This document shows, piece after piece, positions 1 to 64,000 of a stretch of 64,000 bases of DNA (position 1 is the first letter of the stretch; every line of letters starts with the position of its first letter). The stretch is from a virus. The stretch spans positions 1-64,000 of the IMG/VR virus record IMGVR_UViG_3300045988_164842; one strand, given 5' to 3'. Under the pieces are notes generated by a model, which did not search any database, was not told the origin of the DNA, and saw nothing but the letters and a program-made list of their open reading frames with translations. Made by a program: the position numbers and the translations under genes.

Positions 1-124
1 AAAGAGGTGGAAGCCTTTGATAGATTGCAGGACGGTTTTTTTCATGTGTTCTGCTTTTTATGTTCGTATTTGCATTATATCACATAATGAAAAAAAAAGC
101 AATAGGAAATACAAATATTTTTTT

Positions 125-151
125 ACCGTCCGTTTGGGCGGTATTTTTTTT
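125..151 (+). terminator. intrinsic terminator candidate
   Basis: Stem ACCGTC(125-130)/GGCGGT(137-142) with a 6-nt loop, followed by a T8 run (144-151). Confidence 0.6.
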
Positions 152-583
152 GCCTTTAACCTCGTAAAGTTTTTGTGTGTGGTGTATTTTTTTATTGCGG
201 TATGTGTATATTGTTGTGCTACCTTGTTGTACTTTTAGTGACGGTATTCATAAGAAAATTATGTCGCTTTTGAATACTTGTAGTGTGGCATTTTAAGAAA
301 GATGTTACGGCTAACCGACTTCAACCCCTTGAAATTGCGTGGCTCACAACTCTCTACAACAAGGTTAGTACAACAGGGGATTATAACAAGAGAATAAGAT
401 AACAATGGGGATACAACAACTTCTATAACGGCGGCGGCGAAAAGAACGAGAGCCTTTGGGTGACGGGGTGAGTAAACTGTTAAAGAGGAGGTTGTCAAAA
501 CCTACCCTCTTTAGCTCTCTTTTTTCTATTAAAGGCGAAATGACTGGGAGTAAGTGTAATCGTATATATAACAATGCGTAAAA

Positions 584-644
584 TTGTACAATTGTACGAT
601 TATGGTTTATAATACTTGCCTTTTAGTATGAAATGATATATAAT
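584..644 (+). promoter_or_regulatory. tandem sigma70-like promoters with palindromic operator upstream of 703..1206
   Basis: TTGTAC(584-589)-18 nt-TATAAT(608-613) and TTGCCT(616-621)-17 nt-TATAAT(639-644). A perfect 12-bp palindrome GTACAATTGTAC (586-597) overlaps the first -35. Confidence 0.5.
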
Positions 645-702
645 ATAGACAGCCAGAGGGGATAGTGAGGAATCCCCATTAAAACCTCACAGGAAGGAAA
701 GT

Positions 703-1206
703 ATGAGAAAAATTATATTCACAAAAGACCATATATATGGCGTTGACGTTGACGGATACGGATACTTCATATATATAGGAGCAGTCGCAAGTAGGGCGAC
801 TTTGGAAACAATCCCTACTATCGTCACAGATGATGACGACGATTATGCTGTCGTAATCGAAAAAATCACCCTTGACTTCCGAAAGGGTGAAGGTAAGATG
901 TGTGACATAGGCGTTGACTATCTTACCGCAGACCTTGAAGAACAGCTCGGCTTAGAGTTTGCCGGAGAAGAACTCTATGCGGAAATTGGCATAGATTTTA
1001 ACAAGTACCCAGGTTACGTTTCAGAAATTGCAGAGCTTAAGGAAAATGGATATTCGGAAGAAGATATCGACAAATATGTTGAGGAAGAATATTCAAACAT
1101 AGAACAAGAGTTTGACTTATTTGTTGCACTTCCGAATTTAAAGCGACAAATAATCGAACAAGCAAAAAAAAGAGGCATTCCGAGCGAAGCCTTGGAATTC
1201 CCGTAA
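703..1206 (+). CDS. hypothetical acidic protein (167 aa)
   Basis: ATG preceded by a GGAAGGAAAG RBS. Asp/Glu-rich, with no recognisable catalytic motif. Confidence 0.6.
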   Translation: MRKIIFTKDHIYGVDVDGYGYFIYIGAVASRATLETIPTIVTDDDDDYAVVIEKITLDFRKGEGKMCDIGVDYLTADLEEQLGLEFAGEELYAEIGIDFNKYPGYVSEIAELKENGYSEEDIDKYVEEEYSNIEQEFDLFVALPNLKRQIIEQAKKRGIPSEALEFP

Positions 1207-1378
1207 ATAGTTTATTTTTGCCTACAGTGAAGCGTTTTAGCTGTGGGCATAGTTTCCATGAAAAAAAGCCACGGCGTTTAATAGCGTGGCTGTAGAACGA
1301 AATAAACAGCATTGTGGTATGCATGAAAGGACTGATATGAAATGACTACAAAAACATACAACACTCCTGTCGGATTGC

Positions 1379-1407
1379 TTGACAAGCATAACTTAAAGTT
1401 GTAAAAT
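1379..1407 (+). promoter_or_regulatory. sigma70-like promoter for 1425..2342
   Basis: TTGACA(1379-1384)-17 nt-TAAAAT(1402-1407). Confidence 0.65.
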
Positions 1408-1424
1408 CGCATTGAGGTGATAAT

Positions 1425-2342
1425 ATGGAAAGCAAGTATAAGGTAATGGCGATAGAGAAAGCTGTAGTAAAAAGATTTCCGGAAGCAAGGAAACCACACT
1501 CTGTGGATTATGATGAAGCAAAAGATTTCATGTTTGAGTTCAAAGCTGATGGTGAAGCTTATACGTCTGCGGTAGTTCCTTACATATGTGATTGGAGAGA
1601 ATTCCGTCAGATTTACAACTTTGACCCAGACCTTGAAAATGAACTGGTTTCAAATTTTCAGAAAGACTTTGAATATCCTGTCGAATTTCTTTTCGGTCTA
1701 CCGTGCAATGTTTTTGTTCTGAAGACAAAAGAGAGTGAATTTATTATCAGAAGCGTTCCTGAGAAAAGACACTTTGCAATATTTGACTTACAGGCTCAAG
1801 CTGAATTTCTTATGGACGTAGAACAAGAAATGAAAACATTTTCTTATCGTAGTCTTGTAAAATCTGAAGGTGTTTCAAAGGAAACGTGGGATGGCTGTGG
1901 CGGTAACACTGACGGTGTGATTTTGAACTTCTTGTTGTTAAGCAAGGTCAAAAGAAATGCGTGCCGTACTGTATTTCCACTCGTAGTTTATCTTTCATAT
2001 GTAAACGCTGATATCAAGCCATATCAGCCCACTGCAAAACGTAAAGCTCCTGTAGGTGCAATATCGCAGATGATACAGGAAAACGCTGTCGGTTTACGTA
2101 TAGGCTCTGTTCTTCGTAAAACAAATCAGATAATAAAAGAGATTAACGAAGATGTTGAAGCGGAGAAACAATCGGGCGAAAAGAAACCACGTAAGAAAAT
2201 GATTGCCCATATCAGACGTGGACACCCACACCGTTATTGGTGCAATGACGAAGACGGTTCAAAGAAACTTGTGGTGCGTTGGGTTGAAACGACTGTGGTT
2301 AATGGCGACATAGAAACCGCAACAATACATGAAGTAAAGTGA
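1425..2342 (+). CDS. hypothetical protein; paralog of 34824..35867 (shared C-terminal basic motif)
   Basis: GAGGTGATAAT RBS. C-terminus HIRRGHPHRYWCNDEDGSKKLVVRWVETTVVNG aligns with MRKAHFHHYWVNDNIAGKKKLILKWLAPILVNG of 34824..35867. LVVYLSYVNADI also aligns with LVLYVSSVNAEI. Confidence 0.75.
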   Translation: MESKYKVMAIEKAVVKRFPEARKPHSVDYDEAKDFMFEFKADGEAYTSAVVPYICDWREFRQIYNFDPDLENELVSNFQKDFEYPVEFLFGLPCNVFVLKTKESEFIIRSVPEKRHFAIFDLQAQAEFLMDVEQEMKTFSYRSLVKSEGVSKETWDGCGGNTDGVILNFLLLSKVKRNACRTVFPLVVYLSYVNADIKPYQPTAKRKAPVGAISQMIQENAVGLRIGSVLRKTNQIIKEINEDVEAEKQSGEKKPRKKMIAHIRRGHPHRYWCNDEDGSKKLVVRWVETTVVNGDIETATIHEVK

Positions 2343-2383
2343 AAAAAATAAGGCGTGAGAATAACTCACGCCTTATTTTTATT
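2343..2383. terminator. bidirectional intrinsic terminator
   Basis: 10-bp stem AAGGCGTGAG(2350-2359)/CTCACGCCTT(2365-2374), with an A-run upstream and ATTTTTATT downstream. Confidence 0.8.
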
Positions 2384-2422
2384 ACCCCTCTGAGTGCGGA
2401 CATCTCGCCATACCCCCATCTC

Positions 2423-2599
2423 TTATCTGCTGTGGCTGACCTTTTCAGCAATTAAAATAACAACATTAAGCACAAAAAGAAGACTGAGTATTGCGTTGCT
2501 TGCGATAAGGTCATACATTCCTACAGCAAATGCTTTCAAAGCTGGCAATGTGTCTACAACAAAGCCTAAACCTTCGAAGGCATTTTTAATTAATTCCAT
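2423..2599 (-). CDS. small membrane protein (58 aa)
   Basis: Internal ATG of ORF 2423..2632 preceded by AGAGGTGATAAT. Begins MELIKNAF and has a hydrophobic C-terminal helix AILSLLFVLNVVILIA. Confidence 0.5.
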   Translation of the reverse strand: MELIKNAFEGLGFVVDTLPALKAFAVGMYDLIASNAILSLLFVLNVVILIAEKVSHSR

Positions 2600-2727
2600 A
2601 TTATCACCTCTTTTCTGTTCAGAAGTATACATAAATTATACCACTTTTTCTGACAGAAAGCAAGGAGTTTCCGAGGAAAACATTTCGACATGGTTCGACA
2701 AAATTCGACACAACAGGGGCAAAAAAA

Positions 2728-3282
2728 TTATTTCATGCTGTCAATAAAAGGCTTGAACTGCTGAAATACCTGACGTTCACGGGGGTCAGTAAGAAACTTT
2801 CTTCGCTCGTACAGGATTTCCATTCGCTCAGCTCTTATCCTTGCGGAAGTCATGCTGATATCACACACTTTTGCGATTTCTTCCGGTGTGTGCAAACCGA
2901 GTCCCCACAGCACACAGGCAGGAGCAAGAATACCAATTGCAAAGCGTTCAGCCTGATACTCCTGTTCCGCCGATGTCAGAGTAGGCATACCACTAAGCGT
3001 GTGACCAAGAACGATGTGACCAATTTCGTGAGCTATTGTGTAACGTGTCGTCTGTCTGGGTAAGTTGGGGCTTACAGCTATAATAGTCATACCGTTTTGG
3101 TGGATTGTTGCTCCGTAGCCTTTCAGTGAAACAATCTTTCGAGTTTTATCTGCAAAGACTTTAATGTCCATGCTGGTTGTTATGCTTTTTAAGTCAATCG
3201 GCAATTTTCCAATTTGATGGTCGATAAGGAACTGCCAGCTTGCATTTCTTACATCTTTGTAGATTCTGTAATTGTTCGTCAT
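2728..3282 (-). CDS. ImmA/IrrE-family zinc metallopeptidase
   Basis: HEXXH motif in IAHEIGHIVLGH. Start MTNNYRIYK is preceded by GGAGGTGATAAT. Sits next to XRE-type repressors. Confidence 0.8.
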   Translation of the reverse strand: MTNNYRIYKDVRNASWQFLIDHQIGKLPIDLKSITTSMDIKVFADKTRKIVSLKGYGATIHQNGMTIIAVSPNLPRQTTRYTIAHEIGHIVLGHTLSGMPTLTSAEQEYQAERFAIGILAPACVLWGLGLHTPEEIAKVCDISMTSARIRAERMEILYERRKFLTDPRERQVFQQFKPFIDSMK

Positions 3283-3441
3283 ATTATCACCTCCAAGCCC
3301 TATTTTACAGAGTTTGCAGGTGTTTGTCATTGCAAAATATATAGCAAAAATTATAGCAATATTATACTGTTTTACTTCCAGTAAAACGAAAAATATTTTC
3401 AAAATCACAGGTTTTTGTATCAAATAACACCTTTTGAGAAT

Positions 3442-3487
3442 AAAAAAATATACCACCATATCACAGTCAAGCGGTATAGTGGTATAT
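3442..3487 (-). terminator. intrinsic terminator after 3526..3906
   Basis: Arms ATATACCACCATA(3448-3460)/TATAGTGGTATAT(3475-3487) with one mismatch, followed on the minus strand by a T7 run (A-run 3442-3448 on +). Confidence 0.6.
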
Positions 3488-3525
3488 TAGAAAGTAACTA
3501 TTGAGGCAGGTTTCTTTCACTTTGA

Positions 3526-3906
3526 TTATGTCTGGCTATTTTCTTTTGTGCGTTTTTCTTTATTTGCGACTATCTTTTCAGCGAAGATAACAAAGCTCTC
3601 TCTGAATTTTGGTTCAGATTCAAGATAAGTTTGCATAAATAATTTCTCAAGTTCAGACAAACCGAATTCTTTTACAAGTATTTCGATGCCATTGGGGTTG
3701 CTTTCTCTTTCCAGTAGATAGTCTGTGGACACTCCGTAGAAATCTGCGAGTCTGCATAGAACATCTGTACTCACATCTCGTTCGCCATACTCATAAGAAA
3801 TATACGCTCTGGCATTAATTCCAACACCATCGGCTACCTGAGATTTTGTGAGATTCCTTGTTTCTCTTAATTCCTTTAAGCGATTTTTAAGCACATCTAA
3901 ACACAT
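3526..3906 (-). CDS. XRE-family HTH transcriptional regulator
   Basis: N-terminal HTH LKELRETRNLTKSQVADGVGINARAYISYEYGERDVSTDVLCRLADFYGVSTDYLL. First ATG is at 3906; the track start at 3936 is a TTG. Confidence 0.75.
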   Translation of the reverse strand: MCLDVLKNRLKELRETRNLTKSQVADGVGINARAYISYEYGERDVSTDVLCRLADFYGVSTDYLLERESNPNGIEILVKEFGLSELEKLFMQTYLESEPKFRESFVIFAEKIVANKEKRTKENSQT

Positions 3907-4012
3907 CTCTTTCTTTTGTGTTACATACAAATACAAATATTATCTTATTTGTAAATTCAAAATAAAAATACGCCATCATACTTCCTGAGAGATATGATGG
4001 CACTTCTTCTTG

Positions 4013-4555
4013 TTAATAATCTACATCGTCTGGTTGGTTCATGATGTCGTCAAGTTCTTCTTGTGTCAAGATTATGTCTGTAGGCTCTCCGTCTTTACGT
4101 CCGACTTTTCTGAAAGAAAAAGTTTTATTGCTTTCAATTTCTTTTGGTTTTTCTGGCTTGTCTTCGTCTGATTTTTCAGTCAAAACTTTGTCAAGACCTG
4201 TCAGACCGATGAGTTTTGAGAGAGCTTTCAGTAATGTGTTACGGAAATCCATTCTTTCTTTTTTATTCAGATTAAGGTAGCCATCAATAATAGCTTTATC
4301 TAAGTCATCATCTGACATAGCTGAAACGTTTTCTGACATCTTTTCGGTGTCTAAGCCAAAGAAGTAATCAATCGAAACGTTATAAAATTTAGCTAACGCA
4401 TACAATTGTTCGTAGTTAAGTTGATTTACTCCTGTTTCGTATCTATTATATGCTTGACGGGAACGTTGCACAACTTTAGCAACATCATCAGATGTATAGC
4501 CATGAGCATCTCTGATTTCTTTCAACCTTTTGGTGACAGTTTTTAATACGTCCAT
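4013..4555 (-). CDS. XRE-family repressor-like protein with acidic C-terminal extension
   Basis: Start MDVLKTVTKRLKEIRDAHGYTSDDVAKVV is preceded by AAAGGAGGTGAAAGAT. HTH_3-type N-terminus. Divergent from the early + strand operon. Confidence 0.75.
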   Translation of the reverse strand: MDVLKTVTKRLKEIRDAHGYTSDDVAKVVQRSRQAYNRYETGVNQLNYEQLYALAKFYNVSIDYFFGLDTEKMSENVSAMSDDDLDKAIIDGYLNLNKKERMDFRNTLLKALSKLIGLTGLDKVLTEKSDEDKPEKPKEIESNKTFSFRKVGRKDGEPTDIILTQEELDDIMNQPDDVDY

Positions 4556-4584
4556 ATCTTTCACCTCCTTTCTACTATTATAGT

Positions 4585-4713
4585 ATGCACGGAAAGTGAG
4601 CAAAAGTCAATAAGTTTACTCAGAAAACGTGCATAATGCACAAAAAAATGACGAATTTTCATGCAATTTTTAAACCAGAAAAGTATTGACAAACAGCGAA
4701 AAACGAGTATAAT
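4585..4713. promoter_or_regulatory. divergent switch region: operators plus near-consensus rightward promoter
   Basis: TTGACA(4686-4691)-16 nt-TATAAT(4708-4713). Palindrome GTGCATAATGCAC (4629-4641), plus ATGCAC half-site at 4585-4590 and ATGCAA at 4661-4666. Confidence 0.65.
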
Positions 4714-4851
4714 AATAACTGTAATCAGTGTTTCCTGTTCATCATGAGAATTGCTTTAAAAATCATGAGCAGAAAAGATAAAGAGAAACTCTATAGAAAA
4801 TTCTTTTCTTGATTAAAGACGGTATCTTGAAAATTGAAAAGGAGAGATAAT

Positions 4852-5598
4852 ATGGATTTACAAATTTTTGAAAATTCAGATTTCGGGAAAATCCGAGTTG
4901 TCGAAATTGACGGTGAAGCGTGGTTTGTACTCACAGACGTTTGCAAGACTTTAAACTTAACAAGTCCTCACAAAGTTGCAGATAGACTTGAAGAAGACGA
5001 AAAGGGTAGGAGTCAAATTCCTACCCTTGGCGGAACACAGGGAATGACAGTTGTTAATGAATCAGGGCTTTACGCTGTTATCCTTCGTTCTGATAAGCCA
5101 CAGGCTAAACCATTCAGGAAGTGGATTACTCCCGAGGTAATTCCGTCAATCCGTAAAACTGGCTCATACTCAGTTAATCAGACTGACAGCTACATGATTT
5201 CCGACCCTATCAAGCGTGCAGAGCGTTGGATAGAAGAAGAAAAGGTTCGTCAGGCGTTGGCTCTTAAGGTCGAAAGTCAGTCAAAGGAAATCAAAATCAT
5301 GCAGCCAAAAGCGGATTACTTTGATGACCTTGTTGACAGAAATCTTCTTACGGGTTTTCGTGAAACCGCAAAGGAACTCAAAGTTGGTGAAAGAAACTTC
5401 ATTAAGTTTTTACTCGACAACAAGTTTGTGTTCAGAGATGGTAACAAAAAGCTTATGCCATATGCCAATAAAAATGACGGACTGTTTGAAGTTAAGAAAG
5501 TCAAAAGCTCAAAGTCTTCATGGAGCGGTGTTCGCACTATGATAACTCCAAAAGGCAGAGAAACTTTCAGACTTCTTATGAAAAGGAGTAAGGCATGA
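4852..5598 (+). CDS. BRO-N domain / KilAC-type antirepressor-like protein
   Basis: Start MDLQIFENSDFGKIRVVEIDGEAWF follows GGAGAGATAAT. BRO-N signature NESGLYAVILRSDKPQAKPFRKWITPEVIPSIRK. C-terminal KPKADYFDDLVDRNLLTGFRETAKEL is KilAC-like. Confidence 0.8.
   Translation: MDLQIFENSDFGKIRVVEIDGEAWFVLTDVCKTLNLTSPHKVADRLEEDEKGRSQIPTLGGTQGMTVVNESGLYAVILRSDKPQAKPFRKWITPEVIPSIRKTGSYSVNQTDSYMISDPIKRAERWIEEEKVRQALALKVESQSKEIKIMQPKADYFDDLVDRNLLTGFRETAKELKVGERNFIKFLLDNKFVFRDGNKKLMPYANKNDGLFEVKKVKSSKSSWSGVRTMITPKGRETFRLLMKRSKA
5062..5117. repeat. 56-bp inverted repeat partner (pairs with 30199..30254)
   Basis: 55/56 identity to the reverse complement of 30199..30254, inside two BRO-N paralogs on opposite strands. 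Confidence 0.8.
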
Positions 5599-6668
5599 AG
5601 GTATTAAGCCTGTTTGACGGAATTTCTTGCGGAATGGTAGCTCTTGAACGCACAGGTATTCCTGTAGAAGTTTATGATGCCTTTGAAATTGACAAGTACG
5701 CAATATCAATTTCAAGTAAGAATTATCCCGAAATCAATCATCACGGCAATGTATTTGACGGTGATTTTACACAGTTTAAGGGCTATAACTTACTGCTTGG
5801 TGGTTCACCTTGCACATACTGGTCTATCGCAAAGAAAGGAAGAGAAATTACTTCTGATGGTGTTGGTGGAACACTTTTTATGGAGTATGTTCGTGCTTTG
5901 CGTGAAAGTGAGTGCAGGTATTTCCTTTACGAAAATAATAACAGTATACATCAAAACATAAAGGATTTTATCTCCAAGCAACTTGGTGTGAAACCTATAA
6001 TGATAAATTCAGCTCTTGTGTCAGCACAGCAAAGAAGACGTTGTTACTGGACGAATATCCCGAACATTACACAGCCCGATGATAAGGGCATTATGCTTGC
6101 GGATATTTTGGAAGACGGCTTGCCGTGGCAGGACAAAAGCTATTGTATGACTTCATCTTACAACGGTGCTGTGTTATATAACACTTTGGAGAGAAAACAG
6201 CGGACAATGGTTGCTGTTCCGATTTATGGAGCTGCACAAAGAGGAAGATACATTGCTACAGGTCAGACTGAACAGCGAATCGAAGTACGAAAAGATGAAA
6301 AATCCAACTGCTTGACAACTATACAGAAAGACTCTTTGGTCTGTAAACCGGTTCGTATAGGTACATTCGGCAACGGTGGACAAGGACAACGAATCTATTC
6401 TGTTCGTGGAAAGTCTATTACCTTAACTGCAAATGGTGGAGGTCGGGGAGGGAAAACAGGTTTGTATAAAATCGACTTGCCCGATGGTGACTATATTATT
6501 CGAAAGCTGACACCTGTGGAAGCTGAAAGATTGCAGACTTTACCTGATAACTATACGGCAGGAGTTTCTAACACTCAGAGGTATAAATGTATTGGGAACG
6601 GATGGACAGTTGATGTAATCGCCCATATCTTAAAAAAACTTAAAGGAGTAAGACATGAACGGAATTGA
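5595..6668 (+). CDS. DNA (cytosine-5)-methyltransferase
   Basis: Motif I LSLFDGISCG, motif IV GGSPCTYWS, motif VI FLYENN, motif VIII QQRRR, motif X GNGWTV. Confidence 0.9.
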   Translation: MKVLSLFDGISCGMVALERTGIPVEVYDAFEIDKYAISISSKNYPEINHHGNVFDGDFTQFKGYNLLLGGSPCTYWSIAKKGREITSDGVGGTLFMEYVRALRESECRYFLYENNNSIHQNIKDFISKQLGVKPIMINSALVSAQQRRRCYWTNIPNITQPDDKGIMLADILEDGLPWQDKSYCMTSSYNGAVLYNTLERKQRTMVAVPIYGAAQRGRYIATGQTEQRIEVRKDEKSNCLTTIQKDSLVCKPVRIGTFGNGGQGQRIYSVRGKSITLTANGGGRGGKTGLYKIDLPDGDYIIRKLTPVEAERLQTLPDNYTAGVSNTQRYKCIGNGWTVDVIAHILKKLKGVRHERN

Positions 6669-7386
6669 AATTTATAAAAACACTGAATTCGGCGAAGTGA
6701 GAACTTACATAGACGAAAACGGCGAAGTAATGTTCTGCGGGAAAGATGTAGCTACGGCTTTGGGTTATAAAGATACGAATTATGCTTTGAAACTTCATTG
6801 TAGAAAAGATGAAATTAAGAAACATCTTTTTGCTACTAATAGTGGAAAACAGGAGTTTAACTGCATATCCGAAAGAAATCTTTGTAGGCTGATAATTCAC
6901 AGTAAGCTCCCGTCTGCTGAAAGATTTGAAAAGTGGGTATTTGATGAAATACTTCCGAGCGTAAGACAGTCACCATACTACGAAGAGCTTCTTCAGATGT
7001 TCAAAGCTGAAAGGGAAAGAAATAATAAACTTGAACTTCTGTTTCTGGCTCAGAAACAAATGATAGCTGAAAAAGATAGCAGGATTGATTATCGTGACGT
7101 GATACTTGTTCATGAGAAACCTGTAAGTTTTTCAGAAATCGCAAAAGACTATGGCATTACAACTGTTTGGCTTAAAGATTTTCTTGCAGATAAGAACATT
7201 CTCTTTAGCAAAAAAGGCAAACAGTTCTTACGTCCACAATACGCTAATCAGGGTTATACGGTGACGGAAATTGAAGATGATGAAGTGAGTGTAAGATGGA
7301 CACAAAAAGGAAGATTGTTTCTTTACAGGTTTTTAAAAGAGAATTCCATTCTTCCAACAATCGAAAAGGAGGGATACCATGAATGA
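6655..7386 (+). CDS. BRO-N domain antirepressor-like protein
   Basis: N-terminus IEIYKNTEFGEVRTYIDENGEVMFCGKDVATALGY and SKLPSAERFEKWVFDEILPSVRQ. C-terminal part resembles the C-terminus of 7379..8185 (WTQKGRLFLY). Confidence 0.75.
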   Translation: MNGIEIYKNTEFGEVRTYIDENGEVMFCGKDVATALGYKDTNYALKLHCRKDEIKKHLFATNSGKQEFNCISERNLCRLIIHSKLPSAERFEKWVFDEILPSVRQSPYYEELLQMFKAERERNNKLELLFLAQKQMIAEKDSRIDYRDVILVHEKPVSFSEIAKDYGITTVWLKDFLADKNILFSKKGKQFLRPQYANQGYTVTEIEDDEVSVRWTQKGRLFLYRFLKENSILPTIEKEGYHE

Positions 7387-8185
7387 TATTCAAATTTTTG
7401 AAAATTCAGAGTTCGGAAAAATAAGAACTCTGAAAATTAATGGAGAACCGTGGTTTGTTGGAAAAGACATTGCAGAAAACCTCGGATATACAGAATCCGC
7501 AAAAGCAGTAAGAAAGTATGTTGACAGTGAAGATAAAGGGGTGTCCAAAATGGACACCCCCGGAGGAAAACAAGATATAATCATCATCAACGAAAGCGGT
7601 TTATACTCTCTCGTACTTTCAAGTAAGCTCCCAACAGCAAAGCAGTTCAAGCGTTGGGTTACTTCTGAGGTTCTTCCGTCAATCCGCAAGCACGGTGCTT
7701 ATATGTCAGAACAGGTTCTTGAAGAAGTCACGAAAAATCCAGACTTCATGATAGGACTGTTACAGAAGCTTAAAGCTGAGAAGAAAAAGAACGAAGAGCT
7801 TCAGACGGCTGTCATGGCACAATCCCGTCAGATATCAGAGATGAAACCAAAGGCGAGTTACTACGATATCGTTCTTAACTGCAAAGACCTTGTCAGCGTA
7901 ACTCAGATTGCGAAAGACTACGGCAAGTCTGCACAATGGCTGAACAACTTCCTTGCGGAAAAGAAAATTCAGTTTAAGAGAAATAAGAACTGGCTCTTAT
8001 ACCAGAAATACTCGGAAGCTGGATATGCGTCAACCAAAACGCAGATATTTAACGGACGTGATGGAGAAGTCCATACATCGGTACACACTTACTGGACACA
8101 AAAGGGACGACTTTTCTTGTACGGACTTTTGAAACAACATGGAGTTCTTCCGATAATTGAAAAAGAAAACCATGACGTACCTTGA
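7379..8185 (+). CDS. BRO-N / KilAC-type antirepressor-like protein
   Basis: IQIFENSEFGKIRTLKINGEPWFVGKDIA; NESGLYSLVLSSKLPTAKQFKRWVTSEVLPSIRKHG; C-terminal KPKASYYDIVLNCKDLVSVTQIAKDYG. Confidence 0.8.
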   Translation: MNDIQIFENSEFGKIRTLKINGEPWFVGKDIAENLGYTESAKAVRKYVDSEDKGVSKMDTPGGKQDIIIINESGLYSLVLSSKLPTAKQFKRWVTSEVLPSIRKHGAYMSEQVLEEVTKNPDFMIGLLQKLKAEKKKNEELQTAVMAQSRQISEMKPKASYYDIVLNCKDLVSVTQIAKDYGKSAQWLNNFLAEKKIQFKRNKNWLLYQKYSEAGYASTKTQIFNGRDGEVHTSVHTYWTQKGRLFLYGLLKQHGVLPIIEKENHDVP

Positions 8186-8199
8186 AAGGAGGTGAAAAC

Positions 8200-8436
8200 A
8201 TGATAGAGAGAGAAGAGCATGAATGTGAATTGACTATCTAAGCAGGCAATGATTTCGTTCAGTTCTCCATGGACGGCGACAATGCTGACATATTGAAAGT
8301 GTTAGCCTCTGTTGTTGATGTGGTCATCTGTGAAACAACAGAAGAAGGTAAAGAGATTGAAGCTCTCGAACGTCTATTCGCTGATGTGAAAGAAATGTTC
8401 AGAATAGAAGCGGAATTCAGAATGGAAAGGAGGTGA
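8200..8436 (+). CDS. paralog of 8441..8656 interrupted by an in-frame TAA (8239-8241): read-through candidate or pseudogene
   Basis: RBS and start GAAAGGAGGTGAAAACATGATAGA are identical to the next gene. MIEREEHECELTI*AGNDFVQFSMDGDNADILKVLAS aligns with MIEEHECVLKIEATEKSYNMHFEGTGEEILALLST. The downstream internal ATG at 8269 has no RBS. Confidence 0.5.
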
Positions 8437-8440
8437 AAAC

Positions 8441-8656
8441 ATGATAGAAGAGCATGAATGTGTTCTGAAAATTGAAGCCACTGAGAAGTCTTACAATATG
8501 CACTTCGAAGGAACTGGGGAAGAAATACTGGCTCTTTTGTCGACTTCTATTATTGAGGTTATCAACTGTCTTGCAGAATACAATGACAAAGAAAAGGTTT
8601 CAGATGTTATAAACTTGGCGGTAAAAAACATACTCAGGAGAGAAAGAAAGGCATGA
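8441..8656 (+). CDS. hypothetical small protein (71 aa), intact copy of the tandem pair
   Basis: GGAGGTGAAAAC RBS; paralog of 8200..8436. Confidence 0.7.
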   Translation: MIEEHECVLKIEATEKSYNMHFEGTGEEILALLSTSIIEVINCLAEYNDKEKVSDVINLAVKNILRRERKA

Positions 8657-8895
8657 TAACAATGTATAAAAATAGCCATTTTAATTTTGAAAAAGACACT
8701 TTCGTAAAAGAATACCTCGAACCGTGTCTTATCGCAATGGACATCGGTGTGAAGTCGGTAGAGTACACCACAAACGAATACGGCGATGAAACAGTCAAGG
8801 TTACATACAACAACGGCTTCAAACATGAAGTGAACGTAACCTGTGACAGTCTGGAAGCTCTGACAAAAGACGTTGTTGTTCGTATATGCGAATAA
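8653..8895 (+). CDS. hypothetical protein (80 aa)
   Basis: ATGA overlap with the upstream gene; no recognisable motif. Confidence 0.6.
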   Translation: MITMYKNSHFNFEKDTFVKEYLEPCLIAMDIGVKSVEYTTNEYGDETVKVTYNNGFKHEVNVTCDSLEALTKDVVVRICE

Positions 8896-9065
8896 AGATT
8901 GACGGCACGGATAAAGAAATCCGAAAGGAAATTGACCGCTATAGCAGGCGGAAAGATATTCAGGTTATGACGGTCAGTTATCCCTTTCTTAGGGATTACG
9001 AAAACGGAAAGTCCGGGCTGAGAACTTGTGTGATTACAGCAATACTGAAAGGAGATAATATGTAG
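8886..9065 (+). CDS. hypothetical protein (59 aa, below the ORF-track cutoff)
   Basis: ATG at 8886 overlaps the upstream stop. Hand translation: MRIKIDGTDKEIRKEIDRYSRRKDIQVMTVSYPFLRDYENGKSGLRTCVITAILKGDNM, TAG at 9063-9065. Confidence 0.5.
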   Translation: MRIKIDGTDKEIRKEIDRYSRRKDIQVMTVSYPFLRDYENGKSGLRTCVITAILKGDNM

Positions 9066-9304
9066 TGGCAAATATTTGTTTTGACTGTCAGAGAGCATTA
9101 CCATTAAGAGGTTGTCCGTGGGCAGACAAATTTGAACCAGTTGAAGGCTGGACGGCTACACCTGTGACAATAAAAACAAACATCACTCATAGAGATAGTT
9201 ACAACATTACAGCGTGTCCGCTTTTTTTACAGGACAAGCCAAAAACTGTAGAAATCAAAGAACCCGTAAAAAACACATATTCTTCAATTTACCTTAGACG
9301 GTGA
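9065..9304 (+). CDS. Cys-containing small protein (79 aa)
   Basis: GTG start overlapping the upstream TAG. Contains CFDCQ...GCPWADKFEPVEGWTA...ACPLF. Confidence 0.55.
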   Translation: MANICFDCQRALPLRGCPWADKFEPVEGWTATPVTIKTNITHRDSYNITACPLFLQDKPKTVEIKEPVKNTYSSIYLRR

Positions 9305-9311
9305 AAGATGT

Positions 9312-9452
9312 GTGGAGGAATACTCAAGTGCGGAGAAAGCAGCAAAAGCATTTGGAGTGTCATCATGGAGTATATACCGTATGTTAAAAACACCATTAGA
9401 AAAAGATGATTACATATTAAAGAAGGTTATAAGGTATGAAAAAAGTAAGTAA
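9312..9452 (+). CDS. small HTH protein candidate (46 aa)
   Basis: GTG start. Contains YSSAEKAAKAFGVSSWSIYRMLK, a typical helix-turn-helix. The RBS is weak, so the start is uncertain. Confidence 0.35.
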   Translation: MEEYSSAEKAAKAFGVSSWSIYRMLKTPLEKDDYILKKVIRYEKSK

Positions 9453-9714
9453 GATGGGAAGTCATATCGCTACTGTATGTGCCTATGTGGGTTTCTCAAC
9501 ACTGTTCTCTATGTCAGGGATAGCAGTGGCAAGACACTGGAACAGTGAAACCTTGGCGATATATATGCTGATATTCGGAACAATTTCAGTATGGGGCTTA
9601 TGGAGAAGCGTTCCGCTAAGAAAGATAGGCAGAAAATTCTTTTCGCCAGTAAAGGCAAAAGAGAAGAAATCGGTCAGATATAAATTCAGAATAAGAAGAA
9701 AGGAGAAAATTTAA
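9436..9714 (+). CDS. membrane protein (92 aa)
   Basis: Two hydrophobic segments (IATVCAYVGFSTLFSMSGIAV, LAIYMLIFGTISVWGLW) and a basic C-terminus. Confidence 0.6.
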   Translation: MKKVSKMGSHIATVCAYVGFSTLFSMSGIAVARHWNSETLAIYMLIFGTISVWGLWRSVPLRKIGRKFFSPVKAKEKKSVRYKFRIRRKEKI

Positions 9715-10451
9715 TGTTTGAAAAGCTGTACGAAGAAATTCAGGAAGATATAAAAAATGGCAATGTCGACAAGTATCTTTTTGAAAAGGTTCTTGATGGT
9801 AAATACATAGTGCTTACAGATGAATATGTTGTCACACTTATAATTCCAGAATATATCGCACCAAAGAAATTTCGCAAGGCAGTCGATGTGGACAACGTTT
9901 TCATGCGTACGTTTTATGTATGTTCTGACGGTAAAACATACATAAACAATATCAGCACGCCAGACACTAAGCCGGTGAAAGCTACGCTTGTAGATAAAGA
10001 GGAACTCTCGGTGTTTGGGAAGTGTCTTATGGCAGAAGAAGAAAATCTTGTCGCTATCAGGTACAAGGAAACTCAGAAGATACATCTCTGTGTTCTCAGT
10101 GCTACTTTGGGGACAGTTACAATCTATAGGACGGTTGCTGTAATCGAAGATAGACAAGCTAAGATGGAATCGAAGATAAATCTTTTACAGGTTTTATATC
10201 CGGAGTTGCCTGTAATCCGGATACCTAACGAGGGGATTGCGATAAACCCAAAGGTATATATCGCAGAATATGTAGATGATGAAAACGGCGTTCGTTTTTA
10301 CTCAAGAGAGGATTTCCGCTACCTGTATTTCAATGCGAACAAATCTTCTTTTGAAAATATGTCGGTGAACGAAAGACACTACATACTGGACAAGAAGTGT
10401 GCGGAACTCGACTGGAAAGAAGCAATTTTTGTAGAGAGTGAGGAACTGTAA
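9714..10451 (+). CDS. hypothetical protein (245 aa)
   Basis: AAAGGAGAAAAT RBS; TAATG coupling with neighbours. Confidence 0.65.
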   Translation: MFEKLYEEIQEDIKNGNVDKYLFEKVLDGKYIVLTDEYVVTLIIPEYIAPKKFRKAVDVDNVFMRTFYVCSDGKTYINNISTPDTKPVKATLVDKEELSVFGKCLMAEEENLVAIRYKETQKIHLCVLSATLGTVTIYRTVAVIEDRQAKMESKINLLQVLYPELPVIRIPNEGIAINPKVYIAEYVDDENGVRFYSREDFRYLYFNANKSSFENMSVNERHYILDKKCAELDWKEAIFVESEEL

Positions 10452-10747
10452 TGAGTATAATGTCAGAATATTACGATTACAATGACCCGAAAGGAACATT
10501 CTGTAAAGAGTGTGGCGACCGTATTGATGAGGAAGCAGATGGCTTATGTGAAGACTGTTTCAGTGAAGGAAAGAAGTATGACAAAAAAGAGGTATCAAAC
10601 TTCCTTGATTACTGGAACGGCTATGTACCAGACGACTTTTTTGAGGAAAAAGAAAGAGACTTTCTTGAAAAGTATTTCAACCTGATGGAAAAGGAATGGT
10701 ACAAGTACATCTCTGACGTTTACGATGATGAAAAAAAGGACTGCTGA
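10451..10747 (+). CDS. zinc-ribbon small acidic protein (98 aa)
   Basis: CKECGDRIDEEADGLCEDC; translationally coupled (TAATG). Confidence 0.6.
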   Translation: MSIMSEYYDYNDPKGTFCKECGDRIDEEADGLCEDCFSEGKKYDKKEVSNFLDYWNGYVPDDFFEEKERDFLEKYFNLMEKEWYKYISDVYDDEKKDC

Positions 10748-10750
10748 CGT

Positions 10751-11305
10751 ATGAACAAACATAAAAACTCCACAAACATCGGAAAGCACAACAAAGGTTC
10801 TGCAAACATAGGCTCAGACAACAAGGGAGTAGGCAACATAGGAAATATAAATATAGGCAGAGACAATATAGGTGCATTAAGCATTGGACTTTTAAATGTA
10901 GGTCTTTATAATCACGGCAAGATAAACGTTGGTTCTGGGAATTTTGGTATAGGCAATGTAGGCAGAAACAATATAGGCTTTTTTAACATCGGTATACAAA
11001 ATTTTGGTGTATTTAATACTAATGGGTTTCAGTTCGATGGCATAGATATAACTTCCGATAAAGAAATCAAAAACTTAAACAAGAAAATATTCACATTCAA
11101 TAAGCCAACTGACTGGACTTTTGAAAAGCTTATGGCTTCAATAGACTTTGATATGCTTTTCAACAAAATAGACAGTGGATATTCGGCAGTTAGTAAAAAG
11201 ACATTTAATGTTTTTAAATGCATTCCTAATTTTGATGAAGCTCTTTTGCACAAAATCTTGGCGGTGTGTGGTTATTATGATGATGATGGAACATTTTATT
11301 GGTGA
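10751..11305 (+). CDS. pentapeptide-repeat protein
   Basis: About 18 consecutive pentapeptides (NIGKH NKGSA NIGSD NKGVG NIGNI NIGRD NIGAL ... NFGVF). The C-terminal domain (FNKPTDWTFEKLMAS ... IPNFDEALLHKI) is shared with 36217..37017. Confidence 0.85.
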   Translation: MNKHKNSTNIGKHNKGSANIGSDNKGVGNIGNINIGRDNIGALSIGLLNVGLYNHGKINVGSGNFGIGNVGRNNIGFFNIGIQNFGVFNTNGFQFDGIDITSDKEIKNLNKKIFTFNKPTDWTFEKLMASIDFDMLFNKIDSGYSAVSKKTFNVFKCIPNFDEALLHKILAVCGYYDDDGTFYW

Positions 11306-11360
11306 AGTAAGCGTTAAGGTGCGACCTCCGCCAAATAAGTAAACCAAGAGGAGTGGTGAT

Positions 11361-12104
11361 ATGAATTACGAAGTCAAACAATTTTCAGAAATCGAAGCCA
11401 GTATGCGTAAAGCAAAGCTTGATATCAAAGAGCAGGCTTCTATGATACGAGCAATGGCTTGCACACCAGAAACTGTCAAAGATTGCAAAAAAGCAAGAGC
11501 TGACATGAGGAAGCAACTGGCACAATGGGAAAACTTACGCAAGCAAGTAAAAGAAAAAATCCTCAAACCCTATGAAGAGTTTGAACTGCTTTATAAAGAA
11601 TGTATTTCAAACCAGTATTATCATGCTGATAAGGTAATTCAAATGAGAATTTACGAAACAGAAAACTTTTTGAAAAACCAGAAAACAGATGAACTCAAAG
11701 AATACTTTGAAGAATATAAAGAATTTAAAAAGTTGGATTTTGTTTCTTACGAGGATTTAAGTATTAAAGTTACATTGTCTGAGAGCATGAAGAAATTGAA
11801 AGAAACTGTTTCCGAAAAGCTCGATAAGATTGCGGAAGATGTAAAGGTTATTCGTGAGCAGGAATACGCAGATGAAATTCTTGTAGAGTACAAACAGTGT
11901 TACGTTCTTTCACAAGCTATTGCGATAGTGACAGAACGTAAAAGGGCAATTGAAGAAATCTCAGAAAAACAAGAAAAAGATAATTATGTTTACGAGCCGG
12001 AAGTTGAAGAAAAATTTACATTAAGTTTTAGAGTTACGGCAAGTAAACTTAATTTAAAAAAACTAAAAGAATTTCTGGATAAAGGAGAATATGTATATGA
12101 GTGA
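11361..12104 (+). CDS. recombination-module protein (DUF1351-like by position and coiled-coil composition)
   Basis: Lys/Glu-rich, 247 aa, immediately upstream of and overlapping RecT. Family assignment is from memory of synteny only. Confidence 0.4.
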   Translation: MNYEVKQFSEIEASMRKAKLDIKEQASMIRAMACTPETVKDCKKARADMRKQLAQWENLRKQVKEKILKPYEEFELLYKECISNQYYHADKVIQMRIYETENFLKNQKTDELKEYFEEYKEFKKLDFVSYEDLSIKVTLSESMKKLKETVSEKLDKIAEDVKVIREQEYADEILVEYKQCYVLSQAIAIVTERKRAIEEISEKQEKDNYVYEPEVEEKFTLSFRVTASKLNLKKLKEFLDKGEYVYE

Positions 12105-12759
12105 ACCAAACGAATACACGATAACATATGAGCTGGATGGACAGGAAATTAAATTAACTTTTCCGATTGTTCAGAACTTTGTTGTTAGCGGTAACGGACA
12201 GATAACATTGCAGGAATATAAAGCATTTACGGAACTTTGCAAATGCAGAAAGCTTAACCCTTTCCTGAAAGAAGCGTACCTTATTAAGTTCGGAAATGCA
12301 CCTGCACAAATTGTTGTTGGTAAAGATGCTGTATTCAAAAAGGCATTGAGAAACCCAAACTACAATGGTCTGCGTAGTGGTATTATTGTAAAAACGAAAA
12401 ATGGTGAAATAATCGAGCGAAAGGGCTGTTTCTACGACATAGGAACAGAACAGCTTGTAGGCGGTTGGGCGGAAGTTTACAGAAAAGACATTGAGTATCC
12501 TACATACTGTAGCGTTGCTTTTTCAGAAGTCGCACAAACTAAAGCAGGTGGTTCTTTGAATAGTAACTGGGCTACAAAGGGTGCAACAATGGTCGAAAAA
12601 GTAGCTAAAGTCAGAGCATTGAGAGATACTTTTATGGAAGACCTCGGCGGAATGTATGAACCCGAAGAAGTCGGAAAACCAGAGTCAGAGCAGGAAGTTA
12701 TTCAGCAGGACGAACCTACAGAAACAGAAAACAAAGAAATTTCGATGAGTGATTTGTGA
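12097..12759 (+). CDS. recT: RecT-family single-strand annealing protein
   Basis: CKCRKLNPFLKEAYLIKFGNAPAQIVVGKD ... GGWAEVYRKD ... ATKGATMVEKVAKVRALRDTF. The second ATG is chosen for RBS spacing (the first ATG is at 12091). Confidence 0.8.
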   Translation: MSEPNEYTITYELDGQEIKLTFPIVQNFVVSGNGQITLQEYKAFTELCKCRKLNPFLKEAYLIKFGNAPAQIVVGKDAVFKKALRNPNYNGLRSGIIVKTKNGEIIERKGCFYDIGTEQLVGGWAEVYRKDIEYPTYCSVAFSEVAQTKAGGSLNSNWATKGATMVEKVAKVRALRDTFMEDLGGMYEPEEVGKPESEQEVIQQDEPTETENKEISMSDL

Positions 12760-13391
12760 TGGAATACAACGTTGTAGCTACAGGAAGTAGTGGCAATGCT
12801 GTAATCCTTGACAATAAAATCTTGATTGATTGTGGTGTCAGCTTCAAGCACCTTTCTTCTTATGTCAAAAATCTCGGCATAGTTCTACTGACACACATTC
12901 ATCAAGACCACTTTAAAAAGTCCACAATCGAACGCTTGGCAAAAGAAAGACCGATGTTACGATTTGCTTGCTGTGAATGGCTCGCAGAACCTTTAAAACA
13001 ATGCGGGGTAAAAAACATTGACATACTGGAAATCGGCAAGCTATATAACTACAAGCAGTTTGAAATCTCCCCTTTTAAGCTGTATCATGATGTAGAGAAT
13101 TGTGGGTATAGAATATTTATCAATGGTGAAAAAGCGTTATATGCCACAGATACAGCAACTTTAGATGGTATTTCAGCGAAAGATTATAGTTTATATCTGG
13201 TAGAAGCAAATTATCAGGCAGATGAAATCCATCAAAGGATTGCTGAAAAAATATCAGAACAAAAATATGTATATGAATATAGAGTTTTCAAAACTCATTT
13301 AAGTAAAGAAAATTGTGATAGGTGGCTGATGGAGAACAAAAACGAAAGCAGTGAAATAGTGTATCTTCATCAACACAAAGAAAGGAAATAA
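12759..13391 (+). CDS. metallo-beta-lactamase-fold hydrolase
   Basis: HXHXDH motif (LTHIHQDHF). ATG overlaps the RecT stop (GTGATGG). Confidence 0.75.
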   Translation: MEYNVVATGSSGNAVILDNKILIDCGVSFKHLSSYVKNLGIVLLTHIHQDHFKKSTIERLAKERPMLRFACCEWLAEPLKQCGVKNIDILEIGKLYNYKQFEISPFKLYHDVENCGYRIFINGEKALYATDTATLDGISAKDYSLYLVEANYQADEIHQRIAEKISEQKYVYEYRVFKTHLSKENCDRWLMENKNESSEIVYLHQHKERK

Positions 13392-13393
13392 TT

Positions 13394-13828
13394 ATGGCAT
13401 TCAACAAAGTTATTCTTATCGGCAGACTTACAACAGACCCCGAATTTTCGCAGTCTGCAAGCGGTGTTTCGGTTTGTAAGTTCAATATTGCGGTTGACAG
13501 AAGTACATCAAAGGGACAGGAAAAACAGACAGATTTTTTCCGTGTGTCTACTTTCCGTAAGACCGCAGAATTTGTAGGTAGATATTTCACTAAAGGCAAG
13601 CAGATTCTTGTGGAAGGTAAAATTCAGAACAACAATTACACGGACAAAAGTGGCGTTAAGCATTATTCCTGCGAGATTATCGCTGACAACGTAGGTTTTG
13701 TTGGGGGTAAAGAAGACAATAACACACCTGGCAATAACGGCTATCAGGCAATGCAGACACCACAGGCTCAGAACGCAGAGGCTTCCGCATTTGAAGAAAT
13801 ACTCAGTGACGGAGATGTCCCGTTTTAA
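13394..13828 (+). CDS. ssb: single-stranded DNA-binding protein
   Basis: MAFNKVILIGRLTTDPE OB-fold N-terminus, Gly/Gln/Asn-rich linker, acidic tail DGDVPF. Confidence 0.9.
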   Translation: MAFNKVILIGRLTTDPEFSQSASGVSVCKFNIAVDRSTSKGQEKQTDFFRVSTFRKTAEFVGRYFTKGKQILVEGKIQNNNYTDKSGVKHYSCEIIADNVGFVGGKEDNNTPGNNGYQAMQTPQAQNAEASAFEEILSDGDVPF

Positions 13829-13896
13829 GCTAAACAAGAAGTAAGAGAATAAGCAGGGCGAAAGCCCTGCAAATTATATAATAGGAGCAGGCTTGC

Positions 13897-14121
13897 ATGA
13901 CTATAAGAGAATTAATAAAAGAACTTGAAGCTATACCAGATGAGTTAAAAGATACAGTGGTGCTGAGAGCGCAGTACAACAGAAATAGGGATAGCCGTTA
14001 TGATGAAATTATAGGTGTTGGCTTTTGGGTAATAAACGTTGATTGTGGTTATTGGGGGCGTACTGTAGAGCCGAAGGATGTAAAGTATTCAGATGATGTT
14101 GAATTTGGCGTGATTTTATAA
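13897..14121 (+). CDS. hypothetical protein (74 aa)
   Basis: TAGGAGCAGG RBS; no motif. Confidence 0.55.
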   Translation: MTIRELIKELEAIPDELKDTVVLRAQYNRNRDSRYDEIIGVGFWVINVDCGYWGRTVEPKDVKYSDDVEFGVIL

Positions 14122-14133
14122 AGAGGTGATAGT

Positions 14134-14880
14134 ATGGCAGAATTTAAAATTATCCCAAACTACAAAAGAATAACCAGAGACCCTTACTTTTTTACAGGTA
14201 TTATTGATGAAGATGGAGGTGTCAGAATAGGAACCTTGAAGGATGTAGTTCCGGGTTATTATTTAACGGACATAAAGCTTGATAAGAACGAAGATGTTCT
14301 TGTAATCCCGGACAATGTAACAGCGATAACAACTACTATTTCAGGTCATTTTAAAAGAATAGTTTTCCCTAAAAATCTTAAAAGCTTGAAAATAGAAAAG
14401 CTTATTCCACCAATCAGCTATTGCTCGATGGATAAAAATCCTTTGACGTGTGAAATATACGATTTTAGGAAGTGCTATGAGGATTTTTACAAAATATTCA
14501 ACGAAGATGTTTTTTACAAGACGTCACCGTGGAGCGAAAATTTTCAGTTTTGTATCGTTCTTTTCTCAGATATATATGTGTTTTTTTTGAATAACGGTTT
14601 TACACCTATAGTGCAGGTCTTTTACCCTTTTAAAGATAATACATTTTACACAGAAGATAATGAGGTTTTTCCGTTTTCTCCGAAGTTTGAAAAGGAAGCC
14701 TCAGACTTGTTTTTCAGCAGACTTGACATAGACATCATTATCGGAATTATAAAACACTGTAGCAAACCGAGAGAATTAACTCTATATTTAATTGAATTCT
14801 TTCGTTCTACCGATAAACACGAACATCAAATCGAATTGATGAACCTACTGAAAAAACTACCTGGTGAAATCAGACCTTGA
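14134..14880 (+). CDS. hypothetical protein, tandem paralog A
   Basis: Shares VIPDNVTAI...FKRIVFPKNLKSLKIEK and the C-terminal KHEHQIELMNLLKKL with 14898..15596. Confidence 0.65.
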   Translation: MAEFKIIPNYKRITRDPYFFTGIIDEDGGVRIGTLKDVVPGYYLTDIKLDKNEDVLVIPDNVTAITTTISGHFKRIVFPKNLKSLKIEKLIPPISYCSMDKNPLTCEIYDFRKCYEDFYKIFNEDVFYKTSPWSENFQFCIVLFSDIYVFFLNNGFTPIVQVFYPFKDNTFYTEDNEVFPFSPKFEKEASDLFFSRLDIDIIIGIIKHCSKPRELTLYLIEFFRSTDKHEHQIELMNLLKKLPGEIRP

Positions 14881-14897
14881 ATTGTGAGGTGAAAACA

Positions 14898-15596
14898 ATG
14901 GCAAGATTTAAAACAGAGCAACGAGAAGATTTGCTTACGGGCGAAATTGATACATATTTGACGGAGGTTACAGTTGACGATAAACAAGAAACCGTTATAA
15001 TCCCAAAAGGAGTGAAATATGTAGACGCATTATTTCAAGGAGAATGTAGGAAAATCGTATTCCCGTCTACGTTAGAAAAGCTGGATTTCGAGAAAGATAT
15101 AAAAGTTTCTTCCAAGGATTTTTACTGTAGGATATTTGACTTTGCTAAAAAATCTAAAGTGTCTTTATTTGGTGTTGAAACAGTAAGAAGATTTTCCAAG
15201 GTGTTAAGACGTGGAGGTTTATCTCCTGTTTATATAAACCTCCGAAACTTATGTTTATTCTTTTACGGTATACATTCAGATTACGGTGGTGAATATGGTT
15301 ATTTAAAAATTCTATGGAATAAAGTCCAAGCCCTATATGTTAGGTGGGATATAAATGTTTTCATAGACTACACAAACCCTTATGCTCGTCCGATACTAGA
15401 AAACTTCTTTGATAATCTTACTCCATCTGATTTATGTGACCTGATAGAACCTACTGGATACATAAAAAAAGAAGGCAAAAAGCTTACGATGGAGAAGCTC
15501 ATCGAACTCACAAACGCTATTGGTAAATACGAACATCAGATTGCGTTAATGAATTTACTGAACAAAAATAAATCCGAAGCTGATTTGACTTTATAA
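14898..15596 (+). CDS. hypothetical protein, tandem paralog B
   Basis: Start MARFKTEQ follows GAGGTGAAAACA. Contains VIIPKGVKYVDALFQGECRKIVFPSTLEKLDFEK and KYEHQIALMNLLNKN. Confidence 0.65.
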   Translation: MARFKTEQREDLLTGEIDTYLTEVTVDDKQETVIIPKGVKYVDALFQGECRKIVFPSTLEKLDFEKDIKVSSKDFYCRIFDFAKKSKVSLFGVETVRRFSKVLRRGGLSPVYINLRNLCLFFYGIHSDYGGEYGYLKILWNKVQALYVRWDINVFIDYTNPYARPILENFFDNLTPSDLCDLIEPTGYIKKEGKKLTMEKLIELTNAIGKYEHQIALMNLLNKNKSEADLTL

Positions 15597-15608
15597 GGAG
15601 TGTGCAAT

Positions 15609-15944
15609 ATGACAAAACAAAAATATTGTGGTTACAGGTCTTACAGGCGATACAAAAAGAAAGGCTTGTGTGTACGGTGCGGAGAAAAAGCTTTGAGAGG
15701 ACAAGTTCTCTGTGCTTCCTGTAAGCGAAAATTCGCAAGAAGAAAGAAAGCGAAAAAGTACATTCCTGCACGAAGAACAAGAATAAGACAGAAAATTTGC
15801 TTTCAGTGCATGAAACCACTTGACAACGACCAGTGGAAAGTGTGTAATGCCTGCCATGAAAAGATGATTGAGTTGTCAAGAAAAGCGTCCGAAGCGAGAA
15901 AAGTAAAAGCTATGAAAGGAATAACCCATGAAATCACCATGTAA
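15609..15944 (+). CDS. basic Cys-rich (double zinc-ribbon) protein
   Basis: CVRCGEK...CASCKRK and CFQCMKP...CNACHEK. AAGGAG RBS 8 nt upstream of the ATG at 15609. Confidence 0.6.
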   Translation: MTKQKYCGYRSYRRYKKKGLCVRCGEKALRGQVLCASCKRKFARRKKAKKYIPARRTRIRQKICFQCMKPLDNDQWKVCNACHEKMIELSRKASEARKVKAMKGITHEITM

Positions 15945-16125
15945 AAACTGTCAGGTGAGGTGTACCGCCTGTCACTGTACTTGCGATAAATACAAGACTT
16001 TCAGAGAAAACAGAGACGCCTGTTTAAAGTACATGAGAAATACTGGCTACTACATACAAAAGGGAAGTCACATATCAACAATGTTCCGTACCCACAAAAA
16101 GAGGTGTAACAATGATTTCAATTGA
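15928..16125 (+). CDS. Cys-rich small protein (65 aa)
   Basis: CKNCQVRCTACHCTCDKY cluster; overlaps neighbours. Confidence 0.5.
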   Translation: MKSPCKNCQVRCTACHCTCDKYKTFRENRDACLKYMRNTGYYIQKGSHISTMFRTHKKRCNNDFN

Positions 16126-18073
16126 CAAAATACAGGAAGCAAAGGAAAGCTTAGGCGATGATAACGCACAACTGATAGCGGACATACTGAACGTAGAAAA
16201 TTACAGTGAAAGAGAAATGAAAGGCTGTTGCCCTTTTCATGCTGAGAAAACACCGTCTTTCATCTACAACAAGAAAAAATTCAGCTTTCACTGCTTTGGC
16301 TGTGGAGAAAACGTTGATATCATTACGGCTATGCAAAGCACCGGAAAGACTTTTAAAGAAGCAACAGAAGAACTCGAAAGACTTTCAGGAGTTGTAATAT
16401 CGGACGGAAAATCATCGAAAGATAAGGATTTCAAATATCCTGTAGCTGTACATACTGACAATAAAAATAAAGCATATGAGTATCTGAAGCTGAGAGGTAT
16501 CAGTAAAGAAACTGCTGATAGCGTAGCAGTGGAGCAGGACGAAAAAGGAAATCTTGTTTTTCAGTATTTCGACCTTGAAGATACTCTGACGAACGTCAAA
16601 TACCGTCCATCTCATAAAGTAGAAAAAGGTAGTGTTAAGACATGGTTTCAGAAAGACTGCGATAAAAAACACATTCTTTTCAATATGAATAGGATTAATC
16701 CTACTCAACCTCTACTTATAACCGAGGGAGAAATCGACTGCATGACAGCCATAGAATGTGGCTTTAAGAACGCCGTATCCGTACCTATGGGAGCAGGAAA
16801 CACTCAATGGATAGAAGAATGCTGGGAATGGCTTGAAAGGTTCGATACCATTATCATTTGTGCTGACAACGATAAAGCCGGGGAGAAAATGAAAGATGAG
16901 TGTGTTACAAGACTTGGAGCGTGGAGAACACAGATTGTTCAGCTTCCTGAAAAGACCGAAAGAATATTTGAAGATGGCACAGTGAAGATAGTAAAGATTT
17001 CAGACCTGAATGAAGTCCTCTACTTTTTCGGGAAAGACAAAGTAAAGGAATGCCTGACGAATACAAAGCTTCCTGAGATTAAAGGAGCTTACGATTACTC
17101 AGATGTAGAGGGAAAGAATGCAGAAACTGAGGAAGGTGTATATACAGGCTTGTATGCTTTAGACCATCTTATCAACAAACTTGCTTTCGGAACACTAACA
17201 ATAGTGACAGGTGAAGCAGGTTCGGGAAAATCTTCGTTTCTTAATGGCGTTATGGCAACAGCTATCGAAGACGGTATCAAAGTCTTTCAGTATAGCGGAG
17301 AATTGCTGAAAGAACACAACAAGGCGTGGATTACACCTATACTGGCAGGACAATTTTATCGAACAGAATTACACCTAAAGAATGACGTTATTGCCTATAC
17401 AACGCCTAAAGAAATCGAAAAGAAGATAGATGAATACTATAGGGGAATGAGATGGGGATATGACACATCTCATGGAAACAGCATTGATGATATACTGGAC
17501 GTTGCCACACAACTTGTACGGCGATACGGCGTAAAGCTTGTAACTATAGATAATCTCTCATGCATTGATATTAATGTCGGACGTTCGAGTAGTGAATTTC
17601 AAGAGCAGAAAAACATTACGAATAAACTGAGAGAGTTTGCAAAAGAGTTTAAAGTCGCAGTTATTTTTGTTGTCCACCCTCGAAAGAAACAAAATGGCTA
17701 CACTGGCGGTATTGAAAGAGATGATGTAGGTGGTAGCGGAGCTATTACAAATCTTGCCCACGTCACTATATCACTTCATAGAGTAACCCCAAAAGAAAAA
17801 AGCGGAATAATGAACCAAAAAGGTGATTACATTACTCCGCCTGTACCATATGATGTGACTTTCAAAGTGCTGAAACAGCGTAATAGCTCAACATATCAGC
17901 TGGTTTGTGGTGTCTATTATGATGTGCCTTCAAAGAGATTTTTCTCAAATTTAGCCGAACTCAGAAAACAGTATAGTTGGGACACGGCGGACTTGTCACA
18001 AAAAGAACTGCCATATCCGCACCCTGCATTTGAAAACTTTAGAGAGATAGAGGAAGAAATTTATGGAGCATAA
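16112..18073 (+). CDS. bifunctional DNA primase / DnaB-like replicative helicase
   Basis: CHC2 zinc finger CCPFHAEKTPSF...CFGCG, Toprim ITEGEIDCMT and CADNDKAG, Walker A GEAGSGKSS, Walker B-like LVTIDNLS. Confidence 0.9.
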   Translation: MISIDKIQEAKESLGDDNAQLIADILNVENYSEREMKGCCPFHAEKTPSFIYNKKKFSFHCFGCGENVDIITAMQSTGKTFKEATEELERLSGVVISDGKSSKDKDFKYPVAVHTDNKNKAYEYLKLRGISKETADSVAVEQDEKGNLVFQYFDLEDTLTNVKYRPSHKVEKGSVKTWFQKDCDKKHILFNMNRINPTQPLLITEGEIDCMTAIECGFKNAVSVPMGAGNTQWIEECWEWLERFDTIIICADNDKAGEKMKDECVTRLGAWRTQIVQLPEKTERIFEDGTVKIVKISDLNEVLYFFGKDKVKECLTNTKLPEIKGAYDYSDVEGKNAETEEGVYTGLYALDHLINKLAFGTLTIVTGEAGSGKSSFLNGVMATAIEDGIKVFQYSGELLKEHNKAWITPILAGQFYRTELHLKNDVIAYTTPKEIEKKIDEYYRGMRWGYDTSHGNSIDDILDVATQLVRRYGVKLVTIDNLSCIDINVGRSSSEFQEQKNITNKLREFAKEFKVAVIFVVHPRKKQNGYTGGIERDDVGGSGAITNLAHVTISLHRVTPKEKSGIMNQKGDYITPPVPYDVTFKVLKQRNSSTYQLVCGVYYDVPSKRFFSNLAELRKQYSWDTADLSQKELPYPHPAFENFREIEEEIYGA

Positions 18074-21000
18074 ATGGAATAATTATCATAAGCACACCGA
18101 GTTTTCAAACCTTGTTGTTCAAGACTGTGTAGTGAAGATTTCTGACTACATACAAAGAGCAAAGGAACTCGGACATGATACATATTTCACTACAGAACAT
18201 GGCTTCGGAGGTGATATATTTGAAGCAAAGACACTCTGTGACCAAGCAGGACTACATTGCAAATTTGCCGTGGAAGCGTATATTGTAAAAAACAACAAAG
18301 GAAAGGACGATAGGAATTATCACATAGTAGTGATACCTACTACTAATACCGCAAGAAAAAAACTTAACAAGATTATTTCGGAAGCAAATCTTTACGGATT
18401 TTACAAGAGAGCAAGAATTTCTCTTAGCGATATCCTTTCCCTTGACGAAGAAGATGTATACATAACAACAGCCTGTATAGCAGGAATATTAAGAGATATA
18501 GATGGTATGAATGACATTTTTCTTCCGCTTGTAAAGAAATTCGGCAATCACGTTTTACTGGAAGTACAGCCACATAATCACGCTGAACAAATCAGGATAA
18601 ACAAACTTGCATTATCTCTCTCGAAGCATTACGGGCTAAAAATTATCAGTGCTTGTGATAGTCACTATATCCGTCCGGAAGATGCCGAGGATAGAATACT
18701 GTATCTGAAATCAAAAGATGTTTACTACAAAGACAGCGATGAAAATAGCTTTACACTTGACTATCCTGATACAGAAACGCTCCTGCGAAGATATACGGAG
18801 CAAGGCGTTCTGACTGTTGAGCAGGCTATGGAAGCTATACAGAACACAAACATCTTTGACGAATGTGAAGATATCGAGATTTCTCTCGATATAAAAATGC
18901 CGAACATCTACAAAAATAAAAGCGTAGAAGAAAGAATTGGGATACTGAAAAACATTGTTTCAAAAGAGTTCGAGAAGATAATCCCGACTATCCCGGTTAA
19001 AAAACTTCCTGAATACATAAAAGAAATTCAGGAAGAAATGAAAGTAGTAGAAGATACGGCGGAAGTTCATAGCATGGATTATTTTCTCTTAAACTATGAG
19101 ATAGTTCACAAAGCAGTGAATGTGTATGGCGGTATTCTCACGAGAAGCGGTAGAGGAAGTTGTTCTTCTTTTTACCTAAATTACGTTCTTGGTATGACAC
19201 AGGTTGACAAAGTGGCAGAAAAAATCCCTTTGTACCCTGACCGTTTTATGAGTACAGCAAGACTTATTGAAAACAGAAGCTTACCCGACATTGACTATAA
19301 TGTTGTGAGCGATGAACCGTTTGTACAGGCTTCAAAAGATTTCATAGGTGAAAAAGGCGTATATCCGATGATTGCCTACGGAACTATCAAGGAAGACGGT
19401 GCTTTTAAAGCTTCCTGCAAAGCATTGGGAGTGCCGTATAATGCAGTAGAAGAAGTCGCGAAAGAGAAAGAAAAGTACAAGGATAAAGAACCGTGGAGGT
19501 CAGCAATCGAATTATCAGAAAAGCTTGTAAACACAATTGTCAGCAAATCTATTCATCCTTGTTCGTATCTGCTTTTTGATGGCGATATTGAAAGTGAAAT
19601 AGGCGTTATTCGCTGTAGCTCTGAAACATCAAAGGAAATACAGTATTCGGCTTTAATAACATCAGCAGAAGCGGACGCATATAAGTATTTAAAAAATGAC
19701 TACCTGAAAGTCGAAGTGTGGAAAATCATTTCAGAAGTCTTCAAAGAAATAGGTGAACCGATATACACCATAAATCAATTAAGAGAAAAGCTTGACGATA
19801 AGACGTGGCTTATGTATTCAGCAGGCTTGACGGCAACATTAAATCAGACTGACAGCAGTTTCGGAACTTCATTCGTAAAAAGGTACAAACCTAAATCAGT
19901 TGAAGAAATGGCAATGTTTGTAGCCTGTATACGTCCATCATTTAATTCATGGCGTGAAGATTTCATTCAGAGAAAACCTTTTTCTACTGGCGTTCCACAA
20001 ATGGACAAAGTTCTTTCGTCTACAAACCACTACATTCTTTTTCAGGAAAATCTTATGCAGTATTTTATATGGCTGAAACTCACACCTGCCGAAGCTATTA
20101 ACATCATTAAAAAGATTTCCAAAAAGAAAATTAAAGAAGATGATTTTAAAAAGCTTGAAGAAAGACTAAAAGAAAGCTGGATTGAAATCATCGGAAGCGA
20201 AAAGGGTTTTATGGAAAACTGGCAAATGATACAAAGTTGTATCTCCTATGGGTTTTGTTCCGCACATGGATTGTGTGTTGCTTACGATAGTCTGTATGGA
20301 GCATACCTGAAAAGCCATTATCCGTTACAATATTACACGGTCGCTTTCAATACTTACAAAAAAGACCTTGACAAAACTACGGCTCTTACGGCGGAATTAA
20401 AGCACTTTGGCATTAAAATCAATCCTATTTCTTACGGTCACTCAAAAGGTGGCTATACCTACGACCTCACAACTAATACGATATATAAAGGTGTAGAAAG
20501 CGTAAAGACTTTGAATGAGCAGGTCGCAAACGAACTGTACGAATTATCTCAGACCATGCACACGACAAGTTTTGTTTCTTTACTGCAAGCCATTAAAGAA
20601 AAAACATCTTTAAAGAAAAATCAAATAGAAGCACTTATTCAGATTGGTTTTCTCAAAGAGTTCGGCAATATCCCGACACTACTTAAAATCTTTGAATATA
20701 CACAAATACTCAAATACGGAACTGCAAAATCCATCAATAAAGACAAAGCAATAGAATACGGTTTTGAAAGTTACCAGATACAAGACTACGCCTCATGCCT
20801 TAACAAAGATGGGTCGGAAAGCAAATCATACAAATTTGATGATTCGGCAGATGATTTTTTGCACCATGTTGAACAAACACTAAAAAAAGAAAGCATACCA
20901 GACCTTGACGTTGTAGAAAAGATGAAACTACAAAAAGAATATCTCGGTTATATTTCATCAGGAACAGGGAAACCAGAAGACCGAACAAAACTTTTTATTA

Positions 21001-21254
21001 GTGACTTGAAGCCTTTAAAGAAAGTCGGAGGAAAGAAACCTTGGGGATATAAGGTTTCCACGATAAGTATAGGTTCAGGAAAAGAAGCGGAAGTCACTAT
21101 ATTGTCGAGAGTGTACAGCAGAAACCCGATTGAAAAAGGCGATGTTATTCTTACGAGCCGGGAGGGTATAAGCAAAAGAAATGGTTACTGGTATCTATAC
21201 TTATACGAGAAAGAAAGGACAATAGTAAATGAAAGAGTTAATTCCGAAAGATGA
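18063..21254 (+). CDS. dnaE: DNA polymerase III alpha-subunit-like (DnaE-type) replicase
   Basis: N-terminal PHP domain (NYHKHTEFSN, TTEHG, CDSHY); 1063 aa; adjacent to the primase-helicase. Confidence 0.85.
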   Translation: MEHKWNNYHKHTEFSNLVVQDCVVKISDYIQRAKELGHDTYFTTEHGFGGDIFEAKTLCDQAGLHCKFAVEAYIVKNNKGKDDRNYHIVVIPTTNTARKKLNKIISEANLYGFYKRARISLSDILSLDEEDVYITTACIAGILRDIDGMNDIFLPLVKKFGNHVLLEVQPHNHAEQIRINKLALSLSKHYGLKIISACDSHYIRPEDAEDRILYLKSKDVYYKDSDENSFTLDYPDTETLLRRYTEQGVLTVEQAMEAIQNTNIFDECEDIEISLDIKMPNIYKNKSVEERIGILKNIVSKEFEKIIPTIPVKKLPEYIKEIQEEMKVVEDTAEVHSMDYFLLNYEIVHKAVNVYGGILTRSGRGSCSSFYLNYVLGMTQVDKVAEKIPLYPDRFMSTARLIENRSLPDIDYNVVSDEPFVQASKDFIGEKGVYPMIAYGTIKEDGAFKASCKALGVPYNAVEEVAKEKEKYKDKEPWRSAIELSEKLVNTIVSKSIHPCSYLLFDGDIESEIGVIRCSSETSKEIQYSALITSAEADAYKYLKNDYLKVEVWKIISEVFKEIGEPIYTINQLREKLDDKTWLMYSAGLTATLNQTDSSFGTSFVKRYKPKSVEEMAMFVACIRPSFNSWREDFIQRKPFSTGVPQMDKVLSSTNHYILFQENLMQYFIWLKLTPAEAINIIKKISKKKIKEDDFKKLEERLKESWIEIIGSEKGFMENWQMIQSCISYGFCSAHGLCVAYDSLYGAYLKSHYPLQYYTVAFNTYKKDLDKTTALTAELKHFGIKINPISYGHSKGGYTYDLTTNTIYKGVESVKTLNEQVANELYELSQTMHTTSFVSLLQAIKEKTSLKKNQIEALIQIGFLKEFGNIPTLLKIFEYTQILKYGTAKSINKDKAIEYGFESYQIQDYASCLNKDGSESKSYKFDDSADDFLHHVEQTLKKESIPDLDVVEKMKLQKEYLGYISSGTGKPEDRTKLFISDLKPLKKVGGKKPWGYKVSTISIGSGKEAEVTILSRVYSRNPIEKGDVILTSREGISKRNGYWYLYLYEKERTIVNERVNSER

Positions 21255-21888
21255 ATATGGTATTTTCGCCGATAAGAAAGATGTGATAAGAGTAGACAGC
21301 TTATTTGTAGCAAAACTATTTGAAAAGAAACATAAACACGTTTTACGAGATATCGCTAAAATCATTGAGCCCAAATCTGGGCTTAGTGAAAATTTCATTA
21401 AAAACAACTTTACCGTAGACACATATAAAGATTCTACAGGTAGAAGTCTTCCATGCTACCAATTGACCCGTGACGGTTTTACCCTACTTGTTATGGGTTA
21501 CACAGGAACAAAAGCTATGCACTTTAAAGAAATGTATATTCAACGTTTCAACGAGATGGAAAACCTCATTCAGTCACTTATATCAGCAAGACAACAGTTT
21601 CCTTTACTTACAGACAACATTAAGCTTGCATATCCAGACACAAAACCGTATCACTATTCAAACGAGTGTGACATGATTAATCGCCTTGTTATCGGAATGA
21701 CTGCAAAGCAGTTTAGAGAAAAACATAACATACCAAAAGGTGAAAGCATACGACCGTATCTAACTGAGCAAGAAATAAGTATTATGGATAAGCTTCAAAA
21801 GGTTGATATAGGACTTCTTGTAATATTACCAGACTACAATAAGAGAAAAGAAAAGCTTAAAGAGTATATGGAAAGAATAATAAAATAG
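21229..21888 (+). CDS. Rha-family phage regulatory protein
   Basis: VDSLFVAKLFEKKHKHVLRDIAKII is the Rha N-terminal signature. Confidence 0.75.
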   Translation: MKELIPKDEYGIFADKKDVIRVDSLFVAKLFEKKHKHVLRDIAKIIEPKSGLSENFIKNNFTVDTYKDSTGRSLPCYQLTRDGFTLLVMGYTGTKAMHFKEMYIQRFNEMENLIQSLISARQQFPLLTDNIKLAYPDTKPYHYSNECDMINRLVIGMTAKQFREKHNIPKGESIRPYLTEQEISIMDKLQKVDIGLLVILPDYNKRKEKLKEYMERIIK

Positions 21889-21897
21889 CGAATTATC

Positions 21898-22230
21898 TTA
21901 CTCTGATATTTCAAGTAACCTATCTACAGACTTTTGAATATCCGTTTGTTGCCGATAAGCAAGGATTAATTGCTTTTCTTTATCAGATAAAAACATAACC
22001 TCATCTTCTATGCAAATTTCGTCTGTTCTACATAGAAGGTAATCGACAGACACATTTAAGTATTCTGCAATTGCATATAAGTTTTTCGACTTCATACCTT
22101 CTTGACTACTTGCTAATTGTGTAATTGCGTTTTTTCCAAGCCCACATTCTGTCTGTAAAGTTCCTATTGATATTCCTTTTATTTTCAAAATTTTTTTTAT
22201 ACGCAAAGCTACTTCTTGTGAATTATACAT
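21898..22230 (-). CDS. XRE-family HTH repressor-like protein
   Basis: Start MYNSQEVALRIKKILKIKGISIGTLQTECGLGKNAITQ follows AAAGGAGGTTTTT. Divergent from a consensus promoter. Confidence 0.75.
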   Translation of the reverse strand: MYNSQEVALRIKKILKIKGISIGTLQTECGLGKNAITQLASSQEGMKSKNLYAIAEYLNVSVDYLLCRTDEICIEDEVMFLSDKEKQLILAYRQQTDIQKSVDRLLEISE

Positions 22231-22273
22231 AAAAACCTCCTTTGAATTTTGTGATAAAGATAGAAATTCACTT

Positions 22274-22318
22274 TTAATCGGGAAATATATTGACTTTTCC
22301 CGATTAATCGGGTATAAT
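22274..22318 (+). promoter_or_regulatory. consensus promoter overlapped by palindromic operators
   Basis: TTGACT(22290-22295)-17 nt-TATAAT(22313-22318). Perfect 14-bp palindrome CCCGATTAATCGGG (22299-22312) fills the spacer. TTAATCGGGAAA (22274-22285) is the inverse of TTTCCCGATTAA (22296-22307). Confidence 0.75.
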
Positions 22319-22376
22319 ATAATTGTGGAAAGCAAAAAGATTCCACAGTATTTTGAAAAATTAATAAGGAGGCGGA

Positions 22377-22565
22377 ATGATGAGCAAAGGGAATCGGATT
22401 GCCACAGAAAAGAAGATTCAAGAGCTTAACGAAAGAATTAAGCAACTTGAAGAAAAACAAAAAAGTGACGAGAAAATCTCAGCCAAAGAGAAAATTCTTC
22501 TCGTCACGGCAATCTTGAATTTCTTTAAGATACTTTATGACATTGTCAAAGAGTTCTTAAATTAA
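22377..22565 (+). CDS. small coiled-coil/membrane protein (62 aa)
   Basis: GGAGG RBS. KIQELNERIKQLEEKQK followed by the hydrophobic ILLVTAILNFFKILY. Confidence 0.55.
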   Translation: MMSKGNRIATEKKIQELNERIKQLEEKQKSDEKISAKEKILLVTAILNFFKILYDIVKEFLN

Positions 22566-22581
22566 ATTCAAAACAGAGAGA

Positions 22582-22607
22582 GGGGGGAGAAATCCCCCAA
22601 TCTTTTC
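22582..22607 (+). terminator. intrinsic terminator candidate
   Basis: GGGGGA(22583-22588)/TCCCCC(22593-22598) hairpin, followed by AATCTTTTC. Confidence 0.45.
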
Positions 22608-22672
22608 AAATCTATTATATCATGCCGATATTCTTTTGTCAACGTCTTCAGAAAAAAAAGAGGTGAAAAATA

Positions 22673-22753
22673 ATGATTGACATAATTTTTAACGTCATAG
22701 AGCTTATACTCTGGGCATTGGTCATTGTGTGTATTCTTAAAAAGCGTAAATAA
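22673..22753 (+). CDS. 26-aa hydrophobic micro-protein
   Basis: AGAGGTGAAAAATA RBS. Hand translation: MIDIIFNVIELILWALVIVCILKKRK. Below the ORF-track cutoff. Confidence 0.4.
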   Translation: MIDIIFNVIELILWALVIVCILKKRK

Positions 22754-22765
22754 GAGGTGGTAATA

Positions 22766-22981
22766 ATGACTATCAATGACAGCATAAAGCATTGCAGGAC
22801 TTCAAGAGGTTTTACTCAAAAAGAAATCGCTGAAAAACTTGGCATTCCTCACACCTTTATTAGTCAGATTGAACAAGGAAATAGGCAGATACCGACCGAA
22901 AGATTTATTCAACTTGCGGATATTTTTGACTGTTCTCTCGATGAAGTTGTGGGAAGAAAGAGGAAGAACACGAATGAATGA
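22766..22981 (+). CDS. XRE/Cro-like HTH protein
   Basis: Start MTINDSIKHCRTSRGFTQKEIAEKLGIPHTFISQIEQGNRQIP follows AGAGGTGGTAATA. Confidence 0.75.
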   Translation: MTINDSIKHCRTSRGFTQKEIAEKLGIPHTFISQIEQGNRQIPTERFIQLADIFDCSLDEVVGRKRKNTNE

Positions 22982-23243
22982 CCTTCTTACTCGCATTTCA
23001 AATGAGTTATCTTACTCAAACATCTGTCGCAACATTGGTGTTGAGCGAATGGACTTACTGAGGATTAAGTTTCTGATAGAACAAAACGGAGCAGGAATAG
23101 ACTTTATCTTGAAGTCTTTAGAAGAAAGCGTGTACTCAGGCGTAAAATTCTACAACATTCATGACAAAGTAGAATTCATAAAAATCACAAAGACAACTAA
23201 AGACGGTTGTTTTAACTGTGTTTCAGGGATAAAATCAGCTTGA
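22974..23243 (+). CDS. hypothetical protein (89 aa)
   Basis: ATG at 22974 overlaps the upstream stop (ATGAATGA). The track ORF 22839.. extends upstream in the same frame but overlaps the HTH gene. Confidence 0.5.
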   Translation: MNDLLTRISNELSYSNICRNIGVERMDLLRIKFLIEQNGAGIDFILKSLEESVYSGVKFYNIHDKVEFIKITKTTKDGCFNCVSGIKSA

Positions 23244-23307
23244 CATTTCTGAAAAACTATGATACAATAAAGAAAATCAAATAAACCTTTACGGTTTGAA
23301 AGCCTTT

Positions 23308-23338
23308 AAAGCCACCAATGCAGGTGGCTTTATTTTTT
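23308..23338 (+). terminator. intrinsic terminator
   Basis: AAAGCCACC(23308-23316)/GGTGGCTTT(23323-23331), then ATTTTTT. Confidence 0.8.
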
Positions 23339-23344
23339 ATATAA

Positions 23345-23378
23345 GAAAAAAAGACCATAGATTTTACTCTATGGTCTT
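23345..23378 (-). terminator. intrinsic terminator for the converging minus-strand operon
   Basis: AGACCATAGA(23352-23361)/TCTATGGTCT(23368-23377), with a T-run on the minus strand (A7 at 23345-23351 on +). Confidence 0.75.
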
Positions 23379-23423
23379 AACTTTATTACAAGCGGAGCTT
23401 CTTATTCAGGTGTGCTACACACC

Positions 23424-24164
23424 TCACTTCATGAGCAGGCGGAACGTTTCTCTGCCTTTAACGGTAACGAAGGTCTGAATTCCACTCCATGTTGTCTTTG
23501 CACTTTTACTTTCCTTTACTTCAAACAAGCCGTTGTTCTTTTCAGCGTACGGCATGAGTTTTCCTTTCTTGTCACGGTAAAGATAACCGTTATTGAGCAG
23601 GAAATTGATAAACTTTCTTTCGCCCGTCCTAAGTTCTTTTGCGGTTTCACGGAATGAAGTAAGCGTATTGCGGTCAACAAGGTCGTCAAAGTAGTCAGCT
23701 TTCGGCTTCATAATCTGGTTTTCAGCTTCAAGGCGTTTGCGTTCAAGTCTTTCTTCCTTGAGTTTCTGAAATACCTGAATAGCTAAATCGGGGTTTTCAA
23801 GGAGTTCATCTGTAGCGTACATACCGTGTTTGCGGATTGACTTAATAGCTTCTCTTACAAACGCTCTGAAATGTCTTGCTTTATCAGTCTTTGAAAGCAT
23901 TGTGATTTCGTATATGCCATCTTCCGTGAAAAGCCTTGTATTGTATTGTTTGCCGTCAGTAGCCCTCATTTTGAGGGTAACTGAAAATTCAATATTTTTG
24001 AGGTATTCATTTCTTGAAATCAAGTTGTCAATAGCTTTCTGAGGATTGCTGTATCCAAGACAACTTCCAAGCTGTGTCGATGTCATGAGTATCTCGTTGT
24101 TATCACTTTCGTAAAAGTCACACTGGTTGCCGCAAAACATTTCTGATTTTACAATTTCGTACAT
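23424..24164 (-). CDS. BRO-N-like / KilAC antirepressor-like protein
   Basis: N-terminal LGSCLGYSNPQKAI...EDGIYEITMLSKTDKARHFRAFVREAIKSIRKHG. C-terminal KPKADYFDDLVDRNTLTSFRETAKEL...KGRETFRLLMK is nearly collinear with the C-terminus of 4852..5598. Confidence 0.8.
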   Translation of the reverse strand: MYEIVKSEMFCGNQCDFYESDNNEILMTSTQLGSCLGYSNPQKAIDNLISRNEYLKNIEFSVTLKMRATDGKQYNTRLFTEDGIYEITMLSKTDKARHFRAFVREAIKSIRKHGMYATDELLENPDLAIQVFQKLKEERLERKRLEAENQIMKPKADYFDDLVDRNTLTSFRETAKELRTGERKFINFLLNNGYLYRDKKGKLMPYAEKNNGLFEVKESKSAKTTWSGIQTFVTVKGRETFRLLMK

Positions 24165-24165
24165 A

Positions 24166-25215
24166 TTATCTTTCCTTTCCCATAACGCTTACATACTTTA
24201 CAAATTCTGATTTCAAAACATACTGCTGTTGTTCGAGAAAGTTAATAACTTTGCTTGCATTAACCTGAAACCATTCACCGAAAACCCTGCATTCATTAAA
24301 GTGTTTATGTACCATGTTTTCAATGTCAAAAGCGTTACTGCACACGATTGACTTATATACAAGGTCAAGTTTTGTACCTGCACCAGTTTCAAGAACGTGA
24401 AGTCTTTTTTCAACATTGTTTGAAACACCGACTTTAACTCTGTCGTTTTCAGGATTTCTAATGACATAGACAAACTGTCTGCTTCTGCTGTCCTGTGGTA
24501 ACACGCTTTCAACCACTCTTGCCTTAAACATATCCATGATGGCTTGCTTCATTTTTGCAAAACTGATAATAAACCTCGCTCTGTATTCTGTAGAGTATTT
24601 AAGCATTAACTGCATAGTAGCCATTTCGCCAAGGTCATATTCTTTGTAAGTCTGCCCGTTGCTTGCGAGGTAATCAACTTCCTTGAAATCGTTAATGATA
24701 AGCTGAATGTCACTGTCCAGATTTGGACAGTGGATTTTCTGAAGCTTGTCAAGTTCATCACGAATATCTCTAAGAATATGCCTATGGTCTTTACCTGTAA
24801 CTTCCGCAATTTTTCTTGATGTTGTTATCGGAATACCGTTTTTACTGAACACAAGCCCAGCTATATTGCCTTTGAATGTGATGGTTTCAAGCTTTGTTGT
24901 CATCTTACGGATTGACGGGAGAACTTCAGAAGTAACCCAACGCTTGAACTTTTTTGCATTGGACATCTTGCTTGAGAGGATTAAACTGTAAAGACCAGAC
25001 TCGTTGATTAATATCGCTTCTCGATTTTGACCTGACAGAACGATTCGTTCTGTCAGCTTATCTTCATCATCAACATGGTCTCTTATTGCCTTTGCTGTGT
25101 TTGTGTATTCAAGAATATCTGCAATATCTTTTCCGACAAACCACGGCTCTCCGTTGATTTCCATTGTTCTGATTGTTCCAAATTCCGCTTTTTCAAAAAT
25201 TCTGATTTCGTTCAT
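24166..25215 (-). CDS. BRO-N + Rha-like + T5orf172 (GIY-YIG-related) fusion protein
   Basis: Start MNEIRIFEKAEFGTIRTMEINGEPWFVGKDIA. Middle GIPITTSRKIAEVTGKDHRHILRDIR. C-terminal FVYVIRNPENDRVKVGVSNNVEKRLHVLETG...FGEWFQV. Confidence 0.8.
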   Translation of the reverse strand: MNEIRIFEKAEFGTIRTMEINGEPWFVGKDIADILEYTNTAKAIRDHVDDEDKLTERIVLSGQNREAILINESGLYSLILSSKMSNAKKFKRWVTSEVLPSIRKMTTKLETITFKGNIAGLVFSKNGIPITTSRKIAEVTGKDHRHILRDIRDELDKLQKIHCPNLDSDIQLIINDFKEVDYLASNGQTYKEYDLGEMATMQLMLKYSTEYRARFIISFAKMKQAIMDMFKARVVESVLPQDSRSRQFVYVIRNPENDRVKVGVSNNVEKRLHVLETGAGTKLDLVYKSIVCSNAFDIENMVHKHFNECRVFGEWFQVNASKVINFLEQQQYVLKSEFVKYVSVMGKER

Positions 25216-25231
25216 GTGTTGTCCCCTTTCA

Positions 25232-25435
25232 TTAACCGCCGATAAGTTCAAGTTCTTCAAGCCCTTTGTCATAGTAAGTATCTGCATAACCAACAGGCAT
25301 AGGTTCTGTGATAAAGTTTTCATATTCATCTTTGTAAATATCCTGCATATGTATTTTTGAGATTTTGCCCGACACCCAAAGACCAAAGATATATCCCATA
25401 AGATTTTGCCACTGAGTAAATGCTTTATTTTTCAT
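25232..25435 (-). CDS. hypothetical protein (67 aa)
   Basis: Tightly packed between the dUTPase and a BRO gene; no motif. Confidence 0.5.
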   Translation of the reverse strand: MKNKAFTQWQNLMGYIFGLWVSGKISKIHMQDIYKDEYENFITEPMPVGYADTYYDKGLEELELIGG

Positions 25436-25437
25436 AT

Positions 25438-25887
25438 TTAAAACCTCCCTGAGTGACCAAAGCCACCATCTTTTCTTTCTGATACGGACAATTCTTCTGT
25501 TGTTTCAAAGTCTGCTACAGCATATGGGACAATTACAAGTTGTGCAATTCGTTCTTTCGGTTCAACAAGCTGTGTTTTGTCGCTATCATTGTACAGTGCT
25601 ACCATGTATTCCCCTCTGTAGTCTTCATCGCAAACACCTACACAGTTGCTTGGACGTAACCCTCTTTTAGTAGCAAGTCCCGACCTTGCAAAAATCGCCC
25701 CGAATGTGTAATGTGGAAGTTCAATTGCAACGCCTGTGGGAATAACTTTGGTTTCATGCGGTTTGATTTCAAGAGTTTCATCTATGCAGGCGAACAAGTC
25801 ATATCCGGCAGACTTTGTTGTTGCTCTTTTCGGTATTATAGCATTCTCTCTAAGTTTTTTTATACTGACTTTCATTTTTTTCGACAC
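25438..25887 (-). CDS. dut: dUTP diphosphatase (trimeric dUTPase)
   Basis: AGYDL, ARSGLATK, GVCDEDYRGE and C-terminal RKDGGFGHSGRF motifs. Confidence 0.9.
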   Translation of the reverse strand: MSKKMKVSIKKLRENAIIPKRATTKSAGYDLFACIDETLEIKPHETKVIPTGVAIELPHYTFGAIFARSGLATKRGLRPSNCVGVCDEDYRGEYMVALYNDSDKTQLVEPKERIAQLVIVPYAVADFETTEELSVSERKDGGFGHSGRF

Positions 25888-25933
25888 CTTTCGCTATTGA
25901 CAACACATTCAATTTGTGATACTATAAGTTTGT

Positions 25934-26125
25934 TTAAGATATTTCTTTTTTAAGAAATCTTCGGCAATGACAATACCCCGATTTCATCTGACGAAACTCC
26001 AAGCATGGACACCTTGTTGTTTCGTTGCGTTCAGTCATACATGGGCAGTAACCGTCATTGTCTTTGACAGCTTGTGTTATCGTGTCATATTCATTGATAT
26101 TAGGATTTCTCTCAATTTTAATCAT
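25934..26125 (-). CDS. ferredoxin:thioredoxin-reductase catalytic-subunit-like Cys-rich protein
   Basis: CPC-x9-CPC-x10-CHC pattern (GYCPCMTERNETTRCPCLEFRQMKSGYCHCRRF). Overlaps the nrdG stop. Confidence 0.55.
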   Translation of the reverse strand: MIKIERNPNINEYDTITQAVKDNDGYCPCMTERNETTRCPCLEFRQMKSGYCHCRRFLKKEIS

Positions 26126-26600
26126 GGGTTTTCCTCCAAAACTTATACGTTATATCTTCTATATGGTCTGCGGTTATCTTGTAAAAATGCTGATTTGTTT
26201 CTCTACAAGCTAATCCTCCAAAAGTTTTGTTGTAGTGACCTACTTTGACATAATCCAGTAAAGACATAAGACTATCAGATGGGAATATATCACTTCCGCT
26301 ATACAAACAGAATTTCATATTGTTCTCGTGAGCTTTGACAGCAATCTTTTTCAATTCATCTTCATTCCAGTCTCCGCCCATCACACAAAGACAACTCGCC
26401 GTATCTTTGTACTGAGCGACAACATCATCAATAATATCCATCAAAAGTTCACTGTCATCATCATTCCAGAGGTAAGAACTGTGGCAACCCTCACACTTGT
26501 AAGGGCAACCACACACGGAAAAGACCAAAGTTATTTCATCAGGAACTTCCGCAAAAGTAATATTCCAGCCTTTATACCTTAAAGGTTTCTGTTCCGGCAT
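26118..26600 (-). CDS. nrdG: anaerobic ribonucleotide reductase activating protein (radical SAM)
   Basis: CGCPYKCEGCHSSYLW contains CX3CX2C. Overlaps the nrdD 3' end. Confidence 0.85.
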   Translation of the reverse strand: MPEQKPLRYKGWNITFAEVPDEITLVFSVCGCPYKCEGCHSSYLWNDDDSELLMDIIDDVVAQYKDTASCLCVMGGDWNEDELKKIAVKAHENNMKFCLYSGSDIFPSDSLMSLLDYVKVGHYNKTFGGLACRETNQHFYKITADHIEDITYKFWRKTHD

Positions 26601-28434
26601 AGTATCTGTTCCTTTCTTCTTCTTGCCTTGTTTCCGAGAACTTCGAGATTCTTTTTAAATACCCGATAATTCTTGTAAGGTAGTCAAGGTCATGACTTCC
26701 GCAAGCCTCGCAAGTACCTGTATATCGCTTGCTGATATGACCACATTCGTTGCAGATTGTATTTGGGACATTCACTGTTGCGTATGAACAACCTGTTTTT
26801 ATCATTACAAGCAAAAGTTTCTTGTACTGTTCGTAGCTCAAATGTTCATCGAGATTGATATGTACTGCACTTCCGCCGTCAAGATACTTTGTTACTCTTT
26901 CTCCGTGGAGCATAAGCTTATCAATCGGATTTGTGTGTGAGTCCTCTACAACATAAAAATACGAATTGTAACAATCTCTCGGTGCAAAATAACCATCTTC
27001 TTTATCCCATTTTGCAAACTTCACGCCGAGGTTTTCAGCAGGGACAAGCTCTGTGTTGAACATGGTTTCATCAGTTTTATCCTTGACGTTTTCAGTATGG
27101 ATAGGTTTCAGAATGCTTTCGATATACTCATAATACTTTTCGTTGAATGGGTCAATCTTTATTCCAAGATACTCAGCTCCCTCGACTAAGCCGTTAATAC
27201 CAACAGTCAGATACTGCTTTTCGGGAAGAATAAATTCAGCGTCATAAATACCAATAAGCCCTGCATTTTTTAGGTCAGAAAGAATGCTGTTGTAAGCTGT
27301 AAGATATTTATGAACCCTCTGAGTTACTTCCTGTACCTTATTTGAAATTGTTTTGTAGTCAGTTTTCTCTCCTGACTGACTACTTGCAATTTGGACAATG
27401 CGGTTAATGTTGAGAGTGATAACACATTTACTACCTGTACATACTCCTCCTGCACCTAAAGTATATGAGAAGTCATTGCTTTGAATAGCGTTTCTGAGCC
27501 TACAGCAACTTGCCAGACTATCAACACTGTCACTTGTGTAGGTGAAGAAAGAATGTCCCTCTGAGTACATTTCTGCCGTGAAGTCTGCCCATTCGCTATC
27601 GACAAAATCTTCTCCGTCGTTGAGTAGGTTCATAGTTTCGACAGGGAAAGTGAGTTCTTTTTTCAGTCTTTCTTTGTTAAACCACTTCATGAAAAGCTTC
27701 TGTAACCAGCTAACACTTGTCCAACAAGGCTTAGTACCATCAGGGAAAAAGAAGTTTTCAAAGATACCGTCAAAGTATGGTTTATCAAAATAAGCAATAT
27801 TCCAGAAAACAGACTGAAAGTTTCTGGCACTGGCAGGGGTATTGATACTATAGATAACTTGCTGGAACTTGTCTGTAATTACTTCTTTAATAGATTTGTG
27901 GATTACGCCATTAACAACAACCTTATCAGCATTTTTATAGTAGTCCTGACCATAGTCTTTGCGAATAAAGTAGTCAAGATATGTAAGAAACTCAGGTGTA
28001 GAAACAGCTCCTGCAAGCTGAGAAGATACAGCATATACAAGATTGATAAAACCACCACAAAAACTATCAAGGTTCTTTGGCGGTTTCGATACTCCGCCTA
28101 AAGTTTCAAGTCCGTGAATAAGGAACGGATACATAGTAATACTGGCACAATAAGGGTATAAAGGCTTTGTTTCGTCATGCTTGTAAATCAGGTGGTTTTC
28201 AAGATCTGATATGTAGTTAGTTGCTATATCTTCGCCGTAGATTTCTTTCAGCTTGTCATACATAAGCATACGAGAAATCATGATAGCATCTTTATTGAAC
28301 AATTCTCCGTGCAGTGTTGTAATGTTTTTAAAGCTGACGTTTGCGTTGGAGTCATATTTACTTCCTGTGCTTGCGTTGACAGCGGTCTTGTAGCTTTCTA
28401 TGAAGTCTTCATAGTGCCTGTATTCATCAAACAT
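26572..28434 (-). CDS. nrdD: anaerobic (class III) ribonucleoside-triphosphate reductase
   Basis: C-terminal Zn ribbon CNECGH...CEACGS, followed by the glycyl-radical motif TRIIGYL. 620 aa. Confidence 0.9.
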   Translation of the reverse strand: MFDEYRHYEDFIESYKTAVNASTGSKYDSNANVSFKNITTLHGELFNKDAIMISRMLMYDKLKEIYGEDIATNYISDLENHLIYKHDETKPLYPYCASITMYPFLIHGLETLGGVSKPPKNLDSFCGGFINLVYAVSSQLAGAVSTPEFLTYLDYFIRKDYGQDYYKNADKVVVNGVIHKSIKEVITDKFQQVIYSINTPASARNFQSVFWNIAYFDKPYFDGIFENFFFPDGTKPCWTSVSWLQKLFMKWFNKERLKKELTFPVETMNLLNDGEDFVDSEWADFTAEMYSEGHSFFTYTSDSVDSLASCCRLRNAIQSNDFSYTLGAGGVCTGSKCVITLNINRIVQIASSQSGEKTDYKTISNKVQEVTQRVHKYLTAYNSILSDLKNAGLIGIYDAEFILPEKQYLTVGINGLVEGAEYLGIKIDPFNEKYYEYIESILKPIHTENVKDKTDETMFNTELVPAENLGVKFAKWDKEDGYFAPRDCYNSYFYVVEDSHTNPIDKLMLHGERVTKYLDGGSAVHINLDEHLSYEQYKKLLLVMIKTGCSYATVNVPNTICNECGHISKRYTGTCEACGSHDLDYLTRIIGYLKRISKFSETRQEEERNRYYAGTETFKV

Positions 28435-28633
28435 TTTTTACTCCTTTCAGGTATTCGAGAGCTTCACCATAATTCAGTTTGTTTCCGTCAACTTCGAGAA
28501 CGGGAACGTGCTTAATACCTTCTGCGACCATAACATCTTTATTGGAGATAATCTCATAAGAGAGATTTTTCTGGTTAAGCTTTGTCTTCAGCACAGAGCA
28601 AAGAGGACAGTTCGTAGTGTAAAGTTTTATCAT
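28427..28633 (-). CDS. NrdH/glutaredoxin-like redoxin
   Basis: MIKLYTTNCPLCSVLKTKL carries a CPLC active site in a thioredoxin-fold context, followed by VPVLEVDG. Confidence 0.75.
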   Translation of the reverse strand: MIKLYTTNCPLCSVLKTKLNQKNLSYEIISNKDVMVAEGIKHVPVLEVDGNKLNYGEALEYLKGVKNV

Positions 28634-29562
28634 TCTTCATCATTCCTTTCAAGTTCTTTGAGTTTCGTCATATACCATTCAGCTTTCTTTATATCTTCTT
28701 CACCGTTCTTCTGCGTTGCTCTAAAACGATATTTGTAAGTGTTACAGCGACAGAAAGATTTAACAGCTTCAACGCCGAAGAGGGAAATCATTTCGTCAAT
28801 ACATTCATATTTCCCCTGATAATGCTGAGGGTGGTTGACATTATCTTTTACAGGTTGTGAGTTTGTTTCTTTATTGTCTGGCTTCTGAGAACAAACTTCC
28901 GAAATAATATCCTGAACTTTCTGAGAAAAAAGGTCTTCAAAAAAGCAAGGGAAGCTTTCATCGAATAAGGACAGTATCTTTGTGGATAAACGTTGCATAT
29001 CCGGGTGCGGTTTGCCTGTAACTCCAATGGCTCTTAATTTGAAAAAATTTCGCCAACTTCTGATATTCATTGTCATTACAAGCTTAGTAGCAGTAGCATT
29101 CGGCAGAACACCTCTTGCATCTTGAGCAGACATACCACTTCTCACAAATTTGAGGTATTGTTTTTCAGCGGTTGTAAGGAAATTTATATACTCATAGTAT
29201 GTGTCTTCATCTGCGGTATCAAGCCAGTATGGCTTAACAAAGGAGATTTCAGAACCAAATTTTTCTTTTGAGTAGTTGCAATATCTTTGGCTCTGCTGTG
29301 AGTAACTCGCTATCCTGTGTCGAACAAGCTCGTGAGAAACTGCACGGTCAGTCACAATTTCCACTGTTATGTTGACGTGTTCAAGAGGACTTTCATGTCC
29401 TGTTGCTATCATTCGCTTGATAAAATTTTCGCAATCTTCTCTTGTAGCAGAGAGCTGTGAGTTGTAGCAAACTCTATACGCTTGTTCAATTGTGTCAAGC
29501 ATTGAGACATAGCTTTCAGACGTAGGTGCGATAAGGTTTACGCTTGGTGAAATAAGCTGCAT
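28630..29562 (-). CDS. thyX: FAD-dependent thymidylate synthase ThyX fused to a DUF3310-like C-terminal domain
   Basis: ThyX motif RHRIASYSQQSQRY. C-terminal NHPQHYQGKYECIDEMISLFGVEAVKSFCRCNTYKYRFRATQKNGEEDIKKAEWYM matches the DUF3310 pattern as I recall it. Confidence 0.85.
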   Translation of the reverse strand: MQLISPSVNLIAPTSESYVSMLDTIEQAYRVCYNSQLSATREDCENFIKRMIATGHESPLEHVNITVEIVTDRAVSHELVRHRIASYSQQSQRYCNYSKEKFGSEISFVKPYWLDTADEDTYYEYINFLTTAEKQYLKFVRSGMSAQDARGVLPNATATKLVMTMNIRSWRNFFKLRAIGVTGKPHPDMQRLSTKILSLFDESFPCFFEDLFSQKVQDIISEVCSQKPDNKETNSQPVKDNVNHPQHYQGKYECIDEMISLFGVEAVKSFCRCNTYKYRFRATQKNGEEDIKKAEWYMTKLKELERNDEE

Positions 29563-29690
29563 ATCTCTACCCCTTTCATTTTCTTTATACTTATATTTTT
29601 CGCTTGAAGAAGGTTTATCAGATATACAAAGTGTGAACTTTTAGTAAATAAAAAAAGCACTACCCGATTTCTCAGATAGTGCTTATGTAG

Positions 29691-30467
29691 TTAAGCAGTT
29701 GCTTCATGTTCCATCAATGGAAGTATTCCGTCATTTTTCAGCATTTTGTAAATAAACAAACGCCCTTTTTGTGACCAGCAAAGAAATTCTCTAACATGAG
29801 GAACTCCACTAGTGTCAGTAACAAGATTTGTCTTGGTGCTTGCATAACCTTTATCAGAATACTTCTGGTATAAGAGCCAGATGTTTCCCTGACGGTACTG
29901 GATTTTCTTTTCACGAAGATAACGGTTAAGCCATATTGCTGACTTGCCGTAATCTTTTGCGATAACTGAAATCGGTACGAGGTCTTTGCAGTTAAGAACA
30001 AGGTCGTAGTAGCTTGCTTTCGGTTTCATGACTTCAATTTCTGCTGAAAGTTCTTTGTTTTTATTCTGTTCTGACTGGAGTGTTTGAAGCAGAGTGATGA
30101 GGTTCTCCGGTGTGCTGAGTGCCTGAGTAAGTGCCTGAGGTGTCATGTATGCACCGTGTTTACGAATTGACGGAATTACTTCGGAGGTAATCCATTTTCT
30201 GAATGGTTTAGCTTGTGGCTTATCAGAACGAAGGATAACAGCGTAAAGCCCTGACTCGTTGATTACCGTCATCTCTCTCTTCTGTCTACCTGATGTCAAT
30301 TTGACTGACATCAGCTCGTCTTTATCCAATCTGCTGGCAACCATTCTTGAATTGCCTATTTCAAGCACTTTACAGACATCAGCCAGAACCCACCATGGCT
30401 CATTGTTAATTTCCGTCACTCTGATTTTGCCGAAGGTTTCATTTTCAAAAATTCTGATTTCGTTCAT
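29691..30467 (-). CDS. BRO-N / KilAC antirepressor-like protein
   Basis: Start MNEIRIFENETFGKIRVTEINNEPWW. NESGLYAVILRSDKPQAKPFRKWITSEVIPSIRKHG. C-terminal KPKASYYDLVLNCKDLVPISVIAKDYG. Confidence 0.8.
   Translation of the reverse strand: MNEIRIFENETFGKIRVTEINNEPWWVLADVCKVLEIGNSRMVASRLDKDELMSVKLTSGRQKREMTVINESGLYAVILRSDKPQAKPFRKWITSEVIPSIRKHGAYMTPQALTQALSTPENLITLLQTLQSEQNKNKELSAEIEVMKPKASYYDLVLNCKDLVPISVIAKDYGKSAIWLNRYLREKKIQYRQGNIWLLYQKYSDKGYASTKTNLVTDTSGVPHVREFLCWSQKGRLFIYKMLKNDGILPLMEHEATA
30199..30254. repeat. 56-bp inverted repeat partner (pairs with 5062..5117)
   Basis: Reverse complement matches 5062..5117 at 55/56 positions. Confidence 0.8.
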
Positions 30468-30468
30468 G

Positions 30469-31230
30469 TTAAAAATCCTTTCTATACTTATTGCTTTTGC
30501 GTGTTGATTTTTTTCTGACCTGTACAAGCTTTCCTTTCTTAGGCATATTTTTAGCTGTGTTCGCCTTAATAGACATCTTCATCTTTTCAAAACTGACAAT
30601 GATTTTCGCCCAATACTCTTTAAAATATCCGGGTATTAGCCACATAGCAGCCATTTCGCCGAGTTCGTATTCCGAACACTTTTCATAGTCTTCATTAAGG
30701 TAGTAGCTTTTTCTGAAATCGTTTATTATAATCCGGAGGTCAAGACTATCGCAAGGTTCATTATACAAGTAGTTAATTTCCTCGTCGATAGCACAACAGA
30801 TTTCAAGGTTGCTTTTTCCTACGAGTTTCGCTATTGCTCTTGAAGTAGTTACAGGAATTCCATTTTTATTGAACACAAGATAGTCCACATTATCTTCATA
30901 GGTAAGCATTTCAGTTTCTTCATTGTTTGAGCGGAAGAACGGCAGAATTTCAGTGTCTATCCACTTCCTAAAGTACCCTACTTCAAAACATTGAGCATTC
31001 TTAATAATGGTGTCCACACCATGTTTGTTAATCGCAAATTCGCCTGATGACAAAGTGACTTTATCGACTTCGTCTATCATGTCTTTAGAAGGCGTAACTT
31101 TCATCATGTTAGCGACTTCCTTTTCATTAAACCAAGGTTCTCCATCAATCTTCGCAACTTTGAGTGAGCCGAAAAAGTCATTCCAGAAAACCGAAAAATC
31201 ATTGCTGACAATATTTGATACACTACGCAT
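30469..31230 (-). CDS. degenerate BRO-N + Rha-like protein
   Basis: FGSLKVAKIDGEPWFNEKEVANMM and GIPVTTSRAIAKLVGKSN. Start is placed at MRSVSN (AAAGGAAAG RBS); the alternative upstream ATG at 31293 lacks an RBS. Confidence 0.65.
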   Translation of the reverse strand: MRSVSNIVSNDFSVFWNDFFGSLKVAKIDGEPWFNEKEVANMMKVTPSKDMIDEVDKVTLSSGEFAINKHGVDTIIKNAQCFEVGYFRKWIDTEILPFFRSNNEETEMLTYEDNVDYLVFNKNGIPVTTSRAIAKLVGKSNLEICCAIDEEINYLYNEPCDSLDLRIIINDFRKSYYLNEDYEKCSEYELGEMAAMWLIPGYFKEYWAKIIVSFEKMKMSIKANTAKNMPKKGKLVQVRKKSTRKSNKYRKDF

Positions 31231-31302
31231 AGATTCTTTCCTTTCTTTAATAGTTAGCGGAGTTTTGTTTTCCGCTACTCGAATTATGTCCATCCGCTAT
31301 GA

Positions 31303-32406
31303 TTATTCATTTCTTAAGAATATTGGCATTAACACACCTGTGAAGCTTGGTCTTTCATCTGCCGTAAAAATAATTACATTACGGCAATCTTTGAATGATA
31401 ACGTTACCTTGTTCGTTTTCATGTGCTTAACAAAATCGAGAAGCGAATCTGCAGCCATACCGATTTTGATTTCACCACCCGAGATATCCGCTTCGATTTT
31501 CTTTTCACAAAGACCTTTTCCTGTTTCATAGCTGAACGTCATCACATTGTCCTCAATAGTACAAATAACCGGAACTTTACTTTCTGCTTTGAACAGTTTG
31601 GTGAGGTCAACGTATTCCTTAATATCATCTGATTTCACGGTTGAAATAATTTTAACTTCTGATGGAATCCATGCCTCATAGTTAGGGAAATTTCCTTCTA
31701 TTAACTTTGAAGACACCTTATAGTTATCACCTGTAAAACAAACCAACTCTCCTGCAAGAGATACTTTGCAAACTCCATCACCGAGAACATTCAGTAACTG
31801 CTTGAGTGCATTCGCCGGCACTATAAATCGACTATCAACCGCTTGCTGTACGGTTGTAGTTTCGAGAGCCATTCTGTATTCGCAACAAGAGATGATTGAA
31901 AACGTGTTGTTCTCAACTTCAAAGCATTCACCTGTGAGAATACTCTTCAAAGTATCAACTCTTATAGCAAAAAGAGTTGCTTCAAGCATATCTCTTAATT
32001 TCTTTTCTGAAATTTCAAGAACAGGCTTAAAGTTTTCGTAACACGGTTTCTCAATATCGGATACATCAACTGTTTTCATTCCGCAAGTTGTTTTACCGCC
32101 AGTAATAAGAACGTTACCCGTATCGTCAATTGTCAATTCGATAGTTGGTGATTTCAGCTTCTTGAGTATGCCCGTCAAGAGTTTTGCATCGAGATATACC
32201 ATATCAAATTTTTCCGAGTTAGGTATGGCAATTTGCATATCTGTTCCAATACAGTCGTCAAAAAGGTCTTTGCCAAAAATGTGAAGCATTTTGCCGTCTG
32301 ATTCAATGCCGAGAAAGCCATCACTGTTTTTCGATGGCTTGATTGCTGTCTTTGATACGATTGTTGCGATGTTTGCGAGTTCTTTTCTTTTGATTGTGAT
32401 TTTCAT
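31303..32406 (-). CDS. dnaN: DNA polymerase III beta sliding clamp
   Basis: 367 aa. The N-terminal MKITIKRKELANIATIVSKTA...L.I.G.D pattern is typical of DnaN. Sits in a replication context. Confidence 0.75.
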   Translation of the reverse strand: MKITIKRKELANIATIVSKTAIKPSKNSDGFLGIESDGKMLHIFGKDLFDDCIGTDMQIAIPNSEKFDMVYLDAKLLTGILKKLKSPTIELTIDDTGNVLITGGKTTCGMKTVDVSDIEKPCYENFKPVLEISEKKLRDMLEATLFAIRVDTLKSILTGECFEVENNTFSIISCCEYRMALETTTVQQAVDSRFIVPANALKQLLNVLGDGVCKVSLAGELVCFTGDNYKVSSKLIEGNFPNYEAWIPSEVKIISTVKSDDIKEYVDLTKLFKAESKVPVICTIEDNVMTFSYETGKGLCEKKIEADISGGEIKIGMAADSLLDFVKHMKTNKVTLSFKDCRNVIIFTADERPSFTGVLMPIFLRNE

Positions 32407-32485
32407 GATTTTGATTTCCTTTCAGTTCTTTATATTTATAAAGTATTCGTTTTTAACACAATTACGAGATAGACAAAATGTGAAT

Positions 32486-33394
32486 TTATTTTTTACTTTT
32501 TTGGACATTTGAAAGAGGTGAATTGAACATAGCTTCTTTCTTTTGGTTGTCGCTAATATGCGTATAAATCCTTGTTGTGTTCAGATTTTCATGTCCGAGA
32601 ATTTCACAAAGTGTGAGCAAGTCAACACCACCTTGGTACATCATTGTAGCGGCACTGTGTCTAAGTTTGTGTGTAGAAAGTCCTTTATCTTCAAGTCCTG
32701 CCGCCTTCAATGATTTCTTTACAAGCTCCTGTGTTGCCCTAACACTTATTCTTTCTTTCTTCTGAGAAACAAACAACGCTTCGTTTTCATCTTCCTTTAC
32801 ATAAAGGTATTCTTCCAGAGCTTTTATACAAGCCTTGTTGAGAAAGAGCAGGCGTTCTTTATTTCCTTTGCCGAGAATTTTCATAGTACATTCCGAGAAA
32901 TCGATGTCTGACACGTTGAGATTTACAAGCTCACTTACACGCAAACCACAATTAAGGAACAGTACGAGAATACAGTAATCTCTTTCCGGGTGACGACTAA
33001 AGTCACTGACATGATTAAGAATTTCCGTAGCTTCATCAAGCGTTGCATATTTTGGCAACGCTTTTTTTATCTTTGGTCGTTCAACAAATTCCGCAGGGTT
33101 TTTGTCAATAAGATGAAGCCTTTTCCTTGCGTATTCAAAGAACGATTTGAGAGCGGAAATAGCTCTTGCACGGGTGTTGGTACACACGTTGTTGTCTGCA
33201 AGATGATTAAGGTAATCGTAGATGTTTTCCGGTGTGACTTTCGCTACATCATCAAGAGTAACATTCTCTTTCAGAATGTATGAGAAAAACGATTCAGCTT
33301 CCCTTGTGTATATAAGAATTGTCTGAGGGGAATTTGCTTTGATGACTTTCAGGTATTCAGCGTATTCATTGATAATTTTTTCTTTGTATTCCAT
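32486..33394 (-). CDS. int: tyrosine recombinase / integrase (XerC/D-like)
   Basis: Catalytic region HKLRHSAATMMYQGGVDLLTLCEILGHENLNTTRIYTH, plus an upstream GLRVSEL box. Confidence 0.9.
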   Translation of the reverse strand: MEYKEKIINEYAEYLKVIKANSPQTILIYTREAESFFSYILKENVTLDDVAKVTPENIYDYLNHLADNNVCTNTRARAISALKSFFEYARKRLHLIDKNPAEFVERPKIKKALPKYATLDEATEILNHVSDFSRHPERDYCILVLFLNCGLRVSELVNLNVSDIDFSECTMKILGKGNKERLLFLNKACIKALEEYLYVKEDENEALFVSQKKERISVRATQELVKKSLKAAGLEDKGLSTHKLRHSAATMMYQGGVDLLTLCEILGHENLNTTRIYTHISDNQKKEAMFNSPLSNVQKSKK

Positions 33395-33410
33395 GATTTT
33401 CTCCTTTCGG

Positions 33411-33453
33411 CATAAACAAAAGTGATGTAGAATTTTGGCGTTTCTACATCACT
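33411..33453 (-). terminator. hairpin terminator candidate between the accessory operon and int
   Basis: 12-bp stem AGTGATGTAGAA(33421-33432)/TTCTACATCACT(33442-33453), followed on the minus strand by TTTGTTTAT. Confidence 0.55.
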
Positions 33454-33656
33454 GTTTTACATATTCAGTTATTTTTTACTGTCTGGTTTTGTCATTACAC
33501 CAAATCAAATTTTCACGCAATTAAATTTTTGTTTTGTAACTGCTTTGTAATTTGTTAGATTTTCTGCGTGTGATAGCTACAGATAATTAAGTTCGGATTT
33601 GGAAATAACTTGTTCCTGAGAACGAAAAGATTACAGGTGTAACCGATTTGTAATAA

Positions 33657-34808
33657 TTAAGTTATTTCAAGGTTATTTTCCTTTATAAAGTTTAAAATAC
33701 CGCTTTCAGTGTCTGTTGCATTAAATATAAGTGCTTGCGTAAGTATTTTTGATATTTGTCTTTTTCTTTCTTCAGCTTCTTGTTCTGGGCTTTTATCCCT
33801 AAGAATTTCCTCATCGCTCCTTATGCTGATTAGCATAGAGATGAATCGTGTCAGAACGACGTCTGCTTTTTCAGTTGTATCTAACTTTTCTGTAACTGAA
33901 ACATTTATAAGCCAATCTAAATCACCTTGTAAAACCTTTACACCTAATTTAAATTTCTGCAAAACCTGAAGAAGATATTGTGGAAGTTTTTCAGCGTTAA
34001 TTGACGTTTTGTATTTAGACAAAATCATCACCTTATCTCTTAAATTTATCCACTCTTTAAAAGGCTTCCAGAAAGTCGTGCAAGAAAAAAACACAGGTAC
34101 TTTTATGAGCTTAATTTTTGATTCGTCCATATAAAAATCATACTGAAAAGACATACAAGAAGAAAATAATTGGAGATACGCTTTCCTTACATGTATATTA
34201 TTAGGTATATCGTATTCAATATTTTTCTTTATAGCAAAATTAATTAAGCCAACAAACCACGATATCAATGACTTTGAAGAATTTATTAACTCACTTTTTT
34301 GAAGTTTTTCTGCTATATAAGAAATTTTCTCATAAGATATCTGAGTGAGATGTGTACAGAGAGATTTTGTTTCATCTTCTGTAAGTGAACAAGTGTAAGG
34401 GAAATTTGTTATATCTCCTTTAAGTCCGTCCTTGTATTTTAAGATTAGCAGAGATAATTCATCATCTTTTCCTATAGTCGATACAAAACTATATATTATT
34501 GGATACTTTACTCTTTCTTCTTTTTCAATTTCATTTTTGATATAACTCTCTACGGAGTTTACAAGGGGAACAGTTTTGTTAATCTCGTAAATTAAAGATT
34601 GGTAAGAATCTTCTATGGCTATATTCGTTATGAAGTTCTCTATAGATTTTTTTATGGAAATCAATTTCTTTTTTATATCAGAAACATTCATATTGTCATA
34701 CTTGAAATAAGGGAAAGCAGAGATTCTTTTCAAAATCCAATTCAATGTGTCGATATAGTTTTGAATAGCTTTTTTATATTCTGGGTTTTTAAATTTTATT
34801 TTATCCAC
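33657..34808 (-). CDS. hypothetical protein (383 aa), last gene of the HTH-led accessory operon
   Basis: AT-rich, Lys/Ile/Glu/Ser-rich sequence; predicted helical from composition only. No catalytic motif recognised. Confidence 0.7.
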   Translation of the reverse strand: MDKIKFKNPEYKKAIQNYIDTLNWILKRISAFPYFKYDNMNVSDIKKKLISIKKSIENFITNIAIEDSYQSLIYEINKTVPLVNSVESYIKNEIEKEERVKYPIIYSFVSTIGKDDELSLLILKYKDGLKGDITNFPYTCSLTEDETKSLCTHLTQISYEKISYIAEKLQKSELINSSKSLISWFVGLINFAIKKNIEYDIPNNIHVRKAYLQLFSSCMSFQYDFYMDESKIKLIKVPVFFSCTTFWKPFKEWINLRDKVMILSKYKTSINAEKLPQYLLQVLQKFKLGVKVLQGDLDWLINVSVTEKLDTTEKADVVLTRFISMLISIRSDEEILRDKSPEQEAEERKRQISKILTQALIFNATDTESGILNFIKENNLEIT

Positions 34809-34823
34809 GTTATCACCTCCCTT

Positions 34824-35867
34824 TTATTTCACATATCTTTCTTTTTCTTCGCCTTTATATCCGTTGACCAGTATTGGAGCAAGCCATTTCAATATGAGTT
34901 TTTTCTTCCCTGCGATATTGTCATTTACCCAATAATGATGGAAGTGTGCTTTTCTCATATGTGGTTTTCGGGTTTTGTTCTCTCCATCAACGTCATAAGA
35001 TTGATATTGAATTGCTTTGATTGTTCCTTGTAAATCATATCCTGTTTTTGTTCCAACGTACTTAACGATTTCTTTATCGTATTCCTTTTGATAATCGGGA
35101 ACAGTTTGGGAATAAGGTTTTTCTGTTATTTCAGCATTGACAGATGAGACATATAGAACTAAAGCAATTATATTTTCTATAAAACCAATGTATTCACGTC
35201 TTTTCTTTTCTGCTAATTCAAACGATTGTTCTTCAGAAAAACCGTAAATATCCTTACAAGCTTTATAAAAGTCTTTGACTTCTTCCTGAATGAAAGCGTC
35301 AAACAAAATATTTAAGTAAGAGTTTTCTGTATCTGTAACACTAACATTAACTACGATGGTTTCGTCAATGGTTTTCATTGAAAGATTTCCTAACTCGTAT
35401 TCAAAACACGCCTCTGTCTGATTTGTTTTTATACGAAATTTATAAAACGGGATAGTATCAAGTATTTCTGTTGGAATATTTGTTTCTTTCAATGAAAACC
35501 CTGAGCATATAAAATCAGCTATAGTTTTATCAAAAACAAACACCTGTGGGTACTGCTTTTTAAGTTCATATTCCGCTGAATGATTTTTTCTTATCCCAGC
35601 CTTTATTTCTCGAATGATTTTATAGTCTTCTTCATAATCCTCGAAGTTGTACCAGTAATCATTAGGGTAGAAAAAATTTTTCATAGCTCCGATTTTGTAT
35701 TTTTCGCAAAATGAATAATCATCAAAATGCCCAATATATCGTGCAATTTTAATCGGTTTCTTCCTGTCATCACACAAAATAAGATTGTATCCCGGAATGG
35801 CGTAATAAAAAGCTAAGTCCTCGTCATCAATCTGAACATATTCTCTTGGCTTATATTGAATATACAT
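34824..35867 (-). CDS. hypothetical protein (347 aa); paralog of 1425..2342, with an N-terminal domain shared with 35879..36175
   Basis: C-terminal RKPHMRKAHFHHYWVNDNIAGKKKLILKWLAPILVNG. N-terminal YIQYKPREY...GYNLILCDDRKKPI aligns with YVEWKPCRY...GYDLYLCDNNKKRI. Confidence 0.75.
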   Translation of the reverse strand: MYIQYKPREYVQIDDEDLAFYYAIPGYNLILCDDRKKPIKIARYIGHFDDYSFCEKYKIGAMKNFFYPNDYWYNFEDYEEDYKIIREIKAGIRKNHSAEYELKKQYPQVFVFDKTIADFICSGFSLKETNIPTEILDTIPFYKFRIKTNQTEACFEYELGNLSMKTIDETIVVNVSVTDTENSYLNILFDAFIQEEVKDFYKACKDIYGFSEEQSFELAEKKRREYIGFIENIIALVLYVSSVNAEITEKPYSQTVPDYQKEYDKEIVKYVGTKTGYDLQGTIKAIQYQSYDVDGENKTRKPHMRKAHFHHYWVNDNIAGKKKLILKWLAPILVNGYKGEEKERYVK

Positions 35868-35878
35868 TTTATCACCAC

Positions 35879-36175
35879 TTATTCTTGGATTTTTACCATA
35901 CGCTTATAGATACCTTTGTAGTAAAGTCCATCGCTTAATCCAGCAGAAGAACATAAGACGTCCGATGGAAAAGGGAAGCGAGGACAATCGCCTTGTATGA
36001 ATTTATAGACACCAATTCTTTTCTTATTGTTGTCACATAAGTATAAATCGTAACCAACTTCTAAAAGATTTGCGATATGTTCGTCTATGTATTCTTTTGC
36101 ATCTTGTTCATCCATGTCGTCGCTGCCACGAATTTTTTTGTATCTGCATGGCTTCCATTCTACATAATATGCCAT
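35879..36175 (-). CDS. hypothetical small protein (98 aa) homologous to the N-terminus of 34824..35867
   Basis: Start MAYYVEWKPCRY is preceded by AAAGGACGTGCTAAT. Confidence 0.6.
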   Translation of the reverse strand: MAYYVEWKPCRYKKIRGSDDMDEQDAKEYIDEHIANLLEVGYDLYLCDNNKKRIGVYKFIQGDCPRFPFPSDVLCSSAGLSDGLYYKGIYKRMVKIQE

Positions 36176-36216
36176 ATTAGCACGTCCTTTCTGTTTCATA
36201 TAAAAGCTCAACCTTA

Positions 36217-37017
36217 TCAGTCAACCTTTATCCCAGTTGTTCTGAAAAAGATTTCGCTATCAAAGTTCGGGAGACTTTTAATTTCCTCTTTATCGCATGG
36301 AGAGAGGTTGTTCCATTTGTTTTGTTTATCTTCGGATTCTATAAGAGTAATCATGATTTTTCTTGCTGGTGAAGACATCCAATCTTCATAAGTCCAATCC
36401 GACATTTTATCGAACATACGAATACATTCCTTTTTGTAGGACTTTTCATTGAAACAGCCATAAACGTATGCTCCTGAATTGCAATCACCATAATTATAGT
36501 TACCTGAATTGCAATCACCATAATTATAGTTACCTGAATTGTAGTAACCGTAATTACGAGTACCTGAGTTAAAGCTTCCGCAATTTTCTTCACCTGAATT
36601 GCAATCGCCATAATTATAAACTCCGTCATTATTGCTACCATAGTTATTCCAACCAAGATTATTATTTCCGTAATTGAAGTTACCCTCGTTGTCATTACCG
36701 TAATTATAGTTGCCTGAATTCAAAACTCCCGCATTGTCTTCCCCGGAATTCATTTCAGCAAGAAAATCTTCCATGTGATATACTTTAATCACTCTAAAAT
36801 CTTTAGCAGTGAAAAATTCGTTTTCAAAAGGAGTTCCTTTATCCGACATTTCTATTTCTCCAAGAGCCTCCAATTGAACAATAACACCGAAAGTGTAGGA
36901 ATAATCTAAAAGATTAACGCCTTTTTTCATAAACCTAAGCCCTTCTTTATCATGGATGACATCAGAGAGAGAAAAATTGCGAAATTCATCAGGTGTAAGA
37001 TGTATATATCCTTCCAT
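36217..37017 (-). CDS. pentapeptide-repeat protein
   Basis: About 20 pentapeptides (NSGNY NYGND NEGNF NYGNN NLGWN NYGSN NDGVY NYGDC NSGEE ...). C-terminal FDKMSDWTYEDWMSS...LPNFDSEIFFRTTGI is shared with 10751..11305. Confidence 0.85.
   Translation of the reverse strand: MEGYIHLTPDEFRNFSLSDVIHDKEGLRFMKKGVNLLDYSYTFGVIVQLEALGEIEMSDKGTPFENEFFTAKDFRVIKVYHMEDFLAEMNSGEDNAGVLNSGNYNYGNDNEGNFNYGNNNLGWNNYGSNNDGVYNYGDCNSGEENCGSFNSGTRNYGYYNSGNYNYGDCNSGNYNYGDCNSGAYVYGCFNEKSYKKECIRMFDKMSDWTYEDWMSSPARKIMITLIESEDKQNKWNNLSPCDKEEIKSLPNFDSEIFFRTTGIKVD
36473..36742. repeat. 30-bp periodic coding repeat array (two perfect copies)
   Basis: CCTGAATTGCAATCACCATAATTATAGTTA occurs at 36473-36502 and 36503-36532 (identical), followed by about seven diverged 30-bp units. 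Each unit encodes two pentapeptides. Confidence 0.85.
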
Positions 37018-37042
37018 TTTAATATTCCTTTCGTGTATAAAG

Positions 37043-37285
37043 TTATTTTGTATACCCTAAAAGCCACATTTCTGACTTGTCCAGTGCTACAGCCAGTAAT
37101 GTGAGCTTTTCTTTTTTAGGGCAACAGTAAGCGTGCCTATATCGTGATATATCAGATGTTGTTATCTTAGCTTCTACTCCTATTTCTTTAGCTACAACGT
37201 CACAAGCTTTCCTTAATTCCTGTGGAGTAATGCCTTTTTCGGAAATAGCTTGTTCTATTCGGAGTGCAAATACTTGTTTCTTCAT
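37043..37285 (-). CDS. small HTH regulator (80 aa), first gene of the accessory operon
   Basis: Start MKKQVFALRIEQAISEKGITPQELRKACDV follows GAGGTGATAACG. XRE-like helix-turn-helix. Confidence 0.65.
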   Translation of the reverse strand: MKKQVFALRIEQAISEKGITPQELRKACDVVAKEIGVEAKITTSDISRYRHAYCCPKKEKLTLLAVALDKSEMWLLGYTK

Positions 37286-37305
37286 CGTTATCACCTCAAA
37301 TAGTA

Positions 37306-37319
37306 TTTCAATCTTGAAA
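37306..37319. promoter_or_regulatory. palindromic operator candidate upstream of the HTH gene
   Basis: TTTCAATCTTGAAA is a 6+2+6 perfect palindrome. It lies between a TGaTATACT extended -10-like element (minus strand) and the RBS. Confidence 0.45.
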
Positions 37320-37353
37320 CCCTATTTTAGTATATCACAATACAGTTTTTTCG

Positions 37354-37494
37354 TCAAGGTTTTTTGTTATTCCATTCATCAAGTTTTCTGAAAAGCTCAT
37401 CAACTCTCTTTTTGTTTTTTAAGAAAAAGAACCAGCCGTCAATGTACTCAGTTACTATTTGAATAACAAGTAAAACAACTGCCAAGAATGCCAT
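37354..37494 (-). CDS. 46-aa membrane micro-protein
   Basis: AAAGGAGGTGAAAAAT RBS. Hand translation: MAFLAVVLLVIQIVTEYIDGWFFFLKNKKRVDELFRKLDEWNNKKP. Below the ORF-track cutoff. Confidence 0.5.
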   Translation of the reverse strand: MAFLAVVLLVIQIVTEYIDGWFFFLKNKKRVDELFRKLDEWNNKKP

Positions 37495-37520
37495 ATTTTT
37501 CACCTCCTTTCTTTTAGGAA

Positions 37521-37545
37521 GCCCCGTGTAGCCGATAGGTCAGCG
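37521..37545 (-). promoter_or_regulatory. conserved leader motif, copy C
   Basis: Minus strand reads GCTGACCTATCGGCTACACGGGGC, about 25 nt upstream of the ATG at 37494. Confidence 0.6.
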
Positions 37546-37550
37546 CAACA

Positions 37551-38981
37551 TCATATGGCTTTATCCGTTCTTAAACGCACAAACATCCTGTCAAATTCTG
37601 CGTTAATTTTTTTACGTTCTTCTCCCTCTGGTTTCACAGTAAATTCCGCATGACCGCAAAGATAATCAGATTGCATTCCGATATCCTCAAGCCTATCCTT
37701 GACATAGCAAGCAAACGCTCTTGCGAGCATTTCTTCATCAGAAGCCCAGTAACCATGTGCTTCCTTGCTGTAACTTCTATCAGCTTCTTGCGATTTTTTG
37801 AAGTAGTTTGACACATTGCGACCTTTATCATGTTTCATAGTATCGGTAACGTCATGTAGGTACTTTTTTATTCCTTTTACTTTCAGGTAGCGAGAGAGAG
37901 CATGAAACCATTCGTGAGCAAGAGAACCTGCACCTTTCATCTTTGTCAGGCTTATAACGTTTCTCTCAGGTTCGTAATGAGCAACTGAACCTGCACGTCC
38001 TCTTGAACCGTAAGCAATTGCTAACTGACCTCCAAGAGAAATCTGTTCAGGTGCGAAACCGATTGCGATAGCTAAATCTCTTAACGCGTCATATGACATA
38101 TCAAGATTTGCTTGCCTGTCTTGCTGAGTTTGCCAGTTGCCGAACTCACCGCCACGGAATTTAAACGTCTGCAATATTTCATCTGTAGTAACAGGTACGC
38201 CGTTTCTGTAGTTTATGCCTGTTCTGGTAATGTGTACTAACTGTGGTGGTACAGCTTTCTTTTTGCGAGGTTTCTTTTCAGCAACAGGCTTTTCAGTGTT
38301 CTTGACTGTTCGTAAGATGATTTCTTTTGCTGTTTCTTCGCTTTCTACGCCACAACAAATAGCCTTGCGAGTAGGTCTACTGATGATTACATAGCCGTAT
38401 CCTGTAAAAGCTTCTTTATCGAAAAGAGGTTTGTAAAAAGAAGCACCGTATATATCTTTAACCTTAACATACCCTTCCTCGATAGAGCAGTCAGAGCCTT
38501 TAACTATTCGATAATCCGCAAGTATTTTTTCATCTTCCGTGTAAAGGAATTTCTTTTCTTTGATGAAAACCTTTACAGCATGAAGGTCTGTTTCCACTGC
38601 CGATTCCACTTTGGAGAAATCATAGTGAAACCAACACTCTGTATACTGTGCCAAGTAAGTCGAAAGTTTTCCGAAATCTTCAAACTTTCGAACTTCATCT
38701 GTTGTCTTCTTAATAAAAACGGTTATGTCGTAGTATGTTTGCGGAGTTACGAAGGTTGGTCTTGTAGGGATTGCATCTCTTATCATTTTTATCTTCGCTA
38801 CAATCTCAATCGGAAGCCCATTGTCTTTCATTTTCTGATAATTCGGTTTCTTCCAGATATTATCCCTTATCACCAATTGCCTCTGTTCATCTGCTGTCCA
38901 ATCGCCTATATCTGCTGTTCCTTTTGAGAGCAAATCCTTTCTTGCTCCACCGATTTTCTGCCCAAAGTCTTTGATATCCAT
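37551..38981 (-). CDS. polyvalent-protein-like zincin metallopeptidase domain protein
   Basis: Start MDIKDFGQKIGGARKDL follows AAGGAGGAAAAAATA. HEXXH in SLAHEWFHALSRY, plus downstream GYWASDEEMLARAFACYV. Confidence 0.55.
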   Translation of the reverse strand: MDIKDFGQKIGGARKDLLSKGTADIGDWTADEQRQLVIRDNIWKKPNYQKMKDNGLPIEIVAKIKMIRDAIPTRPTFVTPQTYYDITVFIKKTTDEVRKFEDFGKLSTYLAQYTECWFHYDFSKVESAVETDLHAVKVFIKEKKFLYTEDEKILADYRIVKGSDCSIEEGYVKVKDIYGASFYKPLFDKEAFTGYGYVIISRPTRKAICCGVESEETAKEIILRTVKNTEKPVAEKKPRKKKAVPPQLVHITRTGINYRNGVPVTTDEILQTFKFRGGEFGNWQTQQDRQANLDMSYDALRDLAIAIGFAPEQISLGGQLAIAYGSRGRAGSVAHYEPERNVISLTKMKGAGSLAHEWFHALSRYLKVKGIKKYLHDVTDTMKHDKGRNVSNYFKKSQEADRSYSKEAHGYWASDEEMLARAFACYVKDRLEDIGMQSDYLCGHAEFTVKPEGEERKKINAEFDRMFVRLRTDKAI

Positions 38982-38994
38982 TATTTTTTCCTCC

Positions 38995-39981
38995 TTATTT
39001 CTTCTTAATAGTTGTGCTGTGTTCCTCGAATACCACACAGTCACCTTTCTTCATATACCAACATGAGCCGTTGTTCGCCATAGCACAAGCTGAACACGAA
39101 CCGGGACAGCGAAACGCTTTTGCAGGTATCATCGTCTGTTTGTTCTTAAATTCAATCCACGCTGTCGGCAAGTTGTGTGGATTGTCGCAAAGCCAATCAC
39201 CCCAGTTTGAAAAGAGGATAATAAGATTTGCAGGTTTCCTGTGATTTTCAAGCCAGTTGTTCACCAACTCATACTTCTTCGTAAAGCAAAGGAAGCGTGT
39301 TCCTTTTATCTTGCGAGCTACCTTTGCCATGCCGTCAAGGTAATCCATATCCGGAATATCGCCTGTGCTGTGCCATCTGAAAAAGTTGTAGGTGACAAGT
39401 CCGCTGTTTATCTGAGCTACAATGCTGTCAAAGTAGAATTGTGGATTTGCATAATAAGCTTTCAGATTTATCACTCTGTCCACCCTACGGTTTAGGTAGA
39501 CATAGTGACTACGACAAGCGTAGCATTCGTTCATGCAAGGAGCGTCATGCCTGCAAGTAGTTATAGGAGGCAAGTCAAGGGTTGGTATCACTCCGAACTT
39601 ACTGTTACTTACCGAAAGTTTTGGAGCTTCCATAAATAAACTATTAGCCGGAAAATTAACCTGAACGCTTTCACTAAAAGAACTCGCTGATACTTTTATG
39701 ATTGTTTCAGGTAAATCAACTTCTTCTACCGCCGTGTTCATAAAAGCCTCCGCTCCTATAATTTCCGCCCCTAAGAGTGTGACTTTCTTGAGGTTCGTGC
39801 AATCCTTGAATACTTCTGCTTCGATTATGCGAGTATTCAAAGGGATTACAACCTCCTCGATGTCTGTGTTCCCTGCAAATGCTCCACGCCTTATGACAAA
39901 CGTGGATTTCGGAATTTCCACAATTTCTTCGTTTCCTGTGTACGCCGTGAGGGTTCTGCCCTCGATTATAAAGTCTTTCAT
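38995..39981 (-). CDS. LRR (BspA/LRR_5-type) + GP88-like Cys-rich domain fusion
   Basis: N-terminal repeats (VVIPLNTRIIEAEVFKDCTNLKKVTLLGAEIIGAEAF). Then TCRHDAPCMNECYACRSHYVY (includes CX3CX2C spacing), FRWHSTGDI and the C-terminal CPGSCSACAMANNGSCW. Confidence 0.6.
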   Translation of the reverse strand: MKDFIIEGRTLTAYTGNEEIVEIPKSTFVIRRGAFAGNTDIEEVVIPLNTRIIEAEVFKDCTNLKKVTLLGAEIIGAEAFMNTAVEEVDLPETIIKVSASSFSESVQVNFPANSLFMEAPKLSVSNSKFGVIPTLDLPPITTCRHDAPCMNECYACRSHYVYLNRRVDRVINLKAYYANPQFYFDSIVAQINSGLVTYNFFRWHSTGDIPDMDYLDGMAKVARKIKGTRFLCFTKKYELVNNWLENHRKPANLIILFSNWGDWLCDNPHNLPTAWIEFKNKQTMIPAKAFRCPGSCSACAMANNGSCWYMKKGDCVVFEEHSTTIKKK

Positions 39982-39998
39982 TTTTTTATTTATCCTTT

Positions 39999-40517
39999 CT
40001 ATTTATATCTTCTCAAAGGTGTTAATCCTGCGTTTTCACACATCTGATACACTTCAGTATCGTCCATTATACGAGTAACACGAATTTCGCCTGCAATAAT
40101 CCATGTTCCGTACATATTTGGCGATGTTTTATAGCGATAGTAACCGCCGACCGGAATTTTTCTGAGATATGCATTACGCCTGATTACGACACCACACTTG
40201 TTCATTCCTGTAATATCTGCTTCCTCCTGATAAGAACGCTCGTTGTACTCAACTTCTGCCCATACACAGCAATCTTTCAGTGTTTTTATGCCATTATGCA
40301 CACTGTAGATATGCTGGACGTATGGAAGCTCTTCGTTGATGTGCCAGCCTGGTCTATAAGCAAGTTTCCCGAGCCGAGATTTTACTTTTCCGTCTGGTGT
40401 TCTTTCGCCCTCTTTGGCGGATAACCATACACCAACAGGGATTGTTTCAGTTGCCTCCACATAAAGAGGGTGTAAGTTTCCGTTTTTGTCCTGTCTGAAT
40501 AATTTGTAGCCTTTCAT
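39999..40517 (-). CDS. hypothetical protein (172 aa)
   Basis: GGAGTTATC RBS-like sequence. MKGYKLFRQDKNGNLHPLYV...RPGWHI; no function recognised. Confidence 0.65.
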   Translation of the reverse strand: MKGYKLFRQDKNGNLHPLYVEATETIPVGVWLSAKEGERTPDGKVKSRLGKLAYRPGWHINEELPYVQHIYSVHNGIKTLKDCCVWAEVEYNERSYQEEADITGMNKCGVVIRRNAYLRKIPVGGYYRYKTSPNMYGTWIIAGEIRVTRIMDDTEVYQMCENAGLTPLRRYK

Positions 40518-40545
40518 AGATAACTCCTTTCTGCGATAAAAAGTA

Positions 40546-40615
40546 AGAGCAACACTTTTATCGGCGTTGCTCTTTGTGCATAGAAAAGGACTAACGCTTT
40601 CGACGGCATTAGTCC
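40546..40615 (-). terminator. tandem intrinsic terminators
   Basis: GGACTAA(40588-40594)/TTAGTCC(40609-40615) and AAGAGCAAC(40546-40554)/GTTGCTCTT(40566-40574). Each is followed on the minus strand by a T-rich tract. Confidence 0.65.
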
Positions 40616-40640
40616 CTATTAAGTATTTAATTGTTTTGCC

Positions 40641-40892
40641 TTAGAATTCTACTACCTCTTCAAAATCTGGGTCGTTCGGGTCAAAGTCGATGACATTTTC
40701 TTCACGGTTGAAATTTACTGCAAGCTCCTCAACTGTGTCAAGGTCTTCAATGCCGCTGTAGTCGCCATTTTGGGCGACTTCGAGCGTCAGCGGTTCGTCA
40801 TACAAACCCTCGTAGAACATATAACCTTTGCCGCTTCCGTCAGCAAAGACTACGCAATTATAAGCGTTTGTTTTCACGAAATATCTTCTCAT
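40641..40892 (-). CDS. small acidic protein (83 aa)
   Basis: Start MRRYFVKTNAYNC follows AAAAGGAGAAAATA. Asp/Glu-rich C-terminus. Confidence 0.6.
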   Translation of the reverse strand: MRRYFVKTNAYNCVVFADGSGKGYMFYEGLYDEPLTLEVAQNGDYSGIEDLDTVEELAVNFNREENVIDFDPNDPDFEEVVEF

Positions 40893-40973
40893 TATTTTCT
40901 CCTTTTCTGCAAAACCTTGAATGAGGGGGCTTTGCATTCCCTCTTTTTCACATCTCTCCGTGCAGGCAATATA

Positions 40974-41564
40974 TTAACCAAAGCAGTCATCTATGAGACT
41001 GTCGAGAGCAACGCCGATATCACCCCAGCACACAGCCAGTTTGGGAAAACCCCAGGTTTGAGCTGTTTCACAAAACTTATCATAAAGTCGTTCTGTAGCG
41101 TACTCAATGAGGTCATCTCTTAAACGACTTCTGACCTCGTTAAGTACTTCATTATTGCTTTCGTCATCCTCGTCATCTTCACTGCCGTAACCCAGTTCCC
41201 TGCGAACTTCTTCGTCCGTGCTGTCGTATCCGTCCATCAGCTTGACATCAAAGAGTGCCTCTACGTCAGGCGTACAAACAAACGTCCAAGGGCTGTTTTC
41301 ATTTTTATTCCTTGGCAGATTTCCATCCTCGTCTACAAAGCAAACATGAACGCTTTCGTACAGCCTGTTGTCTACATACATTCCGTCCCAACTTACTTCT
41401 GGGTACAGAAGTTTCCTGATTATTTGAATTCCGTCAATCGGAATTTCTTCCTTTGTCGACAAGTCTATGACTTTATCTTTGTGAACCTCGTATTTGTTTC
41501 CGTCTGCATCAATACCGAGATTATTTTTTTGGTCGTATATAAAAATGTATTCAATATAGCTCAT
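40974..41564 (-). CDS. acidic hypothetical protein (196 aa)
   Basis: Start MSYIEYIFIYDQ follows AGAAAGGCGG. Contains the acidic tract GSEDDEDDESNNE. Confidence 0.6.
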   Translation of the reverse strand: MSYIEYIFIYDQKNNLGIDADGNKYEVHKDKVIDLSTKEEIPIDGIQIIRKLLYPEVSWDGMYVDNRLYESVHVCFVDEDGNLPRNKNENSPWTFVCTPDVEALFDVKLMDGYDSTDEEVRRELGYGSEDDEDDESNNEVLNEVRSRLRDDLIEYATERLYDKFCETAQTWGFPKLAVCWGDIGVALDSLIDDCFG

Positions 41565-41626
41565 AATTGAACCGCCTTTCTTTCTGGTTAAAATGTATGA
41601 GCGGATTTTGCGTCCGCTCACCGATG

Positions 41627-41655
41627 ATTATGTCAAAAGATATGTATTACGTCAA
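41627..41655 (-). promoter_or_regulatory. sigma70-like promoter for 40974..41564
   Basis: Minus strand TTGACG(41655-41650)-17 nt-CATAAT(41632-41627). Confidence 0.5.
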
Positions 41656-41664
41656 CAATCTCCG

Positions 41665-42024
41665 TCAGTCTTCCTGTAATGCCTCATAATCCGGGCAATC
41701 AATGTTGAAAACGAGAGCCATCATCGTCTCAGGGTACTCGTTTTCCCAGCAGTAAATGTAACAAGCTTTCTTAAACTGTGCTTGGTCTACAAATCTCATA
41801 AGAGCTGACAGTTCCGGTTTGCTTTCAAGCTCTTCTATAGCACCTTGTCTGGTTTTTGCTTCGACCCAGACTTCGATGTAAGCCATGTCTTCGCCGTAAG
41901 CACATACGCCATAAGGCATACGGTTAACATGGTAATCTCCATCGTTTGTCCACTCGACACAGTTGTCGTCTGAGTCGAAACATAAATCAACAACAATTTT
42001 TTCGTATTTTTCTGTATTGTTCAT
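41665..42024 (-). CDS. acidic hypothetical protein (119 aa)
   Basis: Start MNNTEKYEK follows AGAAGGAGAAAAT. Confidence 0.6.
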   Translation of the reverse strand: MNNTEKYEKIVVDLCFDSDDNCVEWTNDGDYHVNRMPYGVCAYGEDMAYIEVWVEAKTRQGAIEELESKPELSALMRFVDQAQFKKACYIYCWENEYPETMMALVFNIDCPDYEALQED

Positions 42025-42120
42025 ATTTTCTCCTTCTGCTTTTAACGTGGTCGCATCACATTTCACTATAGTTGCGGAGTTCTGACGTTCCGCCCGTATG
42101 AGTTATGTCAAGATTATATC

Positions 42121-42888
42121 TTAGAGCGTACACTCGTAGAGGAAACATTCCGTACTATAATGCTCTTTCAAGCGTTTCTGTACAGCTTCCGGGAAATAGT
42201 CCTCAAGCCAGTAAAGAAATGCCCAGAGGGTTTCCGCCTGTCTTCCGTAATAGTCCTCTGCAACGTCCGGATTTTCCTCACGGAAAGCTTCATACGCTTC
42301 CGTTGACTCCATTACGGAGTGATGGAACATAAACGGACTCACAAAGCCGTGTATTGTTCCGCTTGCGAGAGCCGAATTGAAGTCATCGTAGGTCACCTCC
42401 CACCACTCCAGTACGTCAGAGGCTTTGTAGGAAAGTTTTCCGTTTCTTTTCGCCTCGGCTGTCTGAGGGCTGTAAGGTCTACTGTAAACCCAGTTGTCCT
42501 CGTCCGCCTGCATATCAGCAATCGCATAATACGAGCCGATATAGCATTGAAATTCCCTGTAGCCGTACTCGTACCTGCTGTAGGGATAGATATCCATCAG
42601 CAGGCTTTTTCTGACACGTCCCTGTACGCCGAGACGCTTCCATTTCGAGAAAGCGAACTCTTCTGCTTCTTTTCTGTTTGTGGCGTTCAAGCGGATACGC
42701 CACTGGTGTGTTTCCGTTGCCGTGCCGTTCCAGTGGTGGCTTTCGATGTACACCTCGTATGCCGAAAGCTTTTCAAGATGTACCCTGTAAGGGCGGCGGA
42801 TTCTTACAGTTGTTTCTGTAGTTGTAGCGGTTGTTGCGGTAGTTGTTGTTTCTGTAGTTGTTGCTATTTTTTTCATAGTTTCCTCCAT
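42121..42888 (-). CDS. hypothetical protein (255 aa) with a Thr/Ala-rich N-terminus
   Basis: GGAGGAAACT RBS. Begins MKKIATTTETTTTATTATTTETT. Aromatic-rich body. Confidence 0.7.
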   Translation of the reverse strand: MEETMKKIATTTETTTTATTATTTETTVRIRRPYRVHLEKLSAYEVYIESHHWNGTATETHQWRIRLNATNRKEAEEFAFSKWKRLGVQGRVRKSLLMDIYPYSRYEYGYREFQCYIGSYYAIADMQADEDNWVYSRPYSPQTAEAKRNGKLSYKASDVLEWWEVTYDDFNSALASGTIHGFVSPFMFHHSVMESTEAYEAFREENPDVAEDYYGRQAETLWAFLYWLEDYFPEAVQKRLKEHYSTECFLYECTL

Positions 42889-42890
42889 TT

Positions 42891-42918
42891 TCTCCCCGTA
42901 ATGCCAGATAGGTCAGCC
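42891..42918 (-). promoter_or_regulatory. conserved leader motif, copy A
   Basis: Minus strand reads GGCTGACCTATCTGGCATTACGGGGAGA, immediately upstream of the RBS. Confidence 0.6.
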
Positions 42919-42927
42919 TTTTATTTT

Positions 42928-42959
42928 ATTCTATTGACTTTTTAGGTATTTGTCAATAG
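42928..42959 (-). promoter_or_regulatory. near-consensus promoter embedded in an inverted repeat
   Basis: Minus strand TTGACA(42956-42951)-17 nt-TAGAAT(42933-42928). Inverted repeat CTATTGAC(42931-42938)/GTCAATAG(42952-42959) covers both hexamers. Confidence 0.7.
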
Positions 42960-43035
42960 TTTCTGCGGAGTTTTGTTTTCCGCACTTATGAATTTTGTCC
43001 TATAAGAGCAAGCACTTTCGACGGTGCAAGCCCCT

Positions 43036-43066
43036 AAAAAAGCCAACTGAACAAAAACAGTTGGCT
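43036..43066 (-). terminator. intrinsic terminator
   Basis: AGCCAACTG(43041-43049)/CAGTTGGCT(43058-43066), with T6 on the minus strand (A-run 43036-43041 on +). Confidence 0.7.
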
Positions 43067-43210
43067 TAAAGTTTGCTATTCATTTTTTTCCTCTCTTTTT
43101 CTATCGGGCGGTTTAGGGAAAATCCCCGTTAAGAGATTTCCCTAAAAGCAATGTTGAGTATGCACGATATATACACGCATGTAGCAAGCGCACGCACGCA
43201 CGCGCACACG

Positions 43211-43237
43211 AAAAAAGGGTTCCGCCCTTGCGGGCGG
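43211..43237 (-). terminator. intrinsic terminator after 43254..44579
   Basis: CCGCCC(43222-43227)/GGGCGG(43232-43237), followed on the minus strand by AACCCTTTTTT. Confidence 0.75.
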
Positions 43238-43253
43238 TCGCCTGTTGTTTTTT

Positions 43254-44579
43254 TTACTGGAGCGACTCCGATTTAAAACGCTCAAAGCCGTGCTCTTTGT
43301 CTAAGACGTGGAACACCAACGCCTTAGTCAGGAACAGCCCCGCATTTTTTTTCAGTTTTACCTGAATGTCATTTGCGGTTGCCGTCGGCGTTTGAGTGCA
43401 TAAAGCCGTGATGACTTTGAACGCGCTCATATAAAGCACACGATTGAAGCCGTATGCCTTATAAAACGCCTCACTCTCTTTTTTGAGTTCCCTCGTAGAG
43501 AGTCCCGCATCCGGAACATTTTCCGCCCCTGAAAATGCCGCCGTATTTAATGCTTCAATGCGGGCGTCAATCGCATCAAGCATTTTATTGTATCCCTCAG
43601 GGGGCGTTGTTACATCGCCGAGGGAGACGATGTAATTTTTGGAAGTAACGGTACCTGAGATAATACCGTCCTTTTCTTTGTTCCATTTTGTTTTAAGGGC
43701 TGGAACTTGACCCCAACAACTGAGGAAACATTTCCCTTTTTCCTCAGTTGTTTCCGCCCCTGAAAACGCCTCTTTGATTTTCAAGGCTTTGAGGGCTTTT
43801 ATGTAGTCACTCATTTCCAATAAAAAGAGGAATACCTCCATTTTGTCGGCTGAGTGGTTACACTCAAGGGCGGTTTCCTGCACCTTTGCGAGTGTTGCCC
43901 CGAAAAGTTCAGGGTCAACGTCAACGCAAAGATACAGAAATTTTTTCTGTATAGCAGTCAGTGACGTAACTGCTGTTTTCTGTTTCCCTGCAAAATATGC
44001 AACGTATGCAGGAAAACGGGTTGAAATTGCCGAGTCTTTTACGTCATACGACGCAACAATTTCTTCAAGGCGTGGGAAATTGTCGTCCCATCCTTTTCCT
44101 ACGCCCGAAATTTCTGTTACGTCAGCCGGTTTTATTTCGGCTGACTTTTCCGTAACTGTAGGGGCTGCAACCGCCTGCTTTTCCTGCTCCGCTTCAAGCA
44201 GGAATTCATTGTATTCAGCCCCTACACTGAATACAACCTCTTTTCCTTCCAGCTTTGCAAAGCTGGAAAAGCTTGCAAGAGGGCGGAATATGTTGGACTG
44301 TTCCATTACATGGAATTTGTCCAACATTGAAGGCTTTCTTGCCGTAAAAGTCGGGTGTGTGAACCTGACTTCAACCCCCTCGCCTTCTTCCAATATTATA
44401 ACCCTTCCTTCGCCGTGAAGGGTTATAATATCCCCGTCGCCGTCTTCTATTCTGTCAGCGTTTCCCATGCTGACAGCCTTAGAGGCGGCTGTTACCACAG
44501 CGTCAAGGGCTGTATAAAATGCTCTTGTTTCTGCTGTAACAGTTGTGGCGGTTGTTTCTGTAGCTATTGCGTTTTTCAT
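43254..44579 (-). CDS. hypothetical protein (441 aa) with a Thr/Ala-rich N-terminus
   Basis: Start MKNAIATETTATTVTAETRAFY follows CGGAGGAAATT. The upstream extension to 44669 has no RBS. Confidence 0.7.
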   Translation of the reverse strand: MKNAIATETTATTVTAETRAFYTALDAVVTAASKAVSMGNADRIEDGDGDIITLHGEGRVIILEEGEGVEVRFTHPTFTARKPSMLDKFHVMEQSNIFRPLASFSSFAKLEGKEVVFSVGAEYNEFLLEAEQEKQAVAAPTVTEKSAEIKPADVTEISGVGKGWDDNFPRLEEIVASYDVKDSAISTRFPAYVAYFAGKQKTAVTSLTAIQKKFLYLCVDVDPELFGATLAKVQETALECNHSADKMEVFLFLLEMSDYIKALKALKIKEAFSGAETTEEKGKCFLSCWGQVPALKTKWNKEKDGIISGTVTSKNYIVSLGDVTTPPEGYNKMLDAIDARIEALNTAAFSGAENVPDAGLSTRELKKESEAFYKAYGFNRVLYMSAFKVITALCTQTPTATANDIQVKLKKNAGLFLTKALVFHVLDKEHGFERFKSESLQ

Positions 44580-44593
44580 AATTTCCTCCGATT

Positions 44594-44620
44594 TCTCCCC
44601 GTAATGCCGATAGGTCAGCT
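44594..44620 (-). promoter_or_regulatory. conserved leader motif, copy B
   Basis: Minus strand reads AGCTGACCTATCGGCATTACGGGGAGA, immediately upstream of the RBS. Confidence 0.6.
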
Positions 44621-46349
44621 TAAAATGTTCGTTATTTTTTAGGGATATTTCACCCTTAGCGCAACGCACCTATATAGATACGCTCCGTTAAGGAAGAAAT
44701 TAGAATACAACCAGCGTATTCTAAAGTCCCTTAACGCCGTGGAATTTTGTCAGCCCCACAGCAGAAAACAGAAACTTTTTTCGCCATATATTTAAATAGT
44801 CTCTATATAATCCGCCAACGTTGCTAAACTTCAAAGGGATTTTAGCAGTTTCTAACAGCAACAAAAATATTGCTGAAAATCCCCATCAACGCCGAAACAC
44901 GTCAACTTTTTATATAAATCTATTCATTTTTCAAGTTGCTTTATGGAATTTTCATCCAATAGTGAGTTTCACACTATAAATTAACATTCAAAATTAAGTG
45001 TTCCAAAAACGCCGTTTTAAATCGCTTTTTCAGAACGTTCCAAAAACGTTCTGACGATTTTTTGAATTATTAAATTATCTTTTCTATGCTTTTATTATAG
45101 CATAGAATTTTATGTTTGTCAACCCTTTTTGAAAAATTTTTTTGATTTTTTCAGGGCGTTTGACTCTCCCCATAGCCGCCCGGGTTTTTTGTTTTCCCTG
45201 ACTGTGGTTATAGTATACCACGCCCCCACCCTGATTTATACCACTTTAAAATAACATTCTATGAACTTTATATTAATATACAACACTTAGCCCGTAAAGT
45301 GTTAATTATCTATACAGTTGAACGGCTAACCGTTGAATAATACCATATTAATTGCTAATAAAAGTAAAAGCAAGGGTGTTCTTGTATTATATCAGAAATA
45401 ACAATAAATGTAATTGCTATTTTTTTTGTAATAGGAGGTGAACAAGTGTTAACATTTTCCCAGAGCTGGATTGTACTACTCTAACTAATACAGTTTATGA
45501 ACAATTTATGAATTAGTTAAGTTTCAACGATATTTACAATAATAGTAAAATAGATAACTTGTTAATATCTGTAAGACTTGCATAAGGAAAATAATAGAAA
45601 CAACGTGTAATACATATTACACGCGGTTTTAGGCGTATATGGGGCGTGTATTGAAATAACTGTAAAAATAAAGCAGCTTAGAGAACGATACAGGTATTCA
45701 AAAACTCATGTCTTATTTCTCAAATTGAAATCTCTACAAGTACTTCAAAATTTCCACAAATCAAATAAGATTTTTGAGATTATAAGAATAAAAAATCAGT
45801 CTGATACATTTAGGATTTAGGAGTAATCAGTATTGTAAAATGCGTAAAATAAATGATAACTCCGATGGCTTATGGGAAATATTGAATATATAATCTTGTT
45901 ATTATGTTGGCTCGTAAAGAGTAATGATTGCAGAGGTATTCAGGAAGTGAGATTAAGAACTATCAGTCTCAAAGGTCTTCCAGAATTGCAGGTAATATTT
46001 TTTTTAAAAAAATACAAATTGGACGTAACGAATTGCAGGAGACTAATAAAAGAGCAGGTCATATATTTCAAAAAATATCACACAAGAAAAGAAAGTAAGG
46101 ATTGCAGAAGTCTTTGGAGATTCAGTTCTTACAGGCTTATAAGCTGTGTGTTTGTGTTCTATCGGGAAGTTTTCTGTATCTTGTTTCTGCTTGGGATTTT
46201 TTCTTATGAAAAAATTTTTTCTTGCTTTTTCGGGAGGTTTGCAACATCGAGAGGTAAATTGTAAACTTTCTGTTAAGTATATTGACGTGATAAACCACGC
46301 ATTTACGGGCTTTGTGAGCATACAAAAAGTTCCTTAATAATTTGGAAAC

Positions 46350-46378
46350 TTGAGTTTTTGTCAGTTTTGTGATATAAT
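46350..46378 (+). promoter_or_regulatory. sigma70-like promoter with extended -10 for the helicase/sigma/RNAP operon
   Basis: TTGAGT(46350-46355)-17 nt-TATAAT(46373-46378), with TG at 46370-46371. Confidence 0.6.
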
Positions 46379-46574
46379 AAAAACAGACGAAGAGAAGAAG
46401 CTGACGGAATAGCAACAGAAGTTAGAGAGCTTCTTTTCTTACTTAATGGTTCGTAGGAGTAGAATATAAGGTATAGGTGTTTCCGGCACAAAAACCTCTA
46501 CAACCAACGTATCTATGGGCTTTATGAGCATTTTTTTTAAAAACCCTCAGTGTCACATTTGAAAGGAGCATAAA

Positions 46575-48053
46575 ATGACCTATATTTCGCAATTAAACTT
46601 CAAAAACAACATTGTTCCTCACAAACTCAATTTGCTTTATGCAGGTTGCGGAACAGGAAAGACAGAATGGGCAACAAGAAAAGTGTTTCAGGATTTCCCT
46701 GACATCAAACCTTGCGAAACACTTCTCGTTGTTCCTAAAACGTGGATTGCAAAACAACAGGCTGAGAAAAGGAATGTCTACAGGTATGTCAGCTCAGAAA
46801 GAGCGATGTCAGATGAAAATAAGAAATGGCGTGACTACTGGAATGGTGTTTCTGATGAAGTTGACAACGAGAATGTTGTCAATGTTTTGACTTATGCAAC
46901 CCTTATCAATATTCTTCGCAATCCAGAAAGCAACGGACGTTTACCTTTTGAGAGGATAAAGCTTGTAATCATTGACGAATGTCATTCTCTTTTTACTGAA
47001 ACTTACATGACTGATTTGAATGTTATGAATCTTTGGCTTAACATGGCTATCAAAACAACAGATACTTTATTTATCGGTATGAGTGCAACTCCTATGCTTA
47101 TAAAAGAGTATGCAGAAAAAGTAATTTGTAGTCCGGTAAATCAGGTCAACAAGGAAGTTATAATGAACTATACAGCAGAAAATCTTATTATAACCGACAA
47201 AGAAACCATCCCGTATATGCTTCATAGCGGTTTTCTTACAGGCAGAACGCTAATAATGTGCAATTCCCTTGAAGAATGTAAATGTCTTTCGTATGTTCTC
47301 AGTGACTCTGCTTATATTGTTAGTGAGTACAACAATGAATACGCACCAGACATGGCTGAGATTACAGATTATATTTTAAAGAACAACAGCATTCCTGATA
47401 CATTTAAAGGCAAGAAACTTAAAGTTCTTCTCTCTACGGCTGTCCTTAGAGAGGGGATTACTTTCAAAAAAGATTGTGGTATTGAAAATATAATCTGTAT
47501 GTCGGGTTGTGATGTAAACATTATTCAGATTGCTGGAAGATGCCGCTACAACATCAAAAATCTTATTGTCGTAAAGCCATTGACTATATCGTCTAATACA
47601 ATTGATTACGTCAAAAAGAAGGAAATGCAGTTCAGGGATTTTTGTAAAGGCAGGTACACAGATAATGGTTGGTTCGATGGTATAAAACACATTCTTTCTT
47701 TTAACGATATCAAGAAAATTCAGTATAAAACAAAGGAAGACTTCTTTTGTGGAGATACATATAACATACCAAAAAACAGCAAGGCATTATTAAAAAAATC
47801 AGTTGCTGAAAAATTAAATGCGTACATCGAAAGAAATTTAAAAGGGAAATTCGTAACAGAAAAAGAAAGAAAAGAAGCTGTCAAATTCATGTGTGAAAAC
47901 TCAATTCTTTCTGGCGACCCTGACAAAATAACACCACAAGCCTTTTATAAATTCATTGAAACAAATACCCCATACACCTTAGAACCAGAACGAAAAAGAG
48001 TTGATGGCAGATTAAAACGTGGTTGCTCTTTTCGCAAGAAAAGGAGTAAATAA
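46575..48053 (+). CDS. superfamily 2 (DEAD/DEAH-like) helicase
   Basis: Motif I AGCGTGKTEWA, motif II IIDECHSLF, motif III GMSATP, motif VI IQIAGRCRY. Confidence 0.8.
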   Translation: MTYISQLNFKNNIVPHKLNLLYAGCGTGKTEWATRKVFQDFPDIKPCETLLVVPKTWIAKQQAEKRNVYRYVSSERAMSDENKKWRDYWNGVSDEVDNENVVNVLTYATLINILRNPESNGRLPFERIKLVIIDECHSLFTETYMTDLNVMNLWLNMAIKTTDTLFIGMSATPMLIKEYAEKVICSPVNQVNKEVIMNYTAENLIITDKETIPYMLHSGFLTGRTLIMCNSLEECKCLSYVLSDSAYIVSEYNNEYAPDMAEITDYILKNNSIPDTFKGKKLKVLLSTAVLREGITFKKDCGIENIICMSGCDVNIIQIAGRCRYNIKNLIVVKPLTISSNTIDYVKKKEMQFRDFCKGRYTDNGWFDGIKHILSFNDIKKIQYKTKEDFFCGDTYNIPKNSKALLKKSVAEKLNAYIERNLKGKFVTEKERKEAVKFMCENSILSGDPDKITPQAFYKFIETNTPYTLEPERKRVDGRLKRGCSFRKKRSK

Positions 48054-48526
48054 TGACTGCGGTACGATTATTTCAGGAAAATGAAGGTCTTGTTCACTAT
48101 GTGCTCAATCACTACACACTGAAGCCTTTTTCTTATAAGCTCGGTTATACCTATGAAGACTGGACTTCCGTAGGACGTGAAGGGCTGTGGAAAGCTTCTA
48201 AAGAGTACGTGAGCAAAGATACGACATATGCATTCAGCACAATAGCTTGTAACCACATTCAGAACAACATACGGCAAGAACTAAGAAAGAAAAGAATTGC
48301 CTTGTGTCCTTTAGAAGAAAACATGATAATCCCAAAAGATAGCTTTGACGAAACACTCTTTTCAGTCAAAGAGATTGTAGGCGAAAAAGAGTACAATATT
48401 TTACTGGACTACTACGGTCATAAATACACTTTCGAGTATTTGAGTGAGAAATACGACATGACAAACGCTCAACTCAAAAAACTTTTGAACACACTTCCGA
48501 GAAAAATCAGAAAGGAGTTCTCTTGA
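48053..48526 (+). CDS. sigma-70 family RNA polymerase sigma factor (small, regions 2 and 4)
   Basis: Region 2 pattern ENEGLVHYVLNHY...EDWTSVGREGLWKASKEY...YAFSTIACNHIQNNIRQELRK. C-terminal HTH YLSEKYDMTNAQLKKLLNTLPRKIRK. Confidence 0.75.
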   Translation: MTAVRLFQENEGLVHYVLNHYTLKPFSYKLGYTYEDWTSVGREGLWKASKEYVSKDTTYAFSTIACNHIQNNIRQELRKKRIALCPLEENMIIPKDSFDETLFSVKEIVGEKEYNILLDYYGHKYTFEYLSEKYDMTNAQLKKLLNTLPRKIRKEFS

Positions 48527-51220
48527 ATGACTAATAGGAATATCATGGTCTACAAATTTGAAAGTCAGTTTCTCAAAGAGCATAACTATAAGCTCAATCT
48601 TTCCTTTGATGAAGCTGAGAGTTGCGGTCAGATTATCAAGATTGCCGATAATCAGTTTCTAAGAACTATCCGCAGGTTTACACTTCATACTATCAATTTT
48701 CAGAGAGTTGAAAGACTGTATCACGAAAGAGATATCTTATCCAAGAAAAATTGCGATGAAGAAAGAAGACTGACTGTTACAAGCCGTATTAATCGCAGTT
48801 TGTTTGTTCCTGAATACATGGAAGTCTCCATGACGACAAATTCTCAGTACAAAGAAATCATCAAAAAGAGAATTACTCTTAATGGCAAAGTGTATAGAAG
48901 ACTTTCATGTTCCGCAGGACAAGCAAGGAACGAAACTGTTATCTTTTGTTCTGAAGAAATTATTTCCGATGTGAAGAAAGCTATTGACAATGACAGAAAA
49001 CCTATTCCCGTTGCTCCGTCAAAGTACAACGCCTATTTTGGTTTAGCAGGTTCCGCAACTCAGATTGTCAGTGAGCCAAGGTTCATTGTGGTGAAAGACT
49101 TTGAGAACGAAACATCTTTTAAATGTCATTGGGTGGAAGAAGCAGGCGACAATGAAGACGATATTATTTCCGAAAAGGTGATAACCCAAAAGATGAATCG
49201 AACAGACGGCATGGGGCTTATATCTCCCAGGCTTGCTAAAAAGTGGGCGAAAGAATTAGACCTTGACTATGTTCCAAGTCAGTTCGGAATAAGACAAGCT
49301 TTTCTCAAAGGTATGTTATGCGTGTTCGATATTCACACTTTCTGTAAAGAAAAGAACCATGGTAACTACATGATAGAAACCGTATATGGCGAAAAGGTAG
49401 ACATACGAAATTACGATATTATCTTTTCTGAATCTCAGTTCAAGTTGTGGAATGCGTATGATAATGAAAAAGACTATGCGGATAAATGTCGGAAGAATAA
49501 GCTTTACTGGGGTGTTCCACAATACGCTCCGAAAGAGTGCAAGAACACGCTGAAAATGAATTATCAATTCCTGCAAACGCTTAATATCAAAGATGAAGAC
49601 ATTCCTCTCATATGTAATCAAACAGTTGAGTGGATAAGAGGGGTTTCATATGCGAACCCTGCATACATATTTCTGTTTTTCTTAGGGGCAAACATAACCG
49701 AGCAGAAAATAAAAACGTTTTTGCAGTACCAAGGAAACTGGTGGCTGAAAGCGTTAATAGCAAATCCAGACCTTATGGTTCAGGATAAATATATCCAAAG
49801 TCAGATTAAGAGGCTTATAAAGAAAAAAATCCATGACACATACATAGGCGAAATTTTTCTTGAAGGTAATTTCCAGATACTTGTGTCAGACCCTTATGCA
49901 TTCATGCAATCAGTGTGTGGTATTACACCTACTGGCTTACTGAAAGAAAATGAATACTACTCAAACTACTGGAATGAACGTGGCGTATCTCTTGTTGATG
50001 GTATGCGTTCCCCTCTCACATTTCGTTCTGAACACGTTTTAATGAATCTTATAAAGAATGATGAAACTGAAAAATGGTACAAACATTGCAAGACTGGCGT
50101 CATTCTGAACTGGCATGGTCATGATTGCGTAAACTTCGCAGGAAGCGACTTTGACCTTGACATTCTCGCAACCACCTGTAATGATGTTGTTCTCAGGTCT
50201 ACATACAAAAACGAGCTTCCTGTAGGGTATGATGTAAGCAAACCTGTAAAGATACTTCCTACGGAAGAAGACCTTATAAAAGCTGACTTCTTTTCTTTTG
50301 GTTCTATCATAGGCAGTATTACAAACAAGAGCAGTAACGCCTATGCATTGCTCGCAAATTTAGAAAGAAACCCTGAAAAGAATAAAGAACAGATTCAGAT
50401 TGTGTATAGCAGGCTTATTCAATGCTGTAAGGCTCAAGGAAAACAAATCGACAAAGCGAAAATAGGTCAAAAGGTTAAAGGTATCCCAAACATCTGGATA
50501 AAGTATATTCCACATGATGACAGGGATACTGATGAAATTACTCAACAAAAAGACCTTATAAATACTTGCTTACTTGACAAACCTCCTTATTTTTTTATTT
50601 ATCGTTATCCTGATTATTACACTAAGTATAGAAAATATATTAAAAATGCTGACGGATATTGCAAAAAGAAGTACCATGCAAGTTTGAATACGGTTTCTCA
50701 GAACCCTGATACAGCGGATAAGAAGAAATTCATTAATAGTTTTTACAAGAAAATGCCTGTGGTCGATAGCCCAAGTTCAATGAATAAGATTTGCCACTAT
50801 CTCGAAAACACTGTAATGGATATTCAGAGTGAAACCACCATTAATCCAGATATAAGCAAATATCTTAGAGATAATACCGTGTTTGTATCAAAGGAGAGGG
50901 AAGACGAAATAATTTCAGCCTTTGTTGTCTTTCTTAGCGAAATCAGTACAACTTTAGGAAACAAGCACTCTGATTCGGATATTGTAAAAGTGTTCCGTGA
51001 AATCTACAGAAACTATTGTATGTCTGATGTTGTGAATGTTCTTGTCGATAATTTTTACAACAGCAAAGCTTCAGTCTTGTGGATAGTTATCGGTAAAAAT
51101 CTTCTTCATAATCTTTGTGTTAATACAGTTGGAGAGGAAAATGTAATGATACCTTTTCCAGACGAACAAGGTGAAATCGAGTACATGAACAAAAGATACG
51201 GTTGGAGGGTCGTGGAATGA
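48527..51220 (+). CDS. YonO / RdRP-like single-subunit two-barrel RNA polymerase candidate
   Basis: SQFGIRQAFLKGMLCVFD (compare QIR..G.KG of the RdRP/YonO clade), IFSESQFKLW, GMRSPLTFRSEHV, and the three-Asp motif AGSDFDLD (compare NADFDGD / DbDGD). 897 aa. Start codon abuts the sigma stop. Confidence 0.6.
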   Translation: MTNRNIMVYKFESQFLKEHNYKLNLSFDEAESCGQIIKIADNQFLRTIRRFTLHTINFQRVERLYHERDILSKKNCDEERRLTVTSRINRSLFVPEYMEVSMTTNSQYKEIIKKRITLNGKVYRRLSCSAGQARNETVIFCSEEIISDVKKAIDNDRKPIPVAPSKYNAYFGLAGSATQIVSEPRFIVVKDFENETSFKCHWVEEAGDNEDDIISEKVITQKMNRTDGMGLISPRLAKKWAKELDLDYVPSQFGIRQAFLKGMLCVFDIHTFCKEKNHGNYMIETVYGEKVDIRNYDIIFSESQFKLWNAYDNEKDYADKCRKNKLYWGVPQYAPKECKNTLKMNYQFLQTLNIKDEDIPLICNQTVEWIRGVSYANPAYIFLFFLGANITEQKIKTFLQYQGNWWLKALIANPDLMVQDKYIQSQIKRLIKKKIHDTYIGEIFLEGNFQILVSDPYAFMQSVCGITPTGLLKENEYYSNYWNERGVSLVDGMRSPLTFRSEHVLMNLIKNDETEKWYKHCKTGVILNWHGHDCVNFAGSDFDLDILATTCNDVVLRSTYKNELPVGYDVSKPVKILPTEEDLIKADFFSFGSIIGSITNKSSNAYALLANLERNPEKNKEQIQIVYSRLIQCCKAQGKQIDKAKIGQKVKGIPNIWIKYIPHDDRDTDEITQQKDLINTCLLDKPPYFFIYRYPDYYTKYRKYIKNADGYCKKKYHASLNTVSQNPDTADKKKFINSFYKKMPVVDSPSSMNKICHYLENTVMDIQSETTINPDISKYLRDNTVFVSKEREDEIISAFVVFLSEISTTLGNKHSDSDIVKVFREIYRNYCMSDVVNVLVDNFYNSKASVLWIVIGKNLLHNLCVNTVGEENVMIPFPDEQGEIEYMNKRYGWRVVE

Positions 51221-51984
51221 TAGACTTTAAGTATGACGAATACGCATACGCTGAACATATAATCGAGAGTGGCTTTACTTCTCAGCTTTCAAACGAGTTA
51301 AGAATTGTCGCCACATACTATCGCAGGATTTTCGATTACAAGCAAGTCGAGGTTAAAGCAAAGCTTACAGACTTATGCCGTAAACATATCAATTCTTTTC
51401 ATGTCGGGAACTACTACAAAGCAATCAATAAAGCTATTTCTGTTGCTTTCAAGGACAACGCAAGACTCGTAAAGATAAGAGAGATTCCGATTTTTCAAAA
51501 AGAACTTGACTATATAAACCAACCTGATTTATCCACAAATGAAAAAAGAGTTCTGTTTACGTTGCTTGTAATGCATAAAATCAAAAAAGAAAGATACCGT
51601 CAAATCTACCAAAAGGAAAGTCAAAGCAATGTTTATTTTGCTAAGAACGGTCGCTTCACTGAAATCAAGAAACTTAGCAATATTCCGCAAAGTCTTGATA
51701 TCGACCTTGATGTGTTTTACTCTCTTACTTTGAAAGGTTATATCAATCCACTGTATAACGGAAATATTCAACTTCTTTTCCTTGACAAATGTATTTCTTC
51801 TGAAGCTCCTGTTGCTATGATTTCAGATTTCCGAAACCTCGGCTATAGGTTTGAAATTCTTACAGGCAACAACAAATACATTGTTTGTCAGCATTGCGGA
51901 ATACCTTGCTTGAAAAGGAATAATTCTGCTATCTACTGTTCTGAAAGCTGTTGCTTACAAGCGAAGCAAGGTCAATGTTGTTAA
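51217..51984 (+). CDS. hypothetical protein with a C-terminal zinc ribbon
   Basis: Start MIDFKYDEY follows GGAGGGTCGTGGA. C-terminal CQHCGIPC...YCSESCC. Confidence 0.6.
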   Translation: MIDFKYDEYAYAEHIIESGFTSQLSNELRIVATYYRRIFDYKQVEVKAKLTDLCRKHINSFHVGNYYKAINKAISVAFKDNARLVKIREIPIFQKELDYINQPDLSTNEKRVLFTLLVMHKIKKERYRQIYQKESQSNVYFAKNGRFTEIKKLSNIPQSLDIDLDVFYSLTLKGYINPLYNGNIQLLFLDKCISSEAPVAMISDFRNLGYRFEILTGNNKYIVCQHCGIPCLKRNNSAIYCSESCCLQAKQGQCC

Positions 51985-52117
51985 TTGTTTCTAAATTGTG
52001 AACAAATCCAGAAAACTGAAACTGCCTTATAATATCCTCTTTTCTGCTGTATTTAGACGATTATGTATTCAATACATATCTATGATAGACTAAAAATAGC
52101 AGGAAGTGGGTGTTAAA

Positions 52118-52396
52118 ATGGCTCAGTATGCGTGCATATATGGTGTTGGTGAATGCGTTGGTTGTGGTGAATGTTCGAGTAGCTTGAAATGCTCTGAATG
52201 TGGAAAGCCTATAACTAACGAAAGCCAACACCTTTGTTTTAATTGCTGGCAAAGTAATAAGATGAGGGATATGAGGTTTCTTGAAGATTTTGCAGATTAC
52301 TGTGATGTTGAATACACCTTACCTGAATGTGTGGAAGTCTTTCAGGATGAATTTGAAGAATTTTGTAGAGAGGGCTATCATGAAGGTGTTGAATGA
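52118..52396 (+). CDS. Cys-rich small acidic protein
   Basis: Start MAQYACIYGVGECVGCGEC...CSECGKP...CFNCW. Confidence 0.55.
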   Translation: MAQYACIYGVGECVGCGECSSSLKCSECGKPITNESQHLCFNCWQSNKMRDMRFLEDFADYCDVEYTLPECVEVFQDEFEEFCREGYHEGVE

Positions 52397-52501
52397 TTGG
52401 GGGTGTGGACTTGAGTGTTGTAAGTATGATACCCGGCGTTATGTCTGTGATATTGTTTGTCGCAGGGTGTATCTATTTGTTTAAAGATGAAGATTAACAA
52501 A

Positions 52502-52583
52502 GCTACCATGGTGAAATAGGAAGACACAGCGGACTTTAAGTTCGTTGAGGAAACTCATGTCGGTTCAAGTCCGACTGGTGGTT
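52502..52583 (+). tRNA. type II tRNA with anticodon UUA (reads UAA; ochre-suppressor type)
   Basis: Hand fold. Acceptor GCTACCA/TGGTGGT (2 G-U pairs). TG. D arm GTG-AAATAGGAAGA-CAC. Anticodon stem GCGGA/TTCGT. Loop C-T-TTA-A-G. Variable arm TGAG-GAAA-CTCA. T arm GTCGG-TTCAAGT-CCGAC. Discriminator T; no encoded CCA. Confidence 0.8.
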
Positions 52584-52611
52584 CTTAGATTTAAGAAAGG
52601 AAGTTCGTGTT

Positions 52612-52773
52612 ATGAGTGGAATATCGGTCAGCAAACTTCTTGCTGAAATCTACAATAAAAACCCAGAAAAATTTGAGATAACTCTTGTAAGAGATAAATA
52701 CGTCGTTGATGTTACGATGTTCTTGTCGAAGGAAGAATTATCTGAGATGCTGGATGAAAAATTTAAAGTGTAA
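52612..52773 (+). CDS. hypothetical small protein (53 aa)
   Basis: AAAGGAAGTTCGTGTT RBS. Hand translation begins MSGISVSKLLAEIYNKNPEKFEITLVRDKYVVDV. Below the ORF-track cutoff. Confidence 0.45.
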   Translation: MSGISVSKLLAEIYNKNPEKFEITLVRDKYVVDVTMFLSKEELSEMLDEKFKV

Positions 52774-52787
52774 AGGAAGTGTAATAA

Positions 52788-53102
52788 ATGACCCAGAAAG
52801 AATTTGTAGAAGCTGTTCAGGAAACACTCAAGAGAGAAAACTATAAAGTTTCTCAGGTTTCCTTAAACGCTCTTGTAAATGCAATAGGAGAAACAATAGT
52901 ACATTGTATCGCAAATGGAGAGAACGTTCGTATACCTTATGTAGGCAACTTCTCCGCCAAGAAAAGAAAAGGTTCAAAAACTGTCTGCCATTTTGGCGAA
53001 AACATTGGCAAGGTTTTTGAAGTTCCTGCAAAGATGAAGCCTAACTTTTCTCCGGCAAAAGCATACACAGATGTATGTAATGAAATGAAGTGTGAGGAAT
53101 AA
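52788..53102 (+). CDS. HU/IHF-family DNA-binding protein
   Basis: MTQKEFVEAVQETL...VSLNALVNAIGETIVHCIANGENVRIPYVGNFSAKKRKG...VPAKMKPNFSPAKAY follows the HU fold pattern. Confidence 0.75.
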   Translation: MTQKEFVEAVQETLKRENYKVSQVSLNALVNAIGETIVHCIANGENVRIPYVGNFSAKKRKGSKTVCHFGENIGKVFEVPAKMKPNFSPAKAYTDVCNEMKCEE

Positions 53103-54247
53103 TGGCTACTCAGGCGTTGATTGGTGGTAATCGAAAAAGAGTGGTATCGAGCAAGTGTAGTATGTGTGGAAAGTCTTATACAAACCAAGAAGATAATTTC
53201 CCGTATACTGCTTCTGTTCTTTACAAGCACAATAACTACCGTGCAACTATCTGCTACAATTGCCTTGCGAATGAATTGTATCCATACTACTTCAAAGAAT
53301 TTGGTAACGCAAATGAAACTATGCGTAGGATATGTATGCATATTGACGTTTATTATAGTGATACTATCGTAAACACATCGGCTGTAGCAAAGAAAAGCAA
53401 ACCTATAGAAAAAATAAAGGCTTACATCTCTCATGCAAACCTTGTTTCTTATAAAGGGAAAACTTTCGACACAACAATTGACGAAGAAGAGGGTTACACA
53501 TATGATAAAGATGATGTTCGTACATCTCTTACACTTGTAAACAAAAGAAAGATGGCAACTCAGATTACATCACTAACTTCTGAAAATGATAATCTCAAAG
53601 CTGAAATCACTTCCCTTAAAGATGAAGTTGACACTTTGAGAAAATCTGCCGAGTTGAAAAACCTTGATTCAGATGAAGCTCAGAACTTCAAGAATTGGGG
53701 TGAGGGGTTATCACCCTCGGATTATAAGGTTCTCAATGTTCAATACCAAGAGTGGATAGAGAAAAACATTGTGGAAGATAAAACAAGAGAAGTGCTTGTA
53801 AGGAAAATTTGTATCCTTTCTTTACTTAGCGATAAAGCTTTGAAAGAGGGTAATTTTAAAGAATACAACGATATTAATAAATGCTTTGTAGAAGCTTTAA
53901 AACTTGCTTGTCTTTCACCACAACAGATGGACGATATGAAAACAAGTGAGGGTGTGACTTACGGCACACTGATTAAAAGGTTTGAACAAGATGAACCGTT
54001 ACCTGAAATCTCTGATAAGTTCAAAGATGTGGACGGCATTGTGAGATATACCACTGTTTATTTTATCGGACATTTATGTGCTATGCTCGGAATAAAGAAC
54101 CGTTTCTCTGATGATTACCATAAAGAAATGGAAAAGTACAAAACCATGCTTGACGGTTTTGAGAATTCCACATCAGAGGAAGTTTTTGACTATTTATCTG
54201 AGAAGGGTTTTCCGACCGAGATAGGTGGTGAGGACAATTCTCAGTAA
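53102..54247 (+). CDS. putative terminase small subunit / packaging accessory protein
   Basis: Sits immediately upstream of and overlapping TerL. N-terminal Cys pairs (CSMCGK...CYNC) and a central coiled coil. Assignment is by synteny only. Confidence 0.35.
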   Translation: MATQALIGGNRKRVVSSKCSMCGKSYTNQEDNFPYTASVLYKHNNYRATICYNCLANELYPYYFKEFGNANETMRRICMHIDVYYSDTIVNTSAVAKKSKPIEKIKAYISHANLVSYKGKTFDTTIDEEEGYTYDKDDVRTSLTLVNKRKMATQITSLTSENDNLKAEITSLKDEVDTLRKSAELKNLDSDEAQNFKNWGEGLSPSDYKVLNVQYQEWIEKNIVEDKTREVLVRKICILSLLSDKALKEGNFKEYNDINKCFVEALKLACLSPQQMDDMKTSEGVTYGTLIKRFEQDEPLPEISDKFKDVDGIVRYTTVYFIGHLCAMLGIKNRFSDDYHKEMEKYKTMLDGFENSTSEEVFDYLSEKGFPTEIGGEDNSQ

Positions 54248-55964
54248 TCTCGATATTGTATATTTGAAATGCAAAAAAGGTCTCGGTAAATGGACGAAAT
54301 TCTACAGACATAACCCACATAGGCTTGCTTTAGAATACTTTGGTATGAAGTGGCTTACACCTATGCAGTGTATTCTAATTGACATTGTTCTGAAATTTCC
54401 GTATCTGATAATGATAGCTTCACGAGGCATGGGCAAGACAATTCTTCTTGCCGTATGTATCTGTATAAAAGCTGTTCTCTATCCGGGAATAAAAATTGTT
54501 ATATCGGCAGGTAAACGCCGACAGAGTCTTGAAATTATTTTGAAAATTCAGAGTTTCTGTATGGATAGTGAAAATCTCAGGCGTGAAATCGAAGATATAA
54601 AGGTTGGTCTTGCTGATGGTGGTATTGTATTCAAGAATGGTTCAAGTGTAACAATCGCTACTGCTTCTGAAAATGCTCGTGCAATAAGAGCGAACTGGAT
54701 TATTTATGATGAGTTTGTCAAGATACCAAAGATAATCATAGACACTGTTATAAGAAAATTCAAAGCCGGAGTTCGTGTACCTGTCTTTAAAACAAAACCT
54801 GAATATAAAAATTACCCAGATGAAGAAAACTGTGAAACTTATATTTCGTCTGCTACATATAAACATCATTGGGCGTGGTTAAAGTTCAAAGACTTTTTTA
54901 ATCTCATGGTTCAAGGAAAAGACTATGCGGTCTTAGGTTTTCCATGGCAATTTGCGGTTGCTCAGGGTTACTATCCTTTAAAGCAAGTTATAGACGAAAT
55001 GAATGAAGCAAGCTTTAATAGTGTTTCATGGTCTATGGAAATGGATAGTCTGTTCTATGGTGAAAGCGAAAACGCTTTCTTTTCATTCAACGAGTTCAGC
55101 AAGAATAGGGAAATCGTTTTGCCTGTATATCCAAAAGAATGTTATAAAGACCTAAGAGATAGTAAGTTTCGATATATCGAAAAGCAAGATGGTGAAATCC
55201 GCCTACTTGTAATGGACGTAGCTACGCAAGGTGGCGACAAAAACGACAACTCGGCTTATGTTCTGTATAGGCTTATCCCCGATGAGAACAACCAGTATAC
55301 CCGTTATATTTCCTATATAGAAGCTGTAAATGGAGGACACTCCCTTGACCAAGCTTTGAGGTTCAAATATCTTTACTATAATCTCGATGTTGACTATGTA
55401 GGTATTGATGCTTTAGGTGTCGGTACTGGTGTATTCGACAATCTCGTTATCGAAATCAGAGATGAAGAAAAGGATATTGTGTATCCTGCATGGAACACGG
55501 TTGATGATGATAAAATGTCAGGGCGTTGTAAGATTAATGACGCTCCCAAAATTATCTATTCAATCAAAGCAAGTCAAATATTTAATAGTGAATGTGCTGT
55601 TCGCCTTAAAGATGATTTGCGTAGAGGAAAAGTCAAATTGCTCATAGGAGAGGAATCAGGTTCTGAAGAACTTGAAAAGATAAAAGGATTTGAAGAACTT
55701 TCTATTGAAACACAAACTCTTTTCAGGCTTCCCTATATTCAGACAACCGCTCTGGTGAATGAAGCCGTCAATCTTTCTTATGAAGTTCAGAATAACAACA
55801 TCAAAGTAAAAGAGGCTTCGGGTATGAGGAAGGATAGATATTCTGCGTGTTCATACGGAAATCAACTTGCTTCTGAAATTGAAAAAAATTTATACTTACC
55901 AAACGAAGCAACAAGTCTTAGTTCGCTTATAAGAATGAGGACACCTGTGTACGAAAGGCGGTGA
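54225..55964 (+). CDS. terL: terminase large subunit
   Basis: Walker A ASRGMGKT, Walker B IIYDEF, C-terminal nuclease-like region. GTG start overlaps the upstream gene, so the start is uncertain. Confidence 0.8.
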   Translation: MVRTILSNLDIVYLKCKKGLGKWTKFYRHNPHRLALEYFGMKWLTPMQCILIDIVLKFPYLIMIASRGMGKTILLAVCICIKAVLYPGIKIVISAGKRRQSLEIILKIQSFCMDSENLRREIEDIKVGLADGGIVFKNGSSVTIATASENARAIRANWIIYDEFVKIPKIIIDTVIRKFKAGVRVPVFKTKPEYKNYPDEENCETYISSATYKHHWAWLKFKDFFNLMVQGKDYAVLGFPWQFAVAQGYYPLKQVIDEMNEASFNSVSWSMEMDSLFYGESENAFFSFNEFSKNREIVLPVYPKECYKDLRDSKFRYIEKQDGEIRLLVMDVATQGGDKNDNSAYVLYRLIPDENNQYTRYISYIEAVNGGHSLDQALRFKYLYYNLDVDYVGIDALGVGTGVFDNLVIEIRDEEKDIVYPAWNTVDDDKMSGRCKINDAPKIIYSIKASQIFNSECAVRLKDDLRRGKVKLLIGEESGSEELEKIKGFEELSIETQTLFRLPYIQTTALVNEAVNLSYEVQNNNIKVKEASGMRKDRYSACSYGNQLASEIEKNLYLPNEATSLSSLIRMRTPVYERR

Positions 55965-57460
55965 GATGTATAGCAAAGAAAATAAAAAAGAATAATGACG
56001 TAGACAACCTTGAAAATGGGTTGCCTTTTTCTGTTTATGAGAAACTGCAAAAGTTAAATATTCAGGACGCAAATAGCGGCTACACCCCTTTTGAACATCA
56101 TCGTTGCGGTTTCTTCCCTATGAAAAGAGATAAGCTTTTCAGATTACTGAAAAATCCATACGTCAATTTCAAGGCTCTTATTAATCTGAGCATTGATTTG
56201 TATTACGGAAATATCATGTATCGGCGGCTTTGTGACACTTTAGCTGATATGATGTTGTATTCATATACAATCGCACCTACAGGAAATGCTTATGAAAGAA
56301 CGCCTGCGAATATAGCAAAGTGGCAAAAGGCTTATGCTACAGTCACAAAGAAACTCGAAGCTATGAATATCCAGCACAATGCAAATACAATAGCAAGAGT
56401 GGTGGTTCGTGAGGGTTGTTATTATGGTGTAAGCATAAGTAGTAAAATAAGTAACTTTATGCTGTACAGGTTTCCACATGAGTATTGCAAGATAACTTCT
56501 TTCGAGGACGGTGTTCCTTTATACGCCTTAGATTTAACGTATTTTTCAGACAAAGAAATTCTGATTAATTCTATAGGTGGAGAACTTCTTGAAGCTTATA
56601 CAGCTTTCAAAACAAATCAAAGAGAGAGATGGTATGAAATCAGCTCAAAGATTTCTGTCTGTATACTTGCTGATAACAGCACCCTCAGACCTTTGCCATT
56701 GTTTTGTGGTATTTTCCCAGACCTTTATTATCTCGATGATTATAAAGACCTTGCGAAGAACAAGAGAGAGATTGACCTCTATAAGTTAATTTCTATGAAA
56801 ATTCCTCTTGACTCTAAAGGAAATCTTATACTGCAAAATAAGTTTCTTACAGATTGCTACGACCAGACGGCAAACCAACTTCCCTCACAGGTAGGGTTGT
56901 CTATGTCACCTTGCAGTATTGACACAGTAGATTTCGATTCCTCGAACTCTACGACTGAGGACGTTACAGACAAAGCTACGAGGGATTTATATAGTACCGC
57001 TGGTATATCCTCTTTTCTTTTTAATAATGAGAATGCGAGTAGTAGTGCGTTACTTCAAAGTGTGAAAAACATGATGTCTTTTGTCAGACCCATTATGAAG
57101 AATATTGAAAACTGGATTAATCGTTGTTTGAAACTGCAAGCAGGGGTAAACTTCAAGGTAGTCTTTCAGTATGTTTCTATCTATACAAGAGAAACATATA
57201 TTGCCGAACTAAGAAAAGATATGCAATATGGTTTACCTGTAAAGAGTGCTTTAGCTACATTGGAAGATATTCCGGCAACAGACCTGACAGGCATGATGTT
57301 TCTTGAAAATAACGTGCTTGACATTCGCAGTCAACTTACGCCACCTGCAACGTCAGCTACTACCACTGTTGATGATATACAATCAGGTCGCCCTGAAAGC
57401 GATATGCTGTCCGATAGTGGTGAGCAAACAAGAGAAAGCGAGAGTAATGCCGAAAGATGA
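55961..57460 (+). CDS. portal protein (by synteny)
   Basis: 499 aa, directly downstream of TerL with a GTGA overlap. Acidic C-terminus. Confidence 0.6.
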   Translation: MRCIAKKIKKNNDVDNLENGLPFSVYEKLQKLNIQDANSGYTPFEHHRCGFFPMKRDKLFRLLKNPYVNFKALINLSIDLYYGNIMYRRLCDTLADMMLYSYTIAPTGNAYERTPANIAKWQKAYATVTKKLEAMNIQHNANTIARVVVREGCYYGVSISSKISNFMLYRFPHEYCKITSFEDGVPLYALDLTYFSDKEILINSIGGELLEAYTAFKTNQRERWYEISSKISVCILADNSTLRPLPLFCGIFPDLYYLDDYKDLAKNKREIDLYKLISMKIPLDSKGNLILQNKFLTDCYDQTANQLPSQVGLSMSPCSIDTVDFDSSNSTTEDVTDKATRDLYSTAGISSFLFNNENASSSALLQSVKNMMSFVRPIMKNIENWINRCLKLQAGVNFKVVFQYVSIYTRETYIAELRKDMQYGLPVKSALATLEDIPATDLTGMMFLENNVLDIRSQLTPPATSATTTVDDIQSGRPESDMLSDSGEQTRESESNAER

Positions 57461-57663
57461 TAAAGGTAATATCTGAAGAACTCAACAAGAAGCTACAAGC
57501 TAAAGGCTTTGTTCCTCTTTGTGTAGAAAGGTATACAAACGGAAACGGATATGTATACCAGAACAATTCTGAAATTATTGACTTTTTAAAGTTTAACAAC
57601 TTTAAAGGTCAATTTTTTTTCTGCCAAAAACTCAAATTTGAGAAAGGTGGTGAGAAAGAATGA
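57457..57663 (+). CDS. hypothetical small protein (68 aa)
   Basis: ATGA couplings on both sides. Confidence 0.5.
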   Translation: MIKVISEELNKKLQAKGFVPLCVERYTNGNGYVYQNNSEIIDFLKFNNFKGQFFFCQKLKFEKGGEKE

Positions 57664-58838
57664 AAAAAGCGAACCTGAAATTTCAGGCCACCTTAACGCC
57701 TGTAAAAGCGATTAATCCTGAACTTACTTTGTGTGAGTGCTTGGTTCAGTCTATAGGAAAAAACAACAACTACACGAATTTCAGCTATGACAATGTACTC
57801 AAAGCGTTGCCTACGCTTGATGGTATTCCTGTCATCGGACACGTCATGCAGAAACCTGACGGTACGCCGTATGTTGGCGGACATGATGAAAGTGTTGTCG
57901 TAGATGATGATGGTAACGTCAACGTGCAGGCTGTAACCGTTCCATATGGTTTTGTATACCCTGAAACTTCTCAGATTGTAAAAATCGTAGAGAACGGTGA
58001 GGTTAAAAATTACGTCAAGTGTGATGTTGTTCTCTGGACTGGACGATATCCTGAAATTGTTGAAGCAGGCTACAATAACTCAATTGACTACTGGCAGAGT
58101 ATGGAGATTGAGTATTCAAATGCTGTTGATTTACAGGAAGATAAAAGATATCTGGATATTGTTGATTACTGGTATCAGGCTTTATGTCTTCTTGGAAAAT
58201 CAGATACAGCAGATTACAACACAGAGCCTTGCTTTCCGTCTGCGAGCGTAAAGGCTTATAGTCTTTTGACAGACGAAACCTTTAAGAAAGAATTTGAAAA
58301 ATTCAAGCAGATTGTTAGCAAGAGTTACAAGAAAGAACCAGAGGTGAAAAACATGAGCGATATAAATACACTTGTAGCAGAGCCGTCTACAGAAACAGAC
58401 ACAAACAAAGGCTATTCTGACCTCGAAAGTGTTTACAAAGCAAAAATTGAATTGCTTGAACAGCAGTACAAGGCACTTTCAAAGGAGTTTGAAACTTACA
58501 AATCAGAGTACACAACCCCGGATTCCGAAGTGCAGGAACTTAGAGATTACAAAGCAACAAAGGAATTTGAAGAACACAAGGCGGAAATGGAAGCTGTCTT
58601 TGCGGACTTTGAAGACCTTAAATGCTTTACAGAATTTAAAGCTCTCATGGCTGATTATTCGGCTTATGAAACGGCAGACGCACTCAGAAATGCTTGCTAT
58701 GTAATTAGGGGGAAGAACGCCCAGACGGTTACATATTCAAAGCAGGTACAGACGCAGAAAGTTCCTGTTTATGACAATCCGCCAAAGGACACTGACGATG
58801 ACCCTTACGGTGGAGAATTTAAGGAATATTTTGAGTAA
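57660..58838 (+). CDS. prohead protease / scaffold fusion candidate
   Basis: N-terminal LPTLDGIPVIGHV...YVGGHD resembles the prohead protease (S78/U35) pattern. The C-terminal half is a Glu/Lys-rich coiled coil. Confidence 0.45.
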   Translation: MKKANLKFQATLTPVKAINPELTLCECLVQSIGKNNNYTNFSYDNVLKALPTLDGIPVIGHVMQKPDGTPYVGGHDESVVVDDDGNVNVQAVTVPYGFVYPETSQIVKIVENGEVKNYVKCDVVLWTGRYPEIVEAGYNNSIDYWQSMEIEYSNAVDLQEDKRYLDIVDYWYQALCLLGKSDTADYNTEPCFPSASVKAYSLLTDETFKKEFEKFKQIVSKSYKKEPEVKNMSDINTLVAEPSTETDTNKGYSDLESVYKAKIELLEQQYKALSKEFETYKSEYTTPDSEVQELRDYKATKEFEEHKAEMEAVFADFEDLKCFTEFKALMADYSAYETADALRNACYVIRGKNAQTVTYSKQVQTQKVPVYDNPPKDTDDDPYGGEFKEYFE

Positions 58839-58850
58839 AGGAGAAGATAT

Positions 58851-59357
58851 ATGGCAAATAAGCACATTGTTTGTATAACTGACGCTATGTCAGGTACAGA
58901 TGTTCGTACGGATATTCAGTGTGGTAAGTATTTCTATAATGACCTTACATTCATGGATATTGACAATGGAAGATTTCTCAAGATTGATAAGCTTATAAAC
59001 AGAAATATGTACAAGCTTGTTCCTGCGGAAGATACAACGCCTATTGACCAGTTGGCTCTTGTTGCTTCACCTGAATTTCTTCCAGACCCACGTTATCAGT
59101 GTCTTGATGATTTCTACAACCCGGCAGGTGAAGCTATTCGTTTCTACAGACTGAAACCGCATGACAAATTCAGCCTTAGCAAACTCGGCTTTCTTACTAC
59201 ACCAAAGGTTGGCGATAAGGCGTTTCTCAGCAAAGGTTCTCCGTCAAGCCTTTCCACTGCAACGACAACATCAAGTGATACAACTGCAATCGGGGAAATC
59301 ATTGACGCATTCATTCTCGGCGGTATTCAGTTTTATACTGTCGAAGTCGGAAAGTGA
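58851..59357 (+). CDS. head-associated protein (decoration or accessory, by position)
   Basis: 168 aa, between the scaffold and capsid genes. Confidence 0.4.
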   Translation: MANKHIVCITDAMSGTDVRTDIQCGKYFYNDLTFMDIDNGRFLKIDKLINRNMYKLVPAEDTTPIDQLALVASPEFLPDPRYQCLDDFYNPAGEAIRFYRLKPHDKFSLSKLGFLTTPKVGDKAFLSKGSPSSLSTATTTSSDTTAIGEIIDAFILGGIQFYTVEVGK

Positions 59358-59368
59358 GAGGTGATAAT

Positions 59369-60394
59369 ATGACACCAGAAGAAAGAAGAAATAAAAAAGC
59401 GAACATTATTTCATACATAATGGACGTTATCCACGGAAAAGCAAAGAAGTACGGAAACGAAGATAAAAAGAAGCAGAATGAAATTATCCGCAAAAAGCTT
59501 ATCGAGTGTAATGACGGTGCAATTCCTCATTCTTTCCGTGACATAAATAAGAAAAGTCTTGCTTTTGAAATTATAGAAGAAGTTATCACTATAACTTCAA
59601 GAGAGGGTCTTTCTGAAAATGATTTTTACAACAACTACGTTGAAGAAAAGACTGTCGGATATGGTGATATCTGTTCATTTAAGATTAAAAGAGAGTGGGA
59701 CTACGTAATGGCGGAAGCTTCGAGAGGTCTTCGTGAAGTTCGTCGTCAGCGTATTAACATGGGGGAAACCCTGACACTCACTCCAAAAATCCATGAAATC
59801 ACTGTGTATGATGAATACATTCGTGTTCTTTCAGGTCAGACAACTATTTCCGAAATGATTGAAGCTGTAACTAAAGCAAAGAAGAATGCAATCTTTCAGG
59901 ACATTTACACAGCTTTTCTCGGCGTTGGTTCAAAAGACCTTGGTACAAGATTTGCCCCGGTAGCAGGTACATATTCAGAGGACGCACTGCTTGACCTTGT
60001 TACAGCAGTTCAGGCGGCTAATAACGGTGGAAATGTCGTTATCCTCGCAACGCTTAAGGGAGCAAGAAAAATTCGTGCTACAGACGGTTCTGAAACAGGC
60101 AAGCAGAACATTTACGACTACGGCTATGAACTTAAATGGAATGGTATCCCTGTTGAAATTATTCCGCAGAAGTTCAAAGCAGGTACGGATGAGTTTATCT
60201 TTGACGACAATATTATTTATGTCATGCCTCTTTTAGGCGAAAAACCTATCAAGGTTTGTCATTTTGGTAGCGATTATCTCCGTGTTGGCGAGCCTACCGA
60301 CAATCACGATATGACGATTGACACAACTCTTATTTCTTTGTGGAACATCGCTGTTTTGGTTGGTAGAGAATGGGGCGTTTATAAGATGACCTGA
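59369..60394 (+). CDS. major capsid protein (by synteny)
   Basis: Start MTPEERRNKK follows GAGGTGATAAT. 341 aa. Followed by a strong terminator, as is typical for highly expressed capsid genes. Confidence 0.6.
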   Translation: MTPEERRNKKANIISYIMDVIHGKAKKYGNEDKKKQNEIIRKKLIECNDGAIPHSFRDINKKSLAFEIIEEVITITSREGLSENDFYNNYVEEKTVGYGDICSFKIKREWDYVMAEASRGLREVRRQRINMGETLTLTPKIHEITVYDEYIRVLSGQTTISEMIEAVTKAKKNAIFQDIYTAFLGVGSKDLGTRFAPVAGTYSEDALLDLVTAVQAANNGGNVVILATLKGARKIRATDGSETGKQNIYDYGYELKWNGIPVEIIPQKFKAGTDEFIFDDNIIYVMPLLGEKPIKVCHFGSDYLRVGEPTDNHDMTIDTTLISLWNIAVLVGREWGVYKMT

Positions 60395-60408
60395 TAGGGT
60401 CTATATAC

Positions 60409-60439
60409 AGGGCATGGGCGACTATGCCCTTATTTTTTT
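60409..60439 (+). terminator. intrinsic terminator after the capsid gene
   Basis: AGGGCAT(60409-60415)/ATGCCCT(60424-60430), then TATTTTTTT. Confidence 0.8.
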
Positions 60440-60458
60440 AAGAAAGCGAGGGAGAAAT

Positions 60459-60947
60459 TTGGCTGTAAAAACAAAAAAGGAAACACCTGTAGAAGAAACA
60501 AAGAAAGAAAAGCCTGAGTTTGACCGCAATCAAGAAGTTGCCGTCATTAACGGATTTGACGGAAAGATTGTTTACACATCAAAAAACGGCATATATTCTT
60601 TTGAGATGAATAGTTTTGGTGACAAAGAATATATCCCTGTCAGTGAACTTATTGTCATGAAGAATACAGCTTCATCTTTTTTCAAGAACAACTGGCTTTT
60701 GTTTGAGGATAAAAAAGTAATTGACTATCTGGGCGTTTCAAAGTTCTATCAGGGGACTTTGAGTGTAGAAGAAATTGACGCTCTTTTCGATTTGCCAACT
60801 GATAAAATGGTAGAAACAATTGCTCATATGCCTGAATGTCAGAAACGAAATATCCGTTTTAGAGCGGTTCAGGTTGTTTCAAATGGTTCAATCGACAGCA
60901 ACAAAAAGATTTCAGCCATCAAAGGTGCTTTCGGAATAGGTGATTAA
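60459..60947 (+). CDS. hypothetical structural-module protein
   Basis: TTG start after GAGGGAG. The ATG at 60414 lies in the loop of the terminator hairpin and is disfavoured. Confidence 0.5.
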   Translation: MAVKTKKETPVEETKKEKPEFDRNQEVAVINGFDGKIVYTSKNGIYSFEMNSFGDKEYIPVSELIVMKNTASSFFKNNWLLFEDKKVIDYLGVSKFYQGTLSVEEIDALFDLPTDKMVETIAHMPECQKRNIRFRAVQVVSNGSIDSNKKISAIKGAFGIGD

Positions 60948-60948
60948 T

Positions 60949-61413
60949 ATGACTTCATACGAAGAAATCTTTCAAATGTTTTTGCGTAGAGTACAAGACC
61001 ATGAAATCTTGAAATACAATTCGGCTATCCGTGAAGACTTACTTGAAAATATGCTCATTTCAGCCTGTAGTGAAATCTCCATTTTGGCAGGTGATAAAGA
61101 TGGATTACCCGAGCTACAGCGAAATGACGATGGAAAAGAGTTTGCAAGCGACCTTAGTTATCAACTGAAAGATGTTATCGTTATGGGTATGGTTTATCTA
61201 TGGTGTGAACGCTGCCTTAACGATACGGATAACTTTGTAAATGTATTGTCTGTCAATGGCTTGTCACAGTATTCACCTGCGAATCTTCTCTCTCAGCTTT
61301 TATCTATACGAGATAACAGCAAATATAACTTTGAAGTCAGGGCTATTCAGTGTGGTAATCAACTCGTAGGTTTCGGAAATCTCAGACCGCCGAAATTAGA
61401 AAGGACGAGCTGA
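60949..61413 (+). CDS. head-tail connector/adaptor candidate
   Basis: Start MTSYEEIFQMF follows GGTGATTAAT. Assignment by position only. Confidence 0.4.
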   Translation: MTSYEEIFQMFLRRVQDHEILKYNSAIREDLLENMLISACSEISILAGDKDGLPELQRNDDGKEFASDLSYQLKDVIVMGMVYLWCERCLNDTDNFVNVLSVNGLSQYSPANLLSQLLSIRDNSKYNFEVRAIQCGNQLVGFGNLRPPKLERTS

Positions 61414-62363
61414 TGGACTGGACTATATACGAAAACCTTGTTTCTGTTTGCGGTTCTGACAAAAGAGAAAGAATTCTTAATCACTCTAAAGAGATTATCA
61501 GAAAAAGAGATTTGGAATTTGTAGGCTGTAAAGATGTTATCATAGGCGGTCAAAATCAAAAGCTTGTAATAAGCAATGGAACAAGTGACTCCGAAAAGAA
61601 AATCAAATCACTTCCCGATGAAACATTTTATCTTGGTGATTATGTTCAATTCCGTGAAGCTTTCTGGCTTGTAACATCTGTAAATTTAGACGATGAAGTT
61701 TTCCGTTCAGGAACTATGACACTCTGTAACTTTGAAATTAGGTGGCAAAGAAAATCTGATAACGAAATAATTTCACGATGGTGTGTAGCTGAAAGTTCTG
61801 AAAAAGCAAGTGTAGATACTCAAAAGGTTCTCCGGTCGGCGAACGAGGAATTTGTTATTAAAGTTCCTTGTGATGAGGAAACGTCACAAATAGACATTAA
61901 TAGGCTTCTGATGATTTGCTATAAAGGTGGTAAACAAAAGACGTATCGGGTTACAAACACAAATCCTATTGATAACGCTGTTCCATCTGAAAACAAAGGC
62001 TACATTGTATGGAATGTGCGTCAAACGGCTTATTCAGATGAAAAGGATAATTCCGAATTACTTATTGCTGACTATGATGAAACAAAACCTACAGAACCTG
62101 TAAGGATAACGTATTCCGGACTACCTGAGATTCGTATTGGTAACAGGGGGAAAACCTTTACCGCTGAAACCGATAAGCAAGTTACGTGGAGATATGTTTC
62201 ACTTCCTGCCGATACTATGAAAATCTCGGCAAAACAAGATGATAATAAGTATGTAGTAAAAGTTGACAATGATTTTTCTCTTATAGGCAAAACTATTAAA
62301 CTGGTATGTTCTGTAGACGGAACAGAGTCTGTTTTGCTTATAAGTATTATAGGGGGTGTGTAA
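61413..62363 (+). CDS. structural-module protein (316 aa)
   Basis: TGATG coupling; no motif. Confidence 0.55.
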   Translation: MDWTIYENLVSVCGSDKRERILNHSKEIIRKRDLEFVGCKDVIIGGQNQKLVISNGTSDSEKKIKSLPDETFYLGDYVQFREAFWLVTSVNLDDEVFRSGTMTLCNFEIRWQRKSDNEIISRWCVAESSEKASVDTQKVLRSANEEFVIKVPCDEETSQIDINRLLMICYKGGKQKTYRVTNTNPIDNAVPSENKGYIVWNVRQTAYSDEKDNSELLIADYDETKPTEPVRITYSGLPEIRIGNRGKTFTAETDKQVTWRYVSLPADTMKISAKQDDNKYVVKVDNDFSLIGKTIKLVCSVDGTESVLLISIIGGV

Positions 62364-62846
62364 ATGGCGAACTCAACGTGTATTTCCGAGTGGAAAAACA
62401 AAATACTTTCGGAGATTGAAAATGACGACCTGATTATTAAAGTTCTTGATGTTTCTGATGAAGAACTCGAAGGTGATTTGAGATATACGAGATTATTTCC
62501 ATACGACTTCATTCCCGAAGTAGAAGATGAAGTAAAAACCTTTATCACTGTTTCTATATCTGTTACACGAATTTCAGACGATGGTAAGTGGTGCTTTCCG
62601 AAAATTTTCATGAGAGTAATTGGTCATCAACGCCATATGCAACTCAAACTTCCTACAATCTCAAAAACCCGAATGGATTATCTTGCTGAATTACTCGACA
62701 AAAAATTCAACGGCAGACGTGACTTTGGTTATTCAGGACTTGTTCTCCAGTCGAATATTGAGGATAATCTCAATGACCGCTTCAAATATAGACAACTTAT
62801 CTTTGAAGCCACAGATTTAAATGATAGTGTGTGTGATACAACATGA
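62364..62846 (+). CDS. structural-module protein (160 aa)
   Basis: GGGGGTGTGTAA RBS; no motif. Confidence 0.55.
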   Translation: MANSTCISEWKNKILSEIENDDLIIKVLDVSDEELEGDLRYTRLFPYDFIPEVEDEVKTFITVSISVTRISDDGKWCFPKIFMRVIGHQRHMQLKLPTISKTRMDYLAELLDKKFNGRRDFGYSGLVLQSNIEDNLNDRFKYRQLIFEATDLNDSVCDTT

Positions 62847-63577
62847 GTTGCTATAATCACAATTTGTCAGCTATTTATTTTGGTGAAGACATTGAGATTA
62901 ATAACAAAATTTCAATTCATCAGCCGACATTAAGAGAGATTGCGTTGTTTGGTGAGGAAGATTATTTCTCTCTTGTGAATTTGCTTACTGCAACGCCATT
63001 TGACCTTATCGCTCAACTTGACGACATAGGTATTGACTTCACTGAAATATCTTGCTTTGATTTATTTTGTATTATCGCTTCATCTTTATCTGTAGAAAAA
63101 ACAAAAATATTGTTTGGTGATAATATTGACTTCACACGCATGAGGGTATGTAAGAACACGGCAGATGATGAGATTTGTCTTAGCGACCCTACAAAAAAAA
63201 TCATCATCAATCAGTACACACAAATACTGCTTGCAAACGCAATTAGGCAAGTGCATGGATTAAAAAAGAACCAATTTACAAGAGTAAAAGACGAATTCAC
63301 AAGAAAAGCAATGATACGCAATGCACGAGAGAAACTTATGATTCAAAAAATGAAGCCACAAGAAAGCGTGTTACAACCTTTAATCTCCTTTTGTGTGAAT
63401 GCAGGAGGCTTAGGTTGTGATTTTTTTTCTATTCAGCAAGTTCCTATAGGTGCTTTCATGGATAGCATAAAAAGGCTTCAAATAATTAAATCCATTGATA
63501 ATATGTTTAGTTATTCAGGTGCTGTAGATTTAAGCAAAGTAAAAACAAAAGACTTGGATTATTTAAGAATAATTTAA
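62843..63577 (+). CDS. structural-module protein (244 aa)
   Basis: ATGA coupling; no motif. Confidence 0.55.
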   Translation: MSCYNHNLSAIYFGEDIEINNKISIHQPTLREIALFGEEDYFSLVNLLTATPFDLIAQLDDIGIDFTEISCFDLFCIIASSLSVEKTKILFGDNIDFTRMRVCKNTADDEICLSDPTKKIIINQYTQILLANAIRQVHGLKKNQFTRVKDEFTRKAMIRNAREKLMIQKMKPQESVLQPLISFCVNAGGLGCDFFSIQQVPIGAFMDSIKRLQIIKSIDNMFSYSGAVDLSKVKTKDLDYLRII

Positions 63578-63593
63578 AAGAAAGGAAATTAAT

Positions 63594-64000
63594 ATGGCGA
63601 TGAAAACAGATATTAACAACCTCATCATCAAGAGTGTTGACCGTGGTTATGGTATTTACAGAGCAGACGGTTCTACCAACTGGTATCTTTCACAGATAAG
63701 TAACCTTGACATCAAAACTGAGGGAGAAAAAGTCACAAAGAATGACGCACAGGAAATACCTGTAGCCACTTTCTGGAAATCAAAAAATGTTACTGTTACT
63801 GGAAACACTTCTTTTTTCAGTCTTGACTTTACTGCGGCACAGTGGGGGACAAAAAAAAGACTTGCTACCTCCACTGATAAGATTGAAACGCCGTACAGCG
63901 AGGATTTTAAAACTGTAGCTTCTCAGACTACATATACTCTTAAACACACACCTTGTGGCGTAAAAGGTGCTGAAATAAAGAGTATTATGTCGATATCAAG
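63594..64000 (+). CDS. tail structural protein candidate (partial, runs off the window)
   Basis: AAAGGAAATTAAT RBS. Begins MAMKTDINNLIIKSVDRGYGIYRADGSTNWYL. Open to the window end. Confidence 0.5.
   Translation, partial: MAMKTDINNLIIKSVDRGYGIYRADGSTNWYLSQISNLDIKTEGEKVTKNDAQEIPVATFWKSKNVTVTGNTSFFSLDFTAAQWGTKKRLATSTDKIETPYSEDFKTVASQTTYTLKHTPCGVKGAEIKSIMSIS

What the first reader, a model, noticed from the sequence alone, without database searches (positions are those of the whole stretch)
8200..8656. Tandem gene duplicate whose first copy carries an in-frame TAA, in a genome encoding a UAA-reading tRNA
8184-8208 and 8425-8449 share the same RBS and start (GAAAGGAGGTGAAAACATGATAGA). The first copy translates as MIEREEHECELTI-TAA-AGNDFVQFSMDGDNADILKVLASVVDVV... 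It remains alignable to the second copy (MIEEHECVLKIEATEKSYNMHFEGTGEEILALLSTSIIEV...) on both sides of the stop. The TAA (8239-8241) aligns with GAA (Glu) in the paralog. The frame stays open for 64 further codons to TGA at 8434, and the next ATG (8269) has no RBS. Either this is a fresh nonsense pseudogene, or its expression depends on the tRNA(UUA) at 52502..52583.
Basis: partly seen in the sequence, partly recalled or inferred. Interest (0 to 1): 0.65.

Follow-up and report, generated by a model that had tools for sequence, protein, structure and literature searches.

The report
Recent nonsense mutation in phage gene
The in-frame TAA is a single G-to-T change found in one strain of a gut phage, in a small early gene that every relative keeps intact with GAA (Glu). 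It is an ordinary fresh nonsense allele, not a site evolved to be read by the phage's UAA-reading tRNA.

Summary
The sequence observation is correct. A 78-codon ORF (8200-8436) carries TAA at 8239-8241 and sits next to a 71-aa paralog with the same ribosome-binding site and start. A tRNA with anticodon TTA lies at 52502-52583.

- All 14 other contigs with this gene have GAA at that codon, and all 8 full-length homolog clusters have Glu there.
- One near-identical strain differs at 2 of 6,464 bases, and one of the two is this G-to-T change.
- TAA is the commonest terminator in the window (46 of 80 genes).
- No other real gene has an in-frame stop across 76,259 aligned codons.
- The tRNA(UUA) is present across the clade, which diverges down to 93% identity. 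A metagenome holding the GAA allele also holds the tRNA.

So this is a fresh nonsense allele of a non-essential early gene. Read-through by the tRNA would be incidental and is untested.

A side result is more interesting. The tRNA descends from a phage tRNA-Leu(UAA), which sits at the same position in relatives about 78% identical. It lies in the least variable stretch of its 4.2 kb neighbourhood. Its stem changes keep pairing (G1-C72, G1.U72, A1-U72). It has lost the A73 that LeuRS needs.

The parts
8200..8436 (+). Copy 1 of a small acidic early gene. It is 78 codons when intact and is interrupted here at codon 14.
   Evidence: Translation. Intact 74-87 aa homologs at 79-96% identity. pN/pS of 0.1-0.3 among orthologs.
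8239..8241 (+). In-frame TAA. It is GAA (Glu14) in every relative, so the change is a single G-to-T at 8239.
   Evidence: L023 differs from window 4722-11185 at 2 of 6,464 positions, and one of them is this base.
8188..8192 (+). Shine-Dalgarno core GGAGG of copy 1. The upstream ANT gene's TGA stop lies at 8183-8185.
   Evidence: Read from the sequence. Repeat search.
8269..8436 (+). Residual 55-aa ORF from the first ATG after the stop, with no Shine-Dalgarno. It would lack the predicted N-terminal beta-hairpin.
   Evidence: P0009. The AF2 model of ortholog P0002 places strands at residues 9-15 and 20-26.
8441..8656 (+). Copy 2, the intact 71-aa paralog. Its GGAGG lies at 8429-8433, and copy 1's TGA stop (8434-8436) sits inside its SD-to-start spacer.
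   Evidence: Weak PHROG matches of unknown function.
4686..4713 (+). Perfect sigma-70 consensus (TTGACA, 16 nt, TATAAT) at the head of the rightward early operon that contains both copies.
   Evidence: The gene order (HTH repressors on the minus strand, then Bro-N/ANT genes, then the small genes) comes.
52502..52583 (+). tRNA with anticodon UUA, a long variable arm and discriminator U73. It derives from a phage tRNA-Leu(UAA). It is not shown to act on 8239.

Best explanation
A very recent point mutation (G to T at 8239, GAA Glu14 to TAA) has truncated copy 1 of a tandem pair of small acidic early genes in one strain of an SPbeta-like gut Firmicutes phage of about 88 kb.

Shown:
- The ancestral state is GAA.
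- The change is private to one strain.
- The rest of the gene is unchanged.
- The gene family is otherwise under purifying selection.
- The genome uses the standard code, with TAA as its main terminator.

Inferred:
- Ribosomes stop after 13 residues (MIEREEHECELTI).
- At most a little N-terminally truncated product comes from ATG 8269.
- The gene is effectively a null or strong hypomorph.
- The phage tolerates this because the gene is accessory and an intact paralog follows it.
- Any read-through by the phage's own tRNA(UUA) would be an incidental by-product, not a designed dependence.
For: - Orthologs: all 8 full-length homolog clusters read MIEREEHECELTIEAGND, with Glu at the site. All 10 ortholog loci L004-L013 carry GAA. 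The near-identical strains L018/L023, L020, L021 and L022 also carry GAA and an intact 78-aa gene.
- Recency: L023 differs from the window at 2 of 6,464 bases, one being this G-to-T. The window gene is otherwise identical to L018's intact gene.
- Distribution: the TAA allele is seen only in L019 (the window's own contig) and L024, both 100% identical to the window.
- Selection on the family: pN/pS is 0.09-0.31 among orthologs.
- No reassignment: terminators are TAA 46, TGA 32 and TAG 2 of 80 genes. In 76,259 aligned codons between window genes and relatives there is no other internal stop in a real gene.
- The tRNA is independent of the allele. The anticodon is TTA in all 16 loci of the clade at 93-100% identity. 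L015 (tRNA TTA) and L022 (GAA allele) come from the same run, ERR11504728.
- A second, different lesion (start ATG to ATA) occurs in the same gene in L004/L005. This fits dispensability.
Against: - The same genome carries a tRNA that should read UAA. That tRNA looks selectively maintained, so some full-length product cannot be excluded.
- The allele's frequency within the sample is unknown because no reads were available.
- The gene's function is unknown: no Pfam or informative PHROG hit, and no PDB fold match. 'Non-essential' is therefore an inference from the two natural lesions and the neighbouring paralog.
Confidence: 0.85

Rival explanations
1. Suppressor-buffered or suppressor-dependent expression. 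The phage tRNA(UUA) reads the TAA at a useful rate once it is expressed. Full-length protein is then made, with Leu or another residue at position 14, and the allele is functional or conditionally expressed.
For: - The tRNA(UUA) is on the same contig.
- It scores above the Rfam threshold.
- It lies in the least variable 172 nt of a 4.2 kb region: 2 variable sites against 12.4 expected, P = 3e-4.
- Its stem changes keep pairing.
- The frame downstream of the TAA is intact.
Against: - No relative has TAA here, although the whole clade has the tRNA. There is no co-evolution.
- Position 14 is invariant Glu in orthologs and in the paralog. A tRNA-Leu derivative would not restore Glu.
- The tRNA lacks A73, the key LeuRS determinant (PMC9976931). 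It has 2-3 G.U pairs in the anticodon stem and a possible C32-G38 pair. It scores 12 bits below its tRNA-Leu relative. Charging and decoding efficiency are therefore doubtful.
- The gene sits in the early operon, whereas the tRNA sits just before the late structural operon.
- The intact downstream frame is expected anyway for a mutation this recent.
Confidence: 0.1
2. Sequencing or assembly artefact. The true sequence is GAA.
For: The difference is a single base, and only contigs identical to the window show it.
Against: Two separately built assemblies give the same base within 100% identical flanks: ENA ERZ27260692 k99_114274 and the Logan assembly of ERR1110358. A consensus substitution error at ordinary coverage is unlikely. 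The two may share one read set, which I could not check.
Confidence: 0.03
3. Selected loss. The gene product is sensed by a host defence or is otherwise costly in some hosts, so knock-out alleles are favoured. The TAA here and the ATG-to-ATA change in L004/L005 would be two such alleles. This refines the best explanation rather than replacing it.
For: Two independent disabling-type lesions occur in the same 78-codon gene among closely related strains. No other real gene is hit in 76,259 aligned codons.
Against: There are only two events. ATA may still initiate weakly. Most strains keep the gene intact, with pN/pS of 0.1-0.3. There are no host or defence data.
Confidence: 0.1

Closest known systems
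Natural nonsense (ochre) allele or nascent pseudogene of an accessory phage gene. It is the natural counterpart of laboratory ochre mutants of phages.
   Same: A single-base sense-to-TAA change, an intact downstream frame, sense codons in all relatives, and a distribution limited to one strain.
   Different: It lies in a genome that itself carries a UAA-reading tRNA, so it could be phenotypically leaky. This is untested.
Stop-codon-recoded gut phages: TAG to Gln (code 15) and TGA to Trp (code 4) in crAss-like, Lak, Agate and other clades (bioRxiv 10.1101/2021.08.26.457843).
   Same: A phage-encoded tRNA with a stop-reading anticodon, placed just before the late or structural genes.
   Different: In those phages the recoded stop is rare as a terminator and recurs in-frame in many late and lysis genes. 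Here TAA ends 46 of 80 genes, there is one in-frame TAA in the window, it lies in an early gene, and it is not conserved. That survey reports only TAG to Gln and TGA to Trp reassignments in phages whose code differs from their host's.
Classical ochre suppressor tRNAs made by one anticodon change: E. coli supC (tRNA-Tyr), supG/supL (tRNA-Lys), supB (tRNA-Gln), and T4 psu mutants. This item rests on my own knowledge and was not checked in a paper here.
   Same: The anticodon UUA arises by a single base change from a sense tRNA. Here it is UAA to UUA at position 35, relative to the syntenic tRNA-Leu(UAA) of L025/L026.
   Different: The parent is tRNA-Leu(UAA). The tRNA is wild-type and conserved across a natural phage clade. 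It has also changed its discriminator (A73 to U) and weakened or re-paired 1-72 and 3-70, so its amino-acid identity is unclear.

Membership tests
Stop-codon reassignment (alternative genetic code) in a phage | The stop codon recurs in-frame in many genes of the genome | tested here: not met
   8239 is the only in-frame stop in a real gene. ORFs are contiguous under the standard code.
Stop-codon reassignment (alternative genetic code) in a phage | The reassigned codon is depleted as a terminator | tested here: not met
   TAA ends 46 of 80 genes. The suppressor clade has no fewer TAA stops than the tRNA-Leu clade, 6 against 4 of 13 orthologs.
Stop-codon reassignment (alternative genetic code) in a phage | A cognate suppressor tRNA is encoded | tested here: met
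   tRNA with anticodon TTA at 52502-52583.
Programmed translational read-through site | The stop codon is conserved at the site in orthologs | tested here: not met
   GAA in 14 of 14 other contigs and Glu in 8 of 8 full-length homolog clusters.
Programmed translational read-through site | A leaky stop context or a stimulatory downstream structure | not tested
   The context is ATC TAA GCA. I did no reporter or structure analysis. A terminator-like hairpin at 8284-8306 is a pattern match only.
Recent nonsense allele or nascent pseudogene | The ancestral state is a sense codon one substitution away | tested here: met
   GAA against TAA. The paralog also has GAA.
Recent nonsense allele or nascent pseudogene | Restricted to one lineage, with no further decay | tested here: met
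   Found only in contigs 100% identical to the window. There are no other differences from L018's intact gene.
Recent nonsense allele or nascent pseudogene | Loss of the protein product | not testable with these tools
   This needs proteomics, ribosome profiling or a reporter.
Ochre suppressor tRNA (functional) | A cloverleaf tRNA with anticodon UUA | tested here: met
   Rfam 43.4 bits. 98.9% of stem cells are paired over 4 distinct sequences.
Ochre suppressor tRNA (functional) | Maintained by selection | tested here: inconclusive
   The tRNA lies in the least variable 172-nt window of a 4.2 kb region (P = 3e-4). For the tRNA alone there are 2 variable sites in 82 against 5.9 expected, P = 0.06. 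There is a G-C, G.U, A-U series at pair 1-72, but only 4 distinct sequences, and the shuffle controls are not exceeded.
Ochre suppressor tRNA (functional) | Aminoacylated, and decodes UAA in vivo | not testable with these tools
   A73, which LeuRS requires, is replaced by U (PMC9976931).
tRNA-Leu(UAA) lineage | Homology and synteny with a bona fide tRNA-Leu | tested here: met
   70 of 82 positions are identical to the tRNA-Leu(TAA) at the same position in L025/L026, while the flanks are diverged.
tRNA-Leu(UAA) lineage | Leucine identity set (A73) | tested here: not met
   U73 in all suppressor-clade copies.

The most novel reading that the evidence does not exclude
The clade maintains, under selection, a working UAA/UAG-reading tRNA that evolved from its own tRNA-Leu(UAA). 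This happens in a standard-code phage whose main terminator is TAA. That tRNA would make TAA nonsense alleles such as 8239 leaky and therefore tolerable. This would be a first, pre-recoding stage of TAA reassignment, which the phage recoding survey read here does not report (it reports only TAG and TGA reassignments).
Probability: 0.12. Interest if true: 0.7.

Novelty: already known. Interest (0 to 1): 0.22.

Why it matters
As stated, the finding is an ordinary strain-private nonsense SNP in a small gene of unknown function. It gives no evidence for TAA recoding, and settling that prevents a false lead.

What remains worth attention is the tRNA. A natural, conserved phage tRNA with anticodon UUA derives from tRNA-Leu(UAA) and has an altered discriminator, in a genome that ends most genes with TAA. 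If it is active, it raises two questions. One is what a phage gains from ochre suppression without recoding. The other is whether it lowers the cost of nonsense mutations.

Tried and rejected
- IMG/VR scans found nothing usable: copy 1's C-terminal part gave 3 distant loci at 32% identity, and copy 2 and three tRNA patterns gave nothing.
- GTDB genome scans with a tRNA pattern and with the family alignment found nothing, so the host stays unidentified.
- GenBank phages have no close relative of the locus. Only the ANT gene matches, and the tRNA matches cyanophage tRNA-Leu weakly.
- Pfam and PHROGs give no function for either copy.
- The AF2 model has a modest pLDDT of 69, and the PDB fold search has no hit below E = 0.5.
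- I looked for programmed read-through targets among TAA-terminated genes. Long in-frame extensions are simply the next gene, each with its own Shine-Dalgarno. The in-frame junction after 57660-58838 is also present in the tRNA-Leu clade. I rejected this as a signal.
- I looked for TAA avoidance or backup stops in the suppressor clade and found none.
- No release factor, aaRS or tRNA-modification gene appears among the window proteins scanned or in the Pfam tables of the loci.
- The formal covariation count on the tRNA has too few distinct sequences (4) to be significant.

Full report
**1. The observation**

Translation of 8200-8436 (+) gives MIEREEHECELTI*AGNDFVQFSMDGDNADILKVLASVVDVVICETTEEGKEIEALERLFADVKEMFRIEAEFRMERR*. 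The TAA lies at 8239-8241, and 64 open codons follow to TGA at 8434-8436.

A second gene, 8441-8656 (71 aa), starts with the same ribosome-binding site and first codons. The 25-mer GGAAAGGAGGTGAAAACATGATAGA occurs at 8424-8448, and at 8183-8207 with one mismatch. None is expected by chance.

The two products are paralogs: 37% identity over 41 aa, E = 7e-7. The TAA aligns with GAA in copy 2. The next in-frame start after the stop is ATG 8269, which has no Shine-Dalgarno.

ARAGORN and Rfam both find one tRNA in the window, at 52502-52583, with anticodon TTA. It scores 43.4 bits against a threshold of 29.

**2. The genetic code of the genome**

Under the standard code the window is tightly packed with long ORFs. 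Of 80 genes, 46 end in TAA, 32 in TGA and 2 in TAG. TAA is therefore the main terminator, not a reassigned codon.

**3. Comparative evidence on the codon**

All read ...ECELTIEAGND..., with Glu at the site. It also returned the window's own 55-aa fragment.

The DNA of ten contigs carrying these homologs has GAA at the codon.

A look-up of the exact copy-2 protein and of the upstream ANT protein found near-identical strains.
- L018/L023 (an 87.8 kb contig), L020, L021 and L022 all have GAA and an intact 78-aa gene.
- Only L019 (the window's own 88,292-bp contig) and L024 (a Logan assembly of ERR1110358) have TAA. Both are 100% identical to the window.
- L023 differs from window 4722-11185 at 2 of 6,464 positions, and one of them is this G-to-T.
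- Apart from that base, the window gene is identical to L018's.

Among orthologs pN/pS is 0.09-0.31, so the family is a real gene under constraint.

Searching window proteins against all loci and the reverse, and again with curated genes over 76,259 aligned codons, found no other internal stop in a real gene. The remaining hits were non-coding frames, natural C-terminal stops, or an over-extended N-terminus.

**4. Where the gene sits and what it is**

The gene lies in a rightward early operon. A perfect sigma-70 consensus at 4686-4713 heads the operon, opposite HTH repressor-like genes. Bro-N/ANT antirepressor genes and a DNA methylase follow, and the RecT, SSB, primase-helicase and PolIII replication genes come after the small genes.

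The phage is SPbeta-like. It has YonG, YonD, YonB, YomX and YomW domains and a YonO-type RdRP-family polymerase. A Rep3 initiator gene lies just outside the window.

Neither copy matches Pfam or an informative PHROG. An AF2 model of ortholog P0002 (pLDDT 69) shows a beta-hairpin at residues 9-26 followed by two helices. It has no PDB fold match. Codon 14 lies in the first strand. The 13-residue product, or a product restarted at Met24, would lack the hairpin and the invariant EEHEC motif.

In L004/L005 the same gene has ATG changed to ATA at its start. This is a second, independent, probably disabling change.

**5. The tRNA**

The tRNA has anticodon TTA in all 16 loci of the clade that cover it: L014-L017, L027-L031, L034-L041. 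These loci are 93-100% identical to the window. L015 (tRNA TTA) and L022 (GAA allele) come from the same run. The tRNA is therefore a clade feature unrelated to the private TAA.

In more distant relatives the tRNA at the same position is tRNA-Leu with anticodon TAA. These are L025/L026, about 78% nucleotide identity, with the YonG-like protein 79% identical. That tRNA has a fully Watson-Crick acceptor stem and A73, and it scores 55.6 bits.

The window tRNA differs from it at 12 of 82 positions.
- A35 to U, which makes the anticodon UUA.
- A73 to U.
- A38 to G.
- Stem changes that all keep pairing: G1.U72, U3.G70, G27.U43 and G30.U40.

Within the suppressor clade, four loci have A1-U72, and one has G31.U39. 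Pair 1-72 therefore runs G-C, G.U, A-U.

The 172 nt around the tRNA are the least variable stretch of a 4.2 kb alignment of eight strains. There are 2 variable sites against 12.4 expected (P = 3e-4), and only 1.3% of windows are as low. For the tRNA alone the test is weak, P = 0.06. The formal pair count rests on four distinct sequences and is not significant.

I read this as a probably functional tRNA of uncertain amino-acid identity. E. coli LeuRS ignores the anticodon but requires A73 (PMC9976931). The anticodon arm is weak, and ViennaRNA extends it through C32-G38.

There is no sign that the genome has adapted to suppression. TAA stops are not avoided relative to the tRNA-Leu clade, 6 against 4 of 13 orthologs. 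Long in-frame extensions after TAA are just the next genes, each with its own Shine-Dalgarno.

**6. Interpretation**

The best explanation is a fresh GAA-to-TAA nonsense mutation, private to one strain, in an accessory early gene. Termination after 13 residues is inferred. Incidental read-through by tRNA(UUA) is possible but unsupported, for four reasons.
- No relative keeps TAA at the site.
- The conserved residue is Glu, which a tRNA-Leu derivative would not restore.
- The gene is early, while the tRNA precedes the late operon.
- Charging of the tRNA is doubtful.

An artefact is unlikely because two assemblies agree, although they may share reads.

**7. Comparison with known systems**

Recoded gut phages reassign TAG to Gln or TGA to Trp. 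In them the recoded codon is rare as a terminator and recurs in late genes. The survey I read reports only those two reassignments in phages whose code differs from their host's (10.1101/2021.08.26.457843).

This window fails those criteria, apart from having a stop-reading tRNA. The allele is best filed as an ordinary natural ochre mutation. The tRNA is analogous to classical single-base ochre suppressors, but it is wild-type, phage-borne, derived from tRNA-Leu and altered at the discriminator.

**8. Verdict**

Interest in the finding itself is low. The tRNA is a moderately interesting side lead.

Noticed in passing
window 52502-52583; L025 5135-5216; L035 1891-1972; L034 6621-6702 (-): The UUA-anticodon tRNA descends from a phage tRNA-Leu(UAA) found at the same position in relatives about 78% identical. 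It has U73 instead of A73. Pair 1-72 runs G-C, G.U, A-U across lineages. It lies in the least variable 172 nt of its 4.2 kb neighbourhood. The amino acid it would insert is unclear.
   Followed up: partly
L004 9688-9690; L005 (same gene, 658-912): The ortholog of copy 1 has ATA in place of the ATG start. The gene caller therefore used an upstream TTG that has no Shine-Dalgarno. This is a second, independent, probably disabling change in the same small gene.
   Followed up: partly
window 8180-8231 vs 8421-8466; L006 10001 and 10242: In the window's sub-clade the ribosome-binding site and first dozen or so codons of copies 1 and 2 are nearly identical at the DNA level, while the rest is about 37% identical in protein. 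In L006 the 5' end of copy 2 is diverged (MIEKEKYEC...). This suggests a short gene-conversion tract.
   Followed up: partly
window 48527-51220 (+) and 53102-63577 (+): An RdRP-family (PF05183, YonO-like) polymerase is followed by YonG, YonD, YonB, YomX and YomW-type late genes. The element is an SPbeta-like gut phage. Its nearest database relatives are Bacillus phage BUCT082 (43% aa identity), then Clostridium phage c-st and Enterocloster phages at about 30%. A Rep3_N initiator lies just upstream of the window start, so it may be a phage-plasmid.
   Followed up: partly
window 4834-5598, 6655-7386, 7379-8185, 23424-24164, 24166-25386, 29691-30527, 30469-31293: There are at least seven Bro-N, ANT or Rha-domain (antirepressor-like) paralogs in one window. 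One of them is fused to a T5orf172/MUG113 domain.
   Followed up: no
window 39999-41621 (-): Three consecutive genes lie in the same reading frame: 40974-41621, 40641-40937 and 39999-40517. The first two end in TAA, and the 123-nt spacer between the second and third is open in that frame. Ochre read-through would fuse them. This may be chance.
   Followed up: no
whole window: TAG is almost unused as a terminator, 2 of 80 genes. A U34 ochre-type anticodon would also read UAG.
   Followed up: no
L025 and L026 5251-5517: In the tRNA-Leu clade, a Tad2-like (anti-Thoeris, PF11195) gene is inserted directly downstream of the tRNA. This intergenic spot therefore carries accessory or counter-defence cargo in relatives.
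   Followed up: no
window 1425-2342 (+) and 12756-13391 (+): By the Pfam tables of the identical locus L019, these are an AcrVA2-like protein (PF26125) and a Lactamase_B_2 protein with a faint Anti-Pycsar Apyc1 hit. Both are candidate anti-defence genes.
   Followed up: no
window 44670-45871: A stretch of about 1.2 kb has no ORF longer than about 50 aa. It lies between the leftward block ending at 44669 and the rightward block starting at 45872. It has no Rfam hit at gathering threshold. It may be a divergent regulatory region.
   Followed up: no

What the first reader, a model, noticed from the sequence alone, without database searches (positions are those of the whole stretch)
33657..37319. 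AT-rich, HTH-led five-gene accessory operon next to the integrase: candidate novel conflict system
On the minus strand the order is as follows: a palindromic operator (TTTCAATCTTGAAA); an 80-aa HTH; a 266-aa pentapeptide-repeat protein; a 98-aa protein; a 347-aa protein; a 383-aa protein (helicity inferred from composition only); a hairpin terminator; then int. The 98-aa protein is homologous to the N-terminal domain of the 347-aa protein (Y[VI].[WY]KP..Y ... GY[DN]L.LCD[DN].KK). The C-terminus of the 347-aa protein is shared with the distant gene 1425..2342. The block is visibly more AT-rich than its neighbours. No gene carries a motif I can tie to replication, structure or lysis. Its position beside int and its architecture (autoregulator plus effectors) match prophage-encoded defence or anti-defence cassettes.
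Basis: partly seen in the sequence, partly recalled or inferred. Interest (0 to 1): 0.7.

Follow-up and report, generated by a model that had tools for sequence, protein, structure and literature searches.

The report
Swappable AcrVA2-family anti-defence cassette in phage
This AT-rich five-gene operon in a temperate gut phage is built around a relative of AcrVA2/FinQ, an anti-CRISPR that destroys its target's mRNA during translation. Near-identical phages carry very different versions of the cassette, as expected for genes in an arms race, so it is a new variant of a known kind and not a brand-new system.

Summary
Five tightly packed minus-strand genes (33657-37285) sit behind a good sigma-70 promoter and a small inverted repeat. 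Their payload is the lowest-GC stretch of its length in the window.

The 347-aa gene belongs to the AcrVA2/FinQ family. Evidence: the collection's precomputed Pfam PF26125 label; a PDB profile hit to 7CI1 (E=2.7e-6); Foldseek finding only AcrVA2 (E~1e-7); and an invariant HxRxxH motif. The distant gene 1425-2342 is a second family member.

The 98-aa protein is a stand-alone copy of the 347-aa protein's first ~47 residues (hhalign 92%). The 383-aa helical protein belongs to a tiny family (4 representatives in 1.84 billion). It follows this AcrVA2 subfamily directly in all eight loci fetched.

A phage with an identical recombinase and 97-99.8% identical flanks carries a different payload. It has no pentapeptide gene, and the AcrVA2-like and partner proteins are 60% and 25% identical. 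The breakpoints lie at the HTH stop and the partner stop.

Best reading: a fixed HTH/promoter platform drives an exchangeable counter-defence payload. The target is unknown. PADLOC finds nothing. Verdict: a new variant of a known kind.

The parts
37329..37357 (-). Sigma-70-type promoter TTGACG-17-TATACT with an extended -10 TG
   Evidence: Best promoter match in 33200-37700 (10 of 12 positions). Sequence read.
37306..37319 (.). Inverted repeat TTTCAA-GA-TTGAAA, candidate operator covering about +3 to +17 of the predicted transcript
   Evidence: Exact copy is unique in the window. Its position between the -10 and the RBS is seen. Operator function is inferred, not shown.
37043..37285 (-). 80-aa Cro/CI-type HTH regulator. 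It is the conserved 'platform' gene and is not part of the exchangeable payload.
   Evidence: PDB phmmer hit to the TP901-1 CI N-terminal domain, E=5e-4, full length. phrog_8 transcriptional regulator 3.8e-5. 100% identical in L015, where the payload differs.
36217..37017 (-). 266-aa pentapeptide-repeat (NxGxx) protein with a C-terminal domain shared with paralog 10751-11305. It is an optional payload gene.
   Evidence: Pfam Pentapeptide_2 5.8e-17. phrog_14105 9.5e-43. E=5e-19 against the 184-aa paralog. Absent from allele B in L015.
35879..36175 (-). 98-aa protein, a stand-alone homolog of the N-terminal ~47 residues of the AcrVA2-like protein
   Evidence: BLASTP E=2e-4. hhalign 92%, E=6.8e-7. 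Homologs sit in the same position in L002, L003 and L015.
34824..35867 (-). 347-aa AcrVA2/FinQ-family protein with a novel beta-rich N-terminal domain and the conserved core and C-terminal HxRxxH motif (H303, R305, H308)
   Evidence: Precomputed PF26125 label. Profile versus PDB 7CI1 E=2.7e-6. Foldseek 7CI1/7CI2 E~1e-7, with the next hit at E=0.13. Invariant motif. phrog_6160 5e-28.
33657..34808 (-). 383-aa mostly alpha-helical partner protein from a tiny, fast-evolving family that always lies directly downstream of this AcrVA2-like subfamily
   Evidence: 4 representatives among 1.84 billion and 1 cluster among 5.8 billion. Adjacent in L001, L002, L003, L008, L009, L010, L011 and L015. 25-55% identity between alleles. 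No family or fold match.
33592..33668 (-). About 75-bp conserved element overlapping and following the partner's stop codon (small hairpin plus U-run). It is either a module 3' end/terminator or a candidate attP arm.
   Evidence: Conserved in L015 and L013. Also conserved in L008, where the downstream genes are a P-type ATPase operon instead of the recombinase. Folds at dG -15.1, z=-3.1.
33421..33453 (-). 12-bp-stem hairpin followed by a U-run, immediately upstream of the recombinase RBS
   Evidence: dG -17.1 kcal/mol, z=-3.4.
32486..33394 (-).
   Evidence: Pfam Phage_integrase 1.9e-43. TIGR XerC 230 bits and XerA/integron-type 223 bits.
1425..2342 (+). Second AcrVA2/FinQ-family gene (305 aa) with a different N-terminus, next to the ImmA/ImmR-type lysogeny switch
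   Evidence: E=2e-16 against the 347-aa protein. PDB 7CI1 E=0.027 with HIRRGH aligned. phrog_6160. Split by an IS200/IS605 insertion in relatives L004-L006. Neighbouring genes identified.
10751..11305 (+). Paralogous 184-aa pentapeptide-repeat protein
   Evidence: Pfam Pentapeptide_2 1.8e-19. E=5e-19 against the cassette PRP.

Best explanation
The locus is a counter-defence or inter-element-conflict 'expression platform' in a large temperate phage of Bacillota.

A conserved promoter, a small inverted repeat and an 80-aa CI-type HTH form the platform. The HTH is inferred to act as an Aca-like autorepressor. The platform drives an exchangeable payload.

The payload's core is a three-gene module:
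1. A small protein that is a free copy of the effector's N-terminal domain.
2. An AcrVA2/FinQ-family effector.
3. A fast-evolving helical partner.

In this allele a pentapeptide-repeat protein is added.

By analogy with AcrVA2, the effector's variable N-terminal part is inferred to recognise a specific host or rival-element protein as it emerges from the ribosome. The conserved core with the HxRxxH motif is inferred to trigger loss of that protein's mRNA. The free N-domain copy may bind the same target once it is already made. That would match the published logic of pairing AcrVA1 with AcrVA2. The partner is either a second inhibitor or a specificity/regulatory subunit.

Shown here: family membership of the effector; homology of the small protein to its N-terminus; strict linkage of the partner; allele swapping at gene-exact breakpoints.

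Inferred: the target, the direction of the conflict (anti-defence versus exclusion), the roles of the small, partner and pentapeptide proteins, and autoregulation.
For: AcrVA2 family membership:
- Precomputed PF26125 on this protein's cluster and its relatives.
- Profile A1 versus PDB AcrVA2 7CI1, E=2.7e-6.
- The AF2 model (residues 100-335 at pLDDT 80-94) finds only AcrVA2 in the PDB (E~1e-7, probability 1.0; next hit E=0.13).
- The same model finds uncharacterised phage proteins, including Erwinia and Dickeya phages, in BFVD.
- H303/R305/H308 are invariant. They align with AcrVA2's HIRRGH, and H286/R288/H291 are required there for mRNA down-regulation.

The published family picture fits: homologs are widespread on mobile elements lacking Cas12a, and their N-termini diverge.

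Arms-race signature:
- L015 has an identical recombinase and HTH, with flanks 97.1% and 99.85% identical. Its payload is replaced (VA2-like 60% aa, partner 25% aa, PRP absent).
- The breakpoints fall directly after the HTH stop and at the partner stop.
- A third allele (L002-type) sits next to a recombinase gene about 93% identical at the nucleotide level in L013.

The payload is the lowest-GC stretch of the window. The partner is linked to this subfamily in 8 of 8 loci fetched. Other AcrVA2-like genes lack it. Small protein versus N-domain: hhalign 92%. The paralog at 1425-2342 is IS-disrupted in relatives, so this gene type is dispensable.
Against: No target is known and no host could be identified, so 'anti-defence' rests on family analogy.

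Only the C-terminal ~70 residues align to AcrVA2 at sequence level. Global TM-scores are modest (0.37-0.43).

The position equivalent to AcrVA2 W79 is not conserved in this subfamily.

The one other studied family member, FinQ, acts for a plasmid against another plasmid. A protective or exclusion role for the lysogen is therefore equally compatible.

The HTH leads the operon, whereas typical acr-aca operons end with aca (my own knowledge of the field). The inverted repeat is short.

The roles of the partner, small and pentapeptide proteins have no direct evidence. The 383-aa model is of low confidence (pLDDT 65, pTM 0.32).
Confidence: 0.6

Rival explanations
1. Prophage-encoded exclusion (defence for the lysogen). 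As FinQ on IncI/F-like plasmids blocks F transfer, the AcrVA2-like effector would silence an essential gene of incoming phages or plasmids. The cassette would then be a lysogenic-conversion immunity module rather than an anti-defence module.
For: FinQ is a family member that lowers F-plasmid transfer-gene mRNA. The cassette has its own promoter and a terminator-like hairpin. It may lie at a prophage end. The phage has an ImmA/ImmR-type lysogeny switch. Allele diversity is equally expected for defence genes.
Against: There is no PADLOC hit. The cassette is co-oriented with, and embedded in, the early/replication gene block next to a polyvalent-protein-type LPD1 gene, which suits early expression during infection. 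The only mechanistically dissected family member is an anti-CRISPR.
Confidence: 0.2
2. Effector-immunity (addiction-like) pair. The AcrVA2-like protein would be intrinsically toxic because it destroys mRNA. The downstream, rapidly co-evolving 383-aa protein would be its cognate neutraliser, and the free N-domain a further buffer. The module would stabilise the prophage or phage-plasmid.
For: A downstream, tightly linked, much faster-evolving partner (25-55% versus 51-66% identity) is the pattern seen for polymorphic toxin/immunity pairs (my own knowledge). Relatives carry a Rep3_N replication gene, hinting at plasmid-like maintenance. Other AcrVA2-like genes have different neighbours.
Against: AcrVA2 itself was highly specific and not reported as toxic: only cas12a was significantly down-regulated. 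No toxin domain was found (Tox-REase-9 E=0.093, far below the cut-off). The paralog at 1425-2342 has no such partner. A 383-aa immunity protein is unusually large (my own judgement).
Confidence: 0.08
3. No functional unit. The genes would be unrelated morons that accumulated in a recombination hotspot next to the recombinase, and the HTH would regulate something else.
For: The pentapeptide gene is present in one allele and absent in another. The HTH belongs to the conserved backbone, not to the payload. The inverted repeat is weak evidence for an operator.
Against: The small/AcrVA2-like/partner trio, or at least the pair, is kept together across five divergent alleles and in a different genomic context, L008. 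The small gene is homologous to the effector's own N-terminus. Gaps of 11-41 nt and a single strong promoter argue for co-transcription.
Confidence: 0.1

Closest known systems
AcrVA2 (Moraxella bovoculi prophage anti-CRISPR; PDB 7CI1/7CI2; Pfam PF26125 AcrVA2-like)
   Same: Same family by the precomputed Pfam label, by PDB profile (E=2.7e-6) and by fold (Foldseek E~1e-7). Similar size (347 versus 322-323 aa). The C-terminal HxRxxH motif required for mRNA down-regulation is conserved. Both are encoded on a temperate phage among other accessory genes.
   Different: About 13% identity over the structural alignment. The N-terminal ~95 residues are unrelated: predicted beta-strands plus a low-confidence segment here, six helices in AcrVA2. 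The W79 equivalent is not conserved. No evidence links it to Cas12a. Here it comes with an N-domain-only paralog and an obligate 383-aa partner, which the papers read do not mention for AcrVA2.
FinQ (fertility inhibition protein of IncI/F-like plasmids)
   Same: Named by Marino et al. as an AcrVA2 homolog with a conserved C-terminal domain and a divergent N-terminus. It lowers mRNA of a rival element's genes. This is the precedent for family members with non-CRISPR targets.
   Different: It is plasmid-borne in Enterobacteria. No FinQ sequence was compared here. No partner genes are described in what I read.
acr-aca operons / anti-defence 'inhibitor islands'
   Same: An HTH regulator shares a promoter, carrying an inverted repeat, with one or more inhibitor genes. 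Gene content varies between related phages.
   Different: The HTH is first rather than last in the operon. It resembles a CI N-terminal domain. Similarity to named Aca families could not be tested.
Pentapeptide-repeat proteins (Pfam Pentapeptide_2; functionally, the Qnr/MfpA/AlbG DNA mimics)
   Same: The 266-aa protein has about 20 NxGxx repeats that match Pentapeptide_2 above the cut-off.
   Different: The DNA mimics belong to the A(D/N)LXX Pentapeptide family, not Pentapeptide_2 (my own knowledge). No structure or function is known for phrog_14105. A DNA-mimic role here is speculation.

Membership tests
AcrVA2/FinQ family (Pfam PF26125) | Significant match to the family's sequence model | tested here: met
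   The collection's precomputed hits label this protein's cluster (P0001, 99% identical) and relatives P0002-4, P0011 and P0013-15 as PF26125. My own profile of the subfamily hits AcrVA2 7CI1 at E=2.7e-6. The local Pfam copy lacks this model: four proteins labelled PF26125 give no hit. The label itself could therefore not be recomputed.
AcrVA2/FinQ family (Pfam PF26125) | Fold of the middle and C-terminal domains as in PDB 7CI1 | tested here: met
   Foldseek on the AF2 model gives 7CI1_A E=9.5e-8, probability 1.00, 269 aligned columns. The next non-AcrVA2 hit is at E=0.13. TM-scores are only 0.37-0.43, which may reflect the unrelated N-domain and multi-domain geometry.
AcrVA2/FinQ family (Pfam PF26125) | Conserved C-terminal H-x-R-x-x-H (AcrVA2 H286/R288/H291), required for mRNA down-regulation | tested here: met
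   PHMRKAH (H303, R305, H308) is invariant in alignment A2. It aligns to AcrVA2 PHIRRGH.
AcrVA2/FinQ family (Pfam PF26125) | Conserved W79 / D89 equivalents (moderate loss of function when mutated) | tested here: inconclusive
   By motif spacing (W and D ten residues apart), I take the invariant Asp D113 in the F-D motif as the D89 equivalent. The Trp ten residues upstream is present in the 305-aa paralog and in P0013-15, but it is Lys in the 347-aa subfamily. AcrVA2 itself was not in that alignment.
AcrVA2/FinQ family (Pfam PF26125) | Translation-dependent loss of a specific target mRNA after binding its nascent N-terminal peptide | not testable with these tools
   Needs expression, RNA-seq and co-immunoprecipitation with an HxR mutant, as.
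Anti-CRISPR against Cas12a (functional class AcrVA) | Inhibits a type V-A CRISPR-Cas system present in the host | not testable with these tools
   No host was identified. Marino et al. report that most family members occur where Cas12a is absent. I do not file it as an AcrVA.
acr-aca operon | HTH repressor that binds inverted repeats in its own promoter | tested here: inconclusive
   The HTH is confirmed. One 6+2+6 inverted repeat sits at the predicted transcription start. Binding was not tested, and no Aca HMM library is available.
Known anti-phage defence systems (PADLOC-DB 2.0) | Match of any cassette protein to a defence-system model | tested here: not met
   The four payload proteins give no hits. 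The HTH gives only weak HTH-region similarity to RmrA (E=0.005-0.05).
Pentapeptide repeat proteins (Pfam PF01469) | Tandem five-residue repeats matching the model above the gathering score | tested here: met
   61.7 bits against a cut-off of 26.4, in three stretches.
Toxin-antitoxin / polymorphic toxin-immunity pairs | Recognisable toxin domain in the effector | tested here: not met
   The only hit is Tox-REase-9 at E=0.093, 13.4 bits against a cut-off of 27.3. Nothing in NCBIfam.
Tyrosine recombinases (Xer/integrase) | Phage_integrase catalytic domain plus SAM-like N-domain | tested here: met
   PF00589 1.9e-43 and PF02899 2.5e-13. The closest NCBIfam models are XerC, XerD and XerA. Whether it integrates the phage or resolves dimers is untested.

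The most novel reading that the evidence does not exclude
The small/AcrVA2-like/partner trio may be a self-contained, modular silencer coupled to translation. In this reading the free N-domain and the hyper-variable helical partner set or gate target specificity, or the partner supplies the still-unknown mRNA-decay activity. Each allele at this hotspot would then be tuned to a different host immune protein. Partial read-through of the effector's TAA stop by the phage's own ochre-suppressor tRNA could additionally yield an effector-partner fusion, because the two genes are in frame in three of five alleles.
Probability: 0.15. Interest if true: 0.8.

Novelty: new variant of a known kind. Interest (0 to 1): 0.5.

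Why it matters
AcrVA2 is described as the only prokaryotic protein shown to destroy a specific mRNA after recognising the nascent polypeptide. Two things are open: how the decay is triggered, and what the many homologs in Cas12a-free bacteria target.

This locus offers a natural experiment. At least three divergent alleles of an AcrVA2-like module sit in an otherwise near-identical phage backbone. Each has a linked N-domain-only protein and a linked partner protein.

Allele swaps and pull-downs with an HxR mutant could reveal new targets. They could also show whether partner proteins take part in the mechanism. The same information would help in building programmable, peptide-tag-directed gene silencing.

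If the cassette turns out to be just one more family member with an unknown target, the finding is useful annotation and no more.

Tried and rejected
- blastn of the locus against 50,697 phage records gave only an irrelevant 87-bp hit.
- IMG/VR scans with the AcrVA2-like alignment, DnaN and the LPD1 protein found no relatives.
- GTDB genome scans with the AcrVA2-like alignment and the portal protein found none. Host and integration status therefore stay unknown.
- PADLOC, NCBIfam and the local Pfam copy gave nothing for the payload proteins except the pentapeptide repeats. The missing local PF26125 hit is explained: that model is absent from the local copy.
- For the 383-aa protein, the exhaustive HMMER search found 4 representatives, a PDB profile search found nothing credible, and Foldseek on a low-confidence model found no match below E=0.2. 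I reject any fold assignment for it.
- PDB profile searches with the small-protein family and the N-domain family found nothing.
- Rfam found no RNA family in 33000-38000.
- Similarity of the cassette's 98-aa protein to the other 98-aa ORF (10451-10747): none.
- TAA recoding: seven same-frame gene pairs are separated only by TAA, against two for TGA and one for TAG. This is roughly what the stop usage of 34:26:5 predicts, so it was not pursued.
- Effector-partner fusion by read-through: in frame in three of five alleles, out of frame in two. This is not distinguishable from chance.
- Site-specific (integron-like) cassette exchange by the adjacent recombinase: considered because the XerA/integron-type model scored just above its cut-off. 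The integron-integrase model itself is far below its cut-off. Conserved flanks suffice for homologous exchange, so I rejected this as unsupported.

Full report
**1. What is there**

On the minus strand, five ORFs are packed with 11-41 nt gaps (starts checked).

| Gene | Coordinates | Length |
|---|---|---|
| HTH | 37043-37285 | 80 aa |
| Pentapeptide-repeat protein | 36217-37017 | 266 aa |
| Small protein | 35879-36175 | 98 aa |
| AcrVA2-like | 34824-35867 | 347 aa |
| Partner | 33657-34808 | 383 aa |

- The best sigma-70-like site of the region is TTGACG-17-TATACT with TG (37357..37329).
- It is followed by the inverted repeat TTTCAA-GA-TTGAAA (37306-37319). The exact sequence is unique in the window, but with 6-bp arms it is not compelling on its own.
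- A small hairpin with a U-run directly follows the 383-aa stop.
- A 12-bp-stem hairpin with a U-run lies at 33421-33453, just before the recombinase RBS (dG -17.1, z=-3.4).
- The payload 33657-37042 is 32.2% GC against 37.7% for the window. It is the lowest stretch of its size.

One correction: 'int' is a Xer-type tyrosine recombinase.

**2. Genomic setting**

The window is part of a large temperate phage of Bacillota.
- It carries an ImmA/ImmR-like switch at 2.7-4.6 kb.
- It encodes its own DNA polymerase, primase-helicase, clamp, NrdD and ThyX.
- Its portal is about 30% identical to those of Brevibacillus phage Sundance and the Lactococcus 949 group.
- An 88-kb metagenomic contig is 100% identical over the 12 kb compared (L014).

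The cassette is co-oriented with the early/replication block. It lies just downstream of an LPD1/'polyvalent protein'-type gene carrying an HExxH motif.

**3. The 347-aa gene is an AcrVA2/FinQ-family member**

- The protein collection labels its cluster and relatives PF26125 'AcrVA2-like'.
- The local Pfam copy does not contain that model: four labelled proteins give no hit. I therefore tested membership independently.
- phmmer and a subfamily profile hit AcrVA2 (PDB 7CI1) at E=0.015 and 2.7e-6.
- An AF2 model that is confident over residues 100-335 finds only AcrVA2 chains in the PDB (E~1e-7, probability 1.0). The next hit is at E=0.13.
- The same model finds uncharacterised phage proteins in BFVD. 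tblastn finds weak homologs on plasmids, including Moraxella plasmids.
- PHMRKAH (H303/R305/H308) is invariant. It aligns with AcrVA2's H286/R288/H291.

Marino et al. showed that these residues are needed for translation-dependent destruction of cas12a mRNA, but not for binding. The same paper reports homologs, including FinQ, on many mobile elements that mostly lack Cas12a. Their C-termini are conserved and their N-termini diverge. The decay mechanism is still unknown.

The distant gene 1425-2342 is a second family member (E=2e-16 to the 347-aa protein; HIRRGH motif). It sits beside the lysogeny switch. In relatives it is split by an IS200/IS605 insertion, so it is dispensable.

**4. The other genes**

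- **Small protein.** The 98-aa protein is homologous to the first ~47 residues of the effector (BLASTP 2e-4; hhalign 92%, E=6.8e-7). The AF2 model predicts this region as beta-strands, unlike AcrVA2's helical N-domain.
- **Partner.**
  - The family is tiny: one 98%-identical cluster in 5.8 billion clustered proteins and 4 representatives in 1.84 billion.
  - It has no family or fold match.
  - In all eight loci fetched it lies directly downstream of this AcrVA2-like subfamily (L001, L002, L003, L008, L009, L010, L011, L015).
  - More distant AcrVA2-like genes have other neighbours.
- **Pentapeptide protein.** It matches Pentapeptide_2 above the cut-off. It has a paralog at 10751-11305 that shares its C-terminal domain.
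- **HTH.** It resembles the CI N-terminal domain of phage TP901-1.

**5. The cassette is exchangeable**

L015 encodes the identical recombinase and the identical HTH. Its flanks are 97.1% (window 40636..37043) and 99.85% (33662..31054) identical.

Between those points the payload differs:
- there is no pentapeptide gene;
- the small protein is a 111-aa homolog;
- the AcrVA2-like protein is 60% identical;
- the partner is 25% identical.

Identity stops right after the HTH stop codon and resumes at the partner's stop.

A third allele (L002 type, 66% and 30% identity) lies next to a recombinase gene about 93% identical at the nucleotide level in L013. Across alleles the effector is 51-66% identical and the partner 25-55%.

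It is the usual signature of genes under conflict-driven diversification. It also shows that the HTH and promoter are a fixed platform and the downstream genes are the swappable part.

**6. Mechanism**

- **Shown:** family membership, domain relationships, linkage and allele exchange.
- **Inferred from AcrVA2:** the effector recognises a specific nascent polypeptide through its variable N-terminal part, and triggers loss of that mRNA through the conserved core.
- **Speculative:** the free N-domain binds the mature target, mirroring the published pairing of AcrVA1 with AcrVA2. The partner is a second inhibitor, a specificity subunit or a neutraliser. The pentapeptide protein is a decoy. The HTH autoregulates through the inverted repeat.

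The direction of the conflict is open, either anti-defence or FinQ-like exclusion of rival elements. PADLOC finds no known defence system.

**7. Comparison and novelty**

The core belongs to a described family, so this is not a categorically new system. I found no description of the architecture in the AcrVA2 papers read. The new features are:
- a new N-domain;
- an N-domain-only paralog;
- an obligate fast-evolving partner;
- an optional pentapeptide gene;
- a fixed HTH platform;
- allele exchange.

I class it as a new variant of a known kind, with interest 0.5.

**8. Limits**

- There is no host and no target.
- Relatives in public data are few and mostly on short contigs.
- The 383-aa model is of low confidence.

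Noticed in passing
window 52502-52584 (+): A tRNA with anticodon UUA, i.e. an ochre (UAA) suppressor, found by ARAGORN and confirmed as a tRNA by Rfam at 43.4 bits. A quick test found no clear excess of genes joined through TAA. Two details are suggestive: the AcrVA2-like gene and its partner are in frame across a single TAA, and the L002 small gene has an in-frame TAA where L015 has GAA.
   Followed up: partly
window 33592-33668 (-); L008:1205-1320: About 75 bp overlapping and following the partner's stop codon are conserved in L008. There the downstream genes are a Bacillota-type heavy-metal P-type ATPase/HMA/ArsR operon instead of the recombinase. This could be a prophage-host junction. That would place attP near window 33590-33600 and the cassette at a prophage end.
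   Followed up: partly
L004:10001-13095, L005, L006 (relatives of window 1425-2342): In related phage contigs the paralogous AcrVA2-like gene is split into 175-aa and 176-aa halves by an IS200/IS605 element (Y1 TnpA plus TnpB). The same contigs carry a Rep3_N plasmid-type initiator near the lysogeny switch, which hints at a phage-plasmid lifestyle.
   Followed up: no
window 37551-39044 (-) and 38995-39981 (-): The genes just upstream of the cassette are a 497-aa protein with an LPD1 domain, a CLCA_X-family region and an HEWFH zincin-like motif (a 'polyvalent protein' module), and a 328-aa LRR_5/GP88 protein. The region may be a wider early counter-defence island.
   Followed up: no
window 10751-11305 (+); L004:18383-19862: This phage group carries several pentapeptide-repeat proteins that share a C-terminal '...DWT.E..M...PNFD...' domain. 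The function of this family (phrog_14105) is unknown.
   Followed up: partly
window 23424-25386, 29691-31293 (-), 4834-5598 (+): There is an unusually large number of Bro-N/ANT/KilAC antirepressor-like genes, at least five. One is fused to a homing-endonuclease-like C-terminus.
   Followed up: no
window 37354-37494 (-): A conserved 46-aa ORF with a hydrophobic N-terminal segment lies between the LPD1 gene and the cassette promoter. It is called in L001, L014 and L015. The cassette's -35 box (37352-37357) overlaps its last codons.
   Followed up: no

What the first reader, a model, noticed from the sequence alone, without database searches (positions are those of the whole stretch)
46575..51220. 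Translationally coupled SF2 helicase, sigma-70-family factor and YonO/RdRP-like single-subunit RNA polymerase
The 897-aa ORF carries motifs that I recognise from the two-barrel polymerase clade containing eukaryotic RNAi RdRPs and SPbeta YonO. These are FGIRQAFLKGMLCVFD (QIR..G.KG block), SESQFKLW, RSPLTFRSEH and a three-aspartate AGSDFDLD (compare the beta-prime NADFDGD). It is preceded, with overlapping or abutting stop and start codons, by a 157-aa sigma-70 region 2/4 protein and an SF2 helicase. YonO-type enzymes are reported to act without sigma. A sigma gene welded to such a polymerase raises two possibilities: a two-tier takeover (sigma redirects host RNAP, the phage RNAP transcribes late genes), or an undescribed partnership. 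Together with the DnaE-like replicase, this points to an SPbeta-like lifestyle in a different host lineage.
Basis: partly seen in the sequence, partly recalled or inferred. Interest (0 to 1): 0.75.

Follow-up and report, generated by a model that had tools for sequence, protein, structure and literature searches.

The report
Phage YonO-type polymerase operon with sigma
An SPβ-like phage carries a tightly coupled four-gene operon (helicase, small sigma factor, YonO-type RNA polymerase, zinc-ribbon partner); the polymerase is a known kind, but the sigma and helicase welded to it are a rare, undescribed variant that offers a handle on how these minimal polymerases find promoters.

Summary
ORFs 46575-48053 (SF2 DExH helicase), 48053-48526 (157-aa sigma-70-family protein) and 48527-51220 (897-aa polymerase) are present, with overlapping or abutting stop and start codons.

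The 897-aa protein is a clear YonO/RdRP-type two-barrel polymerase. It passes Pfam RdRP, matches SPβ YonO at 3e-33, and its DFDLD aligns on YonO's catalytic DNDGD. The triad is invariant in about 130 homologues. The AF2 model (pLDDT 89.6) hits only QDE-1 and RDR2.

The sigma is genuine (TIGR02937 above cutoff), nearly an orphan, and under purifying selection.

A fourth coupled gene was missed (51217-51984, 255 aa, zinc ribbon). It follows YonO genes almost everywhere, and its C-terminal module is fused to YonO in SPβ, so it is the conserved partner.

Helicase plus sigma occur only in one small clade (at least 11 assemblies). More than 95% of YonO loci lack sigma. Distant helicase homologues recur next to YonO genes without sigma.

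I favour a cascade: host σA promoter, then the operon; sigma redirects host RNAP, and YonO plus its partner transcribe the late genes. A direct sigma-YonO partnership is not excluded (about 0.2).

Also noticed: a phage tRNA-Leu-derived UAA suppressor. In close relatives the sigma stop is TAA, so read-through would fuse sigma to the polymerase.

The parts
46350..46378 (+). Candidate host sigma-A-type promoter of the operon (TTGAGT, 17 nt, TATAAT, with an upstream TG)
   Evidence: Consensus scan, 10 of 12 matches plus TG. The -35 and the TGTGnTATAAT block are conserved between the window and L009 while the flanking sequence has diverged. Promoter-like sites overall are not enriched over shuffles, so this is inferred, not shown.
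46575..48053 (+). SF2 DExH helicase, 492 aa (core about aa 1-330, plus a roughly 160-aa C-terminal domain of unknown family)
   Evidence: Pfam ResIII and DEAD, phrog_16. Invariant residues G26/G28/K29, D134-E135-C136-H137, A171-T172 and Q318/G321/R322/R324. The nearest solved relatives by profile are all RNA helicases: SLH1/Brr2, RIG-I/LGP2/Dicer and DEAD-box. Homologues at 22-34% identity sit next to YonO-family genes in L140, L141 and L128.
48053..48526 (+). Sigma-70-family factor, 157 aa (region 2, linker, region 4; no region 3)
   Evidence: TIGR02937 3.8e-13, 49.4 bits against a cutoff of 42.9, aa 5-155. phrog_351 3.7e-12. The profile of its relatives hits SigF 1l0o at 4e-27, and SigA, FliA and WhiG. 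dN/dS 0.12. It is almost an orphan: outside its own cluster the best hit among 1.84 billion representatives is 3e-11.
48527..51220 (+). YonO-type single-chain two-barrel RNA polymerase, 897 aa; catalytic triad D541, D543, D545
   Evidence: Pfam RdRP 2.5e-19. BLASTP to SPβ YonO 3e-33, with DFDLD aligned on DNDGD. AF2 pLDDT 89.6. The top 21 Foldseek PDB hits are all RDR2 or QDE-1, E 6e-19 to 4e-15. The triad is 100% conserved.
51217..51984 (+). Conserved YonO partner protein, 255 aa, with a C-terminal CxxC...CxxxC zinc ribbon and basic tail; start overlaps the polymerase stop (ATGA)
   Evidence: Junction read. Homologue directly downstream of YonO in 93 of 129 loci by plain phmmer; most of the rest have a 230-260 aa ORF there. 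Four invariant cysteines. Its C-terminal module aligns to SPβ YonO aa 734-836 (HMM, 21 bits, E 8e-9) and aa 787-835 (hhalign, 94.9%, E 4.7e-8). No Pfam, PHROG or PDB family.
51999..52087 (+). Conserved non-coding element just downstream of the operon (TGAACAAA...GAAAACTGAAA...CTTATAA...ACATATCTATGATA); candidate late promoter
   Evidence: Conserved in the window, L012 and L009, although the TATAAT is not (TATGTT in L009). Occurs once in the window. At the same position, 12 of 91 other YonO loci carry TYT-N2-3-CTTATGR, against 0.27 expected. Function is inferred only.
52502..52584 (+). Type-II tRNA with anticodon TTA (UAA suppressor), derived from tRNA-Leu(TAA)
   Evidence: ARAGORN and Rfam. 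It differs from L012's tRNA-Leu at 2 of 83 positions, one being the middle base of the anticodon. The same TTA anticodon is present in four independent assemblies.

Best explanation
This is the transcription-takeover operon of an SPβ-like temperate phage. It appears to be expressed by host RNA polymerase from a sigma-A-type promoter about 200 nt upstream, and it encodes four translationally coupled proteins.

1. The 897-aa protein is a YonO-type single-chain, two-barrel, DNA-dependent RNA polymerase. As in SPβ, it transcribes the packaging and structural (late) operon that begins just downstream.
2. The 255-aa zinc-ribbon protein encoded immediately after it is its conserved accessory factor, or a detached C-terminal module.
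3. The 157-aa sigma most likely binds host core RNA polymerase and redirects it to phage promoters. That gives a two-tier programme: sigma with the host enzyme, plus the phage's own rifampicin-insensitive enzyme.
4. The DExH helicase acts on RNA or R-loops in support of phage transcription.

Shown here: the gene identities, the coupling, conservation of the catalytic site, and the family-wide partnership of YonO with the zinc-ribbon protein.

Inferred: which polymerase the sigma binds, the promoter assignments, and the role of the helicase.
For: Polymerase identity.

SPβ precedent: YonO transcribes the late operon from a single start site (PMC5467207). The synteny YonO, partner, HU, YonG, TerL, portal is seen.

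Sigma is a canonical sigma-70-family protein with the region 2 signature and a region 4 HTH, and it is under purifying selection.

Sigma is not a general YonO requirement:
- Among about 125 other YonO loci with 8-kb flanks, only 4 have any sigma-like ORF.
- In L117 and L105 it is a classic ECF sigma (TIGR02954) transcribed divergently, the arrangement expected of a host-RNAP regulator.
- YonO and RdRP-type enzymes lack the SBHM flap that binds sigma region 4 (PMC7824862) and most msRNAP domains (PMC5467207).

The zinc-ribbon protein is the conserved neighbour and is partly fused to YonO in SPβ.

A conserved sigma-A-like promoter lies upstream of the helicase.

The helicase-YonO association recurs at 22-34% helicase identity without sigma.
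Against: - Nothing here shows which polymerase the sigma binds.
- Translational coupling of sigma to the polymerase, kept across a clade in which sigma has diverged to 53% identity, is what one would expect of subunits of one complex.
- The sigma is highly divergent. It replaces the usually conserved Gln of the region 2.2 core-binding segment with Ser in all clade members (the mapping to sigma-70 Q406 is from my own knowledge).
- No sigma-type promoter consensus could be found in the window.
- The sigma-A promoter call rests on a consensus match plus conservation in a single diverged relative.
Confidence: 0.6

Rival explanations
1. The sigma is a dedicated promoter-specificity subunit of the YonO-type polymerase in this clade. 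On this reading a sigma-70-family protein has been recruited to a minimal two-barrel enzyme, possibly together with the zinc-ribbon protein.
For: Tight coupling (TGA or TAA abutting the ATG) is conserved in at least 11 assemblies. The sigma is an orphan that evolves faster than its neighbours yet is under purifying selection. The conserved element downstream of the operon in this clade has a different upstream half from the GGnTTT...CACTTTT...CTTATGA element of sigma-less relatives. In L145-L147 a phage UAA suppressor co-occurs with a sigma-TAA-ATG-polymerase junction, so a covalent sigma-polymerase fusion is evidently tolerated there. How YonO recognises promoters is an open question.
Against: More than 95% of YonO loci have no sigma nearby, and their conserved partner is the zinc-ribbon protein. 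YonO-type enzymes lack the flap/SBHM, the canonical docking site for sigma region 4. An abutting stop and start is in frame by construction, so the fusion argument is weak. In the window itself the stop is TGA, which anticodon UUA cannot read.
Confidence: 0.2
2. The sigma works with host RNAP as a switch or auto-activator for the operon itself (lysis-lysogeny or induction control), not as a middle or late gene factor. This would be like the ECF sigma and possible anti-sigma pairs that flank YonO operons in Lachnospiraceae prophages.
For: In L117, L105 and L101, ECF-type sigma genes are divergently adjacent to YonO and are followed by a 460-480 aa ORF that could be an anti-sigma. The window operon begins at a 1.9-kb regulatory region with divergent promoters and repeated motifs.
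Against: No anti-sigma candidate lies next to the window's sigma. The promoter upstream looks like a sigma-A promoter, not an ECF one. The sigma belongs to a different subfamily from those ECF sigmas: its closest solved relatives are SigF, FliA and WhiG.
Confidence: 0.12
3. The helicase-sigma pair is a recently inserted accessory cassette (a moron) with no role in the YonO programme. Its position is simply one of several interchangeable cargo slots upstream of yonO.
For: The slot upstream of YonO is variable across the family: a CoiA-like nuclease in BUCT082, L017 and L141, a methyltransferase in L014, nothing in L018. Helicase plus sigma are confined to one small clade.
Against: Distant helicase homologues are again found next to YonO genes in three independent lineages. 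Purifying selection and coupling are maintained.
Confidence: 0.08

Closest known systems
YonO of Bacillus subtilis prophage SPβ (single-chain DNA-dependent RNA polymerase; Forrest et al. 2017, PMC5467207)
   Same: Homologous over aa 82-600 (27% identity, E 3e-33). The catalytic DxDxD triad aligns. Same genomic position, ahead of the HU gene and the late packaging and structural operon. Same kind of phage, with a DnaE-type replicase.
   Different: Only 27% identical. The closest characterised phage relative is BUCT082 at 43%. SPβ YonO carries the zinc-ribbon and basic tail at its own C-terminus, whereas here that module is on a separate coupled 255-aa protein. SPβ has yonP upstream, with no helicase and no sigma.
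Eukaryotic RNAi RNA-dependent RNA polymerases (QDE-1, RDR2; Pfam PF05183)
   Same: Passes the Pfam RdRP gathering score. The AF2 model aligns over roughly 730-940 columns with TM 0.41-0.51 and probability 1.00.
   Different: 13-15% sequence identity. By analogy with YonO, the phage enzyme is expected to copy DNA and to transcribe genes. Template preference was not tested here.
crAss-like phage virion RNA polymerase (phi14:2 gp66 type)
   Same: Weak structural similarity in the BFVD search (E 1e-7 to 8e-3).
   Different: Much more distant. Those are domains of giant virion proteins that are injected into the host, not a free 100-kDa enzyme in a middle-gene operon.
Phage-encoded sigma factors that redirect host RNAP (e.g. 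SPO1 gp28 and gp33/34, T4 gp55, SP10 Orf199-200)
   Same: A small phage sigma-70-family protein with regions 2 and 4. The nearest phage hit is the Brevibacillus phage Jenst sigma, 33% identity over aa 1-86. SP10 sigma factors are mentioned in PMC8270828. The other examples are from my own knowledge.
   Different: Those phages do not also encode their own RNA polymerase next to the sigma. Here sigma is translationally coupled to one.
Non-sigma specificity subunits of phage multisubunit RNAPs (phiKZ gp68, AR9 gp226)
   Same: The concept of a phage-specific initiation factor for a phage two-barrel polymerase (PMC7824862; gp226 from my own knowledge).
   Different: Those enzymes are multisubunit β/β'-like assemblies and their factors are unrelated to sigma. 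The nearest analogue here is the 255-aa zinc-ribbon protein, not the sigma.

Membership tests
YonO/RdRP-type two-barrel RNA polymerases (Pfam PF05183) | Sequence membership: score above the curated Pfam threshold, and direct homology to YonO | tested here: met
   PF05183 at 69.9 bits against a cutoff of 23.8. BLASTP to SPβ YonO 3e-33. tblastn to 26 Bacillus SPβ-like phages.
YonO/RdRP-type two-barrel RNA polymerases (Pfam PF05183) | DxDxD metal-binding aspartate triad in the β'-like barrel, aligned with the triad shown to be catalytic in YonO | tested here: met
   D541-F-D543-L-D545 aligns with YonO D-N-D-G-D. All three Asp are present in 130-131 of 130-131 family ORFs that cover the site. The YonO 3D>3N mutant is inactive (PMC5467207).
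YonO/RdRP-type two-barrel RNA polymerases (Pfam PF05183) | Overall fold with two double-psi β-barrels in one chain | tested here: met
   AF2 pLDDT 89.6, pTM 0.84. The top 21 PDB hits are exclusively QDE-1 and RDR2 at probability 1.00, followed by weak hits to β' subunits.
YonO/RdRP-type two-barrel RNA polymerases (Pfam PF05183) | Conserved basic residues of the β-like barrel | tested here: inconclusive
   R256, K261 and K306 are invariant across the family, but they were not mapped onto the structure.
YonO/RdRP-type two-barrel RNA polymerases (Pfam PF05183) | DNA-templated, rifampicin-insensitive RNA synthesis; transcription of the late genes | not testable with these tools
   Needs biochemistry or transcriptomics.
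Sigma-70 family | Region 2 (core binding, -10 recognition) | tested here: met
   TIGR02937 at 49.4 bits against a cutoff of 42.9, matched over the full length. Pfam Sigma70_r2 is only 19.4 bits against a cutoff of 24 for the window protein, but all 27 aligned relatives hit it. The profile hits SigF at 4e-27.
Sigma-70 family | Region 4 helix-turn-helix (-35 recognition, flap binding) | tested here: met
   The TIGR02937 match runs to aa 155 of 157. The profile aligns to SigF region 4. 11 of 27 relatives hit Sigma70_r4. The window protein alone gives no Pfam r4 hit.
Sigma-70 family | Binds bacterial core RNAP and directs promoter-specific initiation | not testable with these tools
   The AF2 model of the sigma was poor (pLDDT 58). 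No complex prediction was available.
SF2 (DExH) helicases | Walker A (motif I), DExH (motif II), SAT (motif III) and QxxGRxxR (motif VI) | tested here: met
   GCGTGKT, DECH, SAT and QIAGRCR are in the sequence and invariant in 18 homologues. Pfam ResIII and DEAD are above cutoff.
SPβ-like phages | Shared module order: YonO, HU (YonN), YonG, terminase, portal; DnaE-type replicase | tested here: met
   (YonG_N and YonG_C Pfam on the homologue). There is no nucleotide-level similarity to any deposited phage, so it is not a member of the genus Spbetavirus.

The most novel reading that the evidence does not exclude
In this clade a sigma-70-family protein has been captured as the initiation factor of a minimal single-chain two-barrel RNA polymerase, working with the zinc-ribbon partner. 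In close relatives (L145-L147) it is even fused to the polymerase at some frequency, through a phage-encoded UAA-suppressor tRNA reading the sigma TAA stop. That would show that sigma-type factors can serve a polymerase that lacks the flap and clamp docking domains, and would give the first defined initiation system for YonO-type enzymes.
Probability: 0.15. Interest if true: 0.9.

Novelty: new variant of a known kind. Interest (0 to 1): 0.55.

Why it matters
YonO-type enzymes are the simplest known relatives of cellular RNA polymerases, and how they find promoters is an explicitly open question (Forrest et al. 2017). This locus supplies three concrete, co-expressed candidate cofactors.

1. A family-wide zinc-ribbon protein, part of which is fused to YonO in SPβ. 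It is the strongest candidate and, as far as I could find, undescribed.
2. An SF2 helicase that recurs beside YonO genes in distant lineages.
3. A clade-specific sigma factor.

It also offers a conserved DNA element at the place where the late promoter should be. Each of these can be tested directly with purified proteins. If the sigma proved to work with the phage enzyme, it would bear on how initiation factors and two-barrel polymerases co-evolved. If it works with the host enzyme, the phage is a clean example of a dual strategy that combines a sigma with its own polymerase.

Tried and rejected
1. Sigma-polymerase fusion by read-through in the window. The two ORFs are in the same frame and a UAA-suppressor tRNA lies 4 kb downstream, but the window's sigma stop is TGA, which anticodon UUA cannot read. 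This is rejected for the window. It remains possible in L145-L147, where the stop is TAA.
2. The CTTATAAT at L004 8704 as the published SPβ P_YonO. Mapping the primer-extension primers from the paper's supplement places the start site within L004 8030-8222. Rejected.
3. The small ORFs (141-171 aa) that directly follow distant helicase homologues are not sigma-like.
4. The upstream 515-615 aa proteins of BUCT082 and L007 are not helicase or sigma fusions. They are CoiA-like or unknown.
5. Motif discovery for a sigma-specific promoter. The repeat search and bipartite 5-mer enumeration in 30 upstream regions gave nothing above shuffles. The family motif TYT-N2-3-CTTATGR occurs in the window only at chance level.
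6. AF2 of the sigma from a 3-sequence alignment gave pLDDT 58, unusable for fold search.
7. Single-sequence PDB searches of the polymerase and sigma found only spurious hits.
8. Genome-wide TAA recoding. In-frame ORF pairs separated by TAA are at about the chance level.
9. PADLOC: no defence-system assignment beyond generic helicase similarity.
10. Literature search for YonO plus sigma factor found no description of such a pairing.

Full report

- I read the junctions from the sequence.
- The helicase stop and the sigma start overlap as TAATG.
- The sigma stop TGA directly abuts the polymerase ATG, and each start is preceded by a Shine-Dalgarno sequence.
The polymerase stop TGA (51218-51220) overlaps an ATG at 51217 (ATGA), which opens a 255-aa protein ending at 51984.
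- The unit is therefore a four-gene operon.

**The polymerase.** Identification as a YonO/RdRP-type enzyme is secure.

- Pfam RdRP (PF05183) scores 69.9 bits against a gathering score of 23.8. The PHROG family it matches (2e-126) has no assigned function.
- tblastn finds 41 phage records, including SPβ yonO itself and other Bacillus SPβ-like phages. The best is Bacillus phage BUCT082 at 43% over the full length.
- BLASTP against SPβ YonO gives 3e-33 and places the window's S-D-F-D-L-D on YonO's F-D-N-D-G-D. Forrest et al. mutated that triad and found it to be catalytic (PMC5467207).
- Across all 160 family ORFs gathered from about 140 loci, down to 22-27% identity, every ORF that covers the site has all three aspartates, and also R256, K261, G262, K306, R494 and P496.
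- An AlphaFold2 model built on that alignment is confident (pLDDT 89.6, pTM 0.84).
- Its top 21 Foldseek hits in the PDB are all plant RDR2 or fungal QDE-1 (E 6e-19 to 4e-15, probability 1.00, TM 0.41-0.51). Next come weak hits to β' subunits of cellular polymerases.
- In the viral library it hits phage 'RdRP' proteins and, more weakly, crAss-like and phi14:2 gp66-type proteins.
- The family is large: at least 999 homologues in the big protein collection. Only two clusters are close (97% and 82%), and the rest start at about 50%.

**The sigma.** The 157-aa protein is a genuine sigma-70-family member.

- NCBIfam TIGR02937 matches it end to end at 49.4 bits, against a cutoff of 42.9. phrog_351 'RNA polymerase sigma factor' matches at 3.7e-12.
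- It is very divergent. Pfam Sigma70_r2 alone is below threshold.
- An exhaustive HMMER search of 1.84 billion representatives finds only its own cluster below 1e-30, and then nothing better than 3e-11.
- A profile built with 24 full-length distant hits shows the canonical region 2 pattern and a region 4 HTH. It hits solved sigma factors strongly: SigF 1l0o at 4e-27, then SigA, FliA and WhiG. All 27 members hit Pfam region 2.
- dN/dS against a 90%-identical relative is 0.12, so the gene is under purifying selection.
- It is the fastest-evolving gene of the four. Identity to the L009 relative is 53%, against 70% for the helicase, 82% for the polymerase and 80% for the fourth gene.
- The AF2 model from three sequences was too poor to use.

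**The helicase.** Motifs I, II (DECH), III and VI are present and invariant in its family, and Pfam ResIII and DEAD pass.

- By profile, the nearest solved proteins are all RNA helicases: Ski2-like SLH1 and Brr2, RIG-I, LGP2 and Dicer, and DEAD-box proteins.
- Those matches cover mainly the first RecA domain, so I treat an RNA or R-loop substrate as a hint only.

**Context.** The window is a large SPβ-like phage.

- It encodes a primase-helicase, a DnaE-type polymerase, a sliding clamp, NrdD, ThyA, an anti-repressor and a tyrosine-recombinase-like protein.
- Immediately after the operon come an HU-like protein, a YonG-like protein, the large terminase and the portal. The YonG Pfam domains are on the homologue.
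- No deposited phage is similar at the nucleotide level.
- Upstream of the helicase is a 1.9-kb ORF-poor region.
- Within it, a sigma-A-type promoter with an extended -10 (46350-46378) is conserved in the diverged relative L009 while its surroundings are not.
- This suggests that host RNA polymerase expresses the operon, as it does for yonO in SPβ. That step is inferred.

**How general is each neighbour?** I fetched 119 further YonO-family loci with 8-kb flanks and scanned all ORFs with profiles.

- *Sigma:* adjacent and co-directional only in the window's own clade, now seen in at least 11 assemblies.
  - Elsewhere only four loci have any sigma-like ORF within 8 kb.
  - In L117 and L105 it is a classic ECF sigma (TIGR02954), transcribed divergently from YonO and followed by a 460-480 aa ORF.
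- *Helicase:* close homologues occur only in the clade.
  - Homologues at 22-34% identity lie immediately upstream of a very divergent YonO in L140, upstream of a YonO only 27% identical to the window's in L128, and 4.4 kb upstream of CoiA-YonO in L141. None of these has a sigma.
- *Fourth gene:* a homologue sits directly after YonO in 93 of 129 loci by plain phmmer. Most of the rest have a 230-260 aa ORF there, or a split YonO.
  - The family has four invariant cysteines forming a zinc ribbon and matches no known family.
  - Its C-terminal module aligns to the C-terminus of SPβ YonO: HMM, aa 734-836, 21 bits, E 8e-9 for that single comparison; hhalign, 94.9%, E 4.7e-8, aa 787-835.
  - This agrees with the c-st annotation 'YonO homolog (C-ter only)'.
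  - It is a fusion/split relationship, so this protein, not the sigma, is the conserved companion of YonO-type polymerases.

**Which polymerase does the sigma serve?** This cannot be settled with sequence tools.

For host RNAP:
- the sigma has canonical architecture;
- sigma is absent from more than 95% of YonO loci;
- the other YonO loci that have a sigma carry an ECF-type gene in divergent orientation;
- the literature notes that RdRP and YonO enzymes lack the SBHM flap that binds sigma region 4 (PMC7824862), and lack most msRNAP domains (PMC5467207).

For a direct partnership:
- the coupling is conserved;
- the sigma is an orphan and evolves fast;
- Ser replaces the usual Gln in the region 2.2 core-binding segment in all clade members (the mapping is from my own knowledge);
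- the conserved element after the operon has a different upstream half from that of sigma-less relatives.

I put the cascade at about 0.6 and the partnership at about 0.2.

**Promoter leads.**

- Just after the fourth gene lies a block conserved among the window, L012 and L009: TGAACAAA (51999), GAAAACTGAAA (52011), CTTATAA (52026) and ACATATCTATGATA (52074). The TATAAT within it is not conserved.
- It occurs once in the window, which fits a single late promoter as in SPβ.
- At the same position, 12 of 91 other YonO loci carry TYT-N2-3-CTTATGR, often with GGnTTT and CACTTTT upstream, against 0.27 expected from shuffles. In those loci 12 of its 16 occurrences are at that spot.
- This is a candidate YonO-type promoter, not shown to be one.
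- A resemblance to a site in SPβ was checked against the published primer-extension primers and rejected.
- No sigma-type bipartite consensus emerged from the window's intergenic regions.

**An unexpected extra: a suppressor tRNA.**

- Between the operon and the HU gene lies a type-II tRNA with anticodon TTA, a UAA suppressor.
- The syntenic tRNA in L012 and L009 is tRNA-Leu(TAA). The window's copy differs from L012's at two positions, one being the middle base of the anticodon.
- The TTA form is present in four independent assemblies, so it is not a sequencing error.
- In the window, L143 and L144 the sigma stop is TGA.
- In L145-L147, which carry the suppressor, the sigma stop is TAA abutting the polymerase ATG, so read-through would produce a sigma-Leu-polymerase fusion.
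- An abutting stop and start is in frame by construction, and TAA is the commonest stop codon here, so I do not treat this as evidence of a designed fusion.
- I found no sign of genome-wide TAA recoding.
- A survey of phage recoding describes TAG and TGA reassignment, not TAA (bioRxiv 10.1101/2021.08.26.457843).

**Verdict.**

- The polymerase, sigma and helicase identifications are supported.
- The polymerase belongs to a known and abundant family, and the phage is SPβ-like.
- What is new is the architecture: a sigma and an SF2 helicase translationally coupled to a YonO-type polymerase in one small clade.
- Also new, as far as I could find, is the recognition that a zinc-ribbon protein is the family-wide partner and is partly fused to YonO in SPβ.
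- I rate this a new variant of a known kind, of moderate to good interest, because it turns the open question of YonO promoter recognition into a few direct experiments.

Noticed in passing
window 52502-52584 (+); also L144 4548-4630, L145 12930-13012, L146 10594-10676, L147 8084-8166: Phage tRNA with anticodon TTA (UAA/ochre suppressor), derived from the tRNA-Leu(TAA) found at the same position in L012 and L009. It differs from L012's copy at two bases, one being the middle of the anticodon. It is present in five independent assemblies. There is no evidence of genome-wide TAA recoding, and its role is unexplained.
   Followed up: partly
L145 8950-8955, L146 6614-6619, L147 4104-4109 (sigma/polymerase junction): In close relatives that carry the UAA suppressor, the sigma stop codon is TAA directly abutting the polymerase ATG, so read-through would make a sigma-Leu-polymerase fusion. 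In the window, L143 and L144 the stop is TGA instead.
   Followed up: partly
window 51217-51984 (+): A 255-aa zinc-ribbon protein translationally coupled to the polymerase. Homologues follow YonO genes in most of about 130 loci, and its C-terminal module is homologous to the C-terminus of SPβ YonO (a gene split or fusion). It matches no known family.
   Followed up: yes
Within 250 nt downstream of the zinc-ribbon gene in L021, L028, L030, L046, L065, L099, L101, L102, L112, L117, L119, L120: A position-specific motif, GGnTTT...CACTTTT...TYT-N2-3-CTTATGR, occurs in 12 of 91 YonO loci against 0.27 expected. It is a candidate sigma-independent YonO promoter. The window clade has a different upstream half but shares the CTTAT core (51999-52087).
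   Followed up: partly
L117 5463-6080 (-), L105 6937-7473 (-), L101 6330-6887 (-): In Lachnospiraceae contigs, ECF-type sigma genes (TIGR02954 in L117 and L105) lie immediately upstream of YonO on the opposite strand. Each is followed by a 460-480 aa ORF that could be an anti-sigma factor.
   Followed up: partly
L138 6001-8735: A helicase homologue is followed by three small genes, including a sigma region-4-like HTH protein of 127 aa, and then PhoH. There is no YonO gene in the position where relatives have one.
   Followed up: no
window 44670-46574: A 1.9-kb ORF-poor regulatory region. It has a perfect leftward consensus promoter (45122-45094), a rightward promoter (46350-46378), and a repeated motif GGGCTTTRTGAGCAT at 46307 and 46517. 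The second copy lies in a 5'-UTR block conserved with L009.
   Followed up: partly
window 32486-33394 (-): A 302-aa tyrosine-recombinase-like protein sits among the replication genes. In SPβ-like phages the master repressor (MrpR/YopR, SroF) has an integrase-like fold (abstracts of PMC10516654 and bioRxiv 10.1101/2025.11.27.690993), so this could be a repressor and not an integrase.
   Followed up: no
window 36449-36750 (within the - strand ORF 36217-37017): About 13 overlapping copies of a 15/30-nt periodic repeat inside a 266-aa ORF, implying a short-peptide repeat protein.
   Followed up: no
window 24547-25217 vs 30232-30879; 4855-5156 vs 7385-7689: Diverged duplicated segments (72-77% identity) inside anti-repressor/Bro-like genes. 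These are paralogous regulator genes in two parts of the genome.
   Followed up: no
L002 (phage c-st), L053, L056, L059, L068-L070, L076, L078, L082, L090-L092: Many YonO genes are split into a roughly 550-aa N-terminal ORF plus a remainder, with the tblastn match spanning 3.0-4.0 kb. This suggests insertions (IS elements in c-st; possibly introns, inteins or homing endonucleases elsewhere).
   Followed up: no
window 52106-52396 (+): A Cys-rich 96-aa ORF between the operon and the tRNA, conserved at the same length in L009, L012 and L144. It matches no family.
   Followed up: no
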